Below are positions 1-64,000 of a stretch of DNA of 64,000 nucleotides, one piece after another. The notes beneath the pieces were generated by a model, which made no database searches, was not told the origin of the DNA, and saw only the letters and a list, made by a program, of their open reading frames with translations. Positions within the stretch are counted from its first letter, which is position 1. Each line of letters starts with the position of its first letter. The DNA lies in the IMG/VR virus record IMGVR_UViG_3300021959_006010, positions 62,001 through 126,000 of that record. The stretch is one strand, 5' to 3'. Position numbers and translations under genes: made by a program.

Positions 1-223
1 AAGCTAAAGATGCAAGCACTGGTTCTTCGTCAACTGTTGTCACGGTATAACAAAGTGTATTATTTTTTAAGTTTTCGTCTATAACATAGTTAGGAGATCT
101 TAACTGATCAGACTTTGCTACTTCTTTAAAAATGTAAATAATTTCTTCAGAAGGAACTTCTGTTGTAAAGGTATTAGAATTACCATCTAGCTTTTCGTAT
201 AGTTTTAAAGGTTTGAATCTCAT
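1..223 (-). CDS. hypothetical protein, 3' end runs off window
   Basis: Manual translation MRFKPLKLYEKLDGNSNTF...; ATG at 221-223 overlaps the stop of the upstream ORF (ATGA); no stop before position 1. Confidence 0.65.
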   Translation of the reverse strand, partial: MRFKPLKLYEKLDGNSNTFTTEVPSEEIIYIFKEVAKSDQLRSPNYVIDENLKNNTLCYTVTTVDEEPVLASLA

Positions 224-936
224 AATGTAAACTTGTTTGATTTTTGGAATAGTCTTTTTCTTGCTTTCAGTAAAATATTTTCGTCTGCTACTTTTAGTTC
301 TAACGGAATTTTTTCTTTACGCACTGGTACTAATTGACACAGAGGAGTTCCTGCAGGAATAGTTACACGACCTTTTGTTGTGTGCCAAAACATATGTATA
401 TTAAAGTCACTTTGAAATCCTTCGCATTTGCCAGGACATGCTGTAAATTTTGGATCGTCATCATAGTAGACAGGAAGGATTTGTAATTCATATCCTTTAG
501 GAATATCAAAACTATAAGGTATAAACACTTTAAAAATATGATTATGATAATTTCCTGTAGGTATCTTCATTGGACCTTTATTTGTATCAAATGTAGTAAT
601 TAACGGGTGTTTAAAATCTATAGTATCGAGAAACTCTTTTAGATTAGTTGGATAAAATATTTCAAATTTATCTCCGTCTGTTTCTATTGTAAAGTCATGC
701 CAAGTAGTAGCTATGTAACCAGATTCCATTACATTACGCACACCTGGACACTTTGCTACACTAATAGTACTTGCTCTGCCGTCTGTGACCTTCTTGTATT
801 TTTGAAACGCTGTAGCACACTGTTTGACCCATTTACGCTTATAATCGCGAGCCGGGTAAATAGGGTACTCGTCTGTAATAGCAGTTGCTTCGCTATAAAA
901 TTTAACGCTAGGCTTTTTCAGAAAGGGTATATTCAT
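220..936 (-). CDS. hypothetical protein, possible dUTPase-like beta-clip fold
   Basis: 238 aa; KCPG motif and C-terminal TIPAGTPLCQLVP resemble a common phage family; coupled to neighbours. Confidence 0.55.
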   Translation of the reverse strand: MNIPFLKKPSVKFYSEATAITDEYPIYPARDYKRKWVKQCATAFQKYKKVTDGRASTISVAKCPGVRNVMESGYIATTWHDFTIETDGDKFEIFYPTNLKEFLDTIDFKHPLITTFDTNKGPMKIPTGNYHNHIFKVFIPYSFDIPKGYELQILPVYYDDDPKFTACPGKCEGFQSDFNIHMFWHTTKGRVTIPAGTPLCQLVPVRKEKIPLELKVADENILLKARKRLFQKSNKFTL

Positions 937-2569
937 AATCGTATGCTCTTAGTGATTTTCTAAACGGTGTTAATTTACGTCCTAGTTCGTCTTGTGCTTG
1001 CTCAAAATTTTCTGCAACATACATTAGTTCGTCTGCCCTAAACATTGTATGGAACCAGTAACGTATTGCTCCTGTGCTACGTATTTTACCCTCGACCATT
1101 GCTTCTCGCCAGTGTGTTCGATGTTCTTCCACACGAGCCTTCCAAAATGGCATTTTGTCTAAGTTGTCAAAAAACTCAAGTATTTCGGCACTTGGTTTTA
1201 AAATATCAGTTAACAATTTTGTGTTATTAAATGTATTCATCCACCAAGTATAATCGTACATTGTTAACAGATCTTCTGTGCTAAAACTAAAACAACTGTT
1301 TATAAGATCTTTTCTTACAATATTTGTTTTATCTTGTTTAGTATCAAAATCTTCAAATATTAAATCTCTGTTTCGGTGATAGAATTTATTTGATGTTTGA
1401 TAGATATTATCTCTGTATGCATATGCATGATGTACTTGTAGTTCGTAATCTTCTCTATGGTTTAACAAAAGCGGCATATTAGGAACTGCTTCTAATGCAT
1501 GGAACGCCTGTGTCTCAACACCATGTCCGAAATCTTTGTCTAGTGTGTATAACCAACTTTCAGGTGTTTCTCCCGGAAGACCGAGAATAAGTTCACTGTG
1601 ATAAGGAATGTTATTTTCTTTATAATAGTTGAGAAGATATTCTAGTTGTTCTGTTTTAATATTACTACGGTCATTATATGCAAGAGTTTTCTTACTCCAA
1701 CTTTGAATACCTAATTTTAATGGTGTCCAATGTCCGCTTTCTGCTGCAAAATTATCTTTAAAAAATATTTTACTAATTTCAGGTACATACTTAACACTAT
1801 TTTTAGCAGTGCCGCATAGACTAATAAACACATCATCACGCTTGTGATCACGCATATACTTTGTCATGTCTAGATCACGCTCATACATTCCCCAATTTGC
1901 ATCTATAATTTTAACACCAGTAATTGACTCGCTTTTTAAAAGTTTATCTATAGTCTGATAGTTTACATCGTTGTCATATTTGCTAACAACACTACCTGTA
2001 GCATCGCCCCAGTCGCAATAAGCACACTTAAAAGGACAGCCTCTGTTTGTTTCTAGTACACCTACAAATTTTTCGTCTGTGCTATTTAGAAACTTATCTA
2101 GTGTTCCGTCAAGATACGGAATAGGTGTTCCGTAACGATACTTACCATCCTTTTGTAGCTTATACCATTTTTGTGTAAAGTTGGGATACTCTTTAAGTAA
2201 TTGCAGGAAAATTTCTTCACCACTGCCCGCAACGAATACATCTACCCAAGGACGCTCACCTTCGTATTCTAACCATTCAGTTGGAGTTACTGGAATATTT
2301 GGTCCACCATAGATAATAACACAATCGGGATTGTTTCGTTTGTGCTCTTCTGCAATTTTGTCTACGTGATCCTGACTCCATACATATACAGTAAGACCTA
2401 AAATGTCTACTGTTGAATCTGGAATGTCCTCGTACTTGTAAATTGGATCAATAAACTCGCATTCAGGAGCATTATCGCTATTTTTAATATATGATTCTAA
2501 TAGAGCAGAGCTATACGGAATATAAGGAAGACTTCTCGGAATACTAAAAGACCCCATTTGAATCTTCAT
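908..2569 (-). CDS. B12-binding domain radical SAM protein (class B methyltransferase-like)
   Basis: TNRGCPFKCAYCDWG (CxxxCxxC); N-terminal LGLTVYVW, IIYGGPN and VAGSGEE typical of a cobalamin-binding domain. Confidence 0.85.
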   Translation of the reverse strand: MKIQMGSFSIPRSLPYIPYSSALLESYIKNSDNAPECEFIDPIYKYEDIPDSTVDILGLTVYVWSQDHVDKIAEEHKRNNPDCVIIYGGPNIPVTPTEWLEYEGERPWVDVFVAGSGEEIFLQLLKEYPNFTQKWYKLQKDGKYRYGTPIPYLDGTLDKFLNSTDEKFVGVLETNRGCPFKCAYCDWGDATGSVVSKYDNDVNYQTIDKLLKSESITGVKIIDANWGMYERDLDMTKYMRDHKRDDVFISLCGTAKNSVKYVPEISKIFFKDNFAAESGHWTPLKLGIQSWSKKTLAYNDRSNIKTEQLEYLLNYYKENNIPYHSELILGLPGETPESWLYTLDKDFGHGVETQAFHALEAVPNMPLLLNHREDYELQVHHAYAYRDNIYQTSNKFYHRNRDLIFEDFDTKQDKTNIVRKDLINSCFSFSTEDLLTMYDYTWWMNTFNNTKLLTDILKPSAEILEFFDNLDKMPFWKARVEEHRTHWREAMVEGKIRSTGAIRYWFHTMFRADELMYVAENFEQAQDELGRKLTPFRKSLRAYDYEYTLSEKA

Positions 2570-2571
2570 TT

Positions 2572-3216
2572 TTAATTACCTCTTACAAATAATTTTTCAG
2601 CAAGCCATCCGCCAGTATCCCATTTGTGCAAACGAACACGCTTTGAATCTTTATGATGCTCTCTATGATATCCTTCGCCTGCTATAAAAAAGTTAAGCCA
2701 AGGTACATTTGCTCCGCCGTCTGTACGATGCCCGATTGTGTTTAACAAACCAAATCCTATTTTAGCAAATACAAATGGTATAGCAGCATATGCTAACCAG
2801 AAATAAGGACTAATCAAAAAACTGATAATATTATGAGCAAATAAGATTTTTACATGGTGTCTATGGAAAAACACTAATCTAGGGTTTGCAAACAAGTCTT
2901 TAGCATACTTAGGCGGAATACTAGGAATATCCCATGTAGTAAGCAATACCTTCCAAAAACCTACGTGTTTGGCACTATGTGGATCTTTTTCACTATCACT
3001 GTGATGATGATGCATTCGATGACTTGCTATCCATCCAATTGGAGTTCTAATATACGCAACACTTAGCATAAACAATCCTACCCATTCAAACCAAACAGGA
3101 ACCTTAAATTGTTTATGACAATAATATCTGTGTAACAGAATACTTGCACCGAAGTGAGAAATAATCTCACTCCATACAATGCCTAAAAATATTGCTATTA
3201 GTAACTCGTAGGTCAT
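2572..3216 (-). CDS. membrane fatty acid desaturase (delta-9-like)
   Basis: His boxes HRYYCH, HRMHHHH and HREHH plus hydrophobic segments. Confidence 0.9.
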   Translation of the reverse strand: MTYELLIAIFLGIVWSEIISHFGASILLHRYYCHKQFKVPVWFEWVGLFMLSVAYIRTPIGWIASHRMHHHHSDSEKDPHSAKHVGFWKVLLTTWDIPSIPPKYAKDLFANPRLVFFHRHHVKILFAHNIISFLISPYFWLAYAAIPFVFAKIGFGLLNTIGHRTDGGANVPWLNFFIAGEGYHREHHKDSKRVRLHKWDTGGWLAEKLFVRGN

Positions 3217-3240
3217 TATTACTCCATCATAGTTTAACTA

Positions 3241-3248
3241 TATTTATA
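3241..3248 (-). promoter_or_regulatory. T4-type late promoter motif TATAAATA
   Basis: Exact T4 late consensus 25 nt upstream of the desaturase, overlapping a sigma70 -10 box. Confidence 0.6.
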
Positions 3249-3276
3249 TTATACTATTACTCGAGAGTAATGTCAA
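3248..3276 (-). promoter_or_regulatory. sigma70-type promoter
   Basis: TTGACA-N17-TATAAT, perfect consensus. Confidence 0.8.
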
Positions 3277-3288
3277 GAATTTATTTTA

Positions 3289-4587
3289 TTAAGTATTTAA
3301 ATTAACCCAAGATGCTCCGTCATAACCTTGGAATCTAGCAGCACCTGTGCCGTCATCGGTTAAGAACACCATCATTCCTGCTACTGGAGAAGCAATGGCT
3401 GCATCTCTAGCGGCTACATCAGCGTAAACACCAGGTTTAATAGCACCACCAACGTCTAATGTTGCTTGTGGCGTAAGTCCTGCACCAACAGATAGACTAC
3501 CATTGGTCCACGCTAGGAATTTGGTTATATCTGCTGTGTTAGCATCTGGATCGTTAAATAGAGCTATAAAATCTCTATTACCTTGTATAAGGCTAGTAGT
3601 TACAATACCGTTGATATCTTTTCTTGAAAATTGCAATCTACCATAAGTTAGATTACTACCACTTATATCAGCAGTTGAAGCTCTTATACTTTGGAATACA
3701 GATAGATTATCTGTACTTTCTACAGTTCCGTATACACTTCCTGGAGTCGGAGAAGTAATAGTAACATTTTGATTTAATGTTTGTAGACTGTCTGTAGTTA
3801 CAGAATTTGCTGTGATTGCTTTAGTAGTAGAATCAATTATAGTAGCTGCATCTGCTGCTATAACATTACCAGTTACATTACCAGTAACTCCACCGATAAC
3901 ATCACCTCTATATACAGGAGCAAGAATGCCATCTTTAACTTCAACTACAATAGTAGTACCGTCTGATGCATATATATCACCTGTTACACTACCTGTAACA
4001 TCACCTGTCATTGTTGTACTTACTACATTTGCAAAACTAGCAGTTGAAGTACCACCGACTATATTAAATCCGTTTAATTGTAGATCTGCACTTAAGGTAG
4101 GATTGTCATCATTTGCAAGATCGGCGTCGATAAATTCTAGGGTTCCGCCAACGCCTTGTGCTAATACTTGTCCTGCTAAACCTTGTACAACGTCAAGTTC
4201 TGCAACACCAACACTATCAGCTGGTATTGTTAACGCTGCTTGATCAGTCCATTGAAGGTTAGTACCGTCATAAAATAAGATTTGGTTTGTTGTTGGGTCA
4301 GGTCCAACATAGCCTATGTTTGCTAGTTGTACTTTAGTGTAAAGTAAATTTCCTGCTCCATCAGATCCTAATAATTGACCTGCATCACCTGCTGGGACAT
4401 TTAACTCACTCTCACCAACAGAATTTACTGGTATACTACCAATTGTTGATGTAAAATTTACACCACCCTGTGTCGAACCGTCACCGACGAATACTTGCTT
4501 TGTATCGGTTGTATAGACTAGTTCGCCTTCTTCGAACGTAAGCTGGATTCGCTCTGCATCAGTTCCTCGTCTTAGACGTAAAGCCAT
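3289..4587 (-). CDS. tail fibre-like protein with Mtd/hyaluronidase-type N-terminal anchor
   Basis: N-term LRLRRGT...EGELVYTTDTKQVFVGDG; GQxLxxDGxGN repeats; GxVTGxVTG beta repeats. Confidence 0.7.
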   Translation of the reverse strand: MALRLRRGTDAERIQLTFEEGELVYTTDTKQVFVGDGSTQGGVNFTSTIGSIPVNSVGESELNVPAGDAGQLLGSDGAGNLLYTKVQLANIGYVGPDPTTNQILFYDGTNLQWTDQAALTIPADSVGVAELDVVQGLAGQVLAQGVGGTLEFIDADLANDDNPTLSADLQLNGFNIVGGTSTASFANVVSTTMTGDVTGSVTGDIYASDGTTIVVEVKDGILAPVYRGDVIGGVTGNVTGNVIAADAATIIDSTTKAITANSVTTDSLQTLNQNVTITSPTPGSVYGTVESTDNLSVFQSIRASTADISGSNLTYGRLQFSRKDINGIVTTSLIQGNRDFIALFNDPDANTADITKFLAWTNGSLSVGAGLTPQATLDVGGAIKPGVYADVAARDAAIASPVAGMMVFLTDDGTGAARFQGYDGASWVNLNT

Positions 4588-4621
4588 TCTTATAACTCCT
4601 AGAATTGTTATTTATTATTAG

Positions 4622-4629
4622 TATTTATC
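4622..4629 (-). promoter_or_regulatory. late promoter-like motif GATAAATA
   Basis: Recurrent intergenic motif, upstream of the tail fibre gene. Confidence 0.55.
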
Positions 4630-4637
4630 CTTTGATG

Positions 4638-4958
4638 CTACTTCTTCTTTTTAAGAAAAATACGAGTTTGTTCAGTAATATCTCTTTTTACCTTCTCAAC
4701 ATCTAGCACAAAACTAACTCCAGAAATTACATCTTCGTACTCACTAAACAAGTCGTCAAGAGATTCTTCTAAGTCATCAAGAATCTCTTCTGTATTTTCT
4801 GTATCAGCTAAATTAACATCAATCACCCAAGTTTTGTCATCCTCAAAAGTAACTTCGATTTGTCGAAGATATTCTATCGGAACAACATTTACGTCAACAT
4901 CATTTAGTACTTCAGGCCATTTGTCTATAATGTCTTTAGGAAGTCTATTCTTTGACAC
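4638..4958 (-). CDS. hypothetical acidic protein
   Basis: 106 aa ORF overlapping the upstream gene. Confidence 0.75.
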   Translation of the reverse strand: MSKNRLPKDIIDKWPEVLNDVDVNVVPIEYLRQIEVTFEDDKTWVIDVNLADTENTEEILDDLEESLDDLFSEYEDVISGVSFVLDVEKVKRDITEQTRIFLKKKK

Positions 4959-5580
4959 TCTCTTGGGTCTTTGATTTGGCTGTTCTCTTTTTAGTCGGAA
5001 CTAGCTCTTCTGCTTGTTCTCTAAGTCTTTTTGCTTCTTTGAACAAAGCATCTGCTTGAGAACGATACTGTGCTGCCAAGTCTTCGTCAGTTAAAACACC
5101 GTCTGTCGCCGTTTGTACGGGCTCTACAGCAGGTGTTGTACTTTCTGTAGTCTTCGGTGCATTTTCTGTTGTTTGAGCTGTTGCTGTTAAATTCGCACTT
5201 AAAGCTAAATCTGCAACGGTAACACCTTTTTGTTCTGCAACCAAATCATTTAATTGTTTTAGGTTAATAGCACTCTGAGAGTTAGGAATCATGTCAACAT
5301 CAGAACTTTTATATTTTACAATCTTTCCGGTACGATGGAATTGTGTCAACATATTACGGCCATCTGGCAATGTTGTTCTTGCCATTGCTTCGCCTAGTTC
5401 GTATGCAGTTTGACCTGTATTTGATTCTACAAGTTTCATAAGTGTGTCGTGTTGATCGGCATCTAATGTTTCGGGATGTACAACTAGGCAACTTTCAGGA
5501 TCGCCTGGGACGACCCTGTAAGCTACAATTAGTTTACGGTTATTAGATGCTAAACGACCAACATGCTTTAGATCGGGCAT
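4945..5580 (-). CDS. hypothetical protein
   Basis: 211 aa; globular N-terminus, low-complexity linker, C-terminal coiled coil. Confidence 0.8.
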   Translation of the reverse strand: MPDLKHVGRLASNNRKLIVAYRVVPGDPESCLVVHPETLDADQHDTLMKLVESNTGQTAYELGEAMARTTLPDGRNMLTQFHRTGKIVKYKSSDVDMIPNSQSAINLKQLNDLVAEQKGVTVADLALSANLTATAQTTENAPKTTESTTPAVEPVQTATDGVLTDEDLAAQYRSQADALFKEAKRLREQAEELVPTKKRTAKSKTQESVKE

Positions 5581-5581
5581 A

Positions 5582-5878
5582 TTAATCTCCTAGTACTGTT
5601 TGCTCCGCAACTGATTGCGAAGTAGCTTCGGCTGCTGTAGCTTCTGGTGCATCAGCAGTTGCTTCTTCTGATGCTTTCTGTTGTGCCGCTACAGCGTTTA
5701 GAAATGTTTCTAATTTTGTGTACGTTGTACCAACAGTAGTCATTTCGTTAGGCTTAAATGCGCCACGCTGACTTGCTACATCAATAATTACTTTTAGTGC
5801 ATTTAGATCCTGTACAGTTAGTTCTGCTGGTGCAGCCTGTGTTGCTTCAGTTTCTGGTGCAGTTGTTTGCTCGCTCAT
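5582..5878 (-). CDS. hypothetical protein
   Basis: 98 aa; GGAG RBS; Ala/Glu-rich ends. Confidence 0.75.
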   Translation of the reverse strand: MSEQTTAPETEATQAAPAELTVQDLNALKVIIDVASQRGAFKPNEMTTVGTTYTKLETFLNAVAAQQKASEEATADAPEATAAEATSQSVAEQTVLGD

Positions 5879-5916
5879 ATTTTACTCCTTTTGTATAATT
5901 ATATATGCGATGTTAT

Positions 5917-6198
5917 TTACTTATATTTTAAATGTGGACAAGCTAGCATAAAGTAGCTAGCTTCTTTTGGATCTTCAAATCCAATTTTTATAACACTTAC
6001 AATTTTGTTATCACTATCTATGTCAATGCTTTTACCGACGTAGTATCTTCCTTTTAAGTGTTCGTCAATCCAATTAGACATACTGTCTTGTATATTATAT
6101 ATCATAGGTTGACTTAAAACTTCAAAATGTGGAGGTAAGTACTCTGACTTCCGCAGATTAAAAAATTCCAAAGGATTTGGTTTTTTATTTTTTATCAC
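5917..6198 (-). CDS. hypothetical protein
   Basis: 93 aa; start overlaps upstream stop. Confidence 0.7.
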   Translation of the reverse strand: MIKNKKPNPLEFFNLRKSEYLPPHFEVLSQPMIYNIQDSMSNWIDEHLKGRYYVGKSIDIDSDNKIVSVIKIGFEDPKEASYFMLACPHLKYK

Positions 6199-7541
6199 GC
6201 AGCTTCCTCATAATGTGCAGTCTGACCAAATGGTGCTTGTAGCTCTTTATTGTGATTAGAGTGTATCACAAACACTGTGTCACAGTAATCTGGATCTCCC
6301 CATGAGTCCCAAGCATACCCGTCTGTAAACATTAGAAACTTCTTAGGCTGAATGTCTTGTTCTTTCATATAAGTCCAGTTTGCCATAAAGTCAGTACCGC
6401 CACCACCGTGGATTTCGTAGTCAAGTAGATCTTCGCCACCATCGGCAGTATAGTCTTGTTCGTTGTAAACGATAGTATCAAAACACCAGATCTTAATTCG
6501 ATAGTCTTTGTATTCTTCCATAATACCTTTAACTTCGCCTAAGAAATCTTGTGCTTGATCGTTGCCAATCGAACCGCTCATGTCTAGTGCAATACAAATG
6601 TCAATTGTTTCGTCAAAGTTCATGCCTGGCAAAATAGCACCTGTGTGCCAGCCTTTGCGTGACGGACGACTAAATGTGTAATCGTTCTTAATAGTTGACT
6701 GAATTTGTTGACGAAGAATCTCACGCCAATTCATCTTAGGCTCTGTAAGCTCTTTAATCATGCGTTGGATTTCGCCTGGTACATTACCTGCGCCTGCACT
6801 TTGAGAAGCTGAAATCATAGCTTCTTTAAGTTCGTCTCGAATCTCACGTAGTTCTTCTTTAGAGTATTTAGGACGACCTTTGCCTTTACCTTCACCTTCT
6901 TTATCAGCGTCATCAGCACTGTTTTCGCCGCCGTCACCGGACTCCCAGTCGTAATGCTCGTCAAGCATTTCGCCTAGTTGCTCCATAAATTCTTCGCCGT
7001 TCTTTTTAGCTTGTTCGAATAAGTCATCATATACTTGTTCTGATGTCCAGTCGTTATATTTAAAGTCTTGGAAACAATCAACAATTTTGGGTTTTTCGCC
7101 AATACGATCACGGACAAGCAAATTGTTTACAATATAATCTGCGGCAATGTTATAAAGCATAGGATTGCGATCTTCGCGGCGTGTTAAGTGATCAAATACG
7201 CAGTGCAAGATTTCGTGCGCAATAACAAACTCAATTTCTTTATTTGTCATTGCATTAAAGAACTGAGTGTTATAATAAAGATTACGTCCGTCTGTTGCCG
7301 CAGTCATGCACCAGTCGTCGCAGTTTTGAATTTTAAGTCGAGTAGCAAGATTGCCAAAGAACGGATGACGCAATAGCAAACCTACTCGTGCAGTAATTAC
7401 ACGATCGTGTACGTCTGCTCTCATTTTTTCAAGAGCTTCGCCTACAATAGTGGGATCAGGTTCCCAATTTTTAAGTTTAGTTTGAGTTTCTTTTGCAGAC
7501 ATGTGCATTGCTACATCTAACATTATTACGCCCTTTGTCAT
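6195..7541 (-). CDS. putative metallopeptidase plus VWA-like domain protein (DUF2201-like)
   Basis: HEILH (HExxH); acidic linker; MIDAS-like DMSGS, GGGTDF and FTDG. Confidence 0.85.
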   Translation of the reverse strand: MTKGVIMLDVAMHMSAKETQTKLKNWEPDPTIVGEALEKMRADVHDRVITARVGLLLRHPFFGNLATRLKIQNCDDWCMTAATDGRNLYYNTQFFNAMTNKEIEFVIAHEILHCVFDHLTRREDRNPMLYNIAADYIVNNLLVRDRIGEKPKIVDCFQDFKYNDWTSEQVYDDLFEQAKKNGEEFMEQLGEMLDEHYDWESGDGGENSADDADKEGEGKGKGRPKYSKEELREIRDELKEAMISASQSAGAGNVPGEIQRMIKELTEPKMNWREILRQQIQSTIKNDYTFSRPSRKGWHTGAILPGMNFDETIDICIALDMSGSIGNDQAQDFLGEVKGIMEEYKDYRIKIWCFDTIVYNEQDYTADGGEDLLDYEIHGGGGTDFMANWTYMKEQDIQPKKFLMFTDGYAWDSWGDPDYCDTVFVIHSNHNKELQAPFGQTAHYEEAA

Positions 7542-7554
7542 TTTCTATACAAGT

Positions 7555-7583
7555 ATAATAGCATTATTTAACAGTTTTGTCAA
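7555..7583 (-). promoter_or_regulatory. sigma70-type promoter
   Basis: TTGACA-N17-TATTAT upstream of the VWA gene. Confidence 0.6.
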
Positions 7584-7587
7584 CCAG

Positions 7588-7622
7588 AAAAAAAGAAAGT
7601 GAGCAGTTTCCTGCTCACTTTC
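7588..7622 (-). terminator. Rho-independent terminator after the MoxR gene
   Basis: 12 bp stem GAAAGTGAGCAG/CTGCTCACTTTC, 4 nt loop, T7 tract on the minus strand. Confidence 0.85.
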
Positions 7623-7630
7623 GTATCACC

Positions 7631-8710
7631 TTAAGCTTGCTGGGCAGCCTTAATGTAATGTCCATACTTGTCGTGGAACTCGTCAAAGCATTCGACTTCG
7701 TCAGGATCAATTGGCAATGAGTATTGAGTAAGGGCAAGTTTAATACCCATTACAACTAGTTCAGTTTCAAAGTTATCCATTGCAAAGCGCAAGAAGTTGT
7801 TAACTTTGTCATCGAACTTTTTATCACCTTTATCGCATGCTTCTTTGAGCTCGTAGCAAAGAGAAACAGTTAAGGAATACATAGCACTGATTTCTTTTGT
7901 TTTAAGCTCTTTGACCTTACCAACAAGAATGTCACTAGGATTAGGCATTTGACCAGCTACTTTACGGTGAGCCATAAACTTAACAGCAAGTCCTTCGCCT
8001 ACAGATCCTGCAACAAGATCAGTAGTTGTCTCGTCGTCTAATTGATCTTCAATTAGTTCTGAAACAAACGACCATGAGCGAGGTGTTGCAAATGAGCGGC
8101 TTGGAGATTTAGGATCGAACGTATACAAATCACCTTTGCTAAACTGTAAGAAACCAACAACATCTTTGTGGATTTTGTTGTCAACAGCCCACTGGAACCA
8201 GTCGTCAAAGTTTACAGCAAGTTCTAAGTGTACAAAGCGGTTTGCAAGCGGAGCAGGCATACGGTAAGTAACGCCTTTGTCTGCTTCGCGGTTACCTGCC
8301 GCAACAATAATTACATTGTCAGGCAGTACGTAAGTTCCAACCTTGCGGTTAAGAATAAGTTGATAGGCAGCTGCCTGTACAGCAGGCGCCGCTGAGTTCA
8401 TTTCGTCTAGGAAAAGAACGATGTATTCGTGTTTTGATGCTAGTTCTGCATCAGGCAATTCTGCCGGAGCACCCCATACCATTTTGCCCTGGTTGGCATC
8501 AAAGTATGGAATACCTTTAATATCTGTAGGTTCCCAAAGAGACAAACGAACGTCAATGACAGGTGCATTAATCGTGTCTGCAATTTGGTGTACAATATCT
8601 GATTTACCAATACCTGGAGGCCCCCAAAGGAAAATCGGACGCTTTTTAAGCATAGAATGACGAAGTGCTTTCTTTGCTTTATTCGGGCTTACTGTACGTG
8701 CTTCTGACAT
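7631..8710 (-). CDS. MoxR-like AAA+ ATPase
   Basis: Walker A GPPGIGKS, Walker B LFLDE, AAGN, PLANRF Arg finger. Confidence 0.88.
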   Translation of the reverse strand: MSEARTVSPNKAKKALRHSMLKKRPIFLWGPPGIGKSDIVHQIADTINAPVIDVRLSLWEPTDIKGIPYFDANQGKMVWGAPAELPDAELASKHEYIVLFLDEMNSAAPAVQAAAYQLILNRKVGTYVLPDNVIIVAAGNREADKGVTYRMPAPLANRFVHLELAVNFDDWFQWAVDNKIHKDVVGFLQFSKGDLYTFDPKSPSRSFATPRSWSFVSELIEDQLDDETTTDLVAGSVGEGLAVKFMAHRKVAGQMPNPSDILVGKVKELKTKEISAMYSLTVSLCYELKEACDKGDKKFDDKVNNFLRFAMDNFETELVVMGIKLALTQYSLPIDPDEVECFDEFHDKYGHYIKAAQQA

Positions 8711-8759
8711 AGTATATTCCTTGTGTTTGGATCAGTGCTTAATTTCTTACTATACATAT

Positions 8760-8787
8760 ATAATAACATCATTAGAGCAAATGTCAA
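8760..8787 (-). promoter_or_regulatory. sigma70-type promoter
   Basis: TTGACA-N16-TATTAT upstream of the MoxR gene. Confidence 0.55.
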
Positions 8788-8793
8788 CCGTTT

Positions 8794-9177
8794 TTAAGAT
8801 TTTTTTTGTCTAGACATTGCTTTAGTTAACCCGTATTTTCGTAAGTCTCCAGAAAACAAAGTTAGTTCGACTGCTTTACGTTCGTTAGTTACTGTAATGC
8901 TTCTGTTTGTAAGATAGTAAGGACAGTCGATAAACTTGTCTAAAAATATAATAACCTGTGTTGTTAACGGCATGTCTTTTGGATATGGTATGTCGTATGT
9001 TGCTATTTCTATTTGTTGCAAAACTTTAAAACCTTCGTCAGTGAGTCTAAGTCCGCCTTGTGCCTTTACTCTGGTGTTTTGCCACCACAAAGGCATATAC
9101 TGAGCTAGTGTTGCTTGGTCAGTACTTTTGTCTAACTGTTTTAGAAAGATCTTGGTATAAGTTTCTTTCCAGTTCAT
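8794..9177 (-). CDS. hypothetical protein
   Basis: 127 aa; coupled to upstream ORF. Confidence 0.75.
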   Translation of the reverse strand: MNWKETYTKIFLKQLDKSTDQATLAQYMPLWWQNTRVKAQGGLRLTDEGFKVLQQIEIATYDIPYPKDMPLTTQVIIFLDKFIDCPYYLTNRSITVTNERKAVELTLFSGDLRKYGLTKAMSRQKKS

Positions 9178-9461
9178 TCTTTTACAATTTCACCTGCTGT
9201 AAGTTTATAAACTTTAAAATCGTCTACATTAAACAATTCGTTTAATTTTTTAGCTAGGTTTAGTGCATGACCTGGATTAGAGAAACTTGTTTTTTTATAT
9301 TTTGGCCCCGGATAGTTGGTAAGAATATTAGAACTCTTTAAGTTAAATGGCTTATCTTTATAAAATACTGCCCAGATTGCTTCAGCATCTAAAATCTGTT
9401 CACTCTTATAATTCTTTTTATTAACATATTCTAATAAAACGTTTGGCTTAGGCCTACTCAT
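9174..9461 (-). CDS. hypothetical protein
   Basis: 95 aa; preceded by a GATAAATA motif. Confidence 0.75.
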   Translation of the reverse strand: MSRPKPNVLLEYVNKKNYKSEQILDAEAIWAVFYKDKPFNLKSSNILTNYPGPKYKKTSFSNPGHALNLAKKLNELFNVDDFKVYKLTAGEIVKE

Positions 9462-9491
9462 ATGCGTAATTCCTTTAATTATATACGCATA

Positions 9492-9499
9492 TATTTATC
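9492..9499 (-). promoter_or_regulatory. late promoter-like motif GATAAATA
   Basis: Recurrent intergenic motif. Confidence 0.5.
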
Positions 9500-9522
9500 T
9501 CAAAAAATAGTTAAGTGCGCAG

Positions 9523-9768
9523 TTATCTCCAATTATTTCCGCCATCTAGTTGAACTTCGATCACTTGTTCGTCTGTGCTCTTTTGTTCTTTTACTAGTTT
9601 TTCGAGATCGCCTTCTAGGCGAGACATAACCTCGCCTAGTGTAAATGCAAGTCGTTTTGCTTGTTCGATGCTAAGTTTAACTTCTTTTGCTCTACTAGCA
9701 TCTGCACCCTTTACCTGTTGTATAAATTGCTGTAAAGGAATAGTGTTAAGAGGTTCAACGGTTTGCAC
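9523..9768 (-). CDS. hypothetical protein
   Basis: 81 aa helical ORF. Confidence 0.7.
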   Translation of the reverse strand: MQTVEPLNTIPLQQFIQQVKGADASRAKEVKLSIEQAKRLAFTLGEVMSRLEGDLEKLVKEQKSTDEQVIEVQLDGGNNWR

Positions 9769-10225
9769 GACTAAGAGCCTCCTTCATTTCGAAATCTGTT
9801 TTAAACGGACCTTGGAAATCGTAACGTTCTAGTGTAATAAGTTTAGGACAAAATGACTTAACCCAGCCTTTATCAAAACGAATAATATAATATCCTGCAC
9901 AATAAACGCTTTTAGATTTTTCGCTTTTAGTAAACAACGGAAGTCTACGCTTTACATCGTACATTGGATTGCTAGGTTTTGTAGCTGTTTTGTATCCTTG
10001 TACTTCGTTTTCGTCTACAGATTCTTTCTTTTCTTTAATGTATTTTTCAAATAAATCTTTGCCAAACGTTTTTTCAAGATGTCGTTTACTATTAAAGAAT
10101 TGTACATCTGATTGGCTACTCAAAACAAATTTGTCGTCGCTAATTCCAAGAGTTCCTACTCTTACACCGTTTTCTTCTACAATCCAAAAACGGTCTTTTA
10201 GAACCGGTTTTGCTTTAAAACTCAT
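9755..10225 (-). CDS. hypothetical protein
   Basis: 156 aa; ATGA overlap with the exonuclease gene. Confidence 0.75.
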   Translation of the reverse strand: MSFKAKPVLKDRFWIVEENGVRVGTLGISDDKFVLSSQSDVQFFNSKRHLEKTFGKDLFEKYIKEKKESVDENEVQGYKTATKPSNPMYDVKRRLPLFTKSEKSKSVYCAGYYIIRFDKGWVKSFCPKLITLERYDFQGPFKTDFEMKEALSRANR

Positions 10226-11205
10226 TTAGGGTACCTCGCTTGTAATGGTTCTGCAAAAGATGCTGCCTGGTCTGCAATACGTTGCATATCCCATTTAGCA
10301 CAAAATTTCATAAGACGCATACCAACTTGTGATATTTCTTTAGGTTCTACTTCTGCAATAGTAGTATTAATTATTTCTCTAATTTCTGTAGGTTGTGCAG
10401 TTAAATCACATAATGTAACATTGCGTGTATAATCATCTAGCACACGATGTTCTTCACCGTTGTGATCTACCCAACGCTGTAGCATCATGTTATTCCAGTT
10501 AAAGCCTTTTGTTTGTTTATCAGCAAATGCTTCTAACAACCCTACTTTATTTTTTGTGCCTTTTTTGCGCACACCAGGATAGGCACTAAACACATTGTCG
10601 CTAGTGTCGCCACGCATGCATTTCTCAAAAAGAAGCCATTCAGGGTCGGGAGCAGACTTTTCTTGTCCTGTTTTCTTATCAAGCACGGGCTTGCCTTTGT
10701 CATCAAAATATCCTTCGTGAGTAATAGTAGTATTACTTACCCCATTGTATTGTTTTACATTAGGTGCAATCAGCTGTGCAAAGTCACCATCAGTTGAAAT
10801 AATAACATGATTGTCATTAGGGTGTGCTTGCACCCAACCTGCAATCAAATCATCTGCTTCTAGTTGCGGATGACGCATCATAGTGCAGTTAGTTTTTGTA
10901 CCAATAAAGTCTTTAAACTCGTCAAAGATTTCCCAAAACACAGTATCTTCTTCTGCTTGTGTAGGAGTAAGTGCATCACGTGCTTCTTGTCTATTACGTT
11001 TGTAAGGCTCGTAATAGTCTTTGCGCCAACTACGTCCTTCTAAACAGAACACAACGTGATCTGCATTAAAGTCTTGCCAAGCCTTTTTAACACTGTTAAG
11101 TGTAATATGTAGCGCCATACCTACTTTAGTATCAATGTCGCCGCGTACAACATGACGAGCTCTAAAGAAAGTGTTTGCTGTATCAACTAGTACATAAGTT
11201 GCCAT
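10222..11205 (-). CDS. 5'-3' exonuclease / T4 RNase H-like flap nuclease
   Basis: YVLVDTAN, EADDLI, STDGDF and GDTSDN acidic motifs of the FEN/5'-nuclease family. Confidence 0.9.
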   Translation of the reverse strand: MATYVLVDTANTFFRARHVVRGDIDTKVGMALHITLNSVKKAWQDFNADHVVFCLEGRSWRKDYYEPYKRNRQEARDALTPTQAEEDTVFWEIFDEFKDFIGTKTNCTMMRHPQLEADDLIAGWVQAHPNDNHVIISTDGDFAQLIAPNVKQYNGVSNTTITHEGYFDDKGKPVLDKKTGQEKSAPDPEWLLFEKCMRGDTSDNVFSAYPGVRKKGTKNKVGLLEAFADKQTKGFNWNNMMLQRWVDHNGEEHRVLDDYTRNVTLCDLTAQPTEIREIINTTIAEVEPKEISQVGMRLMKFCAKWDMQRIADQAASFAEPLQARYPK

Positions 11206-11234
11206 TGTTTGCCTCTGTTTGTTGTTTCTTTATT

Positions 11235-11263
11235 AGTATAATACATAATGGATGATTTGTCAA
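11235..11263 (-). promoter_or_regulatory. sigma70-type promoter
   Basis: TTGACA-N17-TATACT upstream of the exonuclease. Confidence 0.75.
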
Positions 11264-11676
11264 GAAACTTCTGAACGTCCCTTATCGATAGGTACAACAT
11301 TAATATATCCTGCACCTCTATCGGTATCCATGCCTTCTGCTTCGAGCATGTTGTAAACAATGTCTCGAAACCAACGATCTACAATTTCTTCTTCTGGATC
11401 GTTATCGACACCATAACCATTTTCAATTAGTTGTGCAATAAAGTAACTGTTCCAATCAAGTTCAAAGAAACCGTTACGAACATTTTCTTCGTTTACTTTA
11501 ACATCAAGCACACTTACCCAAGGTTCTTTGCGTCTAGTAGCGTATTCCTTAGGATCTTTCTTTTTAAGAAACTCTAGTTTCTCTTGTTCGAACTGTGCCT
11601 TTTCTTCTTCGGCTTTTTTGTCTCTTACGAGTTTATTCCACCAACCCATTAGTATTCCACCGTTTGCTTTAGCCAT
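11260..11676 (-). CDS. hypothetical protein
   Basis: 138 aa (start may be a downstream Met). Confidence 0.7.
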   Translation of the reverse strand: MAKANGGILMGWWNKLVRDKKAEEEKAQFEQEKLEFLKKKDPKEYATRRKEPWVSVLDVKVNEENVRNGFFELDWNSYFIAQLIENGYGVDNDPEEEIVDRWFRDIVYNMLEAEGMDTDRGAGYINVVPIDKGRSEVS

Positions 11677-11831
11677 TGTATTTCGAATTCCTTCGATTCT
11701 AACGTTTCGTTATAACCGTCATTTAGTCTATACGAAACACCTTCTTTGTATAACTTAACATTTAGCTTGTTTAGTTGTTTAATTAATGTGTTAAGCTCTT
11801 TAACCATTTCTGCAACTTTTGGATCTTTCAT
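11649..11831 (-). CDS. hypothetical protein
   Basis: 60 aa coiled-coil ORF. Confidence 0.6.
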   Translation of the reverse strand: MKDPKVAEMVKELNTLIKQLNKLNVKLYKEGVSYRLNDGYNETLESKEFEIQWLKQTVEY

Positions 11832-11968
11832 AGTCCTGCCTCCCTAGCACGTTTTTCTATGTCTGTATCGTAATCTGGTTCTTTACGATTAACCGCCTCG
11901 TATGACGGATATCCTTTTTCAAATACTGGAGCAACCATTGCTTCTTCGTGTTTAATTGTCTTTTCCAA
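11828..11968 (-). CDS. small hypothetical protein (3' part of track ORF 11828..12391)
   Basis: Fills the gap after queE, ending ...DIEKRAREAGL; start codon and start coordinate uncertain. Confidence 0.35.
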   Translation of the reverse strand: MEKTIKHEEAMVAPVFEKGYPSYEAVNRKEPDYDTDIEKRAREAGL

Positions 11969-11972
11969 TGTC

Positions 11973-12869
11973 TTAGGTCCCCCATGCATTTCCGAATAGT
12001 GATATGTGGAGTCGAGGGCTGAATCGCCATCCTCGTTCCATACACGCTTCTGCCACATCTTTAACGTTGAGACTGTATTCTTCTGAACGTCCGCCAAGCG
12101 GCATAAGATATACTGGACACTCAACGCCTGCATCGCGGTATTCTTGAACAGCTCTACTAACTTCCTCAAAGTCGTCCATAGTAGCAACAACAAATTTAAA
12201 GTAAATATCGCTGCCATCCACAAGGGAATACTCACGAGCAACGTCAGGCTTAATAGCATCAGCCCAAGGTTCGCCTGAAACGGAGAGCTTTGGTGAGCAG
12301 CTAAATGTGACTTGAATTCTATCATTATCGTTGAGATAATTGAAGAAGTCATCGTGTAAAGGTTGTGTAGTATTAGTTTCAATTGTGACATTTTTCAAAT
12401 CGGCCATTTTAGGATGTTCGAACAACTCTACATAAAGTCGTTGCCAAGCTAGTAACGGCTCTCCTCCTGTTAAAATAAGATGGATATCTTGACCATTATC
12501 CATAGTCCACTTACCTTCCGGCAATAAACTAATCAAATGATCTACAACTTCGTCAACTTCTGCAAGTTTGTTAAAGTCTTTAAACTCTGGATAGATACTT
12601 GCGTATGTATCACAGCCTGTATGGATAATAGGCAAGTCTTCAAACTTTTCTGTAGTTTTGTGTACACCTGCATCGATCAATGCTTTTACTTCTGCATTGT
12701 AACGCTGACCTTCTTTGTGTTGCTCCCAACGATCTTTTTTAGTATCAACACCAAAGTTCATACAACGAAAGTTACAACCAAAGGTACGTAGGAACACACT
12801 AGGTACTCCTACGTATTTGCCTTCGCCTTGTACGCTATAGAACGCTTCACTATACCTCAGTTTCATCAA
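11973..12869 (-). CDS. queE: 7-carboxy-7-deazaguanine synthase (radical SAM)
   Basis: YSEAFYSVQGEG, VFLRTFGCNFRC...GCDT, LTGGEPL, TIETN, SPKL, RLHISL. Confidence 0.93.
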   Translation of the reverse strand: MMKLRYSEAFYSVQGEGKYVGVPSVFLRTFGCNFRCMNFGVDTKKDRWEQHKEGQRYNAEVKALIDAGVHKTTEKFEDLPIIHTGCDTYASIYPEFKDFNKLAEVDEVVDHLISLLPEGKWTMDNGQDIHLILTGGEPLLAWQRLYVELFEHPKMADLKNVTIETNTTQPLHDDFFNYLNDNDRIQVTFSCSPKLSVSGEPWADAIKPDVAREYSLVDGSDIYFKFVVATMDDFEEVSRAVQEYRDAGVECPVYLMPLGGRSEEYSLNVKDVAEACMERGWRFSPRLHISLFGNAWGT

Positions 12870-13140
12870 CGTCCTCCATAATATTTTCTAAATCATCAAA
12901 CGATGCTACATATTTTTTATTTGATTTGTCATCTAATACTTCTACTAAACGACTAGCAGTATCACGGGCAACCAATGCACCTGTGCTTGTGTAATTACCG
13001 TATTTTGCAATAGGTAAGTCAGCCATGCTATACATACCACCTGGACGACCAAATTGATCTAAAGGAATATCTTTAACTGTAAATGTGCAGTTATAAGATT
13101 TACCTGGTGTAATTTTTTCAATTGAAATACTCATTAGCAA
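12850..13140 (-). CDS. hypothetical protein (SH3-like?)
   Basis: 96 aa between folE and queE. Confidence 0.65.
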   Translation of the reverse strand: MLMSISIEKITPGKSYNCTFTVKDIPLDQFGRPGGMYSMADLPIAKYGNYTSTGALVARDTASRLVEVLDDKSNKKYVASFDDLENIMEDVDETEV

Positions 13141-13817
13141 GCAAACTCCTGTTGCAGTTTAATGTTGTCAAAGAACTCTTTCTTTGTTGCAGGATCGCTT
13201 TTAAAACTACCTTCAAGTACAGTTGTTTGTGTAAGACTGCTATGTGCCATAATGCCGCGGTTCTCACAGCAACCGTGTGTTGCTTGGATATAAACACCTA
13301 CGTTATGTGCGCCAGTTGCAGACTTAATCTCGCGTGTAATATCATTTGCAAGTTCTTCTTGTAGTGTACCACGTCGAGCACACCACTGGGCAATACGTGT
13401 GTATTTAGAAAGACCAATTAGTTTAGGACCTGCAATAATACCAATGTACGCTACACCGCTCACTGGCTGGTGATGATGCGAACACATACTTTTTAGTTCG
13501 CTTCGTACAACTAGCATACCATCATAGCGTTCGTCTGAATCGTTTGGAAATGCTGTTGCATCTGGACGACCATCATAACGGCCTGCCATAATTTCGTTAA
13601 AGTACATTTTAGCAAGTCGCCGTGCTGTACCTTTACTGTTAGGATCGTTGTGTCGATCGATGATCAATGTATCAAGAACAGTTTCAAATGCTTCTGTTGC
13701 TTCTTCGATTAATTGCTCTTTTTCGCCTGGATGTATCAGACGATGCACATTGTCTCCTGCCCAAAAGCGTTTATCAGCAGCCTTGCAACGTGCAATAATT
13801 TCTTCGTATTTCTTCAT
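13134..13817 (-). CDS. folE: GTP cyclohydrolase I
   Basis: SMCSHHHQP, GLSKYTR, LQEEL, HGCCENRG zinc/active-site motifs. Confidence 0.95.
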   Translation of the reverse strand: MKKYEEIIARCKAADKRFWAGDNVHRLIHPGEKEQLIEEATEAFETVLDTLIIDRHNDPNSKGTARRLAKMYFNEIMAGRYDGRPDATAFPNDSDERYDGMLVVRSELKSMCSHHHQPVSGVAYIGIIAGPKLIGLSKYTRIAQWCARRGTLQEELANDITREIKSATGAHNVGVYIQATHGCCENRGIMAHSSLTQTTVLEGSFKSDPATKKEFFDNIKLQQEFAC

Positions 13818-13875
13818 CTATTTCTCCGAGTTAGTGACGAGGATGTCATAAAAAATGGTATACTCTCATAATAAA

Positions 13876-13904
13876 AGTATACCATATATTTAGGTTTTTG
13901 TCAA
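13876..13904 (-). promoter_or_regulatory. sigma70 promoter with nested CCTAAATA motif
   Basis: TTGACA-N17-TATACT; spacer contains CCTAAATAT. Confidence 0.75.
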
Positions 13905-14101
13905 CCAAAATGTTTGTTTAACATTTCGATACGGTCTTCAGCACTTGCCATTTTATCTAATTCTTCTTGAATGGCTTCAACAATGTCGCTATGCTCACCG
14001 ATTCCTACACTATGATTCATATAAACCATAATATTTGTTTTTGCTCTTTCAAGCTCTCCTTCGGCATGCATCCGTGCTGCCTTAATTAATTGATCACGCA
14101 T
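13901..14101 (-). CDS. small hypothetical protein, resembles a family common in marine myoviruses
   Basis: 66 aa with GIGEHSDIVEAI motif. Confidence 0.75.
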   Translation of the reverse strand: MRDQLIKAARMHAEGELERAKTNIMVYMNHSVGIGEHSDIVEAIQEELDKMASAEDRIEMLNKHFG

Positions 14102-14102
14102 T

Positions 14103-14528
14103 TTAAATTCCTTCCATTGATTCTACTGCATACTCAACAAATCCAGAAGAAAGTCTAGTATAATCTCCCTTACCAGGAACACAATGACGTATGCCTCCCT
14201 TTGGATTTTCGCAATCTCCGTGTCTACGGAATATTAAATGTATATGAGGATACATGCAAGTTTGTCCTGCACTTTCTCCGACATTAATTCCTATATTGTA
14301 ACCTGTAATATTGTTTGTCGAACTACTGACATTTTGTTTACCCATTTCGAGTGCAAATTTAAAACATTTAAGAATTTCTTCCTGGGTATTTATTTTAGGA
14401 ACAACAAGAGTATGACCCTCTGTGACAGGAAAGCCGTCATTGAATACTACAAAATCTCTAGTATTCAATTGTATATCAGTCCAAGGAGCACGACCTTCTT
14501 GTTGTGCTAATTCTAAAGTATCATTCAT
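14103..14528 (-). CDS. HIT family nucleotide hydrolase
   Basis: FPVTEGHTLVVPK, YNIGINVG, PHIHLI triad; start re-called to MNDTLE. Confidence 0.88.
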   Translation of the reverse strand: MNDTLELAQQEGRAPWTDIQLNTRDFVVFNDGFPVTEGHTLVVPKINTQEEILKCFKFALEMGKQNVSSSTNNITGYNIGINVGESAGQTCMYPHIHLIFRRHGDCENPKGGIRHCVPGKGDYTRLSSGFVEYAVESMEGI

Positions 14529-14796
14529 CTTCGTCAAACCCTTCCCAATTCTCAATATCGTCTTCATAAAAATCAGCATCGTCTAATTGGTTAAGTAAAT
14601 TACTAAAACCGATTTGCATTACACTATATTGATTTAGATCATTATTACGAAAATTTTCAATTTCGTTTATCTGCTCTTCAGTAAGATCCCAGATTTCTTC
14701 TACGCTATAATGATCAAGAACTTGTCCGATGACATCGTCGGTAATGTCACGTTCGTAGTTTTCTTCCCATTTGTGTATTCTATTCCACTCAAACAT
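14521..14796 (-). CDS. hypothetical acidic protein
   Basis: 91 aa; overlaps both neighbours. Confidence 0.65.
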   Translation of the reverse strand: MFEWNRIHKWEENYERDITDDVIGQVLDHYSVEEIWDLTEEQINEIENFRNNDLNQYSVMQIGFSNLLNQLDDADFYEDDIENWEGFDEDE

Positions 14797-15358
14797 TTCC
14801 TACATTCTCCCAAGGATATACAAGCCAAACATCTTCTTCAGCTTTGTTAAGTTCGTATGCGTGATAGTTTACTTCTCCAAATTCGCTGCTTAAATTCTCT
14901 GTCATTACTGCAAAGCGAACATTTTCTCCCCATACTGTCTTCCATGCCGGACTGTCTGGCAAACAGGTTGATTTCCAATCTTGTTTAATCCAGTTAAATG
15001 TAGCACCAGTATCGTTAATATCATCTAAAATAAGAATGTTTTTACGGTTTTCTTTACTGGCTTTAAAATGTCCTAACATAGGGTCATACATTTCTTCAGT
15101 GTCGTTATAACCGTATGCATCTTCACTCATCCAACAGTTACTTTCACTAGACTCACCTTCGTGGTTGTCACGTAGACTAACCTTTAGTGCTTCACAACGG
15201 ATACCTAACATATTGCTTAGGATAGTAGCAGGAACATTGCCGCCTCGTGTAATACCTACAATGTAGTCAGGCTTCCAATTATCGTTATACATCTGTAGTG
15301 CAATGTTTAGACATGCACGTTCTACATCTTTCCAACTATAATAGTGTTTCTTAATCAT
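14789..15358 (-). CDS. type I phosphoribosyltransferase (Gpt-like)
   Basis: IVGITRGG; PRPP loop ILILDDINDTGAT; C-terminal WLVYPWE. Confidence 0.9.
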   Translation of the reverse strand: MIKKHYYSWKDVERACLNIALQMYNDNWKPDYIVGITRGGNVPATILSNMLGIRCEALKVSLRDNHEGESSESNCWMSEDAYGYNDTEEMYDPMLGHFKASKENRKNILILDDINDTGATFNWIKQDWKSTCLPDSPAWKTVWGENVRFAVMTENLSSEFGEVNYHAYELNKAEEDVWLVYPWENVGNV

Positions 15359-15579
15359 TTTTTCCAGTCATCCATTTTAGTTCTAATTTCTGTGCCATCT
15401 TTGTCTTCTGCAATAAGTCTTGCCATGCTTTGAATATCATCTAGTAATGCTTGAGCGTATGCTTTGTCGTATGTTTTACCACTCAGTTCGCTGTATTGGT
15501 TGCGCACACGATGCAATTCAATTGCTTTATCCTTCATTACATTAAGACGTTCAATAAGATCTTCAACAGTATGTAACAT
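15355..15579 (-). CDS. hypothetical protein
   Basis: 74 aa helical ORF. Confidence 0.65.
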   Translation of the reverse strand: MLHTVEDLIERLNVMKDKAIELHRVRNQYSELSGKTYDKAYAQALLDDIQSMARLIAEDKDGTEIRTKMDDWKK

Positions 15580-15591
15580 TATTTTATTCCT

Positions 15592-15987
15592 TTAGAACGG
15601 TATCTCATCATCATCATCTTGCCGACCCTTCCAGTCTTGATGTACTAAAGCATATATGCTTTTAAAATTTTCATATGCTTTAGCTAATGCTGGATAGTCA
15701 TTACACATGTCTTCTATTTTAGCTACACTTGGCATTTTATCTTCAAATTCAACTTCTTCTACACCCCAAGTGATAGTATAATCGCTATCGTCTACTATAC
15801 CACTAAGATCAACAGTATCTACAGTAATACTGCTAATATCAAATGTAGATGTAGATGACATACTATTATACAAGCTCTCACAATTAGCACTAATAGTAAT
15901 AGTACTATCATCTATTGTTGTAGTATCTAAATTTATTGAAGTATAATCTGACATATCAATCCAAATGTCGTTCTTTGATTTGCTCAT
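15592..15987 (-). CDS. hypothetical acidic Ser/Thr-rich protein
   Basis: Start re-called to MSKSKND; ends DDDEIPF, an SSB-like acidic tail. Confidence 0.6.
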   Translation of the reverse strand: MSKSKNDIWIDMSDYTSINLDTTTIDDSTITISANCESLYNSMSSTSTFDISSITVDTVDLSGIVDDSDYTITWGVEEVEFEDKMPSVAKIEDMCNDYPALAKAYENFKSIYALVHQDWKGRQDDDDEIPF

Positions 15988-17023
15988 ATAGTGTTGCTCC
16001 ACTAAAAAACTCTTTGTTTAGTTTAGTACGTTGCTTGTCTAAACTTACCATATAGTCATCATAGTTTTCCATATAGTCTCGGACTTTTGCAACAAGATCA
16101 CCTCGATGCGTTCTATAACTACCGTAGTCTTCAGTCCATCGACTTGGATATTTAAATTCAGGAAGTGCCATTTCTGAATAACTTAATCTATCTGGCACCA
16201 TAGGAATAGCATTTACAAGAGCACCTTCGTACCAACTAATACCAAGTGTTTCTTGCAGGTTAGCAGAAAATATCATCTTTGCTTCGCCTAGCAAGTTATG
16301 ATACTCGTTCTTAGTAAGTGTTTGATCTTGACATACTACAAACTCATATTCTGGCAGTTGTTCTGCTAGATCGCGGAAAATGTCTACCTGTTTCTCTGGA
16401 GCAATGCGATGTGGGAATAGTATAAGATTACGCTTATCCATACCGCTGTATGTAACAAGGCTTTCTTTTAGATACTCCATAGGCCAACCTACACGATGTA
16501 TTTTATCATAATCAATATTATAGTCTTCCATCATTACATCTGTAAACATATCAATATGGAAGTCAGTTGCAAAGAAGTTATCGTCATAGCATTGGAACAT
16601 TGACATTTCTGCATGACGCACCCAAGGCTTATCACCAATTAATCTTCCGAGGAAGTCTTGCGGATCGTATGATCCGGCATGCCATAATCCCCCAATGCGT
16701 ACATCCACGCCGAGTAGTTCCGCCATGTAACGTAGTTGTATAACAGTAGGGTTCCAAGCATCTGTGTATAAAAAGTAGTCACCGGTTTTAACTTTTCCAT
16801 TACAAAACATTTCTCCTATTGTTTCAAGTTGCTTAGACTTGTAAACATTAGTGCCACCGAAATTGAGAAACGCCCCAGGCGTAGTAGCCTGAGGTGTATC
16901 TCCTCCACTAATAACTTCTACATTTGTATTTGTAGCCCGTTGCAGTTGCTTTGGAAGATATTCTTTCCATTGTTTAGTATAGCGTGTGTCAACTGCTTCG
17001 ATGTCTACAATATAAATTGTCAT
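15956..17023 (-). CDS. GT-B fold glycosyltransferase (GT4-like)
   Basis: FPHRIAPEKQ and ETLGISWYE (Ex7E motif), then VPDRLSY. Confidence 0.8.
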   Translation of the reverse strand: MTIYIVDIEAVDTRYTKQWKEYLPKQLQRATNTNVEVISGGDTPQATTPGAFLNFGGTNVYKSKQLETIGEMFCNGKVKTGDYFLYTDAWNPTVIQLRYMAELLGVDVRIGGLWHAGSYDPQDFLGRLIGDKPWVRHAEMSMFQCYDDNFFATDFHIDMFTDVMMEDYNIDYDKIHRVGWPMEYLKESLVTYSGMDKRNLILFPHRIAPEKQVDIFRDLAEQLPEYEFVVCQDQTLTKNEYHNLLGEAKMIFSANLQETLGISWYEGALVNAIPMVPDRLSYSEMALPEFKYPSRWTEDYGSYRTHRGDLVAKVRDYMENYDDYMVSLDKQRTKLNKEFFSGATLYEQIKERHLD

Positions 17024-17235
17024 TAGTTTCTCCGCTGATTAATATTACGTCCTGCATTACGAGCTTTCGCACGTAGCCAACCTTGATACTTTTGATAAGC
17101 CTGCCAATTTGGGTCGTCTTTTTTATAAAGAGCAGCCTCATCAAAAACTTTGCCTTCAAAGCGGCAATAATCACGATACGCATCCAAGTCGTTAAATACT
17201 TTCTGGTATGCACTGCGATTAAATTCAATAGTCAT
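17023..17235 (-). CDS. hypothetical protein
   Basis: 70 aa; TAATG coupling. Confidence 0.7.
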   Translation of the reverse strand: MTIEFNRSAYQKVFNDLDAYRDYCRFEGKVFDEAALYKKDDPNWQAYQKYQGWLRAKARNAGRNINQRRN

Positions 17236-17252
17236 TTTTAATATTCCTCTTA

Positions 17253-17702
17253 TTATGACTTAGGGTAAAAAATCGAACAACCATTTTCGTTGTCCTCTGC
17301 GACACTAATTTCTACAAAACGGTTAGGATATTTTGCAGAAATTTCTTTATACAAGTCATCTGCGATCATTTCGCAAGACTTGTGATTTAACTCTAGTACG
17401 CCTTCGACGTCATAGAGTCGTTGCATCCACCGTTTAAATTGAATAAATTCAATATCACGATCGTTGTGGAATACTTCGATGCGAACACGGAAATGGAAAA
17501 TGTGACGATGTGGAATACCAAGGAATGACACATCATCCCAGTCACCGGTTGCTAGTGCAGGATCCTTGTCAGCACCTGGATACATATGTACGCCTTCTTT
17601 TGCAAAGGTTACCCAAATACTGCGCTCTGCGTTTTTCATAAGATCATTCATATCTTCTTCTTTCATTCTACGTAACATATAATCATGATATCGTTCTTGC
17701 AT
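17253..17702 (-). CDS. queD: QueD-like 6-carboxytetrahydropterin synthase (T-fold), divergent
   Basis: H..P...HRHIFHFRV (HxH metal site), EFIQFK, SCEMIA, VAED; context with folE and queE. Confidence 0.72.
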   Translation of the reverse strand: MQERYHDYMLRRMKEEDMNDLMKNAERSIWVTFAKEGVHMYPGADKDPALATGDWDDVSFLGIPHRHIFHFRVRIEVFHNDRDIEFIQFKRWMQRLYDVEGVLELNHKSCEMIADDLYKEISAKYPNRFVEISVAEDNENGCSIFYPKS

Positions 17703-17711
17703 TGTTTATAC

Positions 17712-17740
17712 AGTATACTTTCATTCAATAACTTTGTCAA
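17712..17740 (-). promoter_or_regulatory. sigma70-type promoter
   Basis: TTGACA-N17-TATACT upstream of queD. Confidence 0.72.
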
Positions 17741-18257
17741 GGCCATATTTGCTCCAATCTGTAAACTTTTCTCTATCCATCAGATCGTGCAAACTATGAC
17801 ACCAGACACCTGGGTTAGTTGCCTTAAAGTCTACATCATCAATTTTAATCATTGTGTTGTAGTTCCAAAGTTTCGTGTAAGGCAATGGAACACGAATTTG
17901 TGGAATAAAGTTATCTTTTTCGCAAAGGCCACCGTCGTGGAAGTTTGCTACGTGATCAAGTGGAATATCAAGTGTGCAAAGAATGTCTTTGTCTAGGAAG
18001 TATTCAATCATATCTTCCCATTCTTGCCAACTGTCAAACAAGCTCTTTGGACCTGTTTCATTTGGTTTGAAACTGTGATTAGCACCAAAAAAGATATGCT
18101 CACACTGTTCTTTTTCGTACCAGAATTCAATTTCATCTGTAGGTTGTACACCTGTTACAAACAATGTACGCATACCGTAAGCAGGAGTCTTTTCAACTTC
18201 AACGCCTACAAAGTACTTTACATCAGTTTGTACACCGTCTTCGTAATCTCTTTTCAC
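17721..18257 (-). CDS. hypothetical protein in the deazaguanine cluster
   Basis: 178 aa; GTG start overlapping upstream TGA; HIFFGANHSF motif. Confidence 0.75.
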   Translation of the reverse strand: MKRDYEDGVQTDVKYFVGVEVEKTPAYGMRTLFVTGVQPTDEIEFWYEKEQCEHIFFGANHSFKPNETGPKSLFDSWQEWEDMIEYFLDKDILCTLDIPLDHVANFHDGGLCEKDNFIPQIRVPLPYTKLWNYNTMIKIDDVDFKATNPGVWCHSLHDLMDREKFTDWSKYGLDKVIE

Positions 18258-18415
18258 AATGTTACCTCAAGTGATTGGATTTCTTTTTTAACTGCTTCTA
18301 GTTGTTGCGCAAAAAATTGTGCTTGACCTTCTCTTGCTCGTTCGATTATGCCTTCTAGTTCCTGTTTAGACTCATATAACATTTCGAGCTTTTTAATTTT
18401 TTCTTGGTAATCCAT
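18254..18415 (-). CDS. small coiled-coil protein (53 aa, absent from track)
   Basis: Manual translation MDYQEKIKKLEMLYESK...; abuts both neighbours. Confidence 0.6.
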   Translation of the reverse strand: MDYQEKIKKLEMLYESKQELEGIIERAREGQAQFFAQQLEAVKKEIQSLEVTL

Positions 18416-18625
18416 TTAAGTTAAACCTAGTTGTATTAATTTAGAATTTATTCTATGCATTTCGTCTTTGAGATATAATTTCATAGTCTTCATTCGTCGA
18501 ACTTCTTCAGTGACAGTAACATTACTATAACGCACTTCTATTTCTTTGTCAAGTGCTCTATGTCGTCTTTCAAGTTCTTCGTAACGTGCTCTAAGTTTAT
18601 CTTCATCAGATTCAAAGTTGCTCAT
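18416..18625 (-). CDS. DUF465/YdcH-like small coiled-coil protein
   Basis: L..RY.EL..RHRALD.EI...MK.MKL.LKDE pattern; start re-called to MSNFES. Confidence 0.6.
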   Translation of the reverse strand: MSNFESDEDKLRARYEELERRHRALDKEIEVRYSNVTVTEEVRRMKTMKLYLKDEMHRINSKLIQLGLT

Positions 18626-20138
18626 CTTCCAGTTCCTCGAGTTTAGTTTCATCGAGTTCTTCGTTCTCGTCAATAGTTTCTTCTACTTCAAAAAGATTAT
18701 CGAAGAACGTACTAGCATTTACAGTCTTTTTACCAACTGCACCTCTAGTACCAGGAATAGCCATCCAAAAACGGCTATGCTCATCTACAAGTGCTAGGGC
18801 CTTGTCTTTGTCGTCAGTTGCGAATATTTCTTCCACAATGTCTCTAAAAAATAACCTGTCAAAGCGTTCTTGAACAAGCATGCGCGGAACGCATCCATTG
18901 TCGTATTGTCTGTTTGCTTCTTGTACTGCATTTATGTGACTCCATACGTTGTGCCCCATTTGGATAGCGTAACTAAAACTATCCCAAGACGTTTTGCCTT
19001 CTTTGCCTATTTTATTTAGGTCTCCGGGAGCATAAGTGCAAACGTCTGATACTTTGAGTTCAGCGGTAATTGGCGAGTCTTCAAAGTTTTTAAATATCCC
19101 ATCTGATATAACAGCATCTCTAAAGATGCGGTTGTCCGTAGCATATTTCTTATCGTCAACTGACGGCACCATACGATACGTCCATTTGCTTCTATCTTGA
19201 GTTTCGTTTTGAATGTAGATTTGTCCGTTCGCGGTGGCAAGAAAAGGACTAGCACAATCAAAAGTAATAGTATAGTTTTCATTATGATGTTTCCGTACTG
19301 CTCGTTGAATGTCTGTTAATAGAGTAGCCCATTCTAGTTTGCTTGTACCTAGGAAGTGCATAAAGTCTTGCACACCTTTTTCTAACAAACCATCATAGCG
19401 CAATGCAATCAATCTTTTAAGTACAAGATGCACATCGCACATATTCTGACCACCCATTGACCAACCATTAAAGTGTTCGTTTGGATAGTGTTTAGGATCA
19501 CTATACTTCTTCATACGCTGATACCAATCTTCTGCGTCAGCGTGATTTTCACCTTGTAGAACGTTTAAGAACTTACAGTTACCGTTGCGGTTACGGATAA
19601 ACCAATCGTTATTAATGTAAGTGCCTTGTACAGCTTCCATATAAGTTGTAATACCAGTTGCTTTCTGTCCAGCTGGCGAACGTGCTACCCACGCAGGAAT
19701 ATCAAGTATCATACCATAATCCATGTAAGCATCCATCCACGTAAGAACCTGCTCACGCTTCTTTTGAGCACGAGGACAGTTAGGATCTTTCCAGTCACCT
19801 TCCCAAACACCCTTACCAATCTGGAAGCCGCCTGAGTCACCTAGCACCCAACTGTTTTTACGATCTCTGTTGCGGATCATATCTTCTTTAGGTGCGTGTT
19901 TGTTTACATCTAATTCAGCATGTCCTGCTGAATACAGTGTCCAGTGATAGTTAAACAGACCTTGTTGCTTGTTTAGATAGTTTAAACTTTCAACACCATT
20001 GGTAAAATTACTAGGAATACGAGCCGGATCAACATAGTTGTCAAAACGTTGTTTGCCTACGTAAGTGGCATAAAAGCCACTTAACGCAGGAAGAAAAACA
20101 GCATAATCTTTTTGTGTTGCAGTTAAGTCTTTATTCAT
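18612..20138 (-). CDS. dpdA: TGT-fold guanine transglycosylase, probably DNA-targeting DpdA-like
   Basis: LGDSGGFQ catalytic motif, WSMGG, HFLG, ITFDCASP (second Asp), GHN; lies in the que cluster. Confidence 0.75.
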   Translation of the reverse strand: MNKDLTATQKDYAVFLPALSGFYATYVGKQRFDNYVDPARIPSNFTNGVESLNYLNKQQGLFNYHWTLYSAGHAELDVNKHAPKEDMIRNRDRKNSWVLGDSGGFQIGKGVWEGDWKDPNCPRAQKKREQVLTWMDAYMDYGMILDIPAWVARSPAGQKATGITTYMEAVQGTYINNDWFIRNRNGNCKFLNVLQGENHADAEDWYQRMKKYSDPKHYPNEHFNGWSMGGQNMCDVHLVLKRLIALRYDGLLEKGVQDFMHFLGTSKLEWATLLTDIQRAVRKHHNENYTITFDCASPFLATANGQIYIQNETQDRSKWTYRMVPSVDDKKYATDNRIFRDAVISDGIFKNFEDSPITAELKVSDVCTYAPGDLNKIGKEGKTSWDSFSYAIQMGHNVWSHINAVQEANRQYDNGCVPRMLVQERFDRLFFRDIVEEIFATDDKDKALALVDEHSRFWMAIPGTRGAVGKKTVNASTFFDNLFEVEETIDENEELDETKLEELEDEQL

Positions 20139-20227
20139 CTTCTTTTGTTAATCTCGGTTACTGCAATTACATAAAAGCCTATAATTATAAGAGCAAGTAT
20201 ACTAATTGCTGTTGCTAGTTCGCCCAT
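20135..20227 (-). CDS. 30 aa single-TM peptide (absent from track)
   Basis: MGELATAISILALIIIGFYVIAVTEINKRR; fills the gap exactly. Confidence 0.55.
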   Translation of the reverse strand: MGELATAISILALIIIGFYVIAVTEINKRR

Positions 20228-20956
20228 TTACTTGCTTTGCGCTGGCAGGATATAGTCATACTTGGCCATACCACTGTCTACTGAAATCATCATAGCACCT
20301 TGATCTGAAATGCTCATAGTAATGTCGCCGTCCAAATTTAAGATTGCTTGTACTTGTGCTACTGGCCAACTCCAAGTGTGCTGTAGCGCACCTTCAACAC
20401 CGTGTTGGAATACAAACTCACCTGCATGTGTGCTTGCATCGCCAAAGCTAAACACTAAGTTACCATCAGTAGTACGAACATTAAAGTTAGGTTCTTCCGA
20501 GTGTGCTGCACTCATAAGTTTCATACGACTAATAGCAGCTACGCTCGGTGCAACTTCTACATTCCAATTAGCGCCTTTGAATTTTACAGTCTTTAGTTTT
20601 TCTTCAATAATCGCTTTATTCATAAAGCGGTAATCGTTCTGGAAGTCGCCTGCTGCGTTTTCAAAGTGTATATGTGTCGGAACAGTTTCGCCGTTGCGTT
20701 CTGCCTGTACAACTTCAATTTTTGCATTGTCTTTGTACTCCGGATTTTTTAAGTGTAGCGATAATTTATCTAGATTAGGCATACCAAATGTGCCTAAAAA
20801 CTCTGCTACAGGATTGTGTGTTACTGCTGATAAAATCACAGAGCGGTCCTCTGCCATTGAATCAATTGCTGTGCCATCTTCGTTAGTGACTTTTACTAAT
20901 GATAAGAAGCCTAGTGCGTGAGTATGAGCTACTACGTCTTGCAAAATATCTTTCAT
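20228..20956 (-). CDS. putative DNA polymerase sliding clamp (gp45/PCNA-like)
   Basis: 242 aa, clamp-sized; alternating beta/alpha pattern; C-terminal YDYILPA strand; own sigma70 promoter; a clamp loader is present. Fold inferred only. Confidence 0.5.
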   Translation of the reverse strand: MKDILQDVVAHTHALGFLSLVKVTNEDGTAIDSMAEDRSVILSAVTHNPVAEFLGTFGMPNLDKLSLHLKNPEYKDNAKIEVVQAERNGETVPTHIHFENAAGDFQNDYRFMNKAIIEEKLKTVKFKGANWNVEVAPSVAAISRMKLMSAAHSEEPNFNVRTTDGNLVFSFGDASTHAGEFVFQHGVEGALQHTWSWPVAQVQAILNLDGDITMSISDQGAMMISVDSGMAKYDYILPAQSK

Positions 20957-21723
20957 TCTACTGTTTCTCCATTGAATAAGTTAATTATATTGCCTAAGTT
21001 GTTGTTTGTCAAGAACTTTTCTACTGTGTATTTAGGTTTAAAGCCTAGTGCTTTCATTTTTTCTGTGTTAGCACAAGTCCATTCTCGTTCTCCTGGGGTA
21101 TTTAGACGCACTGGCAAGTCCGGTGCTAAGTCTTGGATCCTAACAGGATTCCCTGTACCAATGTCAATTACACCATTGACATGATCTTTTTCTATTAAAA
21201 TTTCTATAGCGTCTAGTACATCATCTAAATGTATAAAGTCTCTATAATGTCTAGTTACGTATTCTAATGTTCCGTTCCTTAGTTTATTAAAGAACATGTT
21301 TTCTCTAGGACAGTTGTCGCTGTATACTGTATGGAATCTCATACCTAACATATTGCCGGAGTTATATCTCTCAGCTAATTCTTCCATTATGTATTTCGAA
21401 GCGGCATAAGGGTTCAAATCGGGCTCGTAAGCACTTGAACTGCTCGCATACAGTATACGTGTATCTGAGTAACGTTCAAACAATCTACGACTTGCTTCTA
21501 CGTTATTCATCCAATAACTTGCAGGGTCTTGTAAACTCTCACGTACTCCGCTTTTACCTGCTAAGTGTATAATTAAATCATAATCTTCAGTAAAGTCGAC
21601 AGTTAATAAATCTCTATTTGCCCATTTAATATCCAGTCCATATATATCGTGCTTTTTTGAGTCTAATCGATTCATTAATGCACTGCCGATAAATCCCATA
21701 TGGCCTGTAATTAATATTTTCAT
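20953..21723 (-). CDS. NAD-dependent epimerase/dehydratase
   Basis: ITGHMGFIG, YASSSS, YAASK (YxxxK). Confidence 0.9.
   Translation of the reverse strand: MKILITGHMGFIGSALMNRLDSKKHDIYGLDIKWANRDLLTVDFTEDYDLIIHLAGKSGVRESLQDPASYWMNNVEASRRLFERYSDTRILYASSSSAYEPDLNPYAASKYIMEELAERYNSGNMLGMRFHTVYSDNCPRENMFFNKLRNGTLEYVTRHYRDFIHLDDVLDAIEILIEKDHVNGVIDIGTGNPVRIQDLAPDLPVRLNTPGEREWTCANTEKMKALGFKPKYTVEKFLTNNNLGNIINLFNGETVE
20984..21012 (-). promoter_or_regulatory. sigma70-type promoter
   Basis: TTGACA-N17-TATAAT inside the epimerase 3' end, driving clamp and dpdA. Confidence 0.75.
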
Positions 21724-21726
21724 TTG

Positions 21727-22476
21727 CTATTCCTTCCTTATCCTTTTATTATAAGAACAAGCTTCTTTAATTAAACTTAAATCTACCTTGTACTGATTTG
21801 CAGTATTAATAATGGCACTAGTGTCTTTAGGAAAACAAGCACCGCCCCATCCACGTTCGGGCGTAATGTTTATGTGACTGAATCCTATTCTTTCGTCCTG
21901 TGCGATGCCTTGTGCTACTGCATCGTAATTAATACCTGTTGCTTTGCACATGTCGTAAATTTGATTAAAGAAACTTACTTTAGTTGCAAGAAATGCATTC
22001 TTAAAATACTTTATAAGTATAAGTTCTTCTGGATCAGCAACTATAAATCCAGCATTTAAAACTTTTTCAAATACACTAATCCAGAAACTACTGTGTTCTT
22101 CACTTAGATATATAATGCTTACAGTTTGCATATCTTCTAAGTAAGATTCTGCTCGTAAAAATTCTGGACTAAAACATAGCTTATGATCCGGAAATATTTC
22201 TTTAAGAAACTTCCATCCTTCTAAACTAATAGTGCTTTTAATTAGTATAGGAGTATTCTTAGAAATAGATTCTATACAATCATACACATTACTCATGTCA
22301 CACGCACCTGTGCTTAGTTCAGGTGTTGGAACACAAATAATAGCACACTCTTCTTCAAATTCTGGAACAGCTAAATTAGGATATTTAGGATCTATAATAT
22401 TAATATAGTTGCCGTGTCGAAGTACTTCGTAATGCGCCTTTCCAACAAAACCATATCCATATAGATTAATATTCAA
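21727..22476 (-). CDS. UDP-glucose/GDP-mannose 6-dehydrogenase family, lacks C-terminal domain
   Basis: GYGFVG, ICVPTP, IKST, PEFLR, K..KNAFLA.KVSF.N, GGACFPKD. Confidence 0.88.
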   Translation of the reverse strand: MNINLYGYGFVGKAHYEVLRHGNYINIIDPKYPNLAVPEFEEECAIICVPTPELSTGACDMSNVYDCIESISKNTPILIKSTISLEGWKFLKEIFPDHKLCFSPEFLRAESYLEDMQTVSIIYLSEEHSSFWISVFEKVLNAGFIVADPEELILIKYFKNAFLATKVSFFNQIYDMCKATGINYDAVAQGIAQDERIGFSHINITPERGWGGACFPKDTSAIINTANQYKVDLSLIKEACSYNKRIRKE

Positions 22477-23195
22477 TTTGCTATACCTTTTGACTGTAAA
22501 TCAATTAATAGATTGTATGTATCTGTCCAGTCTTTAACATGATACACGTTTCCGTCATGTTCTTTTAAAACTTTTGCTAGAGGAAAATCATTACCGTCGG
22601 GATCTACTCTATCGCCAAAGAAATGTATTTCACTGTATGGAGCGTCAAAGTCGGATAGTATTTGACTTTTGTCTCGACCCTTAGCAGAAATATCTATTCC
22701 AGTCTCCCCTCCAACAGTTGCTTGTAAATCAGGAAACATTGTATTAAAAGCATCGCTTATTATATTTCGTTCGTTTATTGATTTATCAAACTCTACATAC
22801 ATTTTACGTTGTTCTGTATTAGCACCTCTACCTATTACGCTAAAATTACACATTCCTTTTCTGTGTTCGAAGTGTTGTCCTGTACGTAAACTAAACGCAC
22901 TTTCAGTTAAGCACTGAGCTAGAAACGTGTGTGCAGTTTCTGACAAGACCCAGTCTGAACTGTTAACACGTTTTCCTTTAAACCATGTATCATTTCCGTT
23001 ACAGTTATAAACAGTAACAACAGAATCGCAGATTTCTTTACCTAATTGTTCTTTAGTTTTAGGATAATCACTACCAGTCACTAACCAAACTTTATTGTTT
23101 TTGGTAAATTCTAAGAAAAACTTCTCAAAATCAGAATCTACAATTTGTCTACTTGGAGTTAGTGTTCCATCTACATCAAATATAAACTTATTCAT
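22473..23195 (-). CDS. HAD-family phosphomannomutase (eukaryotic PMM type)
   Basis: FDVDGTLT, VTGSD, NFSVIGR, GGETGIDI, FFGDR...GNDF; start re-called to MNKFIF. Confidence 0.85.
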   Translation of the reverse strand: MNKFIFDVDGTLTPSRQIVDSDFEKFFLEFTKNNKVWLVTGSDYPKTKEQLGKEICDSVVTVYNCNGNDTWFKGKRVNSSDWVLSETAHTFLAQCLTESAFSLRTGQHFEHRKGMCNFSVIGRGANTEQRKMYVEFDKSINERNIISDAFNTMFPDLQATVGGETGIDISAKGRDKSQILSDFDAPYSEIHFFGDRVDPDGNDFPLAKVLKEHDGNVYHVKDWTDTYNLLIDLQSKGIAN

Positions 23196-23352
23196 CTGGC
23201 CCTTCACAGTATGCAATCTCGTTTTCCTTAAAGTCCATAGTTACAAGATGCCATTCTATTTGACAACTCATTTTACTATCGTACTCGGCATACCGAGTAT
23301 ATTTAGGTTCGTCTAAACCTATTACACTAGTTATGATCCAAAGTGTCCACAT
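23188..23352 (-). CDS. small hypothetical protein (54 aa, absent from track)
   Basis: MWTLWIITSVIGLDEPKY...CQ...YCEGPDE; TAATG coupling. Confidence 0.55.
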   Translation of the reverse strand: MWTLWIITSVIGLDEPKYTRYAEYDSKMSCQIEWHLVTMDFKENEIAYCEGPDE

Positions 23353-23525
23353 TACGGATTCTCCTTAATCCAAACACATTCACTAATATCTTCTGGTGTT
23401 TCGTACATACTACGACATTCGTCATAAGGATGAGTATATATACCTCCTGCGCCAGTTGCATAATCAATTGCTACTGCCCAGCCACCAAGTGCTAGACCCC
23501 ATGCTATAATTTCACTAAGTTTCAT
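23352..23525 (-). CDS. small membrane protein (57 aa, absent from track)
   Basis: MKLSEIIAWGLALGGWAVAIDY...C...C; overlapping start/stop codons. Confidence 0.6.
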   Translation of the reverse strand: MKLSEIIAWGLALGGWAVAIDYATGAGGIYTHPYDECRSMYETPEDISECVWIKENP

Positions 23526-23710
23526 CCTTGTTGTGCCTTATGCTGTGCTACACTTGCTGCCTTTGCAAGTTCGCTAAAACGATCTGCTGTTTGGCGCATT
23601 TCAGCACCGTAGTTAGGATCACGCTGTTCTAAATCTCTTGCCATATTGTGTAACAGCACAACCATATCGCTGTCTGTTAATGCTTTACGACCTTCAGGCA
23701 GTTGTCCCAT
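23522..23710 (-). CDS. hypothetical protein
   Basis: 62 aa helical ORF. Confidence 0.65.
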   Translation of the reverse strand: MGQLPEGRKALTDSDMVVLLHNMARDLEQRDPNYGAEMRQTADRFSELAKAASVAQHKAQQG

Positions 23711-23711
23711 T

Positions 23712-23891
23712 TTATCTCTCCACTAGCGGCATTGCGTTTTGACTATCGTGATAATCACCGTCTTTGTAATAGTCACGCACTGCTGTTTCTTTTACTAGCA
23801 TACCGTTTTTATAACGATATGTAGTGATCTCACGACGAACTACGCCGTGAGTGTCTGCGTCAAATGCGTTCTTAAAAGGTCCTTCAACCAT
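23712..23891 (-). CDS. small hypothetical protein (59 aa, absent from track)
   Basis: MVEGPFKNAFDADTHGVVRREITTY...; fills the gap. Confidence 0.6.
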   Translation of the reverse strand: MVEGPFKNAFDADTHGVVRREITTYRYKNGMLVKETAVRDYYKDGDYHDSQNAMPLVER

Positions 23892-24303
23892 TATTTTCCC
23901 TTTCTGCTACTCGCTTGCGCAAGTCTGATGATGAGAAGCGGTGATCTCGTTTATTAAAGTAGAGCTGGATACCCCGCTTCTTGCAAATATCCTTGCCCGT
24001 AAAATCCTTTTCTTTATACTCTTCTCCTAATATTCTAACATCAATTTGATACATTGTCAAGATATCTTCTAGATCTTTTTCAGTAGAGTATGGAACTATT
24101 TCGTCTACATAACTTACTGCTTTTAGTTGAGTGTAGCGTTCTACAACAGTTTGTATAGGAGCGTTTTTTTCTGCTCTATCTTGACTAGGATCAAATTGTA
24201 ATCCGCATATTAGATAGTCGCATTGTTCTTTTGCTTCACGCAACATCTGTATATGACCTGCGTGTAACAAATCAAATGTACTACATGTAAATCCTACCTT
24301 CAT
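23884..24303 (-). CDS. cytidylyltransferase (TagD/glycerol-3-phosphate CT-like)
   Basis: FDLLHAGH (HxGH), VDEIVPY, SSSDLR. Confidence 0.9.
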   Translation of the reverse strand: MKVGFTCSTFDLLHAGHIQMLREAKEQCDYLICGLQFDPSQDRAEKNAPIQTVVERYTQLKAVSYVDEIVPYSTEKDLEDILTMYQIDVRILGEEYKEKDFTGKDICKKRGIQLYFNKRDHRFSSSDLRKRVAERENNG

Positions 24304-24407
24304 TTTATATTCTCTGCTAGTTGTTTTAACATTTCAATCAATTCTTCAATGGTATTTAGGTCGTGTTCGCTTTCTGTATCAATTTCTATTTCTACTTTCA
24401 CTTTCAT
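24300..24407 (-). CDS. 35 aa hypothetical peptide (absent from track)
   Basis: MKVKVEIEIDTESEHDLNTIEELIEMLKQLAENIK; overlaps at both ends. Confidence 0.6.
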   Translation of the reverse strand: MKVKVEIEIDTESEHDLNTIEELIEMLKQLAENIK

Positions 24408-25024
24408 AATTTTAACTCAGTTAAATTTCTATGACTGCCAATTGTTCCTTTAAAAAAGGTATTGAATGACAAACTAATTCTTGTATGATCTTGTTCTAAA
24501 GGTCTAACACTATGTACTAGTTTAGATGGAAAAATCAACAATGATCCTGTTTCTGCTGGCAACCACCAAGAACTAGAATTATAAATGTTATAATTGTCTG
24601 ACGGTAGTTCAAATGGCTCCCATTGGTTGTCAAAGAAAAATATTTTATCTTCTTCTGTTGTGTTAATATAAAACACTCCGCTTAAAAAACTATTATTATG
24701 AGAATGAGTATGATGGAATCCACCTTGATCAGTAAAGTTTAACCAACTTTGTGTAATAGTTAGTTCTGCATCAGTTTTAGTAGCAAACACTGTATCAAAA
24801 TATTCATTTATCTTTTTCTCGCAAAAACTTTTAAGACTTTGTAGTTCTTTAGATTCGAGAATATATCGATCAGTTGATGTTAAATTGCCGTCATTTAGAT
24901 CTGATTTTTCTTTTTGTTCTAAACAAAAATTATACTCTTCTTCAGTTAAGTCTCTATCTATTTTTGTGTTACCTACTGGTTTAGGAAACAAAGGTGTTAG
25001 TTCCATATCAATCTCCAAAGTCAA
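24404..25024 (-). CDS. 2OG-Fe(II) oxygenase (TIGR02466-like)
   Basis: SWLN, HHTHSH, LSGVFY, LLIFPS.L.HSV, RISLSFN. Confidence 0.85.
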   Translation of the reverse strand: MTLEIDMELTPLFPKPVGNTKIDRDLTEEEYNFCLEQKEKSDLNDGNLTSTDRYILESKELQSLKSFCEKKINEYFDTVFATKTDAELTITQSWLNFTDQGGFHHTHSHNNSFLSGVFYINTTEEDKIFFFDNQWEPFELPSDNYNIYNSSSWWLPAETGSLLIFPSKLVHSVRPLEQDHTRISLSFNTFFKGTIGSHRNLTELKL

Positions 25025-27680
25025 ACAAACTATTAAAAGTAGTATGCTGTTTTGTATCTTCTAGTGGATAGTCGAGCACACCGATCAAGTTGTCTAGTTT
25101 GTTGTCAATAATAGTTTCAGCCATAGCTGCATCATCAAATGGCAATTCTTTGAACCATTCTGGCAAACGTAGCTCATCTGTAGGATATGCTACACTAGTA
25201 TATCCTAGCGGATTTGGTTTAAGTTTACAAACAATAACTTTCATACCGTCTACAATCTCTTGCGAGTATTTGTCACCGTTCATACGTTTTAGTGTATTCC
25301 AGTTGATACTTGCTCGAACGTGTCCAGGCATGTTTGCTTTGCCTTGCTTTTGCTCAAGACGCTGATAGTGTCCAATCTTGTTTGCACGTTTAGGCGAACC
25401 TTTCTCCCAACCTGGCATTTCTTGGAACTCTTTGCGGAACTGTGTAATACGCTCTAGAACATCTTCTTGTGGAGTATCTGTAAGAACCATTAGTAGTAGT
25501 TCTTTTAAGAAGTCCTGCATAAACACCGGAGTGTCTGATCTACGTAAGTCTAGACCCATTGCTTTTACTTTACCAGGCTTACCGTCTGTGTCAGCTCGAA
25601 AACCTTCTAAATCAGTTACTAGTGCCGCATAACGCTTCTTAGTAATGTACAAGCCTGAACTAGCAACAATCTCACGACCGGCTGCAATAACATCACTTCT
25701 TGTCTTAGGACAATGGAATGCTCTTACCATAAAGTCAGGAAATGTAGTATTTGCTTGCTCACACACTTGATCGTACAATGCAATACATTTGTCAATGTTA
25801 AAATCAAGTTTGCCTGCTTCGACATCATCTTTAAGCACAGGCCATGCACTAAAGTATACAGAGTCAGTATCACCATAGATAACTGCTTTACCTACATGAT
25901 CATACTCGCCTGTAATACAACTATTAACTTCGGCACTCATATGCTTAACAATCTGTCTACCAGTTAAGGTTGTTGATTGTCCAATACGTTTATCAAAGAA
26001 TCTACAGCCTGGGTTAAGAATAGCACCGTACAAGCTATTAAGATTAATTTTCTTAACAAGTTGACGTTTATCCCAGTACTCAATCTCTGCATCAATGCCT
26101 GCATCTTTAGCTTTCTTAAGTTTCTTTTGTAGTTCTTTTCGTTCTGCATACCACCTCTTTAGGATACCTGGAATAACACCTTCAAACTCTGTGGTAAAGA
26201 TAGTACCATTTGCACTAAGCATCCACGGCATTTGACTATCAAATATAAGTTGATAAATTTCTGCGCCGCTTAGTACATCTGAACGTCCATCTTCCCAGTC
26301 AACAGTAAGTGCAATATCTTTGCGTTGTTCCATAACTGCTTCGTATTCTTCTGTTGAAAAACGTCCTTCCCAACTACCTGCAAATGACTTTTTCTTTAGT
26401 GTCATGTCTTCGTGTACACGAGCGTCTGAAATCTCTGGACGAATTTGTCCTATAATTGTTTCTGGCGCCATGTTCAGCGCACGAATCACTGACGGATACA
26501 GTGAGTTCAAGTCCATTGAGCCAATGTACTTGTGCAATCCTTTTTTAGGAAACGCAACATAAGCACCTGCTGCCTGTGTGCTTTCTGACTCATCACGTTT
26601 AGGACGATTAGGAACTTGCAGTCCACGGTTGTGTGCTTCGTTAATAATACCTTGTTCTGTAACAGCAACAGCACCCATTGTAGTTTGTAGTAGTACAGTA
26701 TTCTCGTGTGCAATGCTGTTTGACAAGTCGATAAAACGTAGTTTCTTATCTAGTTTGTCTAGTAGTGCAGTATCCTGAATGTTATATTCAATAAACTTGC
26801 GAAAGTCATTGTTGTATAGTTGATCTAGTGTGCCTTCATACGGTACCTTGTTTTCGCCTACTTCAATCTCGCCAATTGCGTCCAGTCGATATGAGTGACG
26901 TTCTTCATAAGTGTATTTGCGATACAGTTCTAAACTGTCCAAGTGTACACGACCTACCAAGTCAAATGTAACTGCTTGCTTCCCGTATTTTTCATACTCA
27001 CGCTTCTTAGGCAACTGACCCCACAAGCAGAAACGTCTTGTATCGTCTTTACTCAATACACGACTTACACGGTTTACAGTATACGGAATATCGTAACCTT
27101 CACTGTTCCAACCACTTAGGATGTCTGCATCTTGTATCAAGTCTAAGAACGTGTTTAGCATGTCTGCTTCTTTTTCAAACAGTACAACACCTTCTAAACC
27201 TTCTACTTCTTTTTCTGCTTGCTCCATAGTAAGTGTCTTAGGCGGAACAGCAAGACACACCATTGTCTCTAACCATTGCAAGTACACAGACACAGACGTA
27301 ATGCCCATAAATGGATCTGCTGGATCAGCAAAGCCACGTTCTGGGTCAAAGTCTGTCTCAATATCGAAAAACGCAATGTTTAGTTTAGGTGCATCTTGGT
27401 TGAGATAGTTCTCACTCAAACATTGGAAGATTGGATTAATGTCGCTTTCGAACAAGTTCTTGCCTTTGTTAATAGCAACTTCTTTTCGAAAGTCTTTTGT
27501 GTTCTTACAAACAATACGACTTAGAGGATCTCCGTACACACTCTTGTACTTGCCTCGAGGATCTTCATAATAGAACGTATATTTTGCAGGGTATTCGTGG
27601 AAATGTCGCTTTCCATCGCGGCGTTCGACTACTCGAATAATATCTTGATCACGATCAAACATCGCATCTACATATGGCAT
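25008..27680 (-). CDS. family B DNA polymerase
   Basis: Exo I FDIETD, motif A DLNSLYPS, motif B KINLNSLYG, motif C YGDTDS, KKRY. Confidence 0.97.
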   Translation of the reverse strand: MPYVDAMFDRDQDIIRVVERRDGKRHFHEYPAKYTFYYEDPRGKYKSVYGDPLSRIVCKNTKDFRKEVAINKGKNLFESDINPIFQCLSENYLNQDAPKLNIAFFDIETDFDPERGFADPADPFMGITSVSVYLQWLETMVCLAVPPKTLTMEQAEKEVEGLEGVVLFEKEADMLNTFLDLIQDADILSGWNSEGYDIPYTVNRVSRVLSKDDTRRFCLWGQLPKKREYEKYGKQAVTFDLVGRVHLDSLELYRKYTYEERHSYRLDAIGEIEVGENKVPYEGTLDQLYNNDFRKFIEYNIQDTALLDKLDKKLRFIDLSNSIAHENTVLLQTTMGAVAVTEQGIINEAHNRGLQVPNRPKRDESESTQAAGAYVAFPKKGLHKYIGSMDLNSLYPSVIRALNMAPETIIGQIRPEISDARVHEDMTLKKKSFAGSWEGRFSTEEYEAVMEQRKDIALTVDWEDGRSDVLSGAEIYQLIFDSQMPWMLSANGTIFTTEFEGVIPGILKRWYAERKELQKKLKKAKDAGIDAEIEYWDKRQLVKKINLNSLYGAILNPGCRFFDKRIGQSTTLTGRQIVKHMSAEVNSCITGEYDHVGKAVIYGDTDSVYFSAWPVLKDDVEAGKLDFNIDKCIALYDQVCEQANTTFPDFMVRAFHCPKTRSDVIAAGREIVASSGLYITKKRYAALVTDLEGFRADTDGKPGKVKAMGLDLRRSDTPVFMQDFLKELLLMVLTDTPQEDVLERITQFRKEFQEMPGWEKGSPKRANKIGHYQRLEQKQGKANMPGHVRASINWNTLKRMNGDKYSQEIVDGMKVIVCKLKPNPLGYTSVAYPTDELRLPEWFKELPFDDAAMAETIIDNKLDNLIGVLDYPLEDTKQHTTFNSLFDFGD

Positions 27681-27704
27681 CTAGTTCTCCTGTTGCTTAT
27701 GGCC

Positions 27705-27734
27705 AACTTACCATCTACCTGTCCGTAAGTGGAC
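27705..27734 (-). promoter_or_regulatory. candidate H-type RNA pseudoknot in the polymerase 5' leader
   Basis: mRNA GUCC-A-CUUAC-GGAC-AGGUAGAUG-GUAAG, about 15 nt before AGGAGA RBS. Confidence 0.45.
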
Positions 27735-27749
27735 GACTCTATGTATATA

Positions 27750-28028
27750 TTACAATACAAACAACTGTACCAGTGCAATTGAATTCATAATTACAAACCA
27801 ACTACATAGCACAATAACAAACGCTGCTTTTCTAATAACTGCACTTATCACACCTAAAATACTTCCTACCAAATACATGGGAATAAAAATTTTAGTTGCA
27901 GGATCTAACACTGTAAATGTTAGAACAGCTGAGGCACATATTAATAATGTAGCCTCAGCCATTTCTGCATAAAAAGCAATTGGCGAAAAGTTATAACTAT
28001 CTTTTATAAATTGCCTTACTTTGTTCAC
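27750..28028 (-). CDS. small membrane protein (about 3 TM)
   Basis: 92 aa, hydrophobic. Confidence 0.7.
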   Translation of the reverse strand: MNKVRQFIKDSYNFSPIAFYAEMAEATLLICASAVLTFTVLDPATKIFIPMYLVGSILGVISAVIRKAAFVIVLCSWFVIMNSIALVQLFVL

Positions 28029-28285
28029 TTATCATAACCTAGTGTTGCAATAAGTGTTTCAAGATCCTCATGAGCATCAGCATGTGATTCCCAATCACGA
28101 TTTTTAGCAATTTTAATTGCTTTGTTAATTAGACTAGGCTTAACATCAAGTTCTTCTGCAACTGCCTTAACAGTATCTTTTAGTCCTGTCTGCAAATCTT
28201 CTACTTCTTGTAGTACAGTCACACCTTCACGTACTAGTCGTTCGAGTTTTGCTTTTTCTTCTGGTCCGTAGACTCGGTCACTCAT
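28025..28285 (-). CDS. T4 DsbA/GapR-like dsDNA-binding protein
   Basis: Helix pattern L..LV.E....L..VEDL...LKD.VK.VAEELDV....I.K.I.I.K. Confidence 0.55.
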   Translation of the reverse strand: MSDRVYGPEEKAKLERLVREGVTVLQEVEDLQTGLKDTVKAVAEELDVKPSLINKAIKIAKNRDWESHADAHEDLETLIATLGYDK

Positions 28286-28313
28286 ATAGATCTCCTATTG
28301 TTAGTTTAGTATA

Positions 28314-28342
28314 ATTATATGGTATATTTAGGTAATTGTCAA
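28314..28342 (-). promoter_or_regulatory. sigma70 promoter with nested CCTAAATA motif
   Basis: TTGACA-N17-TATAAT; spacer contains CCTAAATAT; heads the replication/modification operon. Confidence 0.8.
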
Positions 28343-28977
28343 GTAGAAAATACTTTTTTATTGTCAAAAGCACGTTCCCATCCAAAGAACTGTGCTTTAT
28401 AATCCGAATGATCGTCTGAACTTAGATTTTCCCATTCGTCCTTACGTTGGTATAAACGCATTGCACCGTCATACCAATCAGTGTCGTCTATAATTTTTTC
28501 TAGACGTTCTTTTGCAGCATAGGCAGATTCTACATTGTCAAAATCTTGTTCTATGTGTATCACTTCCATTACAATGTCGTGTGTAACAAAATCCAAACTA
28601 AAATCAATACCCCATTTGGGTTTAATGTTTAGCAATTTTTGAAGTATTGGGCGATTTTTGCATACTTCTTCTATTTGCTCTCTTGCTTCTCCGGCAAACG
28701 CATAACGAGTTAATAGCATACAGTGATCTAGTACAAGCCCGTGTTCGCTTTGTTCTACGTCCGTGTACCATTCTTGCACCGGAGCAATATGATATTGTAT
28801 TTCTCTGTTGAGTTTAACACCGTTTGCTTCGTAGTGCAAATGTTCTAAAGGAGTTGGAACCTCGTAACCGTCCTTGTCAAAATCTTTAAATGGAAGTGTT
28901 TCGACTTGTAGTCGTGCTATTGGTTTGCGAAGAAATGGATCTGGATCGAACTTAGGGTATAAGTTCTGAAGTATCAT
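28339..28977 (-). CDS. hypothetical protein
   Basis: 212 aa globular ORF. Confidence 0.75.
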   Translation of the reverse strand: MILQNLYPKFDPDPFLRKPIARLQVETLPFKDFDKDGYEVPTPLEHLHYEANGVKLNREIQYHIAPVQEWYTDVEQSEHGLVLDHCMLLTRYAFAGEAREQIEEVCKNRPILQKLLNIKPKWGIDFSLDFVTHDIVMEVIHIEQDFDNVESAYAAKERLEKIIDDTDWYDGAMRLYQRKDEWENLSSDDHSDYKAQFFGWERAFDNKKVFST

Positions 28978-30230
28978 CCGATCTCTTTTGCTCCCATACG
29001 ATCTAATGCCATATCAATTTGAACAGCTAATTTAAAATCATCCGTTGTAAGGCCTTTTGTATCGTGTGTGTATACAACAAGCTCTACTTCGTTATAAAAG
29101 AACTTGATATCTGCAAAATGATCTAATTCAATCTGTGGTTTTTCGATAACCATTAAGAAACGTAGTACAGTGTTGTAATCGTCAAACGCTACTTTCTTAT
29201 ATAGATATTTTCCTTTACGTATTTCCCAATCTTTAGCATATTCTTTACGTAACGCTTCGGCGTCCATGCCATCAACTTTGGTATATGACTCGCCCATTAT
29301 TTTACCTTTGTGTTTTTCTTTTCGTGGTAAAACTTTTTTCTTATCTTTGTGTGCGCCCATTGCACCACTTTTGCGTAAATCTTGCATAGTTTGTGCATTT
29401 GGATCACGTGGTTTAATTTTTGGCTTATCTTTGTATGCTTCTAGTGCTTTTAATAAACTATCTTTAATAGTTCCGGTTCCCTTGGCAGCATCTTTTAGTG
29501 TAAATGGTTTTCCATTTACATCTGTTATTTGTTGTCTGCTGATAGCAAAATTTGCTCCTTTTAGAGTGAGCTTTATCTGCGGTCTTCCTTTACCATCTTT
29601 TTGATTTACTAACAAACCTATTACAGGTGCAGTTCTTTTCTGTCCTGTTGAATTAGTATAGGTAACGTTATCTCCTTTTTTAAGAACATAACCGTTGTCA
29701 CTAACAGGCCAATCTTCTTTTGGTTGAGCGTCTGGAGTTACTTTATCTGCTTGAGGTTTTTCCTTAGGTTCTTTTTTAGGAGTTTTTTCTTTTTTATCAA
29801 AGCTCATAGGAGCCAATGCATCAATTTTATTATATTTGTCAAAGCCTTGTCTAAACGCATCACCTGCTGTTGGATTTTCTTCAAGATCGTTGTCTATACT
29901 ATCTCCAACAAGTTTATCTTTTAGAGGATGTTCTGTACGCCCAGGTTCCGCAGTTGGCCAAGGATCTGATCCTTTTGCTTGACCACTAGAACCTGTTTTT
30001 TGTCGTTCGTCTAATCTTACACCAGCAAGTGCTGCAAAATCTGTTATGGAATAATCTTTATCCAAGCCTAAACTACCTTCGGTCACTTCTGCACTTTCTT
30101 GTAGATAATTTGTTGTAGGTGCTACATTATCTATAGGCTGTCCAGCTTGCGCTTTTAATTTTGCAAGGTCTTCTCTAGGATCACTTGGATCCAATGCAAA
30201 TAGTTTTTGTTGTAGTGCGTGATAATCCAT
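28974..30230 (-). CDS. modular protein with C-terminal pterin-4a-carbinolamine dehydratase (PCD/PhhB) domain
   Basis: Last about 100 aa: W.....YLYKKVAFDDY, DHFADI, YTHDTKGLTTDDFKLA; N-terminal part low-complexity. Confidence 0.7.
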   Translation of the reverse strand: MDYHALQQKLFALDPSDPREDLAKLKAQAGQPIDNVAPTTNYLQESAEVTEGSLGLDKDYSITDFAALAGVRLDERQKTGSSGQAKGSDPWPTAEPGRTEHPLKDKLVGDSIDNDLEENPTAGDAFRQGFDKYNKIDALAPMSFDKKEKTPKKEPKEKPQADKVTPDAQPKEDWPVSDNGYVLKKGDNVTYTNSTGQKRTAPVIGLLVNQKDGKGRPQIKLTLKGANFAISRQQITDVNGKPFTLKDAAKGTGTIKDSLLKALEAYKDKPKIKPRDPNAQTMQDLRKSGAMGAHKDKKKVLPRKEKHKGKIMGESYTKVDGMDAEALRKEYAKDWEIRKGKYLYKKVAFDDYNTVLRFLMVIEKPQIELDHFADIKFFYNEVELVVYTHDTKGLTTDDFKLAVQIDMALDRMGAKEIG

Positions 30231-30861
30231 TATTCTTTAGCCATTTTAGTTGCTGTTGCGTACATTACTGCTTCTGCATCTTTGCCATAGCGTTTTTTAA
30301 AATCGCCTTTGGCTTTCTTCATACCTTTAACGTATTTCTCTTTTTTTTTGATTCGTCCTTAGTAAGTGTACGTTCTGCAAGTTTTGCAGCTAAAGAGCTT
30401 TTGTAATCGCTGTCTCTTAACTTCTTCTTACTTCTTTTACCTGATGCTTTTGCTGCGTGTATAGCTTTGCGTTGTGCAGCAGACTTGAACTTACCTTCGT
30501 TAACAGCATTGCAGTTACAGTGCTTACAAGTCGGCGGACATGTACAATCTTCTGCTTTAACATCAGATCCACAGCATTTGTCTGAACAATGTGTATCCTT
30601 TGCTTCTCCTAGTTCGCCTGTTGCTTGTTCGTAATCTAAACTATGATAGACACTTCCCATGTAATCTGCTGCTTTGGTAATTTTAGCTTGTTGCCAGCCT
30701 TCAATACCTTCTTCTTCAGAAACACCTTTTAGCATATCGTGTAGTTTGATAGCATACTTTGCAATCTTATATAGATCAGCACGAGCCATTTGCACTTCGT
30801 GGTCACGTTCTGCACGATCTGCAAGGTCACCTAAACCCTCTTTGATCTCATTTTCTTTCAT
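30230..30861 (-). CDS. modular putative head protein with Cys-rich domain, interrupted by a frameshift at an A9 run
   Basis: Frame 0 stops at 30319; the -1 frame continues KEKYVKGMKKAKGDFKKRYGKDAEAVMYATATKMAKE to a TAA overlapping the next ATG. Confidence 0.7.
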
Positions 30862-30882
30862 TGAAAAACTCCGTAATTCGCA

Positions 30883-31821
30883 TTATAGTGTATTTATCTT
30901 TTCCTTTGTACAAGTAATATCAAAATTACAATGACACCAATCCTTGTTACACAATATAGGCTCGTTTGGTAACTCTAATTTATCATCAAATATATTTCCG
31001 ATATTACCACCAACGCCGCACCAGCCTCTACTAATTTTACCGTCAAGGAATACAATAAGTTGTTCTATGCCAATATGACAATTCCATCCATTCCAGTTAT
31101 TCATTTTAGAATTAACTAGCTCGTTGGCTCCGTAATCAACATCTTTGTACGTCATTTTTCCTCTCAAATAAGGAAAACGTTTTGTTTTTATGACTTTATC
31201 TTTGATATTTTTTTGTTGATCTTTTATTAATTGATGCTGTTCGTCAGTATATGGATATAAGTCTCCACTTAAATCATATAACAACGGTTGCAACGATATT
31301 GTTAAATTACCTAAGTCTTTTATAGTATCTGCAACATCATAACAATAATCAAAATTCTTAGGATCCATCATAATATTTACATGGGTTCGAAGATCATTGT
31401 GCAGTATTTTAACTACATCTATAAAATGATCTTTGTTTGCATACTCATGATGGAAACTTAAATTAATTGAACTAAAATATTTTTTGTTAGCTTCCCACCA
31501 CCTTAATGATCTACTACCATTACTAATCAGTCCTACTTTAATATTGTTATCTGAACAAAGTTTACACAACTGATCAAAGTGTTTATAAAGCGTAATTTCT
31601 CCACCAGTAAATTCAAAGTAGAGCTTTTTATTAGGAAAAGATGTTTTTATTTTATTAACAAACCTTTCTACATAAGAAATGTCAGGCCACTTAGTTGATC
31701 CATCGTGTAAGATGTCAGGACAATAACTGCAATTAAAATTACAAGTGTTGCCTAAGCACCAATTTACGATAAACCAGTCTTTATGAGAAGGATCTGAATG
31801 TGTTAATGTTTGCATTAACAA
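30883..31821 (-). CDS. radical SAM protein with C-terminal SPASM/Twitch-like Cys cluster
   Basis: CNFNCSYC, FTGGE, ISNGSR, C.IG...GWC...C...C.C..D..C. Confidence 0.85.
   Translation of the reverse strand: MLMQTLTHSDPSHKDWFIVNWCLGNTCNFNCSYCPDILHDGSTKWPDISYVERFVNKIKTSFPNKKLYFEFTGGEITLYKHFDQLCKLCSDNNIKVGLISNGSRSLRWWEANKKYFSSINLSFHHEYANKDHFIDVVKILHNDLRTHVNIMMDPKNFDYCYDVADTIKDLGNLTISLQPLLYDLSGDLYPYTDEQHQLIKDQQKNIKDKVIKTKRFPYLRGKMTYKDVDYGANELVNSKMNNWNGWNCHIGIEQLIVFLDGKISRGWCGVGGNIGNIFDDKLELPNEPILCNKDWCHCNFDITCTKEKINTL
30891..30898 (-). promoter_or_regulatory. late promoter-like motif GATAAATA
   Basis: Recurrent motif, 30 nt upstream of the 30861 start. Confidence 0.5.
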
Positions 31822-31835
31822 TACTTATTTGTAGT

Positions 31836-32216
31836 TTATTTTTGACGTTTACTTTTGGATTTCTTTTTCTTAGTGCGTGTAACCATACCAGGTCCACCAT
31901 TGACAAAGCCGTTCCCACCACCCATACTAGAACCAATATCTCCAGCAACGGTTTCGTTTAGTCCTGCTTTATACCCGTCTTCATACTCGCTAGTGCGTGG
32001 ACCGTATGCATCACTAGCCTTAGGATCCATTTTACCTGTTTTACCATCAGCAAAACCTTTTTTCCAAATTGTGCTCTTATCAGCATGTGGATCATTTATA
32101 TCGTATGCTTTTCCTTTTGACTTTTGTACAGGCTTCGTTTTAGCAAACTTTGCTCTTAAATCAGCAGCAACGGATTTTTCCCAATCCCTACCTTCTAGTA
32201 AATCTCTAATTTTCAT
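31836..32216 (-). CDS. putative capsid-internal protein
   Basis: N-term MKIRDLLEG; internal LNET; basic tail. Confidence 0.6.
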   Translation of the reverse strand: MKIRDLLEGRDWEKSVAADLRAKFAKTKPVQKSKGKAYDINDPHADKSTIWKKGFADGKTGKMDPKASDAYGPRTSEYEDGYKAGLNETVAGDIGSSMGGGNGFVNGGPGMVTRTKKKKSKSKRQK

Positions 32217-32544
32217 CTGTTAATTTCCTTTGTTTATGGTGCGTACCAGACTTAACTCTACAAGTATTATTACATTCTCTAAAAGGTACATCAGACCAGG
32301 AGTTTTCGTATTCTTTAAAAATGCCTTTTTCTACTATTGTATTAACAGAAAACTTTGTTACATCATTAAAGTCGTTGTCAAACTTCTTTTCTTTAAAAAA
32401 TCTTTCTGTAAAACTACTATCTGTATTTAGTATTTGAGTTTCTTGATAGTCAAACGCTGACCAGCAACAATAAAACAATTTTTTATCTGCAGAAAGATAT
32501 ACACTATTTTCTTTTTTAGCAAAGCAATCTATTTTATCCGTCAT
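32206..32544 (-). CDS. stand-alone SPASM/Twitch-like Cys domain
   Basis: C......VYLSAD....CCW...ECNNTC; directly follows a radical SAM core. Confidence 0.6.
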   Translation of the reverse strand: MTDKIDCFAKKENSVYLSADKKLFYCCWSAFDYQETQILNTDSSFTERFFKEKKFDNDFNDVTKFSVNTIVEKGIFKEYENSWSDVPFRECNNTCRVKSGTHHKQRKLTDEN

Positions 32545-33187
32545 AATCTATAACCTTTGTAGCAGGATATATTGTATATAGTTTTTTATAATCTTTATCT
32601 AAAACATCTAAATGATCTTTCCAAAATCTGTTTGAAGATCTTGCTTTAAATTTTTTAAATCCTAATTCTTTTGCTAACATTTTACAGTCATCTACTTGGT
32701 GTTCATTATGGCGGAAAACATTCATAGTCCATATAGCAGTTCCGCCTTCGTTAATAAAACATTTAGCATTATTAATTATAACATCGAATCTAGTATTTCG
32801 TCTATATAAATGATGAGTGTCTTCTAGACCATCTATACCAAATTCAATTAAAACGTTATTAATTCCTAACCATTTCCAAAAATTAATATGTTGTGCTCCA
32901 CCGTTAGTATTAATGTGTACTTCTATATTTCTTTTTAAAAATTCGTTAATAAATTCTTTAGGATGAGTATGCTTAACTATGTCTCCATAATTTCCATTAA
33001 TTAAAACTTTTTTTAAGTTTTTGAAATACGGATCGTCAAGCGTCTTAGCTATGTCCTTTGCTGACCATTCAGTTATAGACAAACCTTCTTTTAAATTAGG
33101 ACTTGCTCCGCTGTGTCTCATACATTGGGGGCACCGAGCATTGCAATCAGTAGTCGGCTCAATGTGCAAACTTGTTGGTAAGGTCAT
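32534..33187 (-). CDS. radical SAM protein (core only)
   Basis: HIEPTTDCNARCPQC, GNYGD, INTNG, FGIDG; start re-called to MTLPTS. Confidence 0.85.
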   Translation of the reverse strand: MTLPTSLHIEPTTDCNARCPQCMRHSGASPNLKEGLSITEWSAKDIAKTLDDPYFKNLKKVLINGNYGDIVKHTHPKEFINEFLKRNIEVHINTNGGAQHINFWKWLGINNVLIEFGIDGLEDTHHLYRRNTRFDVIINNAKCFINEGGTAIWTMNVFRHNEHQVDDCKMLAKELGFKKFKARSSNRFWKDHLDVLDKDYKKLYTIYPATKVIDYDG

Positions 33188-33354
33188 TTTAAGTATTTTT
33201 GGTATGTTTTCCAATAATTCTGACGTTCATTTGTGCTTGCTCGTCGAGCTTCGTGTTCTTTTATTTTAGCAACATAATGACTTGTTTCTATGCCACTATT
33301 GTTCGGATATAGTTCTACTACTTTTTCTTCCGTCCCGACTTCATGTTTGCGCAC
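33184..33354 (-). CDS. small hypothetical protein (56 aa, GTG start, absent from track)
   Basis: Manual translation MRKHEVGTEEKVVELYPNNSG...NYWKTYQKYLK; stop overlaps the next ATG. Confidence 0.45.
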   Translation of the reverse strand: MRKHEVGTEEKVVELYPNNSGIETSHYVAKIKEHEARRASTNERQNYWKTYQKYLK

Positions 33355-34055
33355 CAATGATACATCCTCGCTTTCTCACCTGAGCTATTCTTGGCTCGTT
33401 TTCTTAAACTTGTAACACTACCATTGCAACTAGCACCTGCACGTTTTACACGCCCTGGTCTGCTTTTGCCTTTTTTCTTACCATCTGCAAAGTTTTCTAA
33501 CTGTGCAAATAAATCACTGCGTTTTTTAGTTGTTTCTTCTATACTATGTCCGCCCTCCATAAGAGCAAGTTCCATAGGAGTAAAACGTTCACTATAAGCT
33601 TTATCTGTTGCTGCTTTTGCCTTTTCAGCATCAGGATGCTTTGGATTAATAGTTACAACTTCGCCGTTGATTAATTCTGCTATATTTGCACTCTTACCTA
33701 TAGTATCTAACAATTGATGTAAGTCGTCATTAGGATCATAGTTACCGCTTTCGTAGCCTAGTTTGCCACGTACTTCTGTGCGATGCCCTGTTTCAGTATT
33801 TTTAATATGCAACACAAGCATTTTTTTATCTCTTTCTAGTTGTAACTTATAACCTTCAGTTAATCCTAGATTGAATAGTACGTTAGTTGACTTGCCTTTT
33901 ACCTTAGAACTTAGTGTAGGAGGCTTTCCGTCTTTGTCAACAGTGTTACCAAATTTTGCTGCTTGCTTTTTAATTTCGTTTGGTCCTACATCAGCTGTTG
34001 TATTAACACCTTTAACAATTCTTCCTACAGCTTCGTCTAGATCATAGATTTTCAT
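33318..34055 (-). CDS. modular putative capsid-internal protein
   Basis: N-term MKIYDLDEA; modules separated by LTEG and LMEG; basic C-terminal module with two Cys. Confidence 0.65.
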   Translation of the reverse strand: MKIYDLDEAVGRIVKGVNTTADVGPNEIKKQAAKFGNTVDKDGKPPTLSSKVKGKSTNVLFNLGLTEGYKLQLERDKKMLVLHIKNTETGHRTEVRGKLGYESGNYDPNDDLHQLLDTIGKSANIAELINGEVVTINPKHPDAEKAKAATDKAYSERFTPMELALMEGGHSIEETTKKRSDLFAQLENFADGKKKGKSRPGRVKRAGASCNGSVTSLRKRAKNSSGEKARMYHWCANMKSGRKKK

Positions 34056-34270
34056 TTTAGATCGTCCCTAAACTCTTCTACGTAGTAATCCATAGGTGTG
34101 TCTGATTTAAGTTCGAACCACTCTCCGTCTGCGTTTGTTCCGCTCAGTAACTTGGGTGTTTTCTTTTTAAAATCTTTTACAATAATACGACGATCCTTGC
34201 CACGATGTGTTACTTCTAACACGTACCAAGGGTTCCAACTTCTCCATATTCTTTTAAAAAACATTCTCAT
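34052..34270 (-). CDS. hypothetical protein
   Basis: 72 aa; ATGA coupling. Confidence 0.7.
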   Translation of the reverse strand: MRMFFKRIWRSWNPWYVLEVTHRGKDRRIIVKDFKKKTPKLLSGTNADGEWFELKSDTPMDYYVEEFRDDLK

Positions 34271-34389
34271 TTTTTATCTTCTTTACAGTTACATTTAGTA
34301 CATACGTCATTTACACATTTAGGACAATCTGGAGAATAACAATGACAATCGTGTCCACATGTTTTGCATTCTCTTTTTGATCCTATCAT
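34267..34389 (-). CDS. metallothionein-like Cys-rich peptide (40 aa, absent from track)
   Basis: MIGSKRECKTCGHDCHCYSPDCPKCVNDVCTKCNCKEDKK; 9 Cys, 2 His; ATGA overlap at both ends. Confidence 0.75.
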   Translation of the reverse strand: MIGSKRECKTCGHDCHCYSPDCPKCVNDVCTKCNCKEDKK

Positions 34390-34604
34390 TTTTTACGCCC
34401 TCGAAATCCATTGTTACCTGTTAGTCCTGGTAAACTGAACCATAGTTTAAACCACTCATCTGTACCAGGTTGTATATTTTTCTCACGTTCGATTTTCTTT
34501 TTTTCAGTACCTGATATTGATAAATTTTCTTCTACTTGGTATAACTTGTAACCTGTGTACTTGTTACGTATACCTGCTAAGTGTTGGAGATCTTCGATTT
34601 CCAT
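34386..34604 (-). CDS. hypothetical protein
   Basis: 72 aa; MEIEDLQHLAGI. Confidence 0.7.
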   Translation of the reverse strand: MEIEDLQHLAGIRNKYTGYKLYQVEENLSISGTEKKKIEREKNIQPGTDEWFKLWFSLPGLTGNNGFRGRKK

Positions 34605-35473
34605 GCGTCTTTATCTCCTTTAGCTGCTGCTTTGCGTCTTGCTGCAATCTTGTCTTGTATGCTAGGTTCAAACTTTTCTTTTTTCTTTTTAACTGTAGCT
34701 TTCTTAGAAGATTTACCAGCAGCATATCCCCAAATTTCATCTACTTCTTTTTTCTTCTTTTTCTTTTCGTCTGAACTATGACCAAATGTTTTATGTACAA
34801 GTTTGTCTAGTTTTCTGTGGAATTCATCTTCTTCGTCTGGTGACGCATCTTCGCCGACTGGTGCTTCAGGATCACCTAGTGCTTGATTTAACAATTTTAC
34901 AGCAACAGGAGCACCATTACCGTACATAAGTTTAGCAGCCTTTAGTTTATCTTCGTCTGACATTTCAGGCCAAGTAGCTCTTAGCTCACTTGCACTTTTA
35001 ATCTGCATACCTGAAAAGTCAAAGTTAATAGTAGGACCATATGCCATATAGCCCATTTCATCTGCTGTGTTTAGATCTTTACCTGTGTAACTACGCAAGT
35101 ATCCTGGCTCGCCATTCTTTTTAGTTTGATCTGGAAGCGGCTGTTCAGCTTTATCCTTCTGGCTTCGAACAAATACTAGTGCTGTGTCTCCGTCTAATAG
35201 ATCTGCGTACTCTCTGTTGTTAAAAGGTGACTTAACCTGCATAAAGTTACTTTCAGGAACACCTGCCATTGCTGCTAGTTTCTTTTTAACTTCAAACGGA
35301 AACGGTCTTGCTTTAGTATCGTTAGTTGCTGCAACATAAACATTCTTTTGACCGAATGTTTTTACTGCCCAGTCATATAAACTTTTATGTCCAGGATGGA
35401 ATGGATGGAAACCGCCTGGCATTACAGCTACAATACGTCTTGCTTTCCCTTCAAATAACTCTCTTAATAACAT
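34577..35473 (-). CDS. HxGH nucleotidyltransferase (cytidylyltransferase-like) with capsid-targeting-like N-terminus
   Basis: MLLRELFEG; PGGFHPFHPGH; RPFPFEVK; SASELR. Confidence 0.78.
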   Translation of the reverse strand: MLLRELFEGKARRIVAVMPGGFHPFHPGHKSLYDWAVKTFGQKNVYVAATNDTKARPFPFEVKKKLAAMAGVPESNFMQVKSPFNNREYADLLDGDTALVFVRSQKDKAEQPLPDQTKKNGEPGYLRSYTGKDLNTADEMGYMAYGPTINFDFSGMQIKSASELRATWPEMSDEDKLKAAKLMYGNGAPVAVKLLNQALGDPEAPVGEDASPDEEDEFHRKLDKLVHKTFGHSSDEKKKKKKEVDEIWGYAAGKSSKKATVKKKKEKFEPSIQDKIAARRKAAAKGDKDAWKSKISNT

Positions 35474-35476
35474 AAC

Positions 35477-36565
35477 TTAGTTCGGTTGCCAACGTGATCT
35501 TGGTACTAGTTTAGTTTTAGTATCAAGAGCAACGTAGCCTTCGCCTCCCTTTTCACCTTGTGTTGATTGTTTAACATCAGTATCAGCATCGTCAAGTTGA
35601 TTGATAATATGATCTTTAACAGTCATTACTTTTTTAACAAGACCAAAAATAGCAGGAAGTGCATTAGGCATTGTTTCGTTCATAGCTGCTAATTTTGCTT
35701 GTTGATTTTTGCTAACTTTTGATGTTTCTAGCCAATCAAAGAACCCGTTTTCAATGTCTCCTAGCTTTTGTACTTTACTCATTTGATTCATATATGTGTA
35801 AATAATCCCAGGAACATTACTTAATCCAGCTTGTCCTTCTAAGAACTTATCCATTATTCCAGCATGTCTTTTTGCCATACTTCTAATTTCTTCAACTTCG
35901 CTTGTATCTACACTAGGTTGATGTGTTACATAAGTTTGTCCTAGAACAACAGCACCTTCTGAATTAAGTTCATTTACATCTGAAATAGGTTTTCCAGCTT
36001 TACCCCCAAATTCGTTAATTTTTGTGTGGACAACAACACCAACTTTACTACCTGCTATGCGTTTACCAAGTTCGCTATTTTTGCTCACTGTGTATGTAAC
36101 TTTATTAGGGGTAAATTCTATACTTCCGTCTTTTATTTCGTATGGCTTTCCAGGATGATATAATATATCACCGTAAATATAACCACGGAAACCTTCCGGA
36201 GTAGCTTCTTTCATAACATCAAATATGCCAGCCATTTCGTTTGCAAAACGCTCACGCCAGTCTTCGCCTTTTCCTGTGCTTAAAATAAACTTTTTAAGAT
36301 CTTCTGCACTAGTTGACTTATTTCTTCCCCAGCCGTTTTTACCTACAAGTACAAAATCGCCATTCTCGTCACGACCATAATACATAGTAGGATAACCGTC
36401 CCATTTAATAGCAATGTCTGAACTGTCAGAACCCATTTTTTCTAAGGTATCAGCTGCCTTCATTGCACCTTTAGAACCTTCAATAAAGACAAGGTCTTCT
36501 AAATGTTGATATTCTCTACCTACTTTTGCTTCTGTTAAAATTGGACGGAATTCTGAAAATCTCAT
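35477..36565 (-). CDS. conserved phage protein with a ligase-like KxDG motif
   Basis: MRFSEFRPILTEAK; HLEDL, IKWDGYP, YGDILY, GEGYV, KLV. Confidence 0.6.
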   Translation of the reverse strand: MRFSEFRPILTEAKVGREYQHLEDLVFIEGSKGAMKAADTLEKMGSDSSDIAIKWDGYPTMYYGRDENGDFVLVGKNGWGRNKSTSAEDLKKFILSTGKGEDWRERFANEMAGIFDVMKEATPEGFRGYIYGDILYHPGKPYEIKDGSIEFTPNKVTYTVSKNSELGKRIAGSKVGVVVHTKINEFGGKAGKPISDVNELNSEGAVVLGQTYVTHQPSVDTSEVEEIRSMAKRHAGIMDKFLEGQAGLSNVPGIIYTYMNQMSKVQKLGDIENGFFDWLETSKVSKNQQAKLAAMNETMPNALPAIFGLVKKVMTVKDHIINQLDDADTDVKQSTQGEKGGEGYVALDTKTKLVPRSRWQPN

Positions 36566-36900
36566 TAATAAGTTCCCTTACAAACTTCTTCCAGTTCTTC
36601 TTCTTTTAAACGTTCGATAATATTATCAATATCGCTAGGAGGAAACATAACGCCTGCTGGCTTGGGCATATTGTATTTTTTACAATATTGTTTTGCTGCA
36701 TCAACAACTACTGGACGCATTGTTTCTGCAAAGCTAAATTCTTCTTTATTTCTATAACAATCGCTCATTTTACTTAACGCTGGAAACAAACTTTTGCGAT
36801 AAATCACCGGATCGTTCTTCATAAAAACCATTAAATCCTCTGCAGGATTAAATGGTAAAGAATCATCGATTGGTTGTGTAAACTCTACAATTTTTACCAT
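36565..36900 (-). CDS. hypothetical protein
   Basis: Start re-called to MVKIVEF; 111 aa. Confidence 0.7.
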   Translation of the reverse strand: MVKIVEFTQPIDDSLPFNPAEDLMVFMKNDPVIYRKSLFPALSKMSDCYRNKEEFSFAETMRPVVVDAAKQYCKKYNMPKPAGVMFPPSDIDNIIERLKEEELEEVCKGTY

Positions 36901-37460
36901 TTTCTGCAACTCCAGTAACGTGCTTTAGTGCGTGGACCAGGATTGTCACAGTTGTGTCTAGCACGGAAACTTCTTCTACGTGCTGGATTACTCTTTTTAA
37001 TCTTCATATTAGGATCACCAAAGTTAACTTTCTTAACGTTTTTAGTCTTAGGATCCTTAACATACACTTTAAACTTTTTAACATCGCCACGCATTGGCTT
37101 GCCTAGTTTAACTTTACGACCTTGATATTCCGCTTCGTCCATTTCGTCATCTTCGTTGAACCACATAACACCGTATTCTAAGAAGAAATCATCGCCGTCG
37201 TATGTTTCTTCTGTAATATCTTCACCTAGTTCAGACGAAATTTCAATGTCAAAGTCATCGTAACCTTGTTCAAACATATAGTCTGCTAAACGGTTAGCAT
37301 ATTCATCTGATTCTTCTTCGCTTAGTTGACGAGGAAGTGCAATTTCGTATACTGTAGCACCTTGTTCGGTTTCGTAAACTTCTTGTTCTGCAAAAATACT
37401 CTCGTCTAGTAGTTGAGCATTTTCTTGTTTTTCCATTACTATTCTTACAAAGTGTTCCAT
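36894..37460 (-). CDS. acidic N-terminus plus basic C-terminal module (KKVNFG...SFRARHNC...YWSCRKW)
   Basis: Basic module resembles one common in aquatic phages and follows a MDEA site. Confidence 0.75.
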   Translation of the reverse strand: MEHFVRIVMEKQENAQLLDESIFAEQEVYETEQGATVYEIALPRQLSEEESDEYANRLADYMFEQGYDDFDIEISSELGEDITEETYDGDDFFLEYGVMWFNEDDEMDEAEYQGRKVKLGKPMRGDVKKFKVYVKDPKTKNVKKVNFGDPNMKIKKSNPARRRSFRARHNCDNPGPRTKARYWSCRKW

Positions 37461-37471
37461 AGCGTTACCCT

Positions 37472-37816
37472 TTAATGATTTAAAATTACTGAATTAATTG
37501 TGCCTTCTGTAAACTCTATTACAGTTCTTACCCATACATAGTTTCCAGTAAAATTTGCAATTTTACTTGACGTTTCAGTTGTGGCTGTATAGTCATGCAC
37601 TGTAAACCAATCTGCTTCAGCAGGATCGATTGCAAGTGTTCCTTGAATTTTTATAGTTCCTGAAAAACTATCATAAGAATACTGTACGGTGTGCAGACCA
37701 TCGCTACGTCCATAGTATCCGTCACCTCTGTACTTGTCTCCTGTTACAGTTTGTGTCGGATCTCCAAGTACATCGTATGTTTGTGTTGTTAATATTGTTT
37801 CACTATTTACTGGCAT
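37472..37816 (-). CDS. hypothetical beta-sandwich protein (possibly structural)
   Basis: 114 aa, Thr/Gly-rich beta strands; late motif immediately upstream. Confidence 0.7.
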   Translation of the reverse strand: MPVNSETILTTQTYDVLGDPTQTVTGDKYRGDGYYGRSDGLHTVQYSYDSFSGTIKIQGTLAIDPAEADWFTVHDYTATTETSSKIANFTGNYVWVRTVIEFTEGTINSVILNH

Positions 37817-37820
37817 ACAG

Positions 37821-38519
37821 TTATTTATCTGTATTACCTTTATAGACTAATCGTTCGACTTTACCGATACTATTTTTAGATAACATTTCTATTAATAGCA
37901 TAAGTTTTGAATCTCGAAGATAAAAATAACAATTACACCATTGATAATTTCTTAAATTTTCGAGTGCCTTTTCTGTTATTCTTGATTTATCTTTATTGTT
38001 TTCCAACCAATCAGCAAGTTCAGGATTTTTTCCTGATTTAATATGCACTCTATATTCGTAAGGTAACGGCTCATTTAAAATGTAAACAGATGCATCATCT
38101 AAGAACGAAGAAATATCTTGTTCTCTCGGCTTATGTACTTCTCTAACATAGGGTTTAATACTTGGATCATTTAGTATGCTGTCTAAATCTTCTTCGTTTT
38201 CTAAATAAATGCTTAGTGCATAATAATCAATTCGTAATCTGTAAGAATCTAACTCTTCAAATTTTTCTACTAATTTTTTAGCATAGAAATAGTCATCAGT
38301 AGAGTATTCTTCTACTCTATTTCTATAACCATTTAGTTGCAAAGGATTATTTGACTTGTATAAAAAGTCTAATTCTTCTAAACACTCATACGCAAACTCC
38401 AACTGCGAGTATCTACCGTAACGTGTTGAGAAAATTTTATTAATAGGATTCCTCAAATTAATTTTATACATAAATTTGTTATACCAAAGCTTTCGAGTAG
38501 TATATTTTTTAACCATCAT
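37821..38519 (-). CDS. hypothetical protein
   Basis: 232 aa; AT-rich; overlaps the clpA end. Confidence 0.7.
   Translation of the reverse strand: MMVKKYTTRKLWYNKFMYKINLRNPINKIFSTRYGRYSQLEFAYECLEELDFLYKSNNPLQLNGYRNRVEEYSTDDYFYAKKLVEKFEELDSYRLRIDYYALSIYLENEEDLDSILNDPSIKPYVREVHKPREQDISSFLDDASVYILNEPLPYEYRVHIKSGKNPELADWLENNKDKSRITEKALENLRNYQWCNCYFYLRDSKLMLLIEMLSKNSIGKVERLVYKGNTDK
37822..37829 (-). promoter_or_regulatory. late promoter-like motif GATAAATA
   Basis: Heads the putative head-cargo block. Confidence 0.5.
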
Positions 38520-40767
38520 ATGGTACCTCTAAAGCAGTTTTAGACTTGTAAGACTCTAATACAAATTTATCTTCTTCTGCATTATAATTAATAGTTACAG
38601 TTCCACCATTTTTAAGATCTCCAAAAAGTAATGATCTTGAAAGAGGACGTTTAATTTCGTTATCGATTACACGTTGTAATGGTCTTGCACCCATTTTAGG
38701 ATCGAATCCTTTTTCTACTAGTGCATCTAATGTTTCGTCAGTAACTTCGATATCGACACCTTTTTCTTTAACCATATTTTTAAGTTCAAGCAAGAATTTT
38801 CCAACAATTTTCATCATTACTTCTTTGCTTAAACGTGCAAAAGTAATAATGCCATCTAGACGATTACGGAATTCTGGACTAAAGAAACGTTTAAGTTCTG
38901 TATCTTCGTAGTCGTAATCATTGTCTGTGCTAAATCCAATGGTGTTTTTCTCTGCGGCTTTTGCACCTAGGTTTGTTGTAAGAATAAGTGTGCAGTTACG
39001 AGCATCTGCTTCCCTCCCGTCAGAGCCTGTTACCTTACCATTGTCCATAAGTTGCAATAAGATTTGAGAAACATCTGGGTGTGCCTTTTCAATCTCGTCA
39101 AGCAACAATACACAGTTAGGATGTTCTTGTAACTTAGTAATAAGGATGCCAGCACTATCTTCAAAACCAACATATCCTGGTGGAGAACCAATCAACTTAG
39201 CAACACTATGCTTTTCTTGATACTCACTCATATCAAGACGAACAAGTTTAACACCTAGTTGTTCAGACAATTGTTTAGCAGTTTCTGTTTTACCTGTACC
39301 AGTTGGACCCATAAAGATAAAACTACCAATAGGCTTATCATCTGGTTTAAGACCTGCTTGGCTTACAAGTATTTTATCAACAATTGATTCAATTGCTTCG
39401 TCTTGTCCGAATACTGTTCCTTTAAGGTTCTTTTCAAGATTTATAAGATTGTCGGTTTCTTTTTGACTGATAGTTTCTACTGGAATATTAACCATCTTCG
39501 CGAGTTCAAATTCAATTTCTTCTCTACTAATACGTTTTTCTTCTACGTTTTCTTTTAGATTAAAGCGAGAACACGCTACGTCAATCAAGTCAATTGCTTT
39601 ATCTGGTAGTTTCTTGTCAGTCTGATACTTAACACTTAGTTTAACGGCTGCTTCGATAGCACTTTCTGTAATTTCAGTTGCGTGGAATTCTTCGTAATAT
39701 TTTTTAATTCCACGTAAAATGTCTTTTGTTACTTCAACACTTGGTTCGTCTACACCTACACGTTGGAATCGACGCATTAGAGCACGATCTTTTTCAAAAT
39801 ACTTGCGATATTCTTCCCAGGTAGTAGAAGCAACTACCTTTATATCTCCTTTACTAAGAGCAGGTTTTAGCATATTAGCAAGATCGTTTGAACTGTCTTT
39901 TGATCCAGCACCCGCACCATTCATCATATGTGCTTCGTCAACAAACATAATTGTTTTGCCTTTTTTAGTTAGTGCTTGAATAACTAATTTTAGACGTTCT
40001 TCAAAATCACCACGATATTTTGAACCAGCAAGCATGCCGCCAATGTCAAGATTATACACTTCATAATCTTTTAGGAACTCAGGCACGTTTCCGTTTACAA
40101 TTTTCCAAGCAAGACCTTCTGCAATAGCAGTTTTACCTACACCAGGATCACCAACAAGAATAACATTGTTTTTACTGCGTCGACCTAGTGCAAGAGAAAT
40201 GCTTTCAATTTCCTCTTCACGGCCGATTACAGGATCAATTTTTCCTTTGCTAGCACGATTATTAAGGTTGTCAGTAAATGCTCTTAATGCTTTTTGGGCT
40301 GCACCGCTAATTTCTTCCTCTTCGTAGTCGTCTTCCATTTCTGCATTTATGTAATTAGAGAATTTTTGTTTTTCAATTCCTGCTTTCTCTAACCAATAAC
40401 AACCGATACTTTTCTTTTCACCAAGTATTGCAATAAGAACGTCGGCTAACTCAATTTGCTGACGTCCATGGAACAATACTTGTGTAAATGCTCGATTTAA
40501 GCAACGTTCAACTGTTTGAGTTTTCTTGGGTTTAAAATCTTCAGATTCAATTTTGATATCATCGCAATTATTACGAAGATGATTTTCTAAGTTCTTTTTA
40601 ATAAAAAGAGGATCAGATCCATAACCTTCAATAATTTTTTCGAGATTCTCGTCACATAGCATTGCAAATAGCAAGTGCTCTAGTGTCAAGTATTCGTGCT
40701 TTAATTTTTGTGCATCCTTGATTGCTTTTTCGAACACTAATTGTAGTTCTTTACTAGGTTCAACCAT
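38509..40767 (-). CDS. clpA: ATP-dependent Clp protease ATP-binding subunit ClpA
   Basis: Clp N domain (HEYLTLEHLL), GDPGVGKT, GPTGTGKT, DMSEY.E.HSVAKLIGSPPGYVG, GARPL; 752 aa with no ClpB M-domain. Confidence 0.92.
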   Translation of the reverse strand: MVEPSKELQLVFEKAIKDAQKLKHEYLTLEHLLFAMLCDENLEKIIEGYGSDPLFIKKNLENHLRNNCDDIKIESEDFKPKKTQTVERCLNRAFTQVLFHGRQQIELADVLIAILGEKKSIGCYWLEKAGIEKQKFSNYINAEMEDDYEEEEISGAAQKALRAFTDNLNNRASKGKIDPVIGREEEIESISLALGRRSKNNVILVGDPGVGKTAIAEGLAWKIVNGNVPEFLKDYEVYNLDIGGMLAGSKYRGDFEERLKLVIQALTKKGKTIMFVDEAHMMNGAGAGSKDSSNDLANMLKPALSKGDIKVVASTTWEEYRKYFEKDRALMRRFQRVGVDEPSVEVTKDILRGIKKYYEEFHATEITESAIEAAVKLSVKYQTDKKLPDKAIDLIDVACSRFNLKENVEEKRISREEIEFELAKMVNIPVETISQKETDNLINLEKNLKGTVFGQDEAIESIVDKILVSQAGLKPDDKPIGSFIFMGPTGTGKTETAKQLSEQLGVKLVRLDMSEYQEKHSVAKLIGSPPGYVGFEDSAGILITKLQEHPNCVLLLDEIEKAHPDVSQILLQLMDNGKVTGSDGREADARNCTLILTTNLGAKAAEKNTIGFSTDNDYDYEDTELKRFFSPEFRNRLDGIITFARLSKEVMMKIVGKFLLELKNMVKEKGVDIEVTDETLDALVEKGFDPKMGARPLQRVIDNEIKRPLSRSLLFGDLKNGGTVTINYNAEEDKFVLESYKSKTALEVPYDG

Positions 40768-41266
40768 TCACTTTCCTCTTTTTTAATTTATTTTGTTTTT
40801 TCAACGCTCGGTCCAGTTTAAGTTTACTTACACGATCGGTGTATTCAATACCATTAAGGTGATCAAACTCGTGTAAGAAACAACGTGCATCAATATCATA
40901 TAATTCTATTATACATTCTTTAGCATTTATGTCAAGATATTTGGCAGTAATATATTTAGGTCTTCTTACGTGCAGAAATAATTCGGGATGGCTCAAACAT
41001 CCTTCTATCATTAGCTCAGTTTCTTTGCTAGCAGAAGTTACTTCAGGATTGATAATAACTAAAGGAGTTTTATCTTCTAACAATATAGGTCTCATTACAA
41101 AAATTTGAGCATCAAGTGCAACTTGATTTGCACTCATTCCTAGTCCACTTAGAGTTTGCATAAGTGCTACCATCTTCTCACCTATATCTTTAGCATCTAA
41201 AGCATCAAAGTCAAATGGCTTTACTACCTTCTGTAACCATTCATTCGGTGATTTAACTAATTCCAT
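40760..41266 (-). CDS. def: peptide deformylase
   Basis: GMSANQ, EGCLS, HEFDH. Confidence 0.93.
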   Translation of the reverse strand: MELVKSPNEWLQKVVKPFDFDALDAKDIGEKMVALMQTLSGLGMSANQVALDAQIFVMRPILLEDKTPLVIINPEVTSASKETELMIEGCLSHPELFLHVRRPKYITAKYLDINAKECIIELYDIDARCFLHEFDHLNGIEYTDRVSKLKLDRALKKQNKLKKRKVNG

Positions 41267-42062
41267 CTCTTATATTCCTAATCTTATCTAACAGGGCATC
41301 GTCTTTTATTTTTGGAACAATAACCCTTACTTTAACAAAAATATTTCCTCTTCGACTATCATTAAGATACGGTAAACCATATCCAGCAATGCTTAAAACA
41401 GTATCTGGATTTGTTCCTGCAGGTATTTTAATATTTAATCTTCTTGAATCAAGTGTTTCAATTTCAGTCTCTATACCTAGTATAGCATCAAATGCAGAAA
41501 TGTCTATCGTTGTATGCAAATTTTGTCCATCTCTGCGCCATTTTTTTAATGGAGTAGTAATAAACTTTACAATTAGATCTCCTCTAGACACTCTTGGATT
41601 TCCGTCATCGCCTAAACCTCTATACCTAATCATTTGGTTATCGCCAACACCTCGAGGAACTTCGATTTCTACTCTTTCATTTTTTCCACTTTGCAACCTA
41701 TACTCAAATATTAATAATCGTCCATATAAAACATCCCTCAATTCGATACTAGCTGATACGTGTATGTCTCTATTTTTTGGCTGAGGTCTTCCTCGTGCAT
41801 TTCTAAACATTGAGTTAAAAATGTCATCAAAGTTTCCGTAGGCATTTGTAAAATCCGAAGAGTTCATATTAACTTGCGGATTGTCGTATGCTTGTCTTTT
41901 TTGTGGATCTTTTAGTGTATCGTATGCTTCGTTAATTTCTTTAAACTTCTTCTCATCACCGCCTCTATCAGGATGGTTTTGCATAGCAAGTTTACGATAT
42001 GCGCTCTTTAGTTCTTTATCGGAAGCATTTTTTCCTACACCTAAAATAGAATAATAGTCCAT
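41253..42062 (-). CDS. dnaJ: class B J-domain chaperone (DnaJ/CbpA-like, no Zn finger)
   Basis: DYYSILGV, HPDRGGD, FKEINEAY, G/F region, C-terminal GDL/GN domains. Confidence 0.9.
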   Translation of the reverse strand: MDYYSILGVGKNASDKELKSAYRKLAMQNHPDRGGDEKKFKEINEAYDTLKDPQKRQAYDNPQVNMNSSDFTNAYGNFDDIFNSMFRNARGRPQPKNRDIHVSASIELRDVLYGRLLIFEYRLQSGKNERVEIEVPRGVGDNQMIRYRGLGDDGNPRVSRGDLIVKFITTPLKKWRRDGQNLHTTIDISAFDAILGIETEIETLDSRRLNIKIPAGTNPDTVLSIAGYGLPYLNDSRRGNIFVKVRVIVPKIKDDALLDKIRNIRDGIS

Positions 42063-42107
42063 ACAATTACTTATCGCATGGACTATTAAGGTTTTATGGT
42101 AATGGTT

Positions 42108-42584
42108 TTACTTTTTACCTTTACCGGTATATGCTTGAGCACCAAAGAATGCCATAACAATTGCTGCAACTGAAACGAAATATGTTGCTGCCATTGATCC
42201 TAGTACACTTGCTGCTTGCTCTAAACTTAACCATGTTGCTAGTACTACTGCAAATGGATAAAGTAGCATACCAAATAGTGCAAACCAAGACATTTTACGC
42301 TGTGCATCACGCATTGCATCTTGGTCTTCAAGTTCTTTACGCTTGAATTCAAGATACATTGCTTCTTCTTCTGCACTTACATGACCGTCTCCGTTTGTAT
42401 CAGCAGGATGCCATCCGCCCATTGATGCTGCTGGTGCCGCGTCTTCTTTCATTGAGTACGACACTTCAGGTGCTGCTGCTGGTTTCGGAGCCGCTGCTGC
42501 TGGTTTCGGTGCTGGCTTATCTACTGGTGCAGCTTTTCCCGGTCCGCCATTACTTTTTAATTCTTCTGCTTTTTTACGTGGCAT
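42108..42584 (-). CDS. EF-hand-containing two-TM membrane protein, putative holin
   Basis: DTNGDGHVSAEE loop; two C-terminal TM helices; end of the lysis cassette. Confidence 0.6.
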   Translation of the reverse strand: MPRKKAEELKSNGGPGKAAPVDKPAPKPAAAAPKPAAAPEVSYSMKEDAAPAASMGGWHPADTNGDGHVSAEEEAMYLEFKRKELEDQDAMRDAQRKMSWFALFGMLLYPFAVVLATWLSLEQAASVLGSMAATYFVSVAAIVMAFFGAQAYTGKGKK

Positions 42585-42585
42585 A

Positions 42586-43344
42586 TTAACCCTCCATTTT
42601 TTCTAAGTTAGCAATATAATTACCAATACTGTGATCACTAAAGTTATCGATGCCGCCTTGTTTCAAGCCCATCGCAAAACCACGCCAGCGATCTTTCATT
42701 CTTTGCCATCCTGACATTTTACGTACTTCGCCATAAGCATTCATATAATGCTCTGTACCGTGATGTGTATAACCCATAATTTTCAAAGGCACTCTTGTAA
42801 CAACATCGTTGTTGTTTACCCATCTGTGATGCTCTACTCCTAGGTGTACGCAATATTTTTTCCATCCTACTCTTGGAGAACCGTATGTATATAATTCTAC
42901 AGGATCAGGAACTTTTGTGTTGTACAGACAACGGCTTGCCATAATAGTTGCCATTGCTGCACCTAAGCTATGTCCGCAAAACCATAAGTCTTGTTTTGGT
43001 TGTTTTGACATAAGATCTGCCATTACCATAGGCCATAACTCGTCTACCTCTGCTTTAAAGCCTTGATGCACACGGCTTATGGTCTCTGCTATTACTGGTA
43101 ATGCTTTTAAATCTGCTGCAATATCATTAAATTGTGTTGGTTGTGTTCCACGGCAAGCAATAACCATATCATCCTTACTTGCAAATCTGTATGCTTGAGC
43201 ACCGTGTTTGTCATAAAATTCAACCTCTGTAAATCCCAAAGGTTTAACAAGTTTTTTTACTTCTTTTTGATCATCTTTATATGCGATAGAAGCTAACTTA
43301 GCAAATAGTAAACTTCTGTCTTTGAAACTTAGATCTTTAATCAT
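42586..43344 (-). CDS. lipase class 3 (alpha/beta hydrolase)
   Basis: IACRGT, VHQGF, GHSLG, DVVTRVP, DHS triad. Confidence 0.9.
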   Translation of the reverse strand: MIKDLSFKDRSLLFAKLASIAYKDDQKEVKKLVKPLGFTEVEFYDKHGAQAYRFASKDDMVIACRGTQPTQFNDIAADLKALPVIAETISRVHQGFKAEVDELWPMVMADLMSKQPKQDLWFCGHSLGAAMATIMASRCLYNTKVPDPVELYTYGSPRVGWKKYCVHLGVEHHRWVNNNDVVTRVPLKIMGYTHHGTEHYMNAYGEVRKMSGWQRMKDRWRGFAMGLKQGGIDNFSDHSIGNYIANLEKMEG

Positions 43345-43634
43345 TTTTTGCCCTCCAAGGTTTTGATTCTTTCTTCTAGTTCATCTATTTTCTTAGTAAC
43401 ATAAGGATACTTTTTACGCCACGCATCAGTCGGTTGCTCAAACCACGTTAACCCCCAACGCTCAACTAGATAATCAAGTGTTTGATCTAGTTTAGCGTAA
43501 CACCAAAGACCTGCTCTAGTATCCTTAAAATATGCTAAAAAGGCTGCACCGACTAGTGAGCCCAAAATTGCTGTATAAATCCACAGCGTATCGTCAAATA
43601 ATTTTTCTACAATGCCCATAAATTGCCCCTTCAT
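43341..43634 (-). CDS. small membrane protein
   Basis: N-terminal TM helix, C-terminal coiled coil. Confidence 0.7.
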   Translation of the reverse strand: MKGQFMGIVEKLFDDTLWIYTAILGSLVGAAFLAYFKDTRAGLWCYAKLDQTLDYLVERWGLTWFEQPTDAWRKKYPYVTKKIDELEERIKTLEGKK

Positions 43635-43644
43635 ACGCTAAACG

Positions 43645-43652
43645 TATTTATA
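43645..43652 (-). promoter_or_regulatory. T4-type late promoter motif TATAAATA
   Basis: Exact consensus upstream of the 43634 gene. Confidence 0.55.
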
Positions 43653-44187
43653 CGGAATTACGTCTTATTCCTAAGGCCTTACTAGCTCTGTATGATTCCA
43701 CGCTTACTTTATTTGACTGATTCCCACCTAAGATGTAATAGTACTCAACATCACCAACTTTTACACTTCTTAGGAAAAATCCTACATGCCCTTGCCATCC
43801 TTGATTTCCTCTCGGAAACACTACAATATCTCCTGCTTGGATATCATTTTTATCTACTTCGATACCCCATTCCAAAAAGCTTCTAGCCATTAGAGGAACA
43901 TCGCTAACACTTTCGCTACCTACTATTCCGCTTTCGTTTAATACCGCATTTACAAATGCAGCACACCATTCTGTGCGAACAGGATCAACACCGATAAAGT
44001 CTTTTAATTCTGATCTGTTAGATGCTTCGTGTAATCCGTAATAATTGTATGCTGTTGATGCTGGATTACCAGAGCTTACTTTTAATATATTAGGTCTAAG
44101 CTCTGGTATAGGTATGCCGTTAGAGTCTGTTACTCCACATGCAGATATAAAAGTCGCTAGAAGTAGCGAGATACTTATTACCCTCAT
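43648..44187 (-). CDS. NlpC/P60-CHAP-like peptidoglycan hydrolase (TIGR02594-like), predicted lipoprotein
   Basis: WCAAFVN (Cys), GHVGF (His), LGGNQ; lipobox FISAC. Confidence 0.8.
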   Translation of the reverse strand: MRVISISLLLATFISACGVTDSNGIPIPELRPNILKVSSGNPASTAYNYYGLHEASNRSELKDFIGVDPVRTEWCAAFVNAVLNESGIVGSESVSDVPLMARSFLEWGIEVDKNDIQAGDIVVFPRGNQGWQGHVGFFLRSVKVGDVEYYYILGGNQSNKVSVESYRASKALGIRRNSV

Positions 44188-44207
44188 AATATTTGCCCTT
44201 TTATTGA

Positions 44208-44669
44208 TTAATTAAATAGATTGAATCCGCTATTTTCTTCTGATGGTTGTGATGTATTTTCTTGACGTTGCGCCTCAGCTTCATCAAGTGCTTGTTCTGC
44301 TTCTTTGTAATAGTTTTCGTATGCTAGTATAATCTGCTGTTGCTGTTGTACTAAAGCACGAATGTCTGAAAAGTTTAAACCTAGTTTACCATATCCATCA
44401 CCTGTTAGTGCGTAAAATGCAAATGCTTTGCCTTCGCTTTCAAGGCGTGCTCTTACTTCTTCGATGTTAGATTCATTGATAACAATCCACTCAACACGGC
44501 GCATATTAACTTCGTCAACAGGCGGTAGAACTAGTTCCGGTTTATCAATCGGTTTGCTGGTTACTTGTATCGTTTGTGGGGTCGTTGAGCATGCCGCGAG
44601 ACTTATAATCATCATAAAGCCAAGGGCACTCTTTGTTAAAAGACCTTGCATTTTCTGCATTTTTCTCAT
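44208..44669 (-). CDS. o-spanin-like lipoprotein
   Basis: Lipobox SLAAC then Pro-rich segment; 5' end overlaps the i-spanin (true start probably a later Met). Confidence 0.7.
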   Translation of the reverse strand: MRKMQKMQGLLTKSALGFMMIISLAACSTTPQTIQVTSKPIDKPELVLPPVDEVNMRRVEWIVINESNIEEVRARLESEGKAFAFYALTGDGYGKLGLNFSDIRALVQQQQQIILAYENYYKEAEQALDEAEAQRQENTSQPSEENSGFNLFN

Positions 44670-45048
44670 CCTCTGTTAATTCGGCTCCGCTTAGTAATTC
44701 AAAACATCTGCCTGCATTGTATGTACCTCTATTTACAGCACGTTCGATGCCTTCTGGATTTGCAATAGCTGCTGCTGTCATATCAATTTCTTGTAATTTA
44801 TTAGCAAGTTGCTGGTTTTGTCGACGAATGTTAGCAAATTCCTCATTTACTTTTCTTAACTCTTCATTGGCGGCAGCAAAATCCGCCGCCATTGTTTTGA
44901 TTGTTTCTTCGTTGGTTGCTACTGCCAGTTCTAATTTAGCATTATTTTCAGTCAGCACAGAAATGGTTTTCTGAGTTTCAGTGTAATACCAGTATCCGAT
45001 ACCGCCCATAGTTATTATAACAATTAAAAGTATCCCTGACAGTTTCAT
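44545..45048 (-). CDS. i-spanin-like protein
   Basis: N-terminal TM, long coiled coil, two Cys; directly after the endolysin. Confidence 0.7.
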   Translation of the reverse strand: MKLSGILLIVIITMGGIGYWYYTETQKTISVLTENNAKLELAVATNEETIKTMAADFAAANEELRKVNEEFANIRRQNQQLANKLQEIDMTAAAIANPEGIERAVNRGTYNAGRCFELLSGAELTEDEKNAENARSFNKECPWLYDDYKSRGMLNDPTNDTSNQQTD

Positions 45049-45050
45049 TT

Positions 45051-45899
45051 TTATTCCCCAAACATCATAGCAAGTGATTTAGGACCCATAACACCATCCG
45101 GTGTAAGTCCATTTTCTTCTTGCCACGCTTTTACATGTGCTTCAGTGCCACGTCCAAAAATTCCGTCTGCACCAATTTCTAATTCTTCTTGTACTGCTTT
45201 AACAGTTGGTCCTTTTGAACCTAAGCGAATTGTTTCATAAACAATAGCACTTGGATCCCAGTCGCCACCTAATACTTCCATTGCATGATGATAGTGTTTT
45301 TCTCTATCTTCAAGTCCGATGTATCCACCGTTAATGCGTTTTGTAGCACCTTTAATATCAAGGGCATCGGCATATTTGTTAAGGTCGTTAGTGTCCCAGA
45401 ACCAGCAAGCACTATCTAAAGCACCCTTTTTAGTACGCACATATTCTACCGCTTCTTCTGGGGACATTTCCATTTCTTCCCCAAATTTTGTATAATTGTA
45501 TCGTCCAGTGAGTTGTAGAATGCCGCCTCCCCTAAAGGTCCAGCCGTCCCCGCTATCTGTATCGCCGTTGTCCATTCTATTTGCGTAAATAACGTTTGCA
45601 ATTTTACGAGGTTGTCTGTGATATTCTTGAGCATCTCTTCCTGCCCTTTCAAAATATTTTCCGAATATTGCATTAAGTGCTTTTGCACTGTAATTTAAAT
45701 TTTCTGTTAGTACTTTAAAGTTGTTTGATTCGTGTCCGCATTGTGCGATAAACATTGCTACACGTTCTGGTGTGTCTACTTCCCAAAGCGGAAGTATTTC
45801 ACACATAGCGTCATACCAATCTTCTGCTTCTTCGTTACCTCTTAACAGTTCAATGACCATTTCTTCGGTAAATTCAAATTCAAAGTCTTCAGCTGCCAT
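45051..45899 (-). CDS. endolysin: GH19 muramidase plus C-terminal peptidoglycan-binding domain
   Basis: FIAQCGHES, RGGGILQLTGRYNY, SACWFW, INGGYIGLEDR; DGIFG...DG.MG PG-binding motif. Confidence 0.92.
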   Translation of the reverse strand: MAAEDFEFEFTEEMVIELLRGNEEAEDWYDAMCEILPLWEVDTPERVAMFIAQCGHESNNFKVLTENLNYSAKALNAIFGKYFERAGRDAQEYHRQPRKIANVIYANRMDNGDTDSGDGWTFRGGGILQLTGRYNYTKFGEEMEMSPEEAVEYVRTKKGALDSACWFWDTNDLNKYADALDIKGATKRINGGYIGLEDREKHYHHAMEVLGGDWDPSAIVYETIRLGSKGPTVKAVQEELEIGADGIFGRGTEAHVKAWQEENGLTPDGVMGPKSLAMMFGE

Positions 45900-46062
45900 T
45901 TTGATTTTCCTTTTGTTGACAATTGTTACATCTACAATGATTGCAAACTACTACTTCGTAGATACCAACATCATGTGCATTTACGCTCATTTTAGCATCA
46001 GATCCACAATGTGATTCTCGACCACAGTTTTCGCAATAACTTCTTTTATAGACGTGTTCCAT
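45889..46062 (-). CDS. small Zn-finger-like protein (57 aa, absent from track)
   Basis: CENCGRESHC...CNHCRCNNC; TAATG coupling. Confidence 0.65.
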   Translation of the reverse strand: MEHVYKRSYCENCGRESHCGSDAKMSVNAHDVGIYEVVVCNHCRCNNCQQKENQNGS

Positions 46063-46781
46063 TATGTTTGTATACGTTCTAAAACTAGAGTGTTTCCTTC
46101 GTTTTCAAAAGTAAGTTTACTACCATATTTAGTAATATTATAATCGCCGATATATTTAGATAGGAAGATAATTTCGCTAAAATCTTGTACGTTTAGCGAT
46201 TCAGTGAGGTTATCAATAATATTTGAAGTTTCGCCAAAATCTATAAAATTAAAAAACACAGGATCAGCATAAGACTTTTTAATTCTAATAATGTCATCCC
46301 ACATATCTATAGTTTCTACAAAACTTCTATTAAAGAAATTTTTGTAATTATTTAAATTACTTTCAGTAACAGTTTGATCGTAATCGTTTGGGTCTAGAGG
46401 TAATTGTTCTGCTAAATTATCACTAGTTAACTGCGCACTTTTAAAGTTTTTATAATAACGGAATCTAAGATTGTTTATGTCGCTTACTTTTTGCACTCCG
46501 TCTGCAAGTTCTAAGATATTATCAGCAGCATGTTTGTCTCTTTCAATTTCAACAAATACTTTATACGTGCCATCTGATTGTTCACCTTTAGTAACATCAG
46601 CATCGAGTACAAAATCATATCCTTTTTCTAAAAAGTTCATTAAGTCTTCTGCTGCAACTTGTTCTTTTACGCTAAAACTTAGTGTAACAATATCTTTGTC
46701 ATCGCCCATTTTACTTTTAAACGAATCTATTTCAAAAATATTATAAACTAAATCTCTTAAATCTTTTGCTTTTAGTCCCAT
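46062..46781 (-). CDS. hypothetical protein
   Basis: Start re-called to MGLKAKD; 239 aa. Confidence 0.75.
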   Translation of the reverse strand: MGLKAKDLRDLVYNIFEIDSFKSKMGDDKDIVTLSFSVKEQVAAEDLMNFLEKGYDFVLDADVTKGEQSDGTYKVFVEIERDKHAADNILELADGVQKVSDINNLRFRYYKNFKSAQLTSDNLAEQLPLDPNDYDQTVTESNLNNYKNFFNRSFVETIDMWDDIIRIKKSYADPVFFNFIDFGETSNIIDNLTESLNVQDFSEIIFLSKYIGDYNITKYGSKLTFENEGNTLVLERIQT

Positions 46782-46782
46782 A

Positions 46783-47313
46783 TTAGATACCCGCCTCCTG
46801 CGCTGCGTCTGCGCCTGCTTCTGCTGCATCTTCTGCTGGTTGTACATCACTTGTTAAATTTGGATCAGTAGCGGCTTCTCTATCAAATATATTATTTTCC
46901 TTCCAGCCTGTAAAAATTTCCGATATTAATTTTTTCGGCATTTGAATTTCTACGACCCATATAGGCATACGATCAAGTTTACCTTTTTTAGTTCCTGGAC
47001 GCATATCATCTGGTGATTTGATTTTACGTGGTACTACTAGTTCGTCTTTTTTATAAGAAACTTTGCAGTCATAATCAACAAGACGCTTACCTCCCATTGG
47101 GTCAGGCATCTTATCTCTTGGCCACATAAAGGAACATGTGACCCAATGTCTTTCAATATTAGGTCCAGATGCTAATTCGCCATCTTCCCAATTTTCGTAT
47201 ACATATAAATCTAAGTCATCTAACACTCTTTCAAAGTCTTTCAATACTTGAAAGCTAGTATTAGAATTATAAATCATTTCTACGTTTTTAATAATGTCTA
47301 GTGTATCGTGCAT
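46783..47313 (-). CDS. hypothetical protein
   Basis: 176 aa; first gene of the late/lysis transcript. Confidence 0.78.
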   Translation of the reverse strand: MHDTLDIIKNVEMIYNSNTSFQVLKDFERVLDDLDLYVYENWEDGELASGPNIERHWVTCSFMWPRDKMPDPMGGKRLVDYDCKVSYKKDELVVPRKIKSPDDMRPGTKKGKLDRMPIWVVEIQMPKKLISEIFTGWKENNIFDREAATDPNLTSDVQPAEDAAEAGADAAQEAGI

Positions 47314-47335
47314 GCTTTACTTCCATCTCTATACT

Positions 47336-47343
47336 TATTTATC
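47336..47343 (-). promoter_or_regulatory. late promoter-like motif GATAAATA
   Basis: In the divergent intergenic region. Confidence 0.55.
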
Positions 47344-47466
47344 GAGATCAGAAACTTATAATATAGTTTTTGTCTGCACCTTCTATGGTAAATACAAATG
47401 TAGGGCAAGCATGTTCTACTGAACTTGAACTACCCTGCGTCATATTCCACCAAAGGAGGACCTTTA

Positions 47467-48186
47467 ATGGGTGCAAAAAGGAAAGCACAATCACGTGCAA
47501 ACAAAAACTACAACAACGTAGTTGACATTAACTTTCATCAAAAAAAGCAACAAGTACAAATCCTTCCAAGAAATAGAAACCAAGAAACTTACGTGTTAAA
47601 ACTGCTAGACGAAACAAAAGATATAGTCTTTGGCATAGGTCCAGCAGGAACAGGCAAAACTCTATTGGCTGTGCAAGTAGCGGTTAAACTATTTAAAGAA
47701 GGAAAAGTTGATAAAATTATTGTTACAAGACCGGCAGTAAGTGTAGATGAGGACCTGGGATTCCTACCAGGTACACTAGAGCAAAAAATGGCTCCGTGGA
47801 CAAGGCCTATTTTTGATGTATTAAGAGAATATTTTGATGCTCGTCAAATTGAAGGGATGATAGAAGAAGGGATTATCGAAATCGCACCGCTTGCATATAT
47901 GCGAGGACGTACATTTAAAAATTCCTTTATTCTAGCAGACGAGATGCAAAACGCAACTCCTAATCAAACAAAAATGTTACTAACACGTCTCGGAGAAGGT
48001 TCTATGATGGCTGTGACTGGTGACCTAGCACAGGCAGATAGATTAAAAGACAACGGTCTAATAGATTTTACAAACCGCTTATTAGAATCAAATTTAACAC
48101 ATATCGACATAGTCAATTTTGGTCAAGGAGATATTGAAAGACATGAGGCAGTTAAAGAAGTTTTACAAGTTTACGGAGACGACTAA
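47467..48186 (+). CDS. phoH: PhoH-like ATPase
   Basis: GPAGTGKT, TRPAV, LGFLPG, YMRGRT, DEMQN, TRLG, GDLAQ; AGGAGG RBS supports the 47467 start. Confidence 0.95.
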   Translation: MGAKRKAQSRANKNYNNVVDINFHQKKQQVQILPRNRNQETYVLKLLDETKDIVFGIGPAGTGKTLLAVQVAVKLFKEGKVDKIIVTRPAVSVDEDLGFLPGTLEQKMAPWTRPIFDVLREYFDARQIEGMIEEGIIEIAPLAYMRGRTFKNSFILADEMQNATPNQTKMLLTRLGEGSMMAVTGDLAQADRLKDNGLIDFTNRLLESNLTHIDIVNFGQGDIERHEAVKEVLQVYGDD

Positions 48187-48608
48187 GTCTTTATAACTTC
48201 AATATTAGATTGATTTAAAAAATCAATGCCCTGTGTACTACGATAATCATTTTTGTAGTACACAGTGGCTATTCCTGATTGATAGATTAGTTTTGCACAA
48301 TCAATACAAGGTGAGTGTGTAATAAAGATACTTGCGCCTTCACCACTTTCAGGCGAACGTGCTAGTTTAGCGATTGCGTTGCTTTCTGCATGGAGGACCT
48401 CTGGCTTAGTTGTTAATTTAAAATTTGCACCATTACCTGAATGTGTTTCGCAACAGTTATCCCAGCCACTAGGCATACCATTGTAACCAATACTGATGAT
48501 ACGATCGTCCTTTACAACAATTGCACCTACTTGTAAACGAGCTGCTGAACTTAGTTGTGCAAATCGTTCTGCAACATCCATGTATGCATTAATAAACTTT
48601 TCTTTCAT
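48183..48608 (-). CDS. dCMP deaminase
   Basis: IGYNG, LHAESNAI, SPCIDC. Confidence 0.92.
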   Translation of the reverse strand: MKEKFINAYMDVAERFAQLSSAARLQVGAIVVKDDRIISIGYNGMPSGWDNCCETHSGNGANFKLTTKPEVLHAESNAIAKLARSPESGEGASIFITHSPCIDCAKLIYQSGIATVYYKNDYRSTQGIDFLNQSNIEVIKT

Positions 48609-48858
48609 TGTGGGGATCTCTTGATTTACTACCTGATTCTCTTTTTATTTGATATAACAAATACTCATTGCGAGTATATATTAAATCCCAACTACGTCCT
48701 TTAATAGGAGGTCGACCCATGTCGTCGAATGTAATTTCTAGTAATATGTATTTTTTTAACCAAATACGCTTTTTACTAAAGCTACTTCTTACAGGCCACC
48801 AGGCAAACTTTTCATGTGCTGTCTCTACTTGATCAAAGTATGCACTTATATGTTTCAT
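48589..48858 (-). CDS. hypothetical protein
   Basis: 89 aa coupled ORF. Confidence 0.65.
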   Translation of the reverse strand: MKHISAYFDQVETAHEKFAWWPVRSSFSKKRIWLKKYILLEITFDDMGRPPIKGRSWDLIYTRNEYLLYQIKRESGSKSRDPHNERKVY

Positions 48859-49721
48859 ACAGCCATTGGTGCTTTAATTGAATCCATTGGATTGTAATTG
48901 TGTAATTTATATTGACTAGGAACAGTTTCTATTAGATCTTCTAAATTTTTAAATACAGGCATTTCAAGTATAGGACCTTTTTGAGGCTCGCGAGTAATTT
49001 GTTCTTTTACTTGATCCATATGATTTTGATAGATATGACAATCTCCACCTGTCCATACAAAGTCTCCTGGTTTTAAATTAAGCAATTGTGCAAACATGTG
49101 TGTAAGCAAACTATAACTGGCAATATTAAATGGAACACCTAAAAACATATCAGCACTGCGTTGGTATAATTGACAACTTAGTTCGCCATCCTGTACATGG
49201 AACTGAAAAAGTGTATGACACGGTGGTAAAGCCATTACACTTACCATATCAGCATTCCATGCACTTACAATATGTCTACGGCTTTCGGGATTATAATGCA
49301 AACTTTCTAATACATTTGCTATTTGATCGACATGGCCGAACTTGGCATCCCAACTGCGCCATTGGTGCCCGTATACCGGTCCCAAATCTTTACGAAAATC
49401 ATTATTAATATAACCTAAATCTTTTGCTTGTGCATCTGCATTTGCAGTCCAAATAGTGTTTTTATCTACTAGTTCTGTTTTGTCTTTTTCAAAAGTAATT
49501 TCTGCAAGTCGACGCTCGTCTGCACTTCCTTCGAGCATCCAAAGTAGTTCTCCAACTACTGCTCTCCATGCCAGTTTCTTTGTTGTAACAGCTGGAAATT
49601 CGTTGCGTAAATCAAAACGCATTTGATAACCAAAAACGCCCCGTGTGCCTACACCTGTTCTGTCATCGCGATCCTTACCGTGTTCTAATATATGTTCTAG
49701 TGCATCAAGATATTGCTTCAA
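48855..49721 (-). CDS. thyA: thymidylate synthase
   Basis: DRTGVGT, ELLW, GPVYG.QW, LPPCH, YQRSAD.FLGVPFN, HIY.NH. Confidence 0.96.
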   Translation of the reverse strand: MKQYLDALEHILEHGKDRDDRTGVGTRGVFGYQMRFDLRNEFPAVTTKKLAWRAVVGELLWMLEGSADERRLAEITFEKDKTELVDKNTIWTANADAQAKDLGYINNDFRKDLGPVYGHQWRSWDAKFGHVDQIANVLESLHYNPESRRHIVSAWNADMVSVMALPPCHTLFQFHVQDGELSCQLYQRSADMFLGVPFNIASYSLLTHMFAQLLNLKPGDFVWTGGDCHIYQNHMDQVKEQITREPQKGPILEMPVFKNLEDLIETVPSQYKLHNYNPMDSIKAPMAV

Positions 49722-49731
49722 TTATTTTCTC

Positions 49732-50334
49732 CTATATTAACGAAAAGTTTCCAGATACTGATGTTCTAGTGCAGTCGCTTTTAAATGATGCAACTGAATG
49801 ATACAAAGACGCAGGAAATATAAAAATGTCTCCTACTTCCGGAAAAAAACTACGAGTGTTTATTGAGTAGCGTTGGTGACTACTGTGTAAAAATTGTATA
49901 GATCCTGGACCTGACTCTATTAATTCTTTTTTAGCCGCACTTACATGTTTTTGATATTCTTCTTTTAATTCTTCTGGAACTTCTAAGTATATTACAAAAG
50001 ACATATCGTGCGAATGTGTGTGCCAAGGATTAAATTCTTTTGCTTGCATAAAATTAATCCACAGTGTACCGAGATTAAAATTAGAATGATTTGCTCTCCA
50101 ACCATAATAATGTTCAAATACATTAAAGTAATCGTCTAACACGGGGTGCATCTGATCAACAAACCATTTCTGATCTTCTTGATTATACAAATATTCTTTA
50201 TCTAAAATTCCAGCTAAGTCAGGTCTAGCATCAATAGTTGAGTTTTTACCTCTTTCTAGTAATCCGTCAACTACGTGTTGAGGAACTTTATTTCTATATA
50301 ACAAAGGTCCCCAATAATAAAAAAATCCTGACAT
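49732..50334 (-). CDS. 2OG-Fe(II) oxygenase
   Basis: WINF, FNPWHTH, SFVIYL, FIFPASLYHSV, RTSVSGN; start re-called to MSGFFY. Confidence 0.82.
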   Translation of the reverse strand: MSGFFYYWGPLLYRNKVPQHVVDGLLERGKNSTIDARPDLAGILDKEYLYNQEDQKWFVDQMHPVLDDYFNVFEHYYGWRANHSNFNLGTLWINFMQAKEFNPWHTHSHDMSFVIYLEVPEELKEEYQKHVSAAKKELIESGPGSIQFLHSSHQRYSINTRSFFPEVGDIFIFPASLYHSVASFKSDCTRTSVSGNFSLI

Positions 50335-50828
50335 TATACTTTTTTCTTCCAAATTTGAAATATTACGTTTTCGGGATCACCTTCTAAATGATCTAATTCA
50401 AATAGTGTTTGTATTTTCATTAGTGGTAAAAATGTATCGCAATCGTATTCGCCTGGTATACGGCTTATATAAAATTCATCAATAACACCAAGACATTGTT
50501 CAACAATGTTAGGTCCGCCAATAACCCAAATAATTAAACCCGGACATGTTGCTTCAAGTTCTTTTAGTTCTGCATTTAAATCACCACTAATATATCCATC
50601 TGCGCCAGGATAATCTTCTTTACGTGTAGTTACTAATACGTTTGTACGTTTAGGCAAAGGCCGTGGCATATGAGGATCTTCCCAAGTAGTAGACCCCATA
50701 ACAACAATATGACCTGCTGTATTTTCTTTGAACCATTTTAAATCTGTTGAATTGTTAGGCCATGGTAGTGTTCCGTCCTTGCTTACGCCACCTTCGTCGT
50801 CACATGCTAAAATTGCTTTAATCGCCAT
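50334..50828 (-). CDS. folA: dihydrofolate reductase
   Basis: LPWP...DLKWFK..T, VMGSTTW, PLPKR.N.L, VIGG; start re-called to MAIKAI. Confidence 0.92.
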
Positions 50829-51165
50829 CACCAGCCTCTTCTGAAAAGTGTTCTTCGTACTTATTGGGTACACCGTCCCACTGTTCGTGATCTGGTAACG
50901 GATCTTTTTTACCTGTAATTACAGGCCAAATTAAACTATATTTGTGATTAATTTGTGTCCATTTATCTCGTTCTGCTTCGTCTAGATTCATATCCGGAAC
51001 AATAGCGTCCACAGGACATTCCGGCTCGCAGACTCCACAATCAATGCATTCGTCTGGATTAATTGCTAAAAAGTTTTCTCCTTCGTAAAAACAATCTACA
51101 GGACAAACTTCTACACAGTCTGTGTGTTTACATTTTACACAATTATCTGTTACCAGATAAGTCAT
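50818..51165 (-). CDS. fdxA: 7Fe ferredoxin (FdxA type)
   Basis: [18 protein letters not shown]...[12 protein letters not shown]. Confidence 0.93.
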
Positions 51166-51730
51166 TTATTACCTCCATAAAAGCTTCGGCGCCTTTGTTA
51201 ACGTTTTCTTGCCAGTTATCCATTGCATTCTCATCTGCAAAATCACTAACATATTTGTAACAACTAAATTTAAACTTTAAGACATTTGCAGCCTTTGCAA
51301 TAGCATAGCCTTCCATGTCGACTAAATCTACATTTGCATATTCAAACCACGGATCGTGTTCCATAACAAAACTATCACCGGTACCTAATGTAATATTTGT
51401 ATTAGTGTTTAACAAAATAGGACCGGCTGTATCATCATGTTCAAAAGGAGTGGTTCCTCTAGGTGCTTGAGGTTCAGCAATCATGTCTCTCTGTATTATA
51501 ACATCAGGCTGAACTAATTGACCTATTAAATTTTTCTGGCTAACAATTCCAGCGGTACCATAATTAATTATTTGTTGAGTGCCAGGTAACTTTACTAAAC
51601 CACAAGCAGCAATTGCAGCATTTACTTTTCCTACACCAGTGTATGCAATCTGCCAACTAGTATCTGGACGATTGTTAAAAAAGTAATTCCTGTCAAGTTC
51701 GCTTTCTAATGCAACTAGAACCCAATTCAT
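51143..51730 (-). CDS. MTA/SAH nucleosidase-like (PNP/UDP family)
   Basis: [31 protein letters not shown]. Confidence 0.82.
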
Positions 51731-52644
51731 TACAACCTCGCTAGACGTATCAGTGTTGCAGCTAAATTTATCTCTGGATCTGCTACTAGTGTATGATCAA
51801 CTAGTCCTTGTTTAATTACAAGTACTGCTTGATCTTGTTGTTCTTCACTTCCGAACAGTTCAATGTTATCATACAACCAGCGATAAACTTCTTCCATTTC
51901 TTCTGGACGAATAGCACCGCACAACAGTTTACGTGCTTCTTGGATCTTGCCTGCTTTAAACAGTTCAACCATATCCAACTTCCAGTCGCTCTCGCCTGTG
52001 TCGCCTTGTTGTGGAGCAACTAATACTCCGTCGACTGAATTCATTTGCACCATATTGATGCATTTTCTTAAATCTGGATATGTTGCTTTGACATACGTGT
52101 CCAAAGTATCAAGGTCCGGGCTAACTCCCTCCGTAATAAGTATTTCCGCGACCCTCGCAGTAAACTCTGTCTGGTCGATTTTGGCAATATGGAAACCTTG
52201 GCACCTGCTGTGGATAGCCGGTATAATACGGTTTGGATAGTTACACGTGAGTATAAAACGAGCAGTGCTATGATATTCTTCCATAACACCACGTAACGCT
52301 GCTTGAGCGTTTGGAGATAAGTAATCAGCCTCATCTAATAGTACCACCTTAAAGTCCCCAAATGGGATCATTTGTACAAAGTTTACAATTTTATCACGAA
52401 CATCATCTACAGAGTTTGTTCGCGATGCGTTAATTTCTAGTACGTCTAAATCGTTGACGTCTAGTTCGTTGAACAACAATTTTGCCAACGTTGTTTTTCC
52501 TATTCCAGCATTGCCTGAAAACAGCAAGTGCGGGATTGTTTTGTCTTTTATCCAAGTTTTTACCTGCGCTTTTTGTGCTTCGTCTCTAAACACATAACCG
52601 TCTACTGTCTTCGGACGATACTTTTCTACCCATAATTCTTTCAT
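51730..52644 (-). CDS. clamp loader ATPase subunit (RFC small subunit/gp44-like)
   Basis: WVEKYRP, GNAGIGKT, EINAS, LDEAD, SRC, PDLRK. Confidence 0.92.
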   Translation of the reverse strand: MKELWVEKYRPKTVDGYVFRDEAQKAQVKTWIKDKTIPHLLFSGNAGIGKTTLAKLLFNELDVNDLDVLEINASRTNSVDDVRDKIVNFVQMIPFGDFKVVLLDEADYLSPNAQAALRGVMEEYHSTARFILTCNYPNRIIPAIHSRCQGFHIAKIDQTEFTARVAEILITEGVSPDLDTLDTYVKATYPDLRKCINMVQMNSVDGVLVAPQQGDTGESDWKLDMVELFKAGKIQEARKLLCGAIRPEEMEEVYRWLYDNIELFGSEEQQDQAVLVIKQGLVDHTLVADPEINLAATLIRLARL

Positions 52645-53171
52645 TGTGTGATCCCTAATTCTTTATATGCCATTTGTACACCTTTTGCTTGGAAGTATGC
52701 ATCTGCTAGTGCATTGTGTAAATCACTTTGTCCTATTACTTTACGTGGATCAACTTTACAGCAAGCAAAAAGTGTGCGACTATCTCGCACTTGCCAAAAC
52801 TGCCACGGTATAGGTTTGCTACACTGTCGCAACATATCTTCTAAAATTGTAATGTCAAAGCCATAACCGTGACCCCAAAGAACATCAACACCATTCATCC
52901 ATTTAGGCAATGTGTCAATAAAAGTGTCCATAGCAATTCGTCCTTCTTCTGAGAACGCTTCTTCTTGTGCTTTAGGATCCTGTTGCGACCACCAATTAAT
53001 AGTAGCATCACTTACTTGACGATATTGACTGTCGATGTCTAATTTATAATAAAACTCACTATGCGGTTCAGTGTCTGAAAGTGGATCAAATTTTACACCA
53101 CCTACACTAAGCACTGTTGCACCGGGTGTTGTATGCAGTGTCTCTAAATCGATCATTGCATGTATTGTCAT
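52641..53171 (-). CDS. DEDDh 3'-5' exonuclease
   Basis: IDLETL, FDI..L, RDSRT, HNALADA. Confidence 0.85.
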   Translation of the reverse strand: MTIHAMIDLETLHTTPGATVLSVGGVKFDPLSDTEPHSEFYYKLDIDSQYRQVSDATINWWSQQDPKAQEEAFSEEGRIAMDTFIDTLPKWMNGVDVLWGHGYGFDITILEDMLRQCSKPIPWQFWQVRDSRTLFACCKVDPRKVIGQSDLHNALADAYFQAKGVQMAYKELGITQ

Positions 53172-53362
53172 TTTGTTACCTTGTTTTTACGATTTTCTTG
53201 ACCGATGCCTGCAATAATTAAGAAGACATATAGTATGGGCCATGCCCACCCCGTCAAGTAACCTGTTATATGTAAAATTAATAGTGCGATGCCAGTCGCA
53301 CCTGTTGTACCGATGCCACTTGCTTGTGGTCCTACAGTAATAGCATATTCTGGTAGTTTCAT
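53168..53362 (-). CDS. small two-TM membrane protein
   Basis: Start re-called to MKLPEY. Confidence 0.65.
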   Translation of the reverse strand: MKLPEYAITVGPQASGIGTTGATGIALLILHITGYLTGWAWPILYVFLIIAGIGQENRKNKVTK

Positions 53363-53386
53363 GAGATCTCCTAATAATTTATACAT

Positions 53387-53415
53387 ATTATAACGTATAA
53401 ACTATTAGGAGTCAA
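53387..53415 (-). promoter_or_regulatory. sigma70-type promoter
   Basis: TTGACT-N17-TATAAT. Confidence 0.7.
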
Positions 53416-53422
53416 GTGTTTT

Positions 53423-54094
53423 TTATTCGCGATTTCCGAGTAGTGATAATAGCATCTGGAATAGGTTTATAAAATTCAAATATAAACTAATTGCAAATTG
53501 TATTCCGTATCTTGGATCGCCGCCATGACTTATATAAATGTTTTTAGCGTTTTGTGTGTCCCAAGCAGTTAATCCTGTAAACACAACAACACCAATAATA
53601 CTAATTACAAACTGTAACGCACTACTTGCTAAAAAGATATTAACAACCATTGCAATAATGATACCAATTAAGCCCATAAGCAAAAAGTGTCCAAATCCTG
53701 TAAGGTCACGTTTAGTAGTATAACCCCATAGACTTGCACTTGCAAAAGTTGCTGCTGTAATAAAGAAAACTTGTGCAATGCTTGCGCCTGTATATATAGC
53801 AAAAATTGGTGCAAGTCCGACACCCATCACTGCTGTAAAAGTGTAGTAGAATGTGCGAAGTGTATCATAACTCCAATTTTGTCCTGCAAAGCTATACCAC
53901 AAGATCATTCCTAATGGCGCTAGTGCAAAAATCCATATTGCTCCTGCCATTGCAGCAAGCATTCCGGTTGAATAAACTAGCCATGCTACAATTCCACTAA
54001 CAGCAAGTCCTGCCGCAGTATGGTTGTACATGTTAAGCATAAACTCACGTAAACCTTCGTCGTACTGTCTACGTGCTTCTGTAATTGTACTCAT
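53423..54094 (-). CDS. Bax inhibitor-1/YccA family membrane protein
   Basis: DEGLREFMLNMY, about 7 TM helices, YTTKRDL, WDTQ, LYLNFINLF; GGAG RBS. Confidence 0.9.
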   Translation of the reverse strand: MSTITEARRQYDEGLREFMLNMYNHTAAGLAVSGIVAWLVYSTGMLAAMAGAIWIFALAPLGMILWYSFAGQNWSYDTLRTFYYTFTAVMGVGLAPIFAIYTGASIAQVFFITAATFASASLWGYTTKRDLTGFGHFLLMGLIGIIIAMVVNIFLASSALQFVISIIGVVVFTGLTAWDTQNAKNIYISHGGDPRYGIQFAISLYLNFINLFQMLLSLLGNRE

Positions 54095-54145
54095 TGTATT
54101 TCTCCTCAAATAAAGGTACCGTCCATAAATTAATAGGAGGTAGAT

Positions 54146-54508
54146 TTAATTCTGGCCAAGAAATGGTGCTAGTTCCGGAGCCTTCCAACCTTCTGGTTTT
54201 AATACCTTGCCGTCTTCTCGCTTGATTACTTTGCCTGTTTCTGGATTGATTTTTGCAAAGTTTGTATTCATTACTTCTTTCCATGCACCTTCTCCGTCAA
54301 AGCCGCCTGCTCGAATAGCACCCATAGTAACAACTAGAATGTCAATTAGTGCATCAAGTTGTTCTACTTTATCTTCTTCTTCAACCGCAGTTAAAAGTTC
54401 GTCAAATTCTTCTGCAATTAAACCAAGATACATTTTATAGTTTGCTTCACTCGGTTCTTGATCACATGCAGAACCAAACGTGTCAATATCTTTAAATGGA
54501 TTTGTCAT
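54146..54508 (-). CDS. MazG-like/all-alpha NTP pyrophosphohydrolase
   Basis: LIAEEFDEL, DALID, N..K, DGKVLKPEGW.AP. Confidence 0.85.
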   Translation of the reverse strand: MTNPFKDIDTFGSACDQEPSEANYKMYLGLIAEEFDELLTAVEEEDKVEQLDALIDILVVTMGAIRAGGFDGEGAWKEVMNTNFAKINPETGKVIKREDGKVLKPEGWKAPELAPFLGQN

Positions 54509-54517
54509 TAATACCTC

Positions 54518-54928
54518 TTAATATTGTTGACCCATAAATGAGCTAGGATCAATTGTTGCATGTTCGCCGTCGCTATATTCTGCACCGATTGTAACACCGT
54601 CTGGTTTTTCATCTGAATATGCTAAAACGCTTTCTGTTTCAACCATACGAATTGTAACTTCGTTGCCGTTGATATCCATGTCTACGCCTCGTGTCCAACG
54701 ACCGTGTTCTACAAGGATCCAATCGCCTACTTCGTAAGGTTCGTTATTTTCTGGACCTTTTGCATGTACTCGAGCCCAACGTGGATATATACCTCGGGTT
54801 GTTCCGTCATCGTCTCTAAGGATTAATCCACTCTTTGTTTTTTGTTCTCCAAAATACATATCTTTTACAAGAACTCTATCACCGATAGGTCTTAGATCAC
54901 CTTTAATGCGATTTAAGTTTATAGCCAT
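54518..54928 (-). CDS. groES: GroES/Cpn10-like co-chaperonin
   Basis: LRPIGDRVLV, TKSGLIL, KGP, VGD.ILV. Confidence 0.8.
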   Translation of the reverse strand: MAINLNRIKGDLRPIGDRVLVKDMYFGEQKTKSGLILRDDDGTTRGIYPRWARVHAKGPENNEPYEVGDWILVEHGRWTRGVDMDINGNEVTIRMVETESVLAYSDEKPDGVTIGAEYSDGEHATIDPSSFMGQQY

Positions 54929-55344
54929 TATTCACCTTTTTTTACAAAATTGCCATCTTCGTCTTCTACCCATTCTGCATCCATTTCGTCAAATTCTTTT
55001 AATTCAGATGTTGAAGGGGTAGCTTCTTTTTGTACTTTTTGTTGTGCTCTAGTTGCTTTCTTAGGAGTAGTTTCTACAGTTGTAGTAACTTCTTCTGTAC
55101 TTGCTTGAGCAGCAACAGGCTTAGGAGTTTCTGAAGCAACAGGCTTAGTTTTATAATATTCCTTTGCAACATCTTCTCTCTTTTTAACAATCTTGCCACC
55201 GGGTCCAAGAATATCGCCTCTAGCGTTCATTCTTGCATTACCAACAGCAGGCGTCAATTCGTTCTTTTTACGTAGCAAGTCCATGTCAATTGACTTTCCT
55301 TGCATTGTTTTATAGACTGTACGTCCGTTTCTTCCAGCAGCCAT
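54928..55344 (-). CDS. hypothetical protein
   Basis: 138 aa; N-terminal NARGD.LGPGG motif, low-complexity tail. Confidence 0.75.
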   Translation of the reverse strand: MAAGRNGRTVYKTMQGKSIDMDLLRKKNELTPAVGNARMNARGDILGPGGKIVKKREDVAKEYYKTKPVASETPKPVAAQASTEEVTTTVETTPKKATRAQQKVQKEATPSTSELKEFDEMDAEWVEDEDGNFVKKGE

Positions 55345-55374
55345 TATAGCTCTCCTTTAAGTTATATACGTATA

Positions 55375-55382
55375 TATTTATT
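55375..55382 (-). promoter_or_regulatory. late promoter-like motif AATAAATA
   Basis: Intergenic variant of the recurrent motif. Confidence 0.4.
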
Positions 55383-55935
55383 ATCTCAAAAACTCTCGCC
55401 AATCAAGACTGTACTTGATTGAATTAATACGATGTACACCGATCAAATACAGCACATAACTGGCAACACTTGATCCACGTCCTACACCCCATACAATATC
55501 GTTCTCACGCATAAAGTCTACAAGATAAACCATATAGCGTAATAAGTCATTCATATCACGCTTTTTAAATTCTTGTAATTCTTCGTATGCTCTATCCCAT
55601 TCGGGTGTAGTTTCAATATGGAAATCCTCACACTGTAATTCTTCCATAAGTTTTGCCGCTACCCATTCTTCTATAGCAAGCGACTTATATTCTTCAGGCA
55701 TAAACCATTCGCCTTGACATACGCCGTCAAAAGTCTTTTGATCTACATCTAGTGGGATATACTTCTGTAGCTTGTCAAAGCCTTGCTCTTCCATAGCTGA
55801 GTTGAATTTGTCTACATCGTCTGATTCGTCACATAGTACAACGTGTACCTTATCCGCATGACCACTATAAATCATGTCGATAAGATCGCGATTAGAGAAT
55901 CGTGGAATACCTAGTTCGTCTGTTTTCATAAGCAT
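55381..55935 (-). CDS. truncated DNA polymerase III alpha (DnaE)-like fragment
   Basis: R..EEL...GVGRGSSVASYVLYLIGVHRINSIKYSL...FL matches the DnaE GPGRGS...FERFL block. Confidence 0.75.
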   Translation of the reverse strand: MLMKTDELGIPRFSNRDLIDMIYSGHADKVHVVLCDESDDVDKFNSAMEEQGFDKLQKYIPLDVDQKTFDGVCQGEWFMPEEYKSLAIEEWVAAKLMEELQCEDFHIETTPEWDRAYEELQEFKKRDMNDLLRYMVYLVDFMRENDIVWGVGRGSSVASYVLYLIGVHRINSIKYSLDWREFLR

Positions 55936-55941
55936 ATATGT

Positions 55942-55970
55942 ATTTTACGACACATTTATAAGATTGTCAA
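55942..55970 (-). promoter_or_regulatory. sigma70-type promoter
   Basis: TTGACA-N17-TAAAAT directly upstream of the DnaE fragment. Confidence 0.6.
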
Positions 55971-56187
55971 GAGAATCTTCACCGGAATCTTGACCATCTC
56001 GTTGTCTTTGCATAGCAACGGCACTTCTTGTACGTAACTCTTCTTTATACATATTAAGGACTGTTGCAATTTGACTTTGCAAATCAGGATTGTTTGTAAG
56101 AAAATACTTCCTACTTAATTCATTAATTTTATCATCTATTTGATTGTCTGATAACTCAGAAAAACTATCAACCAAAGGATTAAACAT
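55945..56187 (-). CDS. hypothetical protein
   Basis: 80 aa helical ORF; TAATG coupling. Confidence 0.7.
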   Translation of the reverse strand: MFNPLVDSFSELSDNQIDDKINELSRKYFLTNNPDLQSQIATVLNMYKEELRTRSAVAMQRQRDGQDSGEDSLDNLINVS

Positions 56188-56771
56188 TATGAGAATTGTC
56201 CCAAATATCTAGCAAAAATAGTTACACCACCGTCGTTTGTAAAAAACTCTATAATTGTTGATACATCAGTGTCAGCTGGAGTAGTTAGTGCTGACCCTGT
56301 CCATGCTGCATCTCCGTCAGTTTTAATAGCACCAACAGCACCATTAAAAGTAATGTCACGTGCAGTACCATCATCAATTAATTCAATTCTCATTGTGCCA
56401 AAACGCTCGCTAGTTGGCCAATCTGCTAGTGTAATACTTAATGTTCCAGCAACAGTTACTTTTTGGTAGTGTCCGTTGATAAAACTTATTGTTGTGTCGG
56501 CATCAATAGTTCCGCCAATATAACCTTTAAAAGTTGATTGTTGGAAGTCAGCATCAATAATAAGACTGCCTGCCATATTATTTTCTAATGTGCTGTCTGT
56601 TAATGCGTCCTTTAAAACTGCTTTACTTTGAATATCTTCAATTTCAGCTTTTGCTGCGGCAAGACTGTTTTTGATAGTGCTGAAATTATCTCTAAATCCT
56701 TGGCTATCATTATCTCTGCCAGCAACAGGGTATTCTGCATCAATTGAACTACTATCTATGTTACTTGCCAT
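56187..56771 (-). CDS. putative structural protein
   Basis: 194 aa; N-terminal YPVAGRDNDSQGFRDNF, coiled coil, beta-rich C-terminus. Confidence 0.65.
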   Translation of the reverse strand: MASNIDSSSIDAEYPVAGRDNDSQGFRDNFSTIKNSLAAAKAEIEDIQSKAVLKDALTDSTLENNMAGSLIIDADFQQSTFKGYIGGTIDADTTISFINGHYQKVTVAGTLSITLADWPTSERFGTMRIELIDDGTARDITFNGAVGAIKTDGDAAWTGSALTTPADTDVSTIIEFFTNDGGVTIFARYLGQFS

Positions 56772-56793
56772 TTAAATTTCCTCTTTCTAAAAC

Positions 56794-56801
56794 TATTTAT
56801 C
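56794..56801 (-). promoter_or_regulatory. late promoter-like motif GATAAATA
   Basis: Recurrent intergenic motif. Confidence 0.55.
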
Positions 56802-56805
56802 GACA

Positions 56806-59800
56806 TTATACGTTAAAACTATAATTTGCGAATACAATATATTGCTCTTCTGATTTTCCTAGAGTAGAATCAATAATATACCTATCAGCAGTAAAATCAA
56901 TTTTCTTTAAATCAAAATCTTTATTCTGTATGTTAAGCAAAACTTCTCCACTTTTTCCAGGTTTACAATATGCCAAAGGAACTGCTGGAACATATGCAAG
57001 AGCTCCTATACTTCCTTCTTGTGGTGTTCGCATCCATAACGGTAAAAAGTCTGTTTGAACTGCTCCGATATCTCTAATTCTATCTTGCATATTTTGTAAG
57101 TTAGAAATATACTTTACATTATCTCTAGTTTGGTTAACTTTTATTGCGTTTGAGTCTGCTTTAGTTGTATTTGTTTCTGGTCTAAATCTCCAAGGTTCAC
57201 TATCTGTTGGAGTAGTAGAAACATTTACTTCTGTACTGTCTCTTAGTATAACATCTAAATCATCGTTGTCAACAGATTGTGTAATATCTCCGTCTCGTGT
57301 ACTAACAGTCAAACGCTCATTATCTAAGTCAACTGAATCAGTTGACGATCTTCCTTGTATTTCAATTTGTGGCGTACCAGTTCTATACTTTGTAACATCA
57401 TCTTTTACTGCATAAGAAACACTATCTGCTGTAATATGCTTGCCACCTTTTATTTTAAATTGTTTTGCTGCTTCGCCTTGTTTAGGCTGTGCTGGATCGA
57501 TTATTTCTACATATACTACTTCGTAAACTATCTCATTAGTTCCGGGTTTTTTAGCAAATGCTGTTTTTATTTCTCCGAAACGAAAACGTTTTTTCTTATG
57601 ATTTTTAGAAATAGCACTAACATATTCACTTATATCCTTTGTTTCAACTCCAGCAAAGGCTAGCATTTTAATACTTGTCTGCAATCCAAATTCAGGATCG
57701 TTTGGTCTATAAATTGTTTCTGGAGGAAATATGTCAGGATCGCTAACAAAAACTCTGTATTCATCTCTCATCGATGGTTCAATAAGTGGACTGATGTACA
57801 AGTTACTATACAGTGTTTCCTCTAAGTCGAGAACAGTTAAACTAAATTCTTGTTCAACTGCACTGTATTGAAATCTGTCCTGTGCCTTAATAGTAAACCT
57901 AAATGTCCTGTCAATGCTAGTTGTTGATGTATCAAATAATGTATTCCCCCCATCAAATCTTGTAAGACCGAGTGTAGTTTCTGTTTCAAATTGGGACGGC
58001 TTACCTATTAATTCTCCATCATAACTCAAATACATGCCTGGAGGCATTGTTCCACTTGTTACCTCATATACAAGAGGTGCGTTTGGAATTGTAGTTGTTG
58101 CATCAACTCTAATAGTACTTACAGAATTAGCTTGAATAGTTCCTAGGTTTGAATTTGTAGTAAATTGAATAGTACTGTCAACTTCGCCTAATATGTTAAG
58201 AGTAAATGTTTTAGATGTATAAGGGTTGTTAATATCTTCGTTAGCGTCAGTGGAGATTGATTTAACAAACGAATCTTTTTCTTTCAATGCCCAACTAATA
58301 GTTTGACCTTGTTGGAAACTTCTTGTTAAAACATTATCTAATTTAACTCTTTCAATAGCATCTTCAGTAACTGTATATATTGCTGCATCACCTGGACTAA
58401 CAAAAATAGTTTCTATTCTTGAACGACGAGTTTCTGCTGTTTTTGCAGTTATAAACCTAATTCTATTAGTTGTTGCTTCGTAAACTTCTGCTGAAAATCC
58501 TGTTAATTGTTCTAAAACTCTTTTTATCTTTTCTGCAAATGTTTCAACGATTGGATCACCATCATCATCTGTGATGTTTTCAATTTCTGTTACTACATCC
58601 CAGTTTATTTCTAAATCTGCAAAATCACTCTCAATATCCCATTCTACGTAAGGGAATATACTTTCGATTGTGTAGACTTCGGTATCGGAGTAATTAAATT
58701 TTGTATTTTGTAATAGTTCTCTAGATTGATAATCAACACTATTAATATAAAAGAAGTCAACTCCACTTGGAACAATATCGTATGTTTGTATAAAGAAATT
58801 CGGACGTAATGTATCAGTTAAGTAAACTATATCATACTCTTCTTGAGTGTTATCAACACTGTTTATAATATAAAAGTTTCCTTTAAGTTCGAGTATTTGT
58901 CCTCGAAGAGCAGCAACATCATCTATTCCGTCTGCTGTTCCAATAGGAAGTTTTCCTATTTTAAAATTGTTAACGCCAGCAAACGTATCTTCAAGTACTG
59001 TACCAGTAATTTCTGCATAATCTGTATCACCAGTAAATCGTGTTGCTCTAATAGTAAATTTATATTCTTGTGTTACCGCAGGTTGATAAGGAATTCTTCC
59101 TACAATTTCTCCATTAAGACTGTCTAATGATAATCCTTCTGGTAATCTACTAGGTGTACCATCGTCATTAGTTTCGTCTTCTGTGTAAATTACGTTTCCG
59201 CTTAATGTATAGTCATCAACTATATCAAGGTACAATGTTACATAATTGTTTGCACGTTTATAACCTAAATTAGCAGGGGTTATCCAAACTGGTGTTCTAA
59301 TGTGTGTTATGTCAGCAGTAAATACACCAGTACCAACTTTCATAACAGAGTTGTCTGCACGTAAGAAATCATCACCAACTACGTACATTTCAAATTCTCT
59401 GCGCGATATACTGTCACCGTCTGATACTGATACTGCGAATCTGTAGCGTCTGTTTAATTTTTTAAGACTTTGTGTCTTAAAACTAAAATCATATGTTTCT
59501 GTATCATAGAAAAATGTTCCAAAGCCGTTATCGCTATAGAACGCAAAATCCATAGGAAACTCACCATAAGGATTTGTATCATAACCTCCTGAACCTGCAC
59601 GTTTGTCTAATGCTAATAAAGGTTCCACAACTCCGACTATTCTACCGTCACTAGTAAGTTGTAATCCTGGAGGCAAAATACCATCACCCGAAGCAATAAA
59701 ATATTCTAGCTCGTCTCCGGCTGACGTATCAGAATCGATAGCAACTAATTGATAGTCGATAATTTCTGAATCTAAAACAAATAGTCGAGAATTTATTGCA

Positions 59801-60111
59801 GCTAACAGTCCTTCGTTTGTAATCCATTGCGGATCATCTGGACCTACTACTAAGATATTAAATGTTATATCTTCAAATGTATAATCATTTGTTGCTCTAA
59901 TTACAAATTTGTAATTTGTATCTCTTGGAACTTCAAATGGAGTACCTACAAGCTTTAATCCTTCGATTCTCATTCCAGGAGGCATGTTTCCTGCTATTTT
60001 TTGTAATTGAAGAGATTCATCGTAATCAATAGGTAATTGTATCTCGGTTGTTACTTTTTCTTGTAATGTTGCTATAACACTATTATTGTTTGCTTTCCAG
60101 AGAGATGCCAT
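56806..60111 (-). CDS. large structural protein with Ig-like (He_PIG-type) repeats, baseplate/tail
   Basis: Repeats G.(L/M)P.G(L/M).(L/I)...G.(I/L)VG.P about 4 times (GNMPPGM, GILPPGL, RLPEGL, GTMPPGM). Confidence 0.7.
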   Translation of the reverse strand: MASLWKANNNSVIATLQEKVTTEIQLPIDYDESLQLQKIAGNMPPGMRIEGLKLVGTPFEVPRDTNYKFVIRATNDYTFEDITFNILVVGPDDPQWITNEGLLAAINSRLFVLDSEIIDYQLVAIDSDTSAGDELEYFIASGDGILPPGLQLTSDGRIVGVVEPLLALDKRAGSGGYDTNPYGEFPMDFAFYSDNGFGTFFYDTETYDFSFKTQSLKKLNRRYRFAVSVSDGDSISRREFEMYVVGDDFLRADNSVMKVGTGVFTADITHIRTPVWITPANLGYKRANNYVTLYLDIVDDYTLSGNVIYTEDETNDDGTPSRLPEGLSLDSLNGEIVGRIPYQPAVTQEYKFTIRATRFTGDTDYAEITGTVLEDTFAGVNNFKIGKLPIGTADGIDDVAALRGQILELKGNFYIINSVDNTQEEYDIVYLTDTLRPNFFIQTYDIVPSGVDFFYINSVDYQSRELLQNTKFNYSDTEVYTIESIFPYVEWDIESDFADLEINWDVVTEIENITDDDGDPIVETFAEKIKRVLEQLTGFSAEVYEATTNRIRFITAKTAETRRSRIETIFVSPGDAAIYTVTEDAIERVKLDNVLTRSFQQGQTISWALKEKDSFVKSISTDANEDINNPYTSKTFTLNILGEVDSTIQFTTNSNLGTIQANSVSTIRVDATTTIPNAPLVYEVTSGTMPPGMYLSYDGELIGKPSQFETETTLGLTRFDGGNTLFDTSTTSIDRTFRFTIKAQDRFQYSAVEQEFSLTVLDLEETLYSNLYISPLIEPSMRDEYRVFVSDPDIFPPETIYRPNDPEFGLQTSIKMLAFAGVETKDISEYVSAISKNHKKKRFRFGEIKTAFAKKPGTNEIVYEVVYVEIIDPAQPKQGEAAKQFKIKGGKHITADSVSYAVKDDVTKYRTGTPQIEIQGRSSTDSVDLDNERLTVSTRDGDITQSVDNDDLDVILRDSTEVNVSTTPTDSEPWRFRPETNTTKADSNAIKVNQTRDNVKYISNLQNMQDRIRDIGAVQTDFLPLWMRTPQEGSIGALAYVPAVPLAYCKPGKSGEVLLNIQNKDFDLKKIDFTADRYIIDSTLGKSEEQYIVFANYSFNV

Positions 60112-60134
60112 GCGTTAGTTTCCTTTTACAATAA

Positions 60135-60142
60135 TATTTATC
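60135..60142 (-). promoter_or_regulatory. late promoter-like motif GATAAATA
   Basis: Recurrent intergenic motif. Confidence 0.55.
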
Positions 60143-60145
60143 GTA

Positions 60146-60877
60146 TTAAATAAAGGATCCTAAATCAAGTACAGTAGACGAAGGGTCGGCTAGTGTTCCA
60201 AAATCAACAGGTAAACTTACTTTAACAAGATCATACATTGTGTTAAGCTCTAAACTCAATGATCCAAAATCAACTGTTGTAAAGAACGGATCGTGTGTAC
60301 GAATGTCAATATCGTGTACATTTCCAGTTACATTTCCTACTACTGGTCCTGTTAAGTTACCTTGAAATGCTGCTGCTACTAATGATGCAGTAATTTGCCC
60401 TGCATTAGTTATATTTTGTCCATTTGCATCTAGTTCTCCAGCAAGCTGAGGAGATGTGTCTTCTGCTAGTACTGAAAGTTTAGTATTATCAATTTTAATA
60501 CCCAAGCCATCATAACTAGTTGAAATTCCGGTGTTGCCTTGTATTCTTACAACTTCGCCGTCTGCTACATGTACACTTCCGTTGTCAGTTACAAATATCA
60601 AGTTTTGCAATCCGCCTGTTGCGCTAAGACTTATCTTGTTCTCAAATTCTGTTACTGTTACGTTAGTACCTGCTTCGATACTTTTAAATTCTAAATTATA
60701 TCCTTGGCGTTGTTTAAAGATTCCGGCACCTCCGCCAACATTAGCACCTTCTGTTTTATCGTCAATACGTAAATCAAGGTCTTCAAAATTTTGATTAATT
60801 TTTACAAAAGCCTCGCGGAGATCGTCACCAGTACCATCATTAGCTGCTGCTCCTACGTTAATCATCTCAATTGCCAT
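60146..60877 (-). CDS. baseplate/fibre protein with T4 gp9/gp10-like N-terminus
   Basis: INVGAAANDGTGDDLREAFVKINQNF. Confidence 0.75.
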   Translation of the reverse strand: MAIEMINVGAAANDGTGDDLREAFVKINQNFEDLDLRIDDKTEGANVGGGAGIFKQRQGYNLEFKSIEAGTNVTVTEFENKISLSATGGLQNLIFVTDNGSVHVADGEVVRIQGNTGISTSYDGLGIKIDNTKLSVLAEDTSPQLAGELDANGQNITNAGQITASLVAAAFQGNLTGPVVGNVTGNVHDIDIRTHDPFFTTVDFGSLSLELNTMYDLVKVSLPVDFGTLADPSSTVLDLGSFI

Positions 60878-60900
60878 TTAATATCTCCGTTTATTGTATA

Positions 60901-60908
60901 TATTTATG
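60901..60908 (-). promoter_or_regulatory. late promoter-like motif CATAAATA
   Basis: Variant motif upstream of the 60877 gene. Confidence 0.45.
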
Positions 60909-62568
60909 TGCCGTATTTTCTTACTCTAGGTCTTGGATATGCTTTTGAATATCCAGCTGTATCTCTTATCCAATAGTTTGACTCTGGCCATAAAGTTCCG
61001 TTTTCCGGTCTTTCGTTATAGTGATACAAATATCTATCTGCTGCACCTTGTAAAGCAGTATAGTCTGTGTAGCCACCGCCGGTGTCTCCTATTTGTCCAG
61101 CTTTTGCATGATGGAACAAATAATCCCTTGCATCTTGTTGGGTCATCCATGGATACATTTCCATTGCACACGCAAGTACTCCGCACACTTGAGGACTTGC
61201 CATTGATGTTCCTGTTATTTTTGCAAGTGCATAGGTTGCACCTGTTCTTGGATCTAAATTTCCGCCATAAGATGTAAGAGTATTAACACTACTTTGTATT
61301 TGAGTGCCAGGTGCCCATATGTCTACACGAGGTCCACAGTTACTACTATCTGCTTGATATTCTTGGAATAGTGTTCCAACATTTCCTACACAAATAACAT
61401 CGTCTGCTGCTTGAGGTGCACCACCTTCGTGGAAGTAGTAAGTACTACCTGCTACAAATCTGTTGTCGAAATCATTGCCACCTTGTACATCCATTAAAGA
61501 ATAATTGTTTCCAGCGGCTGCAACAACTAGGATCCCTTCATTAATTGCGTCTCTAATATCTAATTCTAGTGCATTATATCTAGCTGGCACAACAGCAGTT
61601 AAAGTTCCTTGTATATTAAAAACTGTGATTCCATAACTTGCAAGTGTACCAGAACTAAACGGTGCATTTGAATCAGTTACTCCCTGAGATACAACAGAAG
61701 TAATATTTGCAATAGGAATCTGGAAACTATATCCCCAACTGTTATTTGTAATTGTAGGATTTTTTCTTCCAGTATCTGGATTTACTGCTTTGTTTTGATG
61801 CCATACTCTAACATAATCAAAAAGCGATAAAGCACTTAAAGCATTTACATTTGTGCCATACGGGTTAATATTATAAATGTTTGAACGTCGAGCCCACCCT
61901 TGTGTGTTTCCGCAGGCTGTTCCTGCAACGTGCGATCCGTGACTGTTGTCATCAGTTAAGTCGGTGCTTCCGTTATCATATGGAGTATACACATAATTTC
62001 CGTTTGCGCCGCCTGTGACTTGGTTAGTAATACTAAACCAATTGAACTGATTTACTCTACTACCTCCAGTACCATCCGAGTTAACAGCATACTCAGGATG
62101 CGCAGGATCAAAGTGTCCATCAATAATTACAACATCAACATCTTTGCCTGTTGTTTGAACGTTAATTGTCCCGCTTTGGTTTGAAACAAAAACTCCTCCG
62201 TTCGATCCCCAGTTTCCACGTTGTGTGCCTTCGTATACTCTAAGTAATCCCCAGTTGACATCGTTTACATCTTCAATTGAACTTTTATCAAAATTAGAAC
62301 TAGTCTGCTCGTAAAAACGTGTGACTACCATTCCTAATTCTTCCGGAGTAAGAGATACGCCGATTACTCGCGGATCGTTTTTAACTTGTTCTGCTTCTTC
62401 TTCAGTAAGCATATAATGCGTATTTCTACTTGGAATTCTTCTGTTGGCTACGTCAACTGCACGATCAGGAATATATAAATTTCCTCCCGGAGTTTCCATA
62501 TCGTTGTAGAAATCGTCCAGTTCTTCTTTACTTCTTAGTGATACTACATATTCTCTTAATTCAGACAT
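60904..62568 (-). CDS. subtilisin-like S8 serine protease with I9-like prodomain
   Basis: Catalytic triad VIIDG, HGSHVAG, GTSMASP; oxyanion AAGN. Confidence 0.92.
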   Translation of the reverse strand: MSELREYVVSLRSKEELDDFYNDMETPGGNLYIPDRAVDVANRRIPSRNTHYMLTEEEAEQVKNDPRVIGVSLTPEELGMVVTRFYEQTSSNFDKSSIEDVNDVNWGLLRVYEGTQRGNWGSNGGVFVSNQSGTINVQTTGKDVDVVIIDGHFDPAHPEYAVNSDGTGGSRVNQFNWFSITNQVTGGANGNYVYTPYDNGSTDLTDDNSHGSHVAGTACGNTQGWARRSNIYNINPYGTNVNALSALSLFDYVRVWHQNKAVNPDTGRKNPTITNNSWGYSFQIPIANITSVVSQGVTDSNAPFSSGTLASYGITVFNIQGTLTAVVPARYNALELDIRDAINEGILVVAAAGNNYSLMDVQGGNDFDNRFVAGSTYYFHEGGAPQAADDVICVGNVGTLFQEYQADSSNCGPRVDIWAPGTQIQSSVNTLTSYGGNLDPRTGATYALAKITGTSMASPQVCGVLACAMEMYPWMTQQDARDYLFHHAKAGQIGDTGGGYTDYTALQGAADRYLYHYNERPENGTLWPESNYWIRDTAGYSKAYPRPRVRKYGT

Positions 62569-62569
62569 A

Positions 62570-64000
62570 TTACGCCTCTATTTGTACTACTGTTACAGTT
62601 ACAGTAATTGTTCTTGTTGTTCCACTTAAATTTCTTACAATTATTGGAACATCATTTGTAACAGGTGATTCGTCATTAAAACCAATTACCCCTGGTGTTA
62701 ATTTTACAGTTTGTGCGCCAACTGTTACAACTTCAGAGATTAAACCACTAACATTGATAGGATCTACATCAATGGATCTACCACTATCAGTTGATCTCGA
62801 ATTAGCATCGGTATAAATTCTTACCCACGCTGCTGCGTCTGTTTCTATTTTGTATAAAATATATCCTGGGAATGTAAGTGATAAAGTTGCAAGTGCTTGA
62901 CTTTGATCAGTTAAACTAGAAGTAGTAACTTGGAAAGTTGTTCTGCTTCCTAAACTGGTTCCGCCGCCGCCACCACTCGGTGTAACGTTTTGCCAGTCCG
63001 AAGTAGCTGCTTGATATGTTAAAACTTGTCCATCAGTCGGACTTGTAATTTTAACATTAGTAATATCATTGATATCAGCAACAGTTCCGCCACTTGCAGG
63101 AGCATTTGGCTCCCAGTTACCAGTGCTACTATTATACGAAATTATATCTCCGTTGTTAGCTCCAGCACCTAGGTCTACATCTGTTAACGTATCTAATGTT
63201 GTTGCGCCGCCACCGCCGCTCGGTGTTTGGAACGTAAAATTACCTGCGCCATCTGTTGTTAATACTTGCCCGGCAATTAAACCGTCTACTATTCCAAGAT
63301 CGGTTAGTACAGTCGGTACATCTGCATCATTTGCTAGTTTATTCCACGCACCTCCATGTGCAAAGTACATTGCAGCATCTGCGTGGCTATGTGCTATTGC
63401 TCCGTGCCATGTTGTTGCATTTGGAAATGCTAATTGATCTACATAGTATTGACGAACAGGTTGTGCAGCAATAGCTGAATCAGATGCAATATATCCTGTG
63501 TCGTTATCAAAATTAATTGTAAGTGTTTGTCCAGTGATAGTAGTACTTAAATCAATTCCGCCTGTTACTGTTAAAATAGTATTGGTACTATTTGCTGTTA
63601 CACTTCCGTTATCGGAACTTACTGTACTGAAAATGTTTTGTGTTCCGCCGCCTGCGGATATAGTTGTAAATATAAAATTACCACTACCGTCTGTAGAAAG
63701 CACTTGACCGTTTGAACCATCGGCAATACCAAGATCAGTAAGTGTTGTTGGAACAGTAGACGATAGCGCATAGTTAGAAAGAGTTGACGATAAGAAACTG
63801 CTAGTTACATAGTTAGCCAGTTGTCCTGATAAAAATGATCCATCTACAAAATCTTGGTCATTTGTAAATGCACTTAACACTGTTGGTCTATTTATTACAT
63901 CAGTCCATTGTCCTGTAAATGCAAGCGTACTTAAACTTCCTGGCTGTACTGCTGACGTAGCAAGAGCTCCTTGTGCTGCTGTTGCAGCATCAGTAATACC
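62570..64000 (-). CDS. tail fibre-like protein, 5' end beyond window
   Basis: Frame is open to 64000; repeats PT.LTDLGI.DG..GQVL.TDG.GNF; Gly runs; AHSH...YFAHGGAW module. Confidence 0.75.
   Translation of the reverse strand, partial: GITDAATAAQGALATSAVQPGSLSTLAFTGQWTDVINRPTVLSAFTNDQDFVDGSFLSGQLANYVTSSFLSSTLSNYALSSTVPTTLTDLGIADGSNGQVLSTDGSGNFIFTTISAGGGTQNIFSTVSSDNGSVTANSTNTILTVTGGIDLSTTITGQTLTINFDNDTGYIASDSAIAAQPVRQYYVDQLAFPNATTWHGAIAHSHADAAMYFAHGGAWNKLANDADVPTVLTDLGIVDGLIAGQVLTTDGAGNFTFQTPSGGGGATTLDTLTDVDLGAGANNGDIISYNSSTGNWEPNAPASGGTVADINDITNVKITSPTDGQVLTYQAATSDWQNVTPSGGGGGTSLGSRTTFQVTTSSLTDQSQALATLSLTFPGYILYKIETDAAAWVRIYTDANSRSTDSGRSIDVDPINVSGLISEVVTVGAQTVKLTPGVIGFNDESPVTNDVPIIVRNLSGTTRTITVTVTVVQIEA

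Follow-up and report, generated by a model that had tools for sequence, protein, structure and literature searches.

The analysed window is 64,000 nucleotides long and covers positions 62,001 to 126,000 of IMG/VR record IMGVR_UViG_3300021959_006010, a 275-kb contig of an uncultured phage with T4-related replication, baseplate and late-promoter features. A hypervariable locus lies between a gene for a ClpA-like protein and the DNA polymerase gene, and is occupied by a co-directional block of minus-strand genes (Table 1).

Table 1. Genes and motifs of the block, in window coordinates; a slash marks a putative cut after Glu
Feature	Position	Strand	Remarks
Late-promoter-like motif GATAAATA (T4-type)	37822..37829	-	precedes the 114-aa gene, 5 nt from its ATG (37816); heads the block
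114-aa protein, first late gene ahead of the block	37472..37816	-	weak matches: phrog_13657 (2e-13), phrog_14467 "virion structural protein" (4.5e-8)
188-aa two-module protein, no leader	36894..37460	-	residues 1-76 and 83-188
114-aa ORF	36565..36909	-	probable true start Met4 (nt 36900), giving MVKIVEF; homologue starts MKINEFFDQPIDD or MVKLVEF
DUF6267 protein, 362 aa, ligase-like nucleotidyltransferase	35477..36565	-	PF19782, 5.6e-25; leader MRFSEF-RP-ILTE/A at 36530-36565
298-aa HxGH nucleotidyltransferase (cytidylyl/adenylyltransferase-like)	34577..35473	-	leader MLLRELFE/G at 35450-35473
72-aa protein, leader variant	34386..34604	-	start MEIEDLQHLAGI (MEIEDLQHLAG); basic tail ...FRGRKK
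40-aa Cys-rich peptide, no leader	34267..34389	-	direct reading of the sequence
72-aa protein, no leader	34052..34270	-	conserved in loci L303, L287, L268
245-aa beads-on-a-string protein	33318..34055	-	leader MKIYDLDE/A; modules A, B, C; LTE/G at 33852-33863, LME/G at 33552-33563
Insertion: radical-SAM 312 aa, 126-aa leader protein, 112-aa ORF, radical-SAM 226 aa	30883..33214	-	
126-aa Gly-rich low-complexity basic protein	31836..32216	-	leader MKIRDLLE/G at 32193-32216; KKKKSKSKRQK tail; AAGGA ribosome-binding site upstream
Second late-promoter-like motif GATAAATA	30891..30898	-	precedes the 180-aa gene by about 30 nt
180-aa protein, weak leader MKENEIKE/G	30319..30861	-	helical module, LGE/A, Cys-rich module, VNE/G, basic tail
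418-aa fusion, no leader	28974..30230	-	N-part 1-310; pterin-4a-carbinolamine dehydratase (PCD) module 318-417; junction IMGE/S

Gene content and late-promoter motifs

Two products of the block are probable nucleotidyltransferases. The DUF6267 protein has an invariant K54-W-D-G57, which would correspond to the motif I lysine (KxDG) of the ligase superfamily, and it matches an Atu_ph07 "RNA ligase" in BFVD (E 2.7e-4). Its sequence has no match in the PDB; fold matches there are mostly to ligases, at weak scores (E 0.05-1, TM below 0.25). In phage S-PM2 the DUF6267 domain is fused to a cytidylyltransferase. Both the DUF6267 and the 245-aa families have thousands of metagenomic homologues. Among the 4532 homologues of the 245-aa protein the inserts vary (NT5C, PCD, DUF5661 and others); one is on record with a ParB N-terminal domain (PF02195), which our Pfam scan did not recover.

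The 72-aa leader-variant protein is retained in L003, L006, L008, L011 and L012, whereas searches of the 91 related loci revealed no homologue of the 40-aa Cys-rich peptide. The four genes of the radical-SAM cassette likewise found no homologues in the other 91 loci; this cassette is a private insertion, without leaders except on its 126-aa gene.

The heptamer ATAAATA occurs 14 times in the window, always on the coding strand (29.5 copies expected), and 12-13 of these copies fall within about 35 nt upstream of gene starts, including those of tail-fibre and baseplate genes. The initial annotation had placed late-promoter motifs upstream of the block proteins. This is true of two places and not of every gene, and the copy of GATAAATA ahead of the 114-aa gene is much closer to its start (5 nt) than the 15-35 nt typical of other sites. 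Related loci show comparable arrangements: GATAAATA stands about 30 nt ahead of the MEHFVR gene in L003, L008 and L012, CATAAATAC precedes orthologous MREQEISEG genes in L006, L011 and L012, and a late-promoter motif also heads the block in L002. Most block genes lack a promoter motif of their own and would need read-through; no strong terminators were seen. While the block sits among replication genes, the T4 late promoter TATAAATA-type motifs that head it suggest that it may be late-made.

An N-terminal leader on unrelated proteins

The N-termini quoted in the initial annotation (MKIRDLLEG, MKIYDLDEA, MLLRELFEG, MRFSEFRPILTEA for the DUF6267 protein, and MKENEIKEG) are all in place on the minus strand, and the first four follow the pattern M-[KR/L]-h-x-[D/E]-[L/F]-x-E, h being a hydrophobic residue. 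Their enrichment was confirmed with a strict motif, ^M[KRL]h.[DE][FLI] at the protein N-terminus, counted over the minus-strand genes of the window: it is present on 4/15 block genes and 1/80 other genes (Fisher p = 0.002), and at none of 444 internal Met residues. The single match outside the block, MKLSEIIAWGLALGGWAVAIDY, runs on into a hydrophobic stretch. Near-variants are found on three more block genes (the 114-aa ORF at 36565-36909, the leader-variant 72-aa gene and the 180-aa gene). The leaders end in LLE/G, LDE/A, LFE/G, LTE/A and IKE/G, in each of which a gp21-type (L/I)-x-E followed by a small residue is present as a motif. Because codon usage differs from leader to leader, conservation is at the peptide and not at the DNA level. 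The earlier view of the whole span as one cargo block may hold for the leader genes; both radical-SAM genes and a number of small ORFs (the 112-aa, 40-aa and leaderless 72-aa ORFs have no leader) are probably not cargo, and the 418-aa and 188-aa proteins likewise lack a leader.

The same leader is widespread in related viruses. In 91 related viral loci the strict motif is carried by 187 of 1092 distinct ORFs, belonging to at least 20 unrelated protein groups, and these ORFs cluster around the DUF6267 gene, mostly downstream of it. With a looser motif, the first 30 related loci gave 61/634 matches at N-proximal Met residues versus 12/1382 at deeper ones (p = 9e-21). Counting from position 7 on, 63 of 158 distinct leaders have their first Glu at position 8 and 36 more have it at position 12; two families dominate this set.

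Comparison of orthologues shows that the leader is an add-on, which may be present or absent and is disordered in the structural model. DUF6267 has 1636 homologues that share MRFxEF, then a linker whose length varies, then (I/V)LTEA, whereas the orthologue of cyanophage S-WAM1 begins at the fold, without a leader; in the AlphaFold model of the window's protein, pLDDT is below 50 at residues 1-17. Cytidylyltransferases have the leader in S-WAM1, P-TIM40 and S-CREM2 and lack it in S-CAM4 and S-RIM44.

The layout of the block leaders is that of the T4 capsid targeting sequence (CTS), h-x-x-h around an acidic residue followed by h-x-E, as a pattern and not as alignable homology. In T4, targeting was assigned to residues 4 and 7 and processing to residues 8 and 10 (PMC9026906). 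In the T4 record (NC_000866), IPII and IPIII begin MKTYQEFIAE/A, and IPI has MKTFKEF, a 9-aa linker and ITE/A; these T4 internal proteins (IPs) thus differ in what joins the targeting part to the cleavage part, much as DUF6267 leaders do. Shell and core proteins of T4 offer further parallels: the 10-residue propeptide of gp24 (MAKINELLRE/S) is nearly the block consensus (compare MKINELI... and MKISELLE), the gp23 site (...FLTE/A) is the LTE/A of DUF6267, and gp22 begins MLKEQLIAE/A. T4 IPs share with the block a short N-terminal leader on unrelated, often small basic proteins, a hypervariable locus and probably a late promoter. Compared with the IPs, the hydrophobic pair of the block leaders sits one residue earlier, at 3 and 6 instead of 4 and 7, the cleavage-type Glu is usually at position 8, and dozens of families carry the leader rather than three or four, with putative cargo that includes enzymes and multi-module fusions with internal Glu junctions. 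The predicted mature block proteins have no sequence homology to the IPs, and the block enzymes (33-40 kDa) are larger than T4 IPs, T4 Alt being larger still.

A gp21-like protease, which the initial annotation proposed to locate, was not found in the window plus about 30 kb of flanking contig (about 94 kb); portal and capsid genes were also not found there, and at 92 loci none of the three was found in the 10 kb around DUF6267. A prohead protease is encoded by Vibrio phage 2.275.O, SD-15_S21 and K64-1, relatives by their polymerase, and by 576 viral contigs; its presence in this phage is presumed from such relatives. The head modules of the clade bear block-type leaders themselves. In 80 protease-containing head loci, a small ORF lying between portal and protease (67-85 aa, at the position of gp67) starts with MKLFEMFD, MRFNDLLE, MKFKELTE or MLLREF, and in cultured Vibrio phage 2.275.O the ORF between portal and protease begins MKLVELFE/A. 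Capsid proteins of the clade keep L-x-E/x-A-T where T4 gp23 is cut, the position being matched by eye rather than by alignment. The T4 shell and core propeptide proteins (gp24, gp22, gp23, gp67, gp68) are structural and encoded in the head module, whereas the block proteins are non-homologous to them and lie far from head genes.

Glu-ended junctions and module shuffling

All eight internal sites quoted in the initial annotation exist, and such sites are over-represented: the block proteins contain 25 [LIVMF]xE[GAST] motifs versus 10.9 +/- 3.1 in shuffled sequences (about 2.3-fold), at a density of 0.89 per 100 aa versus 0.48 in other proteins of the window. In the 418-, 188-, 180-, 245- and 298-aa proteins, h-x-E sites coincide with points of fusion, splitting or permutation. 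Modules B, C, K and H are preceded by a Glu in 296/297 cases, in many upstream contexts. L006, L011 and L013 encode the N-part of the 418-aa protein (1-310) as a gene of its own, and L009 does the same for the PCD module (PF01329 at 2.9e-15, residues 325-406), as a 133-aa gene. Both halves of the 188-aa protein, which are joined at LGE/D, are separate genes in L002; its basic C-terminal domain ends ...RRRSFRARHNCDNPGPRTKARYWSCRKW. The module order of the 180-aa protein is permuted in L009. Within the basic tail of the 298-aa enzyme, KEVDEIWG (residues about 243-250) is a fossil internal leader, and L009 has a stand-alone leader protein whose N-terminus matches residues 243-294 of the enzyme. 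The 245-aa protein consists of the leader, module A (GRIVKGVNTT...NLGLTE/), module B, a GGHS linker, E/NFADGK and the basic module C; module B (G68-E167) is folded in the model, and the flanking LTE/G and LME/G lie inside low-pLDDT linkers.

These junctions can be read in two ways. The h-x-E linkers probably provide additional protease sites, often fossil leaders that a gene fusion has left behind, and internal cleavage of a polyprotein is plausible. Alternatively, the leader may target the head while the multi-module proteins stay uncut, the junction Glu being the first residue of a mobile module or flexible linker. E/NFADGK and E/G[YF]KLQLERD are equally readable as ENFADGK and EGYKLQ. Residues other than L or I (Q, Y, T and A) are also seen at P3, often with a hydrophobic P2, and T4 IPs and Alt are known to be cleaved at the N-terminus only. 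Against this alternative stand the excess of h-x-E[GAST] over shuffles, the fossil leaders at fusion points, and the conservation of junction motifs within linkers that are predicted to be disordered. Moreover, one module (KAPPGREK...) is found both in a stand-alone gene, behind the leader MKIKEVVE/, and within a fusion, behind GVLE/. Multiple cuts per protein have a precedent in phiKZ-like phages (201phi2-1, phiKZ with its gp175 protease, SPN3US with gp245), whose head-internal proteins are cut after Glu at several sites each and ejected into the host (PMC9026906, PMC5694885, PMC10052503). Those inner-body proteins belong to another lineage, are non-homologous to the block proteins and have no conserved N-terminal leader of MKxxEL type. 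The phiKZ-like cleavage motif, S/A/G-x-E, is also unlike that of the block. We give uncut proteins a lower but appreciable probability. The earlier proposal that the proteins are cut into domains has indirect support, from the coincidence of Glu junctions with module boundaries, while the Glu could also be each module's first residue.

Proposed capsid targeting, its alternatives and its meaning

Direct virion data are available for a relative of one block enzyme. Besides the cytidylyltransferase ORF154, CsCl-purified virions of the T4-like cyanophage S-CREM2 contain ORF155, 156 and 160 from adjoining genes; ORF154 was detected by 3 peptides, in a study that mapped no N-termini and noted no leader or processing (PMC10665884). 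The protein begins MKNFSSFLTE/A, a CTS-like leader, and a late-promoter motif of the TATAAATA type, CTATAAATA, ends 22 nt upstream of its start. It is homologous to the leader-bearing HxGH enzyme that follows DUF6267 in L002, L003 and L008 (E 1e-20 to 5e-23; about 1e-21 for L003/L008), and the window's 298-aa protein is tied to it via L002 (6e-15 to L002; 1e-20 from L002 to gp154). Unlike the block, the S-CREM2 locus has no adjacent DUF6267, few genes and no bead-like fusions.

A leader of this kind could be a peptide signal of another purpose, for example a docking or recognition tag for the phage's ClpA-like unfoldase and DnaJ-like protein, both encoded directly upstream of the block, that serves timed degradation, unfolding or assembly, without capsid targeting. 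Short N-terminal motifs are known to be recognized by Clp ATPases, and the order DnaJ, 168-aa gene, ClpA-like gene (TIGR02639, 2e-263), 230-aa gene and block is kept in L002, L003, L008 and L012. However, the leader fits the T4 CTS layout down to the h-x-E site, the same leader occurs on the head-module ORF in loci without a ClpA link and in T4-like cyanophages, a leader-bearing homologue is found in virions, and the window showed no ClpP gene; we consider such a tag improbable. Least probable, and only slightly so to be entertained, is an inert peptide arising as a by-product of cassette recombination at a conserved 5' end or of selection on translation initiation: the locus is hyperplastic (fusions, splits, permutations), ORFs of T4-type phages are known to be shuffled through recombination at conserved flanks (PMC2839356), and the codons for Lys and Ile at positions 2-3 are rich in A and T, but residue classes are kept while codon choice differs, initiation efficiency leaves the acidic position 5, hydrophobic 6 and Glu 8 unexplained, the 1636 DUF6267 homologues conserve both ends of a leader whose linker varies, and the window's other highly expressed late genes have no such motif.

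The reading that we favour, with a probability of roughly 55%, is a T4-type internal-protein system, in which the leader would target the head, a protease would cut it, and the cargo would be packaged and injected. The earlier suggestion that cargo made late carries a leader of T4 type for capsid targeting and processing is supported by the leader's T4 layout, its portability, its presence or absence among orthologues and its disorder, and gains further support from the late-promoter motifs, the head-module ORF and the cyanophage homologue in virions. Most block products start with a leader of 8-13 residues, M-[KR]-h-x-[D/E]-h-x-E (in DUF6267, MRFxEF, a linker and (I/V)LTE), whose core h-x-[D/E]-h would dock the protein on the scaffolding core during prohead assembly. 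A gp21-type prohead protease would then cut after the Glu of the next h-x-E, and the mature protein would remain in the head with the DNA and enter the host at infection. The predicted cargo comprises two nucleotidyltransferases that may work as a pair, the ligase-like DUF6267 protein and the HxGH cytidylyl/adenylyltransferase-like enzyme, together with small basic and Cys-rich peptides and modular proteins with swapped domains (PCD, NT5C, DUF5661). Where conserved disordered linkers ending in h-x-E join modules, one polypeptide may give several mature pieces.

Polyvalent proteins of phages and conjugative elements are multi-effector fusions thought to be delivered with DNA and sometimes processed; as in the block, several small domains with unrelated effector or enzyme roles follow one another in an order that varies. 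Their typical marker domains are MuF and large methylase or helicase modules, none of which appeared in Pfam scans of a subset of block and related proteins. The block differs from them in the small size of its modules and in the N-terminal leader shared by all their stand-alone versions.

We tentatively suggest that a large, undescribed lineage of uncultured T4-related giant phages uses a combinatorial system of injected effectors. If so, a universal capsid-address leader of 8-13 residues and Glu-ended linkers would form a grammar for plugging in any small domain, so that enzymes, DNA binders and Cys-rich peptides could be used either as stand-alone genes or as beads of a polyprotein. Such cargo would enter the prohead, be split into its pieces by the prohead protease and reach the host along with the genome, and T4-like cyanophages would share the same address for their cytidylyltransferase.

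Leader peptides on unrelated proteins

All the N-termini quoted in the initial annotation were found at their positions, and the enrichment it predicted for genes of the block was borne out. The strict leader pattern (^M[KRL]h.[DE][FLI], h being a hydrophobic residue; one greedy gene call per locus) begins 4 of the 15 genes in the block (28974-37460), whereas only 1 of the 80 remaining minus-strand genes has it (Fisher p = 0.002); of 444 internal Met residues, none matches. Three further block genes carry near-variants (see table). In the first 30 related loci the leader stands on about a dozen unrelated families, and a looser motif marks 61 of 634 N-proximal Met residues versus 12 of 1382 deeper ones. 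Across the 91 related loci containing DUF6267, the strict leader begins 187 of 1092 distinct same-strand ORFs, which form at least 20 groups once the N-terminus is removed.

These enrichment tests rule out chance as the origin of the leader. Paralogy behind the common N-termini is ruled out by the at least 14-20 unrelated groups that remain without the first 12-14 residues, and a DNA-level repeat or regulatory element at gene starts is ruled out because the codons differ. Codon choice differs among leaders, and constraint therefore acts on the peptide; the idea that the leader is purely DNA-level or translational in origin is contradicted by this codon variation together with the conserved residue classes. 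As far as can be judged from sequence, the leader is a portable add-on.

Almost all of the 1636 homologues of the DUF6267 protein begin MRFxEF(R/K), followed by a linker of 0-8 residues and (I/V)LTEA; the DUF6267 protein of cyanophage S-WAM1 is without a leader and begins at the conserved HLEHLEDD core. The AlphaFold model (mean pLDDT 84) falls below 50 only in residues 1-17, and the fold begins at G16-R17. On cyanophage cytidylyltransferases the leader is present in S-WAM1 (MRFRQFIIE↓A; the arrow marks the putative cut after Glu), P-TIM40 (MRFLDFIKE↓A) and S-CREM2 (MKNFSSFLTE↓A), and missing in S-CAM4 and S-RIM44.

The T4 capsid targeting sequence (CTS), the specificity of gp21 and the hypervariable internal-protein genes are classical knowledge. 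In the T4 record, IPII and IPIII start MKTYQEFIAE↓A, IPI starts MKTFKEF-TSTTTPVST-ITE↓A, gp24 starts MAKINELLRE↓S, gp22 starts MLKEQLIAE↓A, and gp23 contains ...FLTE↓AEIGG. T4 head-internal proteins have propeptides of 10-19 residues, and in the CTS residues 4 and 7 serve targeting and residues 8 and 10 processing (PMC9026906). Both elements are shared by the leader described here, where they lie one residue earlier: hydrophobic residues 3 and 6 flank an acidic residue 5, and h-x-E follows. T4 IPI, like DUF6267, has a variable linker between the targeting and processing elements. Glu-specific processing at multiple sites is known from phiKZ-like phages (PMC9026906). In the literature searched, neither a CTS-like leader in cyanophages or T4-related giant phages nor bead-like modular cargo proteins are described. 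We therefore regard the leader system as a probable variant of the T4 internal-protein kind, contingent on experimental proof of packaging.

Features of the window and of the block proteins (positions in the window; arrows, putative cuts after Glu)
Feature	Position	Details
QueE-like N-terminus	11973-12869	MMKLRYSEAFYSVQGEGKYVGV
DNA polymerase	25008-27680	43-50% identity to giant-phage polymerases
180-aa gene	30319-30861	near-variant leader MKENEIKEG
180-aa protein, joints		LGE↓A and VNE↓G; module order differs from related locus L009
Radical-SAM cassette	30883-33214	radical-SAM (312 aa), 126-aa, 112-aa, radical-SAM (226 aa)
Cys-rich modules	30319-30861 (residues 88-121); 34267-34389	metallothionein-like; CSDKCCGSDVKAEDCTCPPTCKHCNCN and CKTCGHDCHCYSPDCPKCVNDVCTKCNC
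Gene with near-variant leader	34386-34604	MEIEDLQHLAG
Cytidylyltransferase-like gene (298-aa protein)	34577-35473
DUF6267 gene	35477-36565
114-aa ORF		near-variant leader; probable start MVKIVEF; homologues begin MKINEFFDQPIDD
Example leaders of the block		MKIRDLLEG, MRFSEFRPILTEA
188-aa protein, junction		two genes fused at LGE↓D (versus related loci)
245-aa protein, architecture		leader, module A (GRIVKGVNTT...NLGL[T/A]E), module B (G[YF]KLQLERD...), variable inserts, E-NFADGKxKGKSRPGR, basic module C
298-aa protein, tail		begins with fossil leader KEVDEIWG (cf. MKVNEIFG)
418-aa protein, junction		N-part and PCD module joined at IMGE↓S (versus related loci)
DnaJ-like, 168-aa, ClpA-like, 230-aa genes	37821-42062	directly upstream of block
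ClpA-like gene	38509-40767	ATPase, 752 aa
ATAAATA sites, examples	3241, 4609, 9492, 30891, 37822, 55375, 56794, 60135, 60901, 63889

Predicted late promoters, head genes and virion proteins

The window spans bases 62,001-126,000 of the 275-kb viral contig IMGVR_UViG_3300021959_006010 (275,366 bp), and nearly all of its genes lie on the minus strand. Its DNA polymerase matches those of the giant phages Sinorhizobium Phosso, Agrobacterium Atu_ph07, Vibrio 2.275.O and the PBECO4/Asteriusvirus group, baseplate and tail-fibre genes occupy the right end, and other N-termini resemble, as judged by eye, clamp-loader, GroES-like, ThyA and DnaJ-like proteins. A megablast comparison of the block with 50,697 phage records returned no near-identical DNA. 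Another locus of the contig, L317, overlaps the right edge of the window and carries a 2637-aa fibre-like ORF (L317:9692-17605, contig 128,606-136,519) with its end about 2.6 kb past the window; ORFs with ferredoxin-reductase-like and IscA-like N-termini lie upstream of it, and the giant fibre protein was not on record in an exact-protein look-up. Elsewhere in the window, one N-terminus resembles a QueE-type radical-SAM enzyme of the 7-deazaguanine pathway; QueF, QueC and FolE-like genes are present in the Vibrio relative, and a deazaguanine modification of the DNA is therefore possible.

The heptamer ATAAATA has 14 copies in the window, all on the coding strand and half of the approximately 30 expected. 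For 12-13 of them a start codon follows within about 35 nt (for most, at a distance of 15-35 nt), and the genes concerned include fibre and baseplate genes; the sites usually read GATAAATA or AATAAATA. This distribution fits a predicted T4-type late-promoter signature. The initial annotation had noted GATAAATA motifs lying upstream; the motif stands at 37822 and 30891, and at those two places only. One ATAAATA copy heads the co-directional run from 37816 and another precedes the 180-aa gene, and a scan of the block detected no convincing terminator interrupting it. Relatives have the motif ahead of the MREQEISEG gene and, at a distance of about 30 nt, ahead of MEHFVR..., their first block gene. 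In further contigs with DUF6267, which form a second group (L015:11919, L021:13709, L023:10219), small basic MLLREFF... genes have GATAAATAA only some 5 nt ahead of their called ATG. This is too near for a promoter plus a ribosome-binding site; either the start or the promoter is thus misread there.

A gp21-like protease, which the proposed cleavage called for, did not turn up in the window or in flanks of about 30 kb. Searches of the window by tblastn with the portal, protease, scaffold and capsid proteins of T4, SD-15_S21 and Vibrio 2.275.O found none of these, and the contig flanks (about 20 kb right and 10 kb left) hold no head gene; the genes found there are fibre-like or metabolic. Head genes are also absent from within 10 kb of DUF6267 in 92 loci, none of the head loci has close genes in common with the window, and the contig is absent among the matches listed for a protease alignment and a degenerate capsid DNA pattern.

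A T4 gp21-type protease is present in relatives. The order in 80 protease-containing loci is portal, a 67-85-aa ORF, an acidic protein, protease, scaffold and capsid protein. The small ORF occupies the position of T4 gene 67, between portal and prohead protease, and has the same leader across the clade (L037-L116), starting MKLFEMFD, MRFNDLLE, MKFKELTE or MLLREF, or MKLVELFE↓A in cultured Vibrio phage 2.275.O (L036:8257-8499); a head-module protein of the clade thus uses the leader. Capsid proteins of the clade retain L-x-E↓x-A-T-x-G, which corresponds by eye, with no computed alignment, to the T4 gp23 site LTE↓A. The protease specificity suggested by these sites fits the leader and junction sites.

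Mass spectrometry of CsCl-purified S-CREM2 virions detected the cytidylyltransferase ORF154 (3 peptides) together with ORF155, 156 and 160, and the authors suggested that ORF154 and its neighbours are encapsidated (PMC10665884). ORF154 has a CTS-like leader at its start, and CTATAAATA ends 22 nt upstream. It shares homology with the leader-bearing enzyme encoded after DUF6267 in L002, L003 and L008 (E 1e-20 to 5e-23), and is linked to the 298-aa protein of the window via L002 (6e-15).

The gene order DnaJ-like, 168-aa, ClpA-like ATPase, 230-aa is kept in L002, L003, L008 and L012, and no ClpP gene was seen in the window. It is conceivable that the DnaJ-like and ClpA-like neighbours act as chaperone or unfoldase for cargo. 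The leader might instead serve another function, for example recognition by these adjacent proteins; we consider this unlikely. It leaves unexplained the head-module ORF, the cyanophage cases and the h-x-E site.

Putative modular cargo and glutamate junctions

The DUF6267 protein contains an invariant K-W-D-G and on this account looks ligase-like. RNA and DNA ligases dominate its matches in a PDB fold search, weakly and in a suggestive manner only, and a sequence comparison with the PDB gave no meaningful match. Its gene adjoins a cytidylyltransferase-like gene, as it does in T4-like cyanophages, and S-PM2, like several uncultured phages, has the two as one protein, DUF6267 joined to a cytidylyltransferase-like domain. 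This suggests that the adjacent genes are a functional pair; the two proteins probably act on one substrate. The 298-aa protein is a member of the HxGH adenylyl/cytidylyltransferase family. As the initial annotation had proposed, the block contains a pterin-4a-carbinolamine dehydratase (PCD) domain, with a clear match; the Cys-rich and basic segments, read straight from the sequence, are candidates for metal or DNA binding. The Cys-rich modules recur in related loci as stand-alone leader proteins and within fusions.

The radical-SAM cassette looks like a private insertion: homologues of its genes are absent from the other 91 DUF6267 loci, and a leader is found on the 126-aa protein only. The 226-aa radical-SAM gene shares 11 nt with the 112-aa ORF, which contains Cys; the pair may represent a split enzyme (core and auxiliary-cluster domain) or a maturase and its substrate.

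The internal h-x-E sites previously quoted are all present. The pattern [LIVMF]xE[GAST] occurs 25 times in block proteins versus 10.9 +/- 3.1 in shuffled block proteins, at 1.8 times its density in other window proteins. Modules are found as separate genes, fused, or reordered among genomes. The 245-aa protein has 4532 homologues, with inserts that include NT5C, a PCD domain, DUF5661/IF2_N, a segment like sigma-70 region 4 and several of unknown type; ParB-N (PF02195) is on record for one homologue, a match that our own Pfam scan did not recover. Module A also stands alone (86-101 aa), module B is attached directly to a leader in L006, and module K (KAPPGREK...) follows the leader MKIKEVVE↓ in L008 and GVLE↓ within the enzyme fusion of L003. 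The segment ENFADGKxKGKSRPGR (residues 187-202 of the 245-aa protein, and homologues) is invariant though predicted to be disordered, and occurs in duplicate, with inserted modules between the copies. Possible roles for it are a recombination joint, a protease site or, through its basic SRPGR core, DNA binding.

Of 297 occurrences of modules B, C, K and H, 296 have a Glu in front, with 10, 16, 3 and 7 different upstream contexts, respectively. The model of the 245-aa protein (mean pLDDT 58), too weak for a fold search and used for domain boundaries only, is well folded only at 68-167 and 207-240, and LTE↓G68 and LME↓G168 flank the first of these regions inside low-confidence yet conserved linkers. 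The module borders fit putative protease sites. A serious alternative is that the leader targets the proteins while the multi-module ones stay uncleaved internally; the junction Glu may belong to the modules themselves, and the junction facts consequently fall short of proving cleavage.

Possible implications for packaged proteins

Injected proteins work before any phage gene expression, which makes them prime candidates against host defences; the T4 class of such proteins is small and well studied. If the leader system does package its cargo, dozens of new packaged-protein families would become identifiable from metagenomes by a simple sequence rule: leader, late-promoter motif and Glu junctions. 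Widespread orphan families, namely DUF6267, phage "cytidylyltransferase", phage PCD, DUF5661 and the 245-aa family, would then gain a site of action, and the presence of a metabolic-looking enzyme in a cyanophage virion proteome would be accounted for. The system would, in addition, supply natural short tags and linkers with which foreign proteins could be loaded into the heads of large phages.

What the first reader, a model, noticed from the sequence alone, without database searches (positions are those of the whole stretch)
34577..36565. Adjacent KxDG ligase-like protein and HxGH nucleotidyltransferase, both with CTS-like leaders
Seen: the 362 aa protein has IKWDGYP, YGDILY, GEGYV and KLV, ordered like motifs I, III, IV and V of covalent nucleotidyltransferases. 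The next gene has PGGFHPFHPGH...SASELR. Established: KxDG is the adenylated lysine motif of DNA/RNA ligases and capping enzymes, and HxGH enzymes include NMNAT and PPAT. Inference: a two-enzyme injected module, for example RNA repair or NAD/signal-nucleotide rebuilding to counter host defences at entry.
Basis: inference. Interest (0 to 1): 0.65.

Follow-up and report, generated by a model that had tools for sequence, protein, structure and literature searches.

The report
Phage ligase-like and nucleotidyltransferase gene pair
Two adjacent genes of a marine jumbo phage encode a previously uncharacterised ligase-like enzyme (DUF6267) and an NMNAT/PPAT-like nucleotidyltransferase that travel together (often fused, often with a third, Pol-beta-type nucleotidyltransferase) in many phages and carry T4-style capsid-targeting leaders, so they look like a nucleic-acid repair kit that may be packed into the virion.

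Summary

The pairing is not chance. A-B adjacency recurs in T4-like cyanophages and in distant metagenomic phages. Natural fusions (A-B, X-A-B, B-X-A) are common, where X is a Pol-beta-type nucleotidyltransferase encoded elsewhere in this genome. A small protein S precedes A.

The leaders are real: M[KR]xx[DE][LF]...[LIV]xE|[AGS], the form of T4 gp21 cleavage sites. A 70%-identical relative contig encodes a T4-type prohead protease, and a leader-bearing cyanophage B homologue was found in virions by mass spectrometry.

Best reading: a nucleic-acid (probably RNA) end-repair module, probably virion-packaged. B's substrate is unresolved. No activity was tested.

The parts
35477..36565 (-). Gene A: 362-aa DUF6267 protein, a divergent covalent nucleotidyltransferase (ligase-like)
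36530..36565 (-). Leader of A (residues 1-12, MRFSEFRPILTE|A): CTS-like, ending in an LxE|A site
   Evidence: Disordered in the model. 38 of 79 N-terminal A homologues carry such a leader, and the others start directly at GRxxQHxEDL. The same [LIV]xE[AGS] sits before 42 of 48 internal A domains in fusion proteins, against 5.7% of background windows. T4 gp23 FLTE|A and ipII/ipIII EFIAE|A were read from the T4 record.
36395..36406 (-). Motif I, K54-W-D-G57 (predicted nucleotidylated lysine)
   Evidence: K54, D56 and G57 are invariant and W55 is at least 90% conserved in 79 sequences. The motif lies at the end of strand 51-53 in the model.
35588..35905 (-). Helical insertion (residues about 221-326) between motif IIIa and motif IV. 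It holds invariant K317, and no OB domain follows motif V.
   Evidence: Secondary structure of the model; conservation.
35498..35545 (-). Motifs IV and V (G-E342-G343-Y-V ... K350-T-K352-L-V-x-R356)
   Evidence: E342, G343 and K352 are invariant; V354 and R356 are at least 90% conserved.
34577..35473 (-). Gene B: 298-aa HxGH nucleotidyltransferase with a Lys-rich tail
35450..35473 (-). Leader of B (MLLRELFE|G)
   Evidence: R4 and E8 are invariant and L6 is at least 90% conserved across B homologues, including the internal copy in fusion P0290. The virion-detected cyanophage homologue starts MKNFSSFLTE|A.
35387..35419 (-). PGGFHPFHPGH (residues 19-29): (H/T)xGH signature
   Evidence: G20, P24, G28 and H29 are invariant. 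Relatives have TIGH, TVGH or HKGH here.
34979..34996 (-). SASELR (residues 160-165): second signature (ISxTxxR-like) of the HxGH superfamily
   Evidence: S160, A161 and E163 are at least 90% conserved. Distant partners have ISSASMLR and LSSASTLR.
34580..34828 (-). Variable Lys/Arg-rich C-terminal tail of B (26 K/R in 83 residues), preceded by VDE|I
   Evidence: The tails are modular and shuffled among homologues, and some carry Sigma70_r4.
36565..36909 (-). Gene S: 111-114-aa protein immediately upstream of A, a conserved partner of unknown function
   Evidence: Homologues (DDLxxFMxNDxxxYRK motif) precede A in L036 and L045 and in IMG/VR relatives. No Pfam or PHROG family. Only virus clusters in the ESM Atlas.
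33318..34055 (-). 245-aa protein with full leader (MKIYDLDE|A) and basic tail. Its C-terminal module is fused to B in relatives.
31836..32216 (-). 126-aa protein with full leader (MKIRDLLE|G) and basic tail
38509..40767 (-). ClpA-like AAA+ protein upstream of the cassette (context only)
   Evidence: Pfam. The same ClpA-S-X-A-B order is found in the 137-kb contig L045.

Best explanation
A and B are the core of a conserved phage cassette, S-(X)-A-B, that most likely repairs broken nucleic-acid ends.

A is a new, divergent family of the covalent nucleotidyltransferase superfamily. It is predicted to self-adenylylate on Lys54 and to seal 3'-OH/5'-phosphate breaks. Its fold is closest to nick-sealing RNA ligases (Rnl2, Rnl5, REL1, Trl1), it lacks the OB domain of DNA ligases, and it has a helical insertion in place of a C-terminal domain.

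X is a Pol-beta-type nucleotidyltransferase encoded at G000:206452-207267, outside the window, and fused to A in many relatives. It would add back missing nucleotides at the 3' end, as RlaP does beside RNA ligases.

B is an HxGH adenylyl/cytidylyl-transferase with NMNAT/PPAT-like fold. Its step is the least certain: it may make or regenerate an adenylylated dinucleotide such as NAD+, or activate a terminal phosphate.

In this jumbo-phage lineage A, B and several neighbours carry a bipartite N-terminal leader ending in [LIV]xE|[AGS]. This is read as a T4-type capsid-targeting propeptide cut by a gp21-like prohead protease, so the enzymes would be packed in the head and enter the host with the DNA.

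Shown: genes, motifs, folds, synteny, fusions, the leader pattern, the protease in a relative, and virion detection of one homologue. Inferred: every activity, the substrate, cleavage and injection.
For: A as ligase-like:
- Motif I, III, IIIa, IV and V residues are invariant or nearly so.
- The model is confident.
- The top 24 rows of a 48,161-chain fold search are exclusively ligases or capping enzymes, with RNA ligases first.
- Weak Foldseek rows point the same way.

B as HxGH NTase.

Functional linkage of A, B and X:
- A-B adjacency in cyanophages Syn1, P-TIM40 and C48C1.
- A-B adjacency in homologues only 29-35% identical (L036 S-A-B, L045 S-X-A-B with overlapping stops and starts).
- Among 150 representatives, 34 are fused to X and at least 18 to an HxGH domain, in three different orders.
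- The ESM Atlas holds a 78-member 'Cytidylyltransferase-like/DUF6267' cluster.

X as Pol-beta NTase:
- Invariant G49, G52, S66, D68, D70 and D136.
- The nearest named Atlas cluster is PF01909.

Precedent:
- RlaP NTases are predicted to work beside phage RNA ligases (PMC7824862).
- RlaP adds 1-2 NMP to damaged RNA 3' ends in vitro (bioRxiv 10.64898/2025.12.29.696909).
- One fusion (P0269) also carries a HAD phosphatase-like domain.
- The genome already has a canonical ATP DNA ligase, so A is not needed for replication.

Leader and packaging:
- Enrichment statistics.
- Leaders are optional and detachable and are retained at internal domain junctions.
- T4 sites were verified from the T4 record.
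- Contig G001, with 70%-identical A and the same leaders, encodes Peptidase_S77, a gp22-like scaffold and a gp23-like capsid protein.
- S-CREM2 gp154 is 35% identical to the B-type gene of L004, starts MKNFSSFLTE|A, and is in the virion proteome (PMC10665884).
Against: - No sequence-level link of A to any ligase family: HMMER against the PDB and hhalign against T4 Rnl2 are both silent.
- No kinase and no regular phosphoesterase is in the cassette, so the typical 2',3'-cyclic-phosphate/5'-OH tRNA breaks could not be healed by it alone.
- B has no known role in any repair pathway. The B family is far more widespread than A (564 against 72 phage records).
- DUF6267 is also fused to unrelated domains such as Cu/Zn superoxide dismutase, so fusions may reflect co-delivery rather than one pathway.
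- No gp21-, gp23- or gp20-like gene was found in the 275 kb held of this genome, which is estimated 77% complete. The controls were silent, so this is uninformative.
- The window's B is only weakly similar to the virion-detected homologue. The authors of that proteome caution about carry-over in CsCl purification.
- The model of B is low-confidence.
Confidence: 0.5

Rival explanations
1. The same enzymes act only in the infected cytoplasm as ordinary early or middle gene products. The 'leader' is a linker or N-terminal element with another role (translation start context, a docking helix, or a handle for the neighbouring ClpA-like unfoldase), not a capsid-targeting propeptide.
For: - Many homologues, including cyanophage Syn1 and the L036/L045 operons, have no leader on A or B.
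- In cyanophages the pair sits among replication and nucleotide-metabolism genes.
- No prohead protease was found in the part of this genome that is held.
- ClpA adjacency is conserved.
- The proteome authors warn of contamination (PMC10665884).
Against: - The leader ends in exactly the T4 gp21 site form and is enriched about 13-15-fold before A domains, at internal junctions too.
- It is dispensable for the fold.
- A T4-type protease, scaffold and capsid gene set lies on a close relative's contig.
- The one homologue seen in virions carries the leader.
Confidence: 0.3
2. The module acts on DNA, not RNA. X is a minimal Pol X-like gap-filling polymerase and A a DNA nick or end sealer. They would repair or circularise the incoming genome, or mend nuclease damage, helped by DNA-binding basic tails.
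For: - DNA ligases score within about 1 Z unit of RNA ligases.
- Among clusters with a common Pfam family, the third-nearest to X by features (score 0.83) is 'DNA polymerase beta palm'.
- B and its neighbours have Lys/Arg-rich tails.
- If the proteins are packaged, they lie against DNA.
Against: - A lacks the OB domain and motif VI that, by established knowledge, all DNA ligases have.
- RNA ligases are the best fold matches.
- The genome has its own canonical ATP-dependent DNA ligase.
- The known precedent for a Pol-beta NTase beside a ligase in phages is RNA repair (PMC7824862).
Confidence: 0.2
3. The pair is small-molecule nucleotide metabolism. B is an NMNAT (or PPAT) that rebuilds NAD+ (or dephospho-CoA), and A adenylylates a small phospho-compound or makes dinucleoside polyphosphates, to counter NAD-depleting or nucleotide-signalling defences.
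For: - B's best fold matches are NMNAT/NaMNAT and PPAT.
- Its motifs (GxFxPxHxGH ... SASELR) resemble NadM and archaeal NMNAT by my own knowledge of these motifs.
- The cyanophage homologue is called an NMNAT homologue in PMC10665884.
- By established knowledge, ligases can form Ap4A-type products.
Against: - B reaches no NCBIfam equivalog cut-off for NMNAT, NaMNAT or PPAT.
- No NAMPT is found in the genome to supply NMN.
- The genome has three other HxGH enzymes, one of them NMNAT-like (GRWQPWHDGH ... ISATKIR).
- The recurrent fusion to a Pol-beta NTase and a ligase-fold enzyme fits polymer ends better.
Confidence: 0.12
4. A is a capping-type guanylyltransferase that transfers GMP (or another NMP) to 5' di- or triphosphate RNA ends, rather than a ligase.
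Against: Capping enzymes rank below some eighteen ligases. There is no OB domain or motif VI. No triphosphatase or methyltransferase partner was seen in any cassette.
Confidence: 0.04

Closest known systems
ATP-dependent nick-sealing RNA ligases (T4 Rnl2, Naegleria NgrRnl/Rnl5, T. brucei REL1, fungal Trl1 ligase domain)
   Different: - No detectable sequence similarity, and Pfam RNA_ligase finds nothing in the genome.
- About 105-aa helical bundle inserted between motifs IIIa and IV.
- Extra invariant H21/E23/D24 segment before motif I.
- Only one invariant Lys in motif V.
RlaP (PF10127) plus RNA ligase repair systems of phages and bacteria
   Same: A Pol-beta-superfamily NTase is genomically tied, and here often fused, to a ligase-fold enzyme. 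RlaP adds 1-2 nucleotides to damaged RNA 3' ends before ligation (PMC7824862; bioRxiv 10.64898/2025.12.29.696909).
   Different: X gives no Pfam hit at all, not even at E<=1. The ligase is DUF6267, not Rnl1 or Rnl2. An HxGH NTase and a small protein S are added. No kinase or phosphoesterase is regularly present.
Kinetoplastid editosome U-insertion pair RET2 (TUTase) and REL2 (ligase)
   Same: By established knowledge, a Pol-beta-type terminal transferase hands its product to an Rnl2-like ligase. REL1 is the second-best fold match of A.
   Different: Eukaryotic multiprotein complex guided by gRNA. This is an analogy only, with no evidence of common descent.
T4 internal proteins IPI/IPII/IPIII and other gp21-processed head proteins
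   Same: A short N-terminal leader beginning MK..[QE]F and ending [LI]xE|A. T4 ipII/ipIII read MKTYQEFIAE|A and gp23 reads FLTE|A. A Peptidase_S77 protease is present in the lineage. Tails are basic.
   Different: - The cargo is enzymes of 300-360 aa rather than small basic proteins.
- The acidic/hydrophobic pair is shifted by one residue relative to T4.
- Cleavage and packaging are unproven here.
- The same site also occurs between domains of fusion proteins.
HxGH (cytidylyltransferase-like) adenylyltransferases: NadM/archaeal NMNAT, NadD, PPAT; the 'cytidyltransferase' of T4-like cyanophages
   Same: (H/T)xGH and ISxTxxR-like motifs and the Rossmann-like fold. The gene at the same position in relatives is 35% identical to cyanophage S-CREM2 gp154.
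   Different: B is below every equivalog cut-off, so the substrate is unassigned. It has an insertion at 105-160, a Lys-rich modular tail and an N-terminal leader. The window's HPGH type is only about 20% identical to the TIGH type of relatives.
Polyvalent proteins injected by phages (Iyer et al. 2017, cited in PMC7824862)
   Same: Variable fusions of enzymatic domains (NTases, SodC, PCD, sigma-r4) joined by low-complexity linkers, with a proposed co-delivery with DNA.
   Different: The proteins here are small and mostly single-domain. Targeting appears to be by a T4-type leader rather than by a MuF-like or other packaging domain. I did not test for those domains.

Membership tests
Covalent nucleotidyltransferase superfamily (ligases/capping enzymes) | Motif I KxDG with a conserved catalytic lysine | tested here: met
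   K54-W-D-G57: K54, D56 and G57 are invariant in 79 sequences.
Covalent nucleotidyltransferase superfamily (ligases/capping enzymes) | Motifs III, IIIa, IV and V in order on beta strands of one NTase domain | tested here: met
   D133 lies on strand 128-137; P153, N154 and Y158 on strand 156-161; E342-G343 before strand 344-346; K352 on strand 351-353. A helical insertion between IIIa and IV is atypical.
Covalent nucleotidyltransferase superfamily (ligases/capping enzymes) | NTase-domain fold | tested here: met
Covalent nucleotidyltransferase superfamily (ligases/capping enzymes) | Formation of a lysyl-NMP adduct and end joining or capping | not testable with these tools
   Needs a biochemical assay.
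DNA ligases (ATP- or NAD-dependent) | C-terminal OB domain with motif VI; Pfam DNA_ligase_A_M or DNA_ligase_aden | tested here: not met
   Only about 10 residues follow motif V. A has no such Pfam hit. PF01068 in this genome hits a different gene, at 153968-154537.
Rnl1/Rnl2-type RNA ligases (Pfam RNA_ligase PF09414 and relatives) | Sequence-profile membership | tested here: not met
   No PF09414 match in the genome at E<=1. hhalign of A1 against T4 Rnl2 gave probability 0.1%. This is fold-level resemblance only.
Pfam DUF6267 (PF19782) | Score above the gathering threshold over the full length | tested here: met
   88.9 bits against a cut-off of 27, residues 20-357. Cyanophage Syn1_160 scores 427 bits.
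HxGH nucleotidyltransferase superfamily (CTP_transf_like) | (H/T)xGH motif after the first beta strand | tested here: met
   H26-P-G-H29; G28 and H29 invariant; Pfam 23 bits against cut-off 21.
HxGH nucleotidyltransferase superfamily (CTP_transf_like) | Second signature ISxTxxR-like, and the Rossmann-like fold | tested here: met
NMNAT / NaMNAT / PPAT (specific enzymes) | NCBIfam equivalog score above the cut-off | tested here: not met
   Best scores are 11-19 bits against cut-offs of 103-397. The substrate is therefore unassigned.
T4-type capsid-targeting/propeptide (gp21-processed head proteins) | Short N-terminal leader ending in [LI]xE followed by a small residue | tested here: met
   A: ILTE|A; B: LFE|G. 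49 of 66 N-terminal and 42 of 48 internal junctions carry the site, against 5.7% background. T4 sites were read from the T4 record.
T4-type capsid-targeting/propeptide (gp21-processed head proteins) | Peptidase_S77 prohead protease encoded by the phage | tested here: inconclusive
   Not found in the 275 kb of this record, which is 77% complete, and the controls were silent. Present on relative contig G001, which carries 70%-identical A with the same leader.
T4-type capsid-targeting/propeptide (gp21-processed head proteins) | Protein present in virions with a processed N-terminus | not testable with these tools
   The only indirect evidence is that S-CREM2 gp154, a leader-bearing homologue of the B family, was detected in a virion proteome (PMC10665884).
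RlaP (PF10127) for partner X | Pfam membership | tested here: not met
   X has no Pfam hit at E<=1 and no PHROG.
Pol-beta nucleotidyltransferase superfamily for partner X | hG[GS] ... [DE]x[DE] ... third carboxylate | tested here: met
   G49, G52, S66, D68, D70, Q134 and D136 are invariant in 22 sequences. The nearest named ESM Atlas cluster is PF01909, score 0.93.

The most novel reading that the evidence does not exclude
A T4-type capsid-targeting system loads a ready-made three-nucleotidyltransferase repair machine into the head of marine jumbo phages and some cyanophages. The machine would be a Pol-beta NTase, a new ligase family (DUF6267) and an HxGH adenylyltransferase, sometimes made as one polyprotein and cut apart at LxE|[AG] sites by the prohead protease. 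It would be ejected with the DNA, so that nuclease damage to tRNA, mRNA or the incoming genome is mended before any phage gene is expressed. In this reading the HxGH enzyme performs a so far undescribed step in polynucleotide repair, such as activating a terminal phosphate or recharging the ligase cofactor.
Probability: 0.2. Interest if true: 0.85.

Novelty: new variant of a known kind. Interest (0 to 1): 0.62.

Why it matters
DUF6267 is abundant: 1636 clusters in the word search and 991 representatives in the profile search, mostly from marine viromes, with contigs up to 357 kb. It has no assigned function, and no paper in the library searched mentions it.

Placing it in the ligase superfamily gives a concrete, cheap set of assays. 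So does showing that it forms a fixed trio with a Pol-beta NTase and the widespread 'cytidyltransferase' of cyanophages, a protein already seen in virions.

If the leaders do direct packaging, this would extend the T4 internal-protein principle to catalytic repair enzymes. It would also supply a simple sequence rule (M[KR]xx[DE][LF]...[LIV]xE|[AGS]) for predicting ejected proteins in uncultured T4-related phages. That bears on how phages survive nuclease-based defences at entry.

Tried and rejected
Searches that found nothing:
- HMMER of A, and of the A1 profile, against PDB sequences: no ligase, only noise.
- hhalign of A1 against T4 Rnl2: probability 0.1%.
- Foldseek against the PDB: nothing at E<0.001, although ligases were among the weak rows.
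The single protein was used instead.
- T4 gp20, gp21, gp22, gp23 and gp24 by BLASTP/phmmer, Pfam S77 and Gp23, and PHROG 207 and 138 against this genome: nothing. This is uninformative, because the record is incomplete and the controls were silent.
- T4 late-promoter TATAAATA: only two sites in the window, none near the cassette, so no timing information.
- Pfam on the unexplained parts of ten long fusion proteins: nothing usable.
- X compared with Syn1_159, and a search for X in the Syn1 genome: no homologue.
- Mel-JY01 639-aa protein compared with A1: hhalign silent. The motif resemblance is by eye only.

Complex prediction of A(15-362) with B(9-212): no verdict (score 0.07). This is no evidence for or against binding.

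Other notes:
- One mistyped family call failed.
- The idea that A is the phage's replicative DNA ligase was rejected, because a canonical ATP DNA ligase is present.
- The look-up of sequencing runs found only DNA holders, from estuary and marine metagenomes.
Full report
**1. What is there**

The window is bases 62001-126000 of a 275-kb IMG/VR virus record, estimated 77% complete. Almost all genes lie on the minus strand.

The DNA polymerase and clamp loader are T4-type (PHROG 262 and 168). The closest polymerases belong to jumbo phages: Sinorhizobium phage Phosso, Agrobacterium phage Atu_ph07, Vibrio phage 2.275.O and E. coli phage PBECO4. The DNA occurs in estuary and marine metagenomes.

At the reported place two ORFs are read on the minus strand: A (35477-36565, 362 aa) and B (34577-35473, 298 aa). 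The stop of the preceding small gene S (36565-36909) overlaps the ATG of A, and B starts three bases after the stop of A. So S-A-B is one translationally coupled unit inside a long, densely packed run of co-oriented genes downstream of a ClpA-like gene.

**2. Protein A**

A is a full-length member of Pfam DUF6267 (88.9 bits). It has no PHROG function, no NCBIfam hit, and no paper in the library names the family.

The family is large:
- 1636 clusters in the word search, on contigs up to 357 kb.
- 991 representatives at E<=0.001 in the exhaustive profile search.

In an alignment of 79 diverse members with 27% mean column identity:
- The invariant positions are H21, D24, K54, D56, G57, G64, K317, E342, G343 and K352.
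- E23, W55, R65, G128, D133, P153, N154, Y158, H180, V354 and R356 are at least 90% conserved.

This corresponds to motif I (KWDG), a motif Ia-like GR, motif III (D133 on a strand), motif IIIa (Y158), motif IV (EGYV) and motif V (KLVxR) of covalent nucleotidyltransferases. The correspondence rests on established knowledge of the superfamily.

AlphaFold2 with this alignment gave pLDDT 94.1 and pTM 0.90, with residues 1-14 disordered.

Fold searches gave the following:
- Foldseek against the PDB gave no match at E<0.001, but T4 Rnl2, tRNA ligase, archaeal RNA ligase and DNA ligases III/IV were among the weak rows.

A has no OB domain: about ten residues follow motif V. Instead it has a helical bundle of about 105 residues inserted between motifs IIIa and IV. 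That, and the ranking, favour an RNA-ligase-like enzyme, though DNA ligases are nearly tied.

No sequence-profile link to known ligases could be made. The genome has a separate canonical ATP-dependent DNA ligase and no LigA.

**3. Protein B**

B passes the Pfam CTP_transf_like threshold narrowly (23 against 21 bits). It hits archaeal PPAT in the PDB by sequence (E 0.005). It scores far below every NCBIfam equivalog cut-off.

The last 83 residues are Lys/Arg-rich and belong to a pool of shuffled tail modules. Some homologues carry Sigma70 region 4 there. The C-terminal module of the window's separate 245-aa protein (33318-34055) is fused to B in relatives.

The genome encodes three other HxGH enzymes, one of them NMNAT-like, and no NAMPT.

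**4. The pair is a conserved module with more partners**

Adjacency:
- In T4-like cyanophages, the DUF6267 gene is followed by the gene annotated 'cytidyltransferase'. This holds in Syn1 and P-TIM40, and in C48C1 one gene further on.
- In IMG/VR relatives (66-78% identical A), the next gene is an HPGH-, TIGH- or TVGH-type NTase in 13 of 20 full loci.
- In homologues only about 29-35% identical, the same holds: L036 has S-A-B. The 137-kb contig L045 has ClpA, S, X, A, B with overlapping stops and starts.

Here X is a protein of 217-286 aa with the Pol-beta NTase signature. G49, G52, S66, D68, D70, Q134 and D136 are invariant in 22 sequences. The nearest named ESM Atlas cluster is PF01909. X has no Pfam or PHROG hit. 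In this genome X is encoded at G000:206452-207267, inside a second cluster of leader-bearing genes.

Fusions:
- Among the 150 best DUF6267 representatives, 34 are fused to X and at least 18 to an HxGH domain. The orders are X-A-B, B-X-A and A-B.
- The ESM Atlas holds a 78-member 'Cytidylyltransferase-like/DUF6267' cluster.
- One fusion adds a HAD-phosphatase-like domain.

Caveats:
- DUF6267 is also fused to Cu/Zn superoxide dismutase.
- The B family is in 564 phage records and A in only 72.

So B can work without A, and fusion may partly reflect co-delivery.

**5. The leaders**

A starts MRFSEFRPILTE|AKVGR and B starts MLLRELFE|GKARR. Neighbours start MKIYDLDE|A and MKIRDLLE|G.

- In this genome the first half of the pattern opens 17 of 352 proteins, against about 1.8 expected.
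- Eight of these also have [LIVMF]xE[AGS] within 22 residues, against 6% of other proteins. Four of the eight are in the window's 31.8-36.6 kb stretch.
- Among DUF6267 representatives in which A is N-terminal, 38 of 79 carry such a leader. The rest begin directly at the conserved GRxxQHxEDL, so the leader is detachable.
- In fusion proteins, the 18 residues before an internal A domain carry [LIVMF]xE[AGS] in 42 of 48 cases. N-terminal leaders carry it in 49 of 66 cases, and background windows in 5.7%. The sequences are related, so the p-values are inflated, but the effect is large.
- B's leader is likewise retained internally in fusion P0290.

The form is that of T4 gp21 sites. From the T4 record I read ipII and ipIII as MKTYQEFIAE|A and gp23 as ...SFLTE65|A66. 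That cleavage happens there is established knowledge.

This record itself shows no T4 head genes, but it is incomplete. It does have a T4 gp9/10-like baseplate protein. Contig G001 has A 70% identical and the same leaders on A and B. It encodes Peptidase_S77 (87 bits), a gp22-like scaffold, and a gp23-like capsid protein with YLSE|SATAG.

There is also published experimental evidence. In cyanophage S-CREM2 the cytidylyltransferase gp154 was found in CsCl-purified virions (3 unique peptides, 11.2% coverage). The authors remark that such enzymes recur in cyanophage virion proteomes, and they also warn of possible carry-over (PMC10665884). gp154 is 35% identical (E 6e-23) to the TIGH-type B of relative L004, and only weakly similar to the window's B. 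It starts MKNFSSFLTE|ADEK. P-TIM40's B starts MRFLDFIKE|A and C48C1's A starts MMLDFKNFITE|Q.

**6. Mechanism**

The best-supported reading is an end-repair module:
- X adds nucleotides to a 3'-OH end. The precedent is RlaP beside RNA ligases (PMC7824862; bioRxiv 10.64898/2025.12.29.696909).
- A seals the break through Lys54-AMP.
- B contributes an adenylyl or cytidylyl transfer whose acceptor is unknown.

The leader implies head packaging and gp21-type cleavage in this lineage. The leaderless cyanophage and freshwater versions would act only after expression.

The cassette lacks a kinase and, as a rule, a phosphoesterase. By itself it therefore suits 3'-OH/5'-P breaks (inference).

The rivals are listed with their weights: cytoplasmic only, DNA-directed, small-molecule NAD or cofactor metabolism, and capping. 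The complex prediction gave no verdict and is not used as evidence.

**7. Comparison and novelty**

A works like, and folds like, an Rnl2/Rnl5-type RNA ligase, but it is not a sequence member of those families or of the DNA ligases. B is a member of the HxGH superfamily but of no defined enzyme family. X is a Pol-beta NTase but not RlaP.

The following were found in none of the papers I searched or read, and no paper in the library names DUF6267:
- The ligase assignment of DUF6267.
- The fixed S-(X)-A-B cassette and its fusions.
- The T4-type leader rule.

Three related points are already known: the RNA-ligase-plus-NTase theme, the cyanophage 'cytidyltransferase', and its detection in virions. 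I therefore rate this a new variant of a known kind, of moderate to high interest.

Noticed in passing
window 38509-42062 (-); L045:1-1927: A chaperone and protein-processing block (ClpA-like 752 aa, peptide deformylase-like 168 aa, DnaJ-like 269 aa) lies directly upstream of the cassette. A ClpA gene also directly precedes S-X-A-B in the distant 137-kb contig L045. Iyer et al. (PMC7824862) speculate that phage ClpA may help load proteins into heads.
   Followed up: partly
window 33318-34055 (-); L004:5083-6210; L009:5083-6207; P0239: Module shuffling. The C-terminal part of the window's 245-aa leader protein (GYKLQLERD ... KMYHWCANMKSGRKKK) is fused to the end of the B-type NTase in relatives. 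Its N-terminal part (GRIVKGVNTT...) is a separate 101-aa gene there.
   Followed up: partly
window 28974-30230 (-): A 418-aa protein has a pterin-4a-carbinolamine dehydratase domain (residues 325-406) behind about 320 residues of charged, low-complexity sequence. A segment of that linker recurs in front of the A domain in P0294.
   Followed up: no
window 30883-33214 (-): Two radical-SAM genes (312 and 226 aa) flank a Cys-rich 112-aa ORF and a leader-bearing 126-aa protein. This may be a peptide- or cofactor-modifying set.
   Followed up: no
window 36894-37460 (-): A 188-aa acidic protein ends in a basic Cys-containing tail (NPGPRTKARYWSCRKW; phrog_7595, weak DUF5754). Part of this gene (about 36895-37134, 240 bases) was the only part of the 3.5-kb query (window 34000-37500) with DNA-level similarity to cultured phages: 69.5% to Pelagibacter phages Kolga and Aegir.
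   Followed up: no
G000:C1:202263-207517 (outside the window; L034): A second cluster of leader-bearing small basic proteins (MKINEVIVE|A, MRASEFEIEE|G, MLLREFF..., MKINEIV..., MKLNELI...) lies around the Pol-beta NTase X. A 414-aa protein at G000:177208-178452 starts MRFREFKLYHQPTVLTE|G and has no Pfam family.
   Followed up: partly
P0142, P0172, P0184, P0200, P0201 and others: Some B homologues carry Sigma70 region 4 domains (PF04545, PF08281) in their C-terminal extensions. That would be a nucleotidyltransferase joined to a promoter-binding module.
   Followed up: no
ESM Atlas cluster: A 65-member virus cluster fuses DUF6267 to a Cu/Zn superoxide dismutase domain.
   Followed up: no
L052:3926-5845 (Microcystis phage Mel-JY01, P0393): The 639-aa 'cytidylyltransferase like protein' has an HxGH-like N-domain (GRFQPMGIHH ... 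SGTNIR). It is followed by HPFDDL, EKLDG and EGIVF..KVYKL in the same order and spacing as the motifs of A. It may be a very divergent B-A fusion. The resemblance is by eye only, and hhalign found nothing.
   Followed up: partly
G000:C1:157737-159245, 190771-191164, 224553-224799: ARAGORN finds ten tRNA genes and a tmRNA-like gene (permuted form, tag ANSNFKPEVFANFDEVAIAA) in the genome. None is in the window.
   Followed up: no
window 3241-3248 and 43645-43652 (-): The T4 late-promoter octamer TATAAATA is under-represented (2 sites against about 8 expected). Both copies sit immediately upstream of gene starts.
   Followed up: no
window 56806-63370 (-): A likely tail or baseplate block: a 1101-aa Ig-domain protein, a T4 gp9/10-N-like 243-aa protein (weak, 22.3 bits against a cut-off of 25) and a 554-aa subtilase (Peptidase_S8). 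A class-3 lipase-like gene lies at 42586-43344.
   Followed up: no
L055:5013-5726 (S-CREM2 gp156): Two hypothetical proteins next to the virion-detected cytidylyltransferase of S-CREM2 (gp155, gp156) are also in its virion proteome (PMC10665884, Table 3). gp156 contains a ...VIVTGGNANYNYT stretch that might belong to another small nucleotidyltransferase. This was not tested.
   Followed up: no

What the first reader, a model, noticed from the sequence alone, without database searches (positions are those of the whole stretch)
42108..42584. EF-hand two-TM protein at the end of the lysis cassette: possible Ca2+-sensing holin
Seen: a canonical 12-residue loop DTNGDGHVSAEE, a charged helix and two TM helices, with no other clear multi-TM holin near the endolysin and spanins. 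Inference: lysis timing could be gated by calcium, which I do not know to be described for characterised holins.
Basis: inference. Interest (0 to 1): 0.6.

Follow-up and report, generated by a model that had tools for sequence, protein, structure and literature searches.

The report
Calcium-loop two-helix membrane protein, lysis cassette
A small phage membrane protein with one calcium-binding loop facing the cytoplasm belongs to a large, unnamed family of aquatic-phage proteins that sits beside cell-bursting genes in several unrelated phages, so it probably helps time host lysis, but neither hole formation nor calcium control has been tested.

Summary
Window 42108-42584 (-) encodes a 158-aa protein with a strong ribosome-binding site. 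It has a conserved N-terminal motif, a Pro/Ala linker, the loop DTNGDGHVSAEE, a conserved charged helix, two TM helices and a Lys-rich tail. It is the last gene of a cassette holding an endolysin, i- and o-spanins, a CHAP lipoprotein, a 97-aa single-TM protein and a lipase.

The loop is under selection. Its ligand positions are invariant in 120 close homologs and canonical in eight phage homologs down to 24% identity. It is a single loop-plus-exit-helix with no entering helix. By charge bias it faces the cytoplasm.

The family is large: more than 7,000 clusters at 90% identity and 547 at 50%. It has no Pfam, PHROG or NCBIfam name, and all cultured carriers are aquatic phages. In six of eight distinct isolates the gene abuts endolysin, spanin or holin genes. 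In T4-like phages it lies in baseplate modules. About 40% of family clusters lack the loop, so calcium sensing is an accessory.

Best reading: a class-II-topology holin-like lysis protein (holin or holin partner) with a cytoplasmic Ca2+ module. This is a new variant of a known kind. Function is inferred, not shown.

The parts
42108..42584 (-). Complete ORF of the calcium-loop two-TM protein (P0001, 158 aa plus stop)
   Evidence: more than 7,225 homolog clusters
42590..42595 (-). Shine-Dalgarno GGAGGG, 5 nt upstream of the ATG, inside the 3' end of the lipase gene
   Evidence: read from the sequence
42552..42584 (-). N-terminal motif MPRKKAEELKS (residues 1-11), nearly invariant as MPRKKPE[ED]LKS in long-form homologs
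   Evidence: alignment A2
42420..42551 (-). Pro/Ala/Lys-rich low-complexity linker (residues 12-55); variable in length, absent from short forms, predicted disordered
42366..42401 (-). 12-residue EF-type Ca2+ loop DTNGDGHVSAEE (residues 62-73)
42291..42365 (-). Exiting helix continuing as the conserved charged juxtamembrane helix (residues 74-98). E79, F80, R82, E86, D87 and D89-R96 are invariant in close homologs
42228..42290 (-). TM helix 1 (residues about 99-119), with the conserved W-F-A-L-x-G-M-L-L-Y-P motif
42135..42203 (-). TM helix 2 (residues about 128-150). The short acidic loop between the helices (residues 120-127) is predicted to be periplasmic
42111..42134 (-). Short Lys-rich C-terminal tail (residues 151-158), predicted to be cytoplasmic
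43341..43634 (-). 97-aa single-TM protein (p97; predicted N-out/C-in, Trp-rich and coiled-coil C-terminal part). Conserved neighbour of the target and a possible holin or partner
42586..43344 (-). Class-3 lipase gene inserted between p97 and the target
   Evidence: Pfam Lipase_3 at E 2.5e-21
43648..44187 (-). CHAP-domain lipoprotein (signal peptide with Cys lipobox) in the cassette
44208..44669 (-). o-spanin lipoprotein, overlapping the i-spanin gene
   Evidence: PHROG 812 Rz-like spanin
44545..45048 (-). i-spanin (N-terminal TM plus coiled coil)
   Evidence: PHROG 739 and others
45051..45899 (-). Soluble endolysin (GH19-like catalytic part plus PG_binding_1); no TM or signal segment
42052..42088 (-). 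16-pair hairpin followed by a T-rich run, just after the target's stop and covering the DnaJ start codon. Possibly a terminator or a translational element

Best explanation
P0001 belongs to a large, so far unnamed family of small inner-membrane proteins of aquatic phages. The invariant core is a conserved charged juxtamembrane helix (E-[DN]-x-D-x-x-R-D-A-Q-R-x-M-x-W-F-A-L) followed by a two-helix TM hairpin and a short Lys-rich tail. Both ends are predicted to lie in the cytoplasm. I take it to be a late-expressed, holin-like lysis-timing protein with class II topology. It would accumulate in the inner membrane and take part in hole formation, giving the soluble endolysin access to the wall, after which the spanins finish the envelope. 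In phages where it is the only multi-TM protein of the cassette (CRP-345, CRP-9, CRP-207) it is probably the hole-former itself. In the window's jumbo phage it probably acts together with the conserved 97-aa single-TM protein. In CRP-701 and CRP-810 it probably acts with a GTA-type holin. In a majority of lineages, this one included, a single EF-type loop-helix Ca2+ site is fused to the cytoplasmic start of the juxtamembrane helix. Bacterial cytoplasmic Ca2+ is sub-micromolar and seawater holds about 10 mM, so the site should be empty until the membrane leaks. Ca2+ entry would then change the conformation or pairing of the juxtamembrane helices, and so sharpen or modulate triggering. Shown here: sequence features, conservation, family size, gene neighbourhoods. 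Inferred: topology, Ca2+ binding, lysis function and the coupling between them.
For: Gene order places it with lysis genes in several unrelated phages. The orders found are: CRP-345, EF2TM / u-spanin / endolysin; CRP-9, EF2TM / endolysin / u-spanin; CRP-207, TM-anchored lysozyme / EF2TM with overlapping stop and start; CRP-701 and CRP-810, EF2TM / GTA_holin_3TM / endolysin; DC31, EF2TM / i-spanin-like / L-Ala-D-Glu peptidase. Metagenomic contigs L015-L019 keep EF2TM and a GTA-holin-like gene while the downstream endolysin type changes, which is the mosaic pattern typical of lysis cassettes. In relatives of the window's phage the order is endolysin / i-spanin / o-spanin / p97 / EF2TM, and p97 and EF2TM overlap by 20 nt. 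About 21 of 80 IMG/VR loci have spanins within 3 kb, and 24-29 have p97 upstream. In CRP-345's late arm it is the only annotated protein with two or more TM segments apart from the u-spanin. No GTA holin is found in CRP-207, CRP-345, CRP-9, DC31, HTVC008M or the window's genome. No T4-type holin is found in HTVC008M or Melnitz, so those phages have an open holin slot. Over 217 members the inter-helix loop has K+R 0.29 against D+E 1.9, and the C-tail has K+R 2.1 against D+E 0.46. For calcium: the loop's ligand positions are invariant while the other positions vary. EF-hand_5, _1, _6 and _7 match 55, 34, 19 and 9 of 150 representatives, best E 4.7e-8. All top PDB profile hits are EF-hand proteins. 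Four of 150 representatives give weak Phage_holin_3_6 matches, best E 1.8e-4.
Against: No experiment bears on any member, and every database record calls them hypothetical. P0001 matches no described holin family in Pfam, PHROGs or NCBIfam. The charged C-terminal domain typical of holins is reduced to about 8 residues, and there is no dual-start motif. In T4-like phages (26 of 80 IMG/VR loci, plus HTVC008M and Melnitz) the gene lies between baseplate genes gp51 and gp29. EF-less members lie next to gp25/gp6 or gp13. Where a GTA-type holin is adjacent, the hole-former role may already be filled. About 33 of 79 full-length-like representatives lack a strict loop. The loop has no entering helix and no second EF-hand in the chain, and the homodimer prediction gave no answer. 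The structure model is of low confidence.
Confidence: 0.5

Rival explanations
1. It is an antiholin or lysis regulator, not a hole-former. It would bind the real holin (p97 in this phage, the GTA-type holin in CRP-701 and CRP-810) through its TM hairpin or juxtamembrane helix and delay or release triggering, with Ca2+ as the input signal. This would be analogous in logic to T4 RI and RIII acting on holin T.
For: It sits immediately upstream of a GTA_holin_3TM gene in CRP-701, CRP-810 and L015-L019. It forms a conserved pair with p97, sometimes with overlapping reading frames. The cytoplasmic helix is very strongly conserved, which suggests a protein-binding surface. A sensor module that is present in some lineages and absent in others fits a regulator.
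Against: In CRP-345, CRP-9 and CRP-207 no other multi-TM protein lies in the cassette that it could regulate. p97 is absent from HTVC008M, Melnitz, CRP-207, CRP-345 and DC31, though that search had no positive control. No interaction has been shown.
Confidence: 0.25
2. It is a late membrane protein with no role in lysis. It could be a superinfection-exclusion or immunity protein like the two-TM T4 Imm. It could be a membrane anchor for tail-hub or baseplate assembly. It could be a virion-carried protein that inserts into the host membrane during genome delivery.
For: It recurs inside baseplate and neck modules of T4-like phages: gp54 / gp26 / gp51 / EF2TM / gp29 in HTVC008M, Melnitz and 26 of 80 IMG/VR loci, and next to gp25/gp6 or gp13 for EF-less members. 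Accessory genes often sit beside lysis cassettes, so adjacency alone is not proof.
Against: The same family abuts endolysin, spanin or holin genes in podo-like, sipho-like and jumbo phages, often with overlapping stop and start codons. T4's own holin gene also sits among tail-fibre genes, so a structural neighbourhood does not exclude a holin. Exclusion proteins are usually early genes, whereas this gene lies in late arms.
Confidence: 0.17
3. It is a small viral ion channel (viroporin) that alters host Ca2+ or other ion balance during infection, with the loop acting as a Ca2+ gate. Lysis timing would be affected only indirectly.
For: It is a two-TM hairpin of a kind that could oligomerise, with a Ca2+ site next to the membrane. 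The same phage encodes a Bax1-I/TMBIM-type protein at window 53423-54109, from a family described as Ca2+ leak channels (the channel description is from my own knowledge).
Against: The eight-residue inter-helix loop has no pore-helix or selectivity motif. The Bax1-I gene does not co-occur with the family in five other phages. There is no similarity to known channels.
Confidence: 0.08

Closest known systems
Class II holins and pinholins (for example phage 21 S21-68)
   Same: Small size, two TM helices, predicted N-in/C-in topology, basic C-terminus, and a gene inside a lysis cassette. In CRP-207 it lies next to a lysozyme with an N-terminal TM segment.
   Different: No sequence similarity to any Pfam, PHROG or NCBIfam holin model. 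It has a cytoplasmic N-terminal domain of 60-100 residues with a Ca2+ loop, where known holins have a short N-terminus. The C-tail is only about 8 residues. There is no dual-start motif. The window's endolysin is soluble, so a pinhole alone would not release it.
Two-component holin-like pairs of mycobacteriophages (LysF1a, two TM and N-in/C-in, plus LysF1b; abstract of PMC13056207; Ms6 Gp4/Gp5 from my own knowledge)
   Same: A two-TM N-in/C-in protein and another TM-domain holin-like protein (single-TM for p97 here and for Ms6 Gp5) are encoded together in the lysis cassette and jointly set lysis time. This resembles p97 plus EF2TM.
   Different: No homology. The hosts are Gram-negative aquatic bacteria. 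There is a Ca2+ loop. The pairing is not universal in the family.
T4 holin T with antiholins RI and RIII
   Same: In logic only: a separate sensing element tunes holin triggering. Like T4's t gene, the T4-like members lie among tail genes.
   Different: RI senses from the periplasm and there is no sequence relation. Holin T is absent from HTVC008M and Melnitz.
GTA_holin_3TM (PF11351)
   Same: It is the direct neighbour in CRP-701, CRP-810 and L015-L019, in the same operon-like run with an endolysin.
   Different: It is a different protein family. It is absent from the window's genome and from five other carriers.
EF-hand Ca2+-binding motifs (Pfam EF-hand_5/_1/_6; calmodulin, calbindin D9k, Entamoeba CaBP) and the loop-helix 'F-hand' of dockerins
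   Same: A 12-residue loop with ligands at positions 1, 3, 5, 9 and 12, Gly at 6 and a hydrophobic residue at 8, followed by an exiting helix. Like the dockerin motif (my own knowledge) it lacks the entering helix.
   Different: There is a single copy per chain, fused to a TM hairpin. P0001 itself scores below the Pfam threshold (16 bits against 25.9). Glu at position 12 is EF-hand-like rather than dockerin-like.
Phage_holin_3_6 (PF07332, holin superfamily III)
   Same: Four of 150 family representatives give weak matches, best E 1.8e-4.
   Different: P0001 gives no match. The genome's own weak PF07332-like ORF is unrelated to the family by profile comparison. I treat this as a lead, not as membership.

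Membership tests
EF-hand Ca2+-binding motif | 12-residue loop with oxygen ligands at positions 1, 3, 5 and 12, Gly at 6 and a hydrophobic residue at 8 | tested here: met
   DTNGDGHVSAEE. These positions are invariant in 120 of 120 close homologs and canonical in eight distant phage homologs.
EF-hand Ca2+-binding motif | Entering (E) helix before the loop | tested here: not met
   Short forms begin 5-13 residues before the loop. The preceding segment SMGGWHPA is Gly/Pro-rich, and the AlphaFold2 model has no helix before residue 71.
EF-hand Ca2+-binding motif | Exiting (F) helix starting in the last loop residues | tested here: met
   The model helix runs from residue 71 onward and continues into TM1 (low confidence).
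EF-hand Ca2+-binding motif | EF-hands occur in pairs, in one chain or through dimerisation | tested here: inconclusive
   There is one loop per chain. The homodimer-plus-Ca prediction returned 'no answer'.
EF-hand Ca2+-binding motif | Score above the Pfam gathering threshold | tested here: not met
   P0001 scores 16 bits on EF-hand_5 against a cut-off of 25.9. However, 55 of 150 family representatives match EF-hand_5 at E <= 0.01, best 4.7e-8.
EF-hand Ca2+-binding motif | Measured Ca2+ binding | not testable with these tools
   Needs ITC, 45Ca overlay or NMR on residues about 56-98.
Holins (functional class) | Small phage-encoded protein with at least one TM helix | tested here: met
   158 aa (short forms about 100-110 aa) with two TM helices.
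Holins (functional class) | Encoded next to endolysin and spanin genes | tested here: met
   It is the last gene of the window's cassette. It directly abuts lysis genes in six cultured phages and in many contigs. This is not so in T4-like phages.
Holins (functional class) | Hydrophilic, highly charged C-terminal domain | tested here: inconclusive
   There is only a short basic tail of about 7-8 residues, with K+R 2.1 against D+E 0.46. The large charged domain is N-terminal instead.
Holins (functional class) | Match to a described holin family model | tested here: not met
   P0001 gives no Pfam, PHROG or NCBIfam holin hit. Only four of 150 relatives match Phage_holin_3_6, and weakly.
Holins (functional class) | Lethal, energy-poison-triggerable hole formation that releases endolysin | not testable with these tools
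   Needs expression and lambda S-amber complementation.
Pinholin / SAR-endolysin systems | Two TM helices with N-in/C-in topology | tested here: met
   Prediction from charge bias over 217 members.
Pinholin / SAR-endolysin systems | Partner endolysin carries an N-terminal signal-anchor-release segment | tested here: not met
   The window's endolysin has no hydrophobic N-terminal segment. Only the CRP-207 lysozyme has one.
GTA_holin_3TM (PF11351) | Match to the family model | tested here: not met
   P0001 gives no hit and nothing is found anywhere in the genome. The positive control worked.

The most novel reading that the evidence does not exclude
The cytoplasmic EF-type loop is a membrane-integrity sensor. 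In Ca2+-rich water, the first leak lets Ca2+ into the cell. That leak could come from nascent holes or from a superinfecting phage's genome entry. Ca2+ binds the loop and switches the holin-like hairpin, giving either all-or-none triggering (positive feedback) or a lysis-inhibition-like delay. This would be the first ion-gated lysis clock, and it would operate in phages of the most abundant marine bacteria (SAR11, OM43, Roseobacter).
Probability: 0.2. Interest if true: 0.8.

Novelty: new variant of a known kind. Interest (0 to 1): 0.6.

Why it matters
The lysis machinery of the dominant marine phages is essentially unannotated. That includes pelagiphage HTVC008M, the OM43 phage Melnitz and the HMO-2011-type and other roseophages. 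HTVC008M and Melnitz lack a T4-type holin, and every member of this family is labelled hypothetical. It offers a concrete candidate for the timing component of lysis in these phages, and lysis timing affects burst size and carbon release in the ocean. A Ca2+-binding module on a holin-like protein has no counterpart in the holin literature that I could search. The idea is easy to test, because several carriers are in culture and the protein is small.

Tried and rejected
- Homodimer prediction of residues 56-158 with two Ca2+ gave 'no answer' (score 0.10, mark 0.42). It counts neither for nor against pairing.
- The AlphaFold2 monomer had mean pLDDT 60 and pTM 0.24. I used it only for secondary-structure layout and ran no fold search on it.
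- ESM Atlas look-alikes were only unnamed viral clusters. The structural rows had TM-scores below 0.5.
- The search for related loci with the diverse alignment A1 failed because no stretch was conserved enough. I repeated it with the single domain.
- Profile comparison of the family with the genome's other weak holin-like ORF showed no relation.
- Pfam and PHROG scans of neighbour-cluster representatives from the 80 IMG/VR loci added only T4-like replication and auxiliary genes and one more spanin.
- Bax1-I does not co-occur with the family in five other phages, so I dropped the idea of a linked Ca2+ module.
- p97 was not found in five cultured carriers, but that search had no positive control.
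- tblastn with three EF-less members found only the same aquatic phages, all annotated as hypothetical.
- Sequencing-run search found only DNA metagenomes (estuary and marine) and no RNA run, so I could not check expression and did not use read laying.
- Literature searches for an EF-hand or calcium link to holins found only CHAP-endolysin Ca2+ sites and general holin papers. The HMO-2011-type phage paper does not discuss the gene.
- I considered a dual-start (holin/antiholin) reading of Met45 and Met55. I rejected it because no internal Met is conserved in the long forms.
Full report
**What is at the coordinates**

Window 42108-42584 on the minus strand is an open frame of 158 codons. A GGAGGG ribosome-binding site lies 5 nt upstream, and the start codon sits one base after the stop of the preceding gene.

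The product has six parts, in order:
- An N-terminal motif, MPRKKAEELKS.
- A Pro/Ala/Lys-rich linker, to about residue 55.
- The loop DTNGDGHVSAEE (residues 62-73).
- A charged helix (74-98).
- Two hydrophobic helices (about 99-119 and 128-150).
- The tail TGKGKK.

Hydropathy peaks and the AlphaFold2 secondary structure agree on this layout. The model shows a disordered N-terminus, one long helix 71-118, a turn, and helix 122-152. The model is of low confidence (pLDDT 60), so I use it only for layout.

The window is part of an IMG/VR virus record of 275,366 bp, 37% G+C, estimated 77% complete. The same protein also occurs on a 346,714-bp contig. This is therefore an uncultured jumbo phage. It is found in estuary and marine metagenomes.

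**Surroundings**

All genes here are on the minus strand. Upstream of the target lie, in order:
- A soluble endolysin with a GH19-like part and PG_binding_1 (45051-45899).
- An i-spanin (44545-45048).
- An overlapping o-spanin lipoprotein (44208-44669).
- A CHAP-domain lipoprotein (43648-44187).
- A 97-aa protein with one N-terminal TM helix, which I call p97 (43341-43634).
- A class-3 lipase (42586-43344).

Downstream come DnaJ, peptide deformylase and a ClpA-like ATPase. A long hairpin with a T-rich tail follows the target's stop codon and covers the DnaJ start.

It is also right that no other multi-TM ORF lies in the cassette. Elsewhere the genome has other small multi-TM ORFs. One is a three-TM ORF at window 27750-28028. 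Another is a 102-aa two-TM ORF outside the window that gives a weak Phage_holin_3_6 match.

**Is the loop more than chance?**

The evidence says yes.
- The strict EF-loop pattern turns up in 39 of 200,000 shuffles of the protein. It occurs once in canonical form in the 275-kb record.
- All 120 listed close homologs keep D-x-N-G-D-G-x-[IV]-[SD]-x-x-E, while positions 2, 7, 10 and 11 vary freely.
- Eight homologs from cultured phages, down to 24% identity, all have canonical loops, for example DLNGNGTLDQDE and DIDGDGQITAEE.
- Among 150 representatives of the wider family, 55 match Pfam EF-hand_5 (best E 4.7e-8), 34 match EF-hand_1, 19 match EF-hand_6 and 9 match EF-hand_7.
- A family profile searched against PDB sequences returns only EF-hand proteins among the 60 listed matches. 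The E-values are marginal (0.009 to about 1), as expected for a 25-residue motif.

It is not a complete EF-hand, for two reasons. There is no entering helix, since the short forms start only 5-13 residues before the loop. There is also only one loop per chain. It is best described as an EF-type loop-plus-exiting-helix, and the exiting helix continues straight into the juxtamembrane helix and TM1.

**Topology**

Over 217 family members, the short segment between the two hydrophobic helices carries 0.29 Lys+Arg against 1.9 Asp+Glu. The C-tail carries 2.1 Lys+Arg against 0.46 Asp+Glu. By the positive-inside rule, the hairpin has both ends in the cytoplasm. The long, highly charged N-terminal part has no signal sequence, which fits that assignment. 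The Ca2+ loop is therefore predicted to face the cytoplasm, not the periplasm. This is an inference.

**The family**

The word-based search found at least 7,225 clusters at 90% identity related to P0001, and 647 more for the roseophage branch. None has a Pfam domain on record. The exhaustive profile search found 547 clusters at 50% identity, all between 59 and 178 aa long. The Atlas clusters nearest to the protein are all viral and unnamed.

In a collection of 50,697 phage records, the only carriers are aquatic phages:
- Pelagibacter phage HTVC008M.
- The four Methylophilales Melnitz phages.
- Roseobacter phages CRP-1, CRP-9, CRP-207, CRP-345, CRP-701 and CRP-810.
- Limnohabitans phage DC31.
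- One freshwater-spring contig.

Every one of these is annotated as hypothetical. The paper describing the HMO-2011-type phages does not discuss the gene.

The core of the family is the juxtamembrane helix plus the hairpin. Its nearly invariant motif is E-[DN]-x-D-x-x-R-D-A-Q-R-x-M-x-W-F-A-L-x-G-M-L-L-Y-P. Of 79 full-length-like representatives, 46 have a strict loop. The other 33 have a degenerate loop, an unrelated N-terminus, or look like miscalled starts. The Ca2+ loop is thus a frequent but dispensable N-terminal module.

The long forms in jumbo phages add the MPRKKPE[ED]LKS motif and the Pro/Ala linker.

**Gene neighbourhoods**

This is the main functional evidence.

| Phage or contig | Gene order around the family member (EF2TM) |
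|---|---|
| CRP-345 | EF2TM, unimolecular spanin, endolysin |
| CRP-9 | EF2TM, endolysin, unimolecular spanin |
| CRP-207 | Lysozyme with an N-terminal TM segment, then EF2TM with overlapping stop and start |
| CRP-701, CRP-810 | EF2TM, GTA_holin_3TM (PF11351; E 1e-18 to 1e-20), endolysin |
| DC31 | Tail-anchored protein, EF2TM, i-spanin-like protein, L-Ala-D-Glu peptidase |
| Contigs L015-L019 | EF2TM and a GTA-holin-like protein are kept, while the third gene switches between GH19-like and M15-like enzymes |
| Relatives of the window's phage | Endolysin, i-spanin, o-spanin, p97, EF2TM, DnaJ; no CHAP or lipase genes; p97 overlaps EF2TM by 20 nt |

The enzyme switching in L015-L019 is the mosaic pattern usual for lysis cassettes.

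Among 80 IMG/VR loci of close relatives:
- 24-29 have p97 just upstream.
- About 21 have spanins within 3 kb.
- 13 show the order lipase, nuclease, p97, EF2TM.
- 26 are T4-like, with the order gp54, gp26, gp51, EF2TM.

In CRP-345's late arm, EF2TM is the only annotated protein with two or more TM segments apart from the spanin.

The GTA-type holin is absent from CRP-207, CRP-345, CRP-9, DC31, HTVC008M and the window's genome. The positive control for that search worked. The T4-type holin is absent from HTVC008M and Melnitz, with T4 itself as the positive control.

**What argues the other way**

- In T4-like phages the gene lies inside baseplate or neck modules. It sits between gp51 and gp29 in HTVC008M and Melnitz. 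EF-less members sit beside gp25/gp6 or gp13. T4's own holin gene sits among tail-fibre genes. A structural neighbourhood is therefore compatible with a late lysis gene, but it also allows an assembly or virion role.
- P0001 matches no described holin model.
- Only four of 150 relatives give weak Phage_holin_3_6 matches. The genome's own weak match to that model is unrelated to this family.
- The tail is short, and no dual-start motif is conserved.
- Where a GTA-type holin is adjacent, the protein may be a partner rather than the hole-former.
- The homodimer-with-Ca2+ prediction gave no answer.

**Most likely mechanism**

I commit to a holin-like, class-II-topology lysis-timing protein (confidence about 0.5). 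It would be made late, accumulate in the inner membrane and take part in hole formation. That would let the soluble endolysin reach the wall, after which the spanins disrupt the outer membrane.

In this jumbo phage it most likely works with p97. That would make a two-component arrangement like the holin-like pairs of mycobacteriophages (PMC13056207, from the abstract; Ms6 Gp4/Gp5 from my own knowledge).

The cytoplasmic Ca2+ site sits at the start of the helix that runs into TM1. Cytoplasmic Ca2+ in bacteria is sub-micromolar and seawater holds about 10 mM (established knowledge). The site should therefore be empty until the membrane leaks. Binding could then drive pairing or reorientation of the juxtamembrane helices and make triggering abrupt, or it could report a superinfecting phage. 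These steps are inference.

The rivals are:
- A pure antiholin or regulator (0.25).
- A late membrane protein unrelated to lysis, such as an exclusion, hub-assembly or ejection protein (0.17).
- A small ion channel (0.08).

**Comparison with what is known, and novelty**

It works most like a class II holin, or like a member of a two-protein holin-like pair. It is not a member of any described holin family at HMMER sensitivity.

Its Ca2+ motif fits the EF-hand loop definition. It fails the helix-loop-helix and pairing criteria, and in that respect it resembles the loop-helix motif of dockerins.

Full-text searches found no paper that links an EF-hand or a calcium-binding domain to a holin or antiholin. 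From my own knowledge, the only Ca2+ sites known in lysis proteins are in CHAP endolysins.

I therefore rate it a new variant of a known kind: a new, very abundant family of holin-like proteins with an accessory Ca2+ module. The claim rests on comparative genomics only.

**Verdict**

The loop is not universal in the family. Interest is 0.6.

Noticed in passing
window 53423-54109 (-): A phage-encoded 228-aa multi-TM protein matches Pfam Bax1-I (BI-1/TMBIM/YccA family) at E 6e-56. From my own knowledge, members of that family are described as pH-sensitive Ca2+ leak channels. It does not co-occur with the EF-loop family in five other phages.
   Followed up: partly
window 43341-43634 (-): A 97-aa single-TM protein (predicted N-out/C-in, with a Trp-rich WGWTWL segment and a C-terminal coiled coil) is conserved immediately upstream of the target family in 24-29 of 80 IMG/VR loci. 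In some loci the two reading frames overlap by 20 nt. It has no family name, only faint XhlA/hemolysin TM similarity. It may be the holin or the target's partner.
   Followed up: partly
window 42586-43344 (-) and 43648-44187 (-): A class-3 lipase and a CHAP-domain lipoprotein are inserted in the lysis cassette. The order lipase, nuclease, p97, EF2TM recurs in 13 of 80 related loci. The lipase could act on envelope lipids during lysis, in the manner of mycobacteriophage LysB, but this was not tested.
   Followed up: partly
window 38509-42062 (-): DnaJ (J domain plus C-terminal domain), peptide deformylase and a 752-aa ClpA-like two-AAA ATPase are encoded directly downstream of the lysis cassette. 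They stay linked to the target gene in about 20 of 80 related loci.
   Followed up: partly
window 42052-42088 (-): An AT-rich hairpin with a 16-pair stem and a T-rich tail lies right after the target's stop codon and includes the DnaJ start codon. It may be a terminator or a translational control element.
   Followed up: no
window 42420-42584 (-): Long forms of the family carry a nearly invariant N-terminal motif MPRKKPE[ED]LKS on a variable Pro/Ala/Lys linker. This looks like a tethered short linear motif. It occurs only once in this genome.
   Followed up: partly
window 27750-28028 (-): A 92-aa ORF with three predicted TM helices has no Pfam or PHROG match. It is an alternative class-I-like holin candidate, about 14 kb from the cassette.
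   Followed up: partly
L109:1438-1746 (-), about G000:C1:148960-149268, outside the window: A 102-aa two-TM ORF with charged ends lies beside tail-fibre-like genes and gives a weak Phage_holin_3_6 match (E 0.003, 15 bits). It is another holin-like candidate in the same phage, and it is unrelated to the target family by hhalign.
   Followed up: partly
L009:5463-6020 (+) and L045:4327-4884 (+): In another jumbo-phage lineage (a 274-kb contig) the family member is followed directly by a 185-aa protein with a Pfam RyR (ryanodine-receptor repeat) domain.
   Followed up: no
window 2572-3216 (-), 60904-62568 (-), 48183-49721 (-): Auxiliary genes in the window include a fatty-acid desaturase-like membrane protein, a subtilase-family protease, dCMP deaminase and thymidylate synthase.
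   Followed up: no
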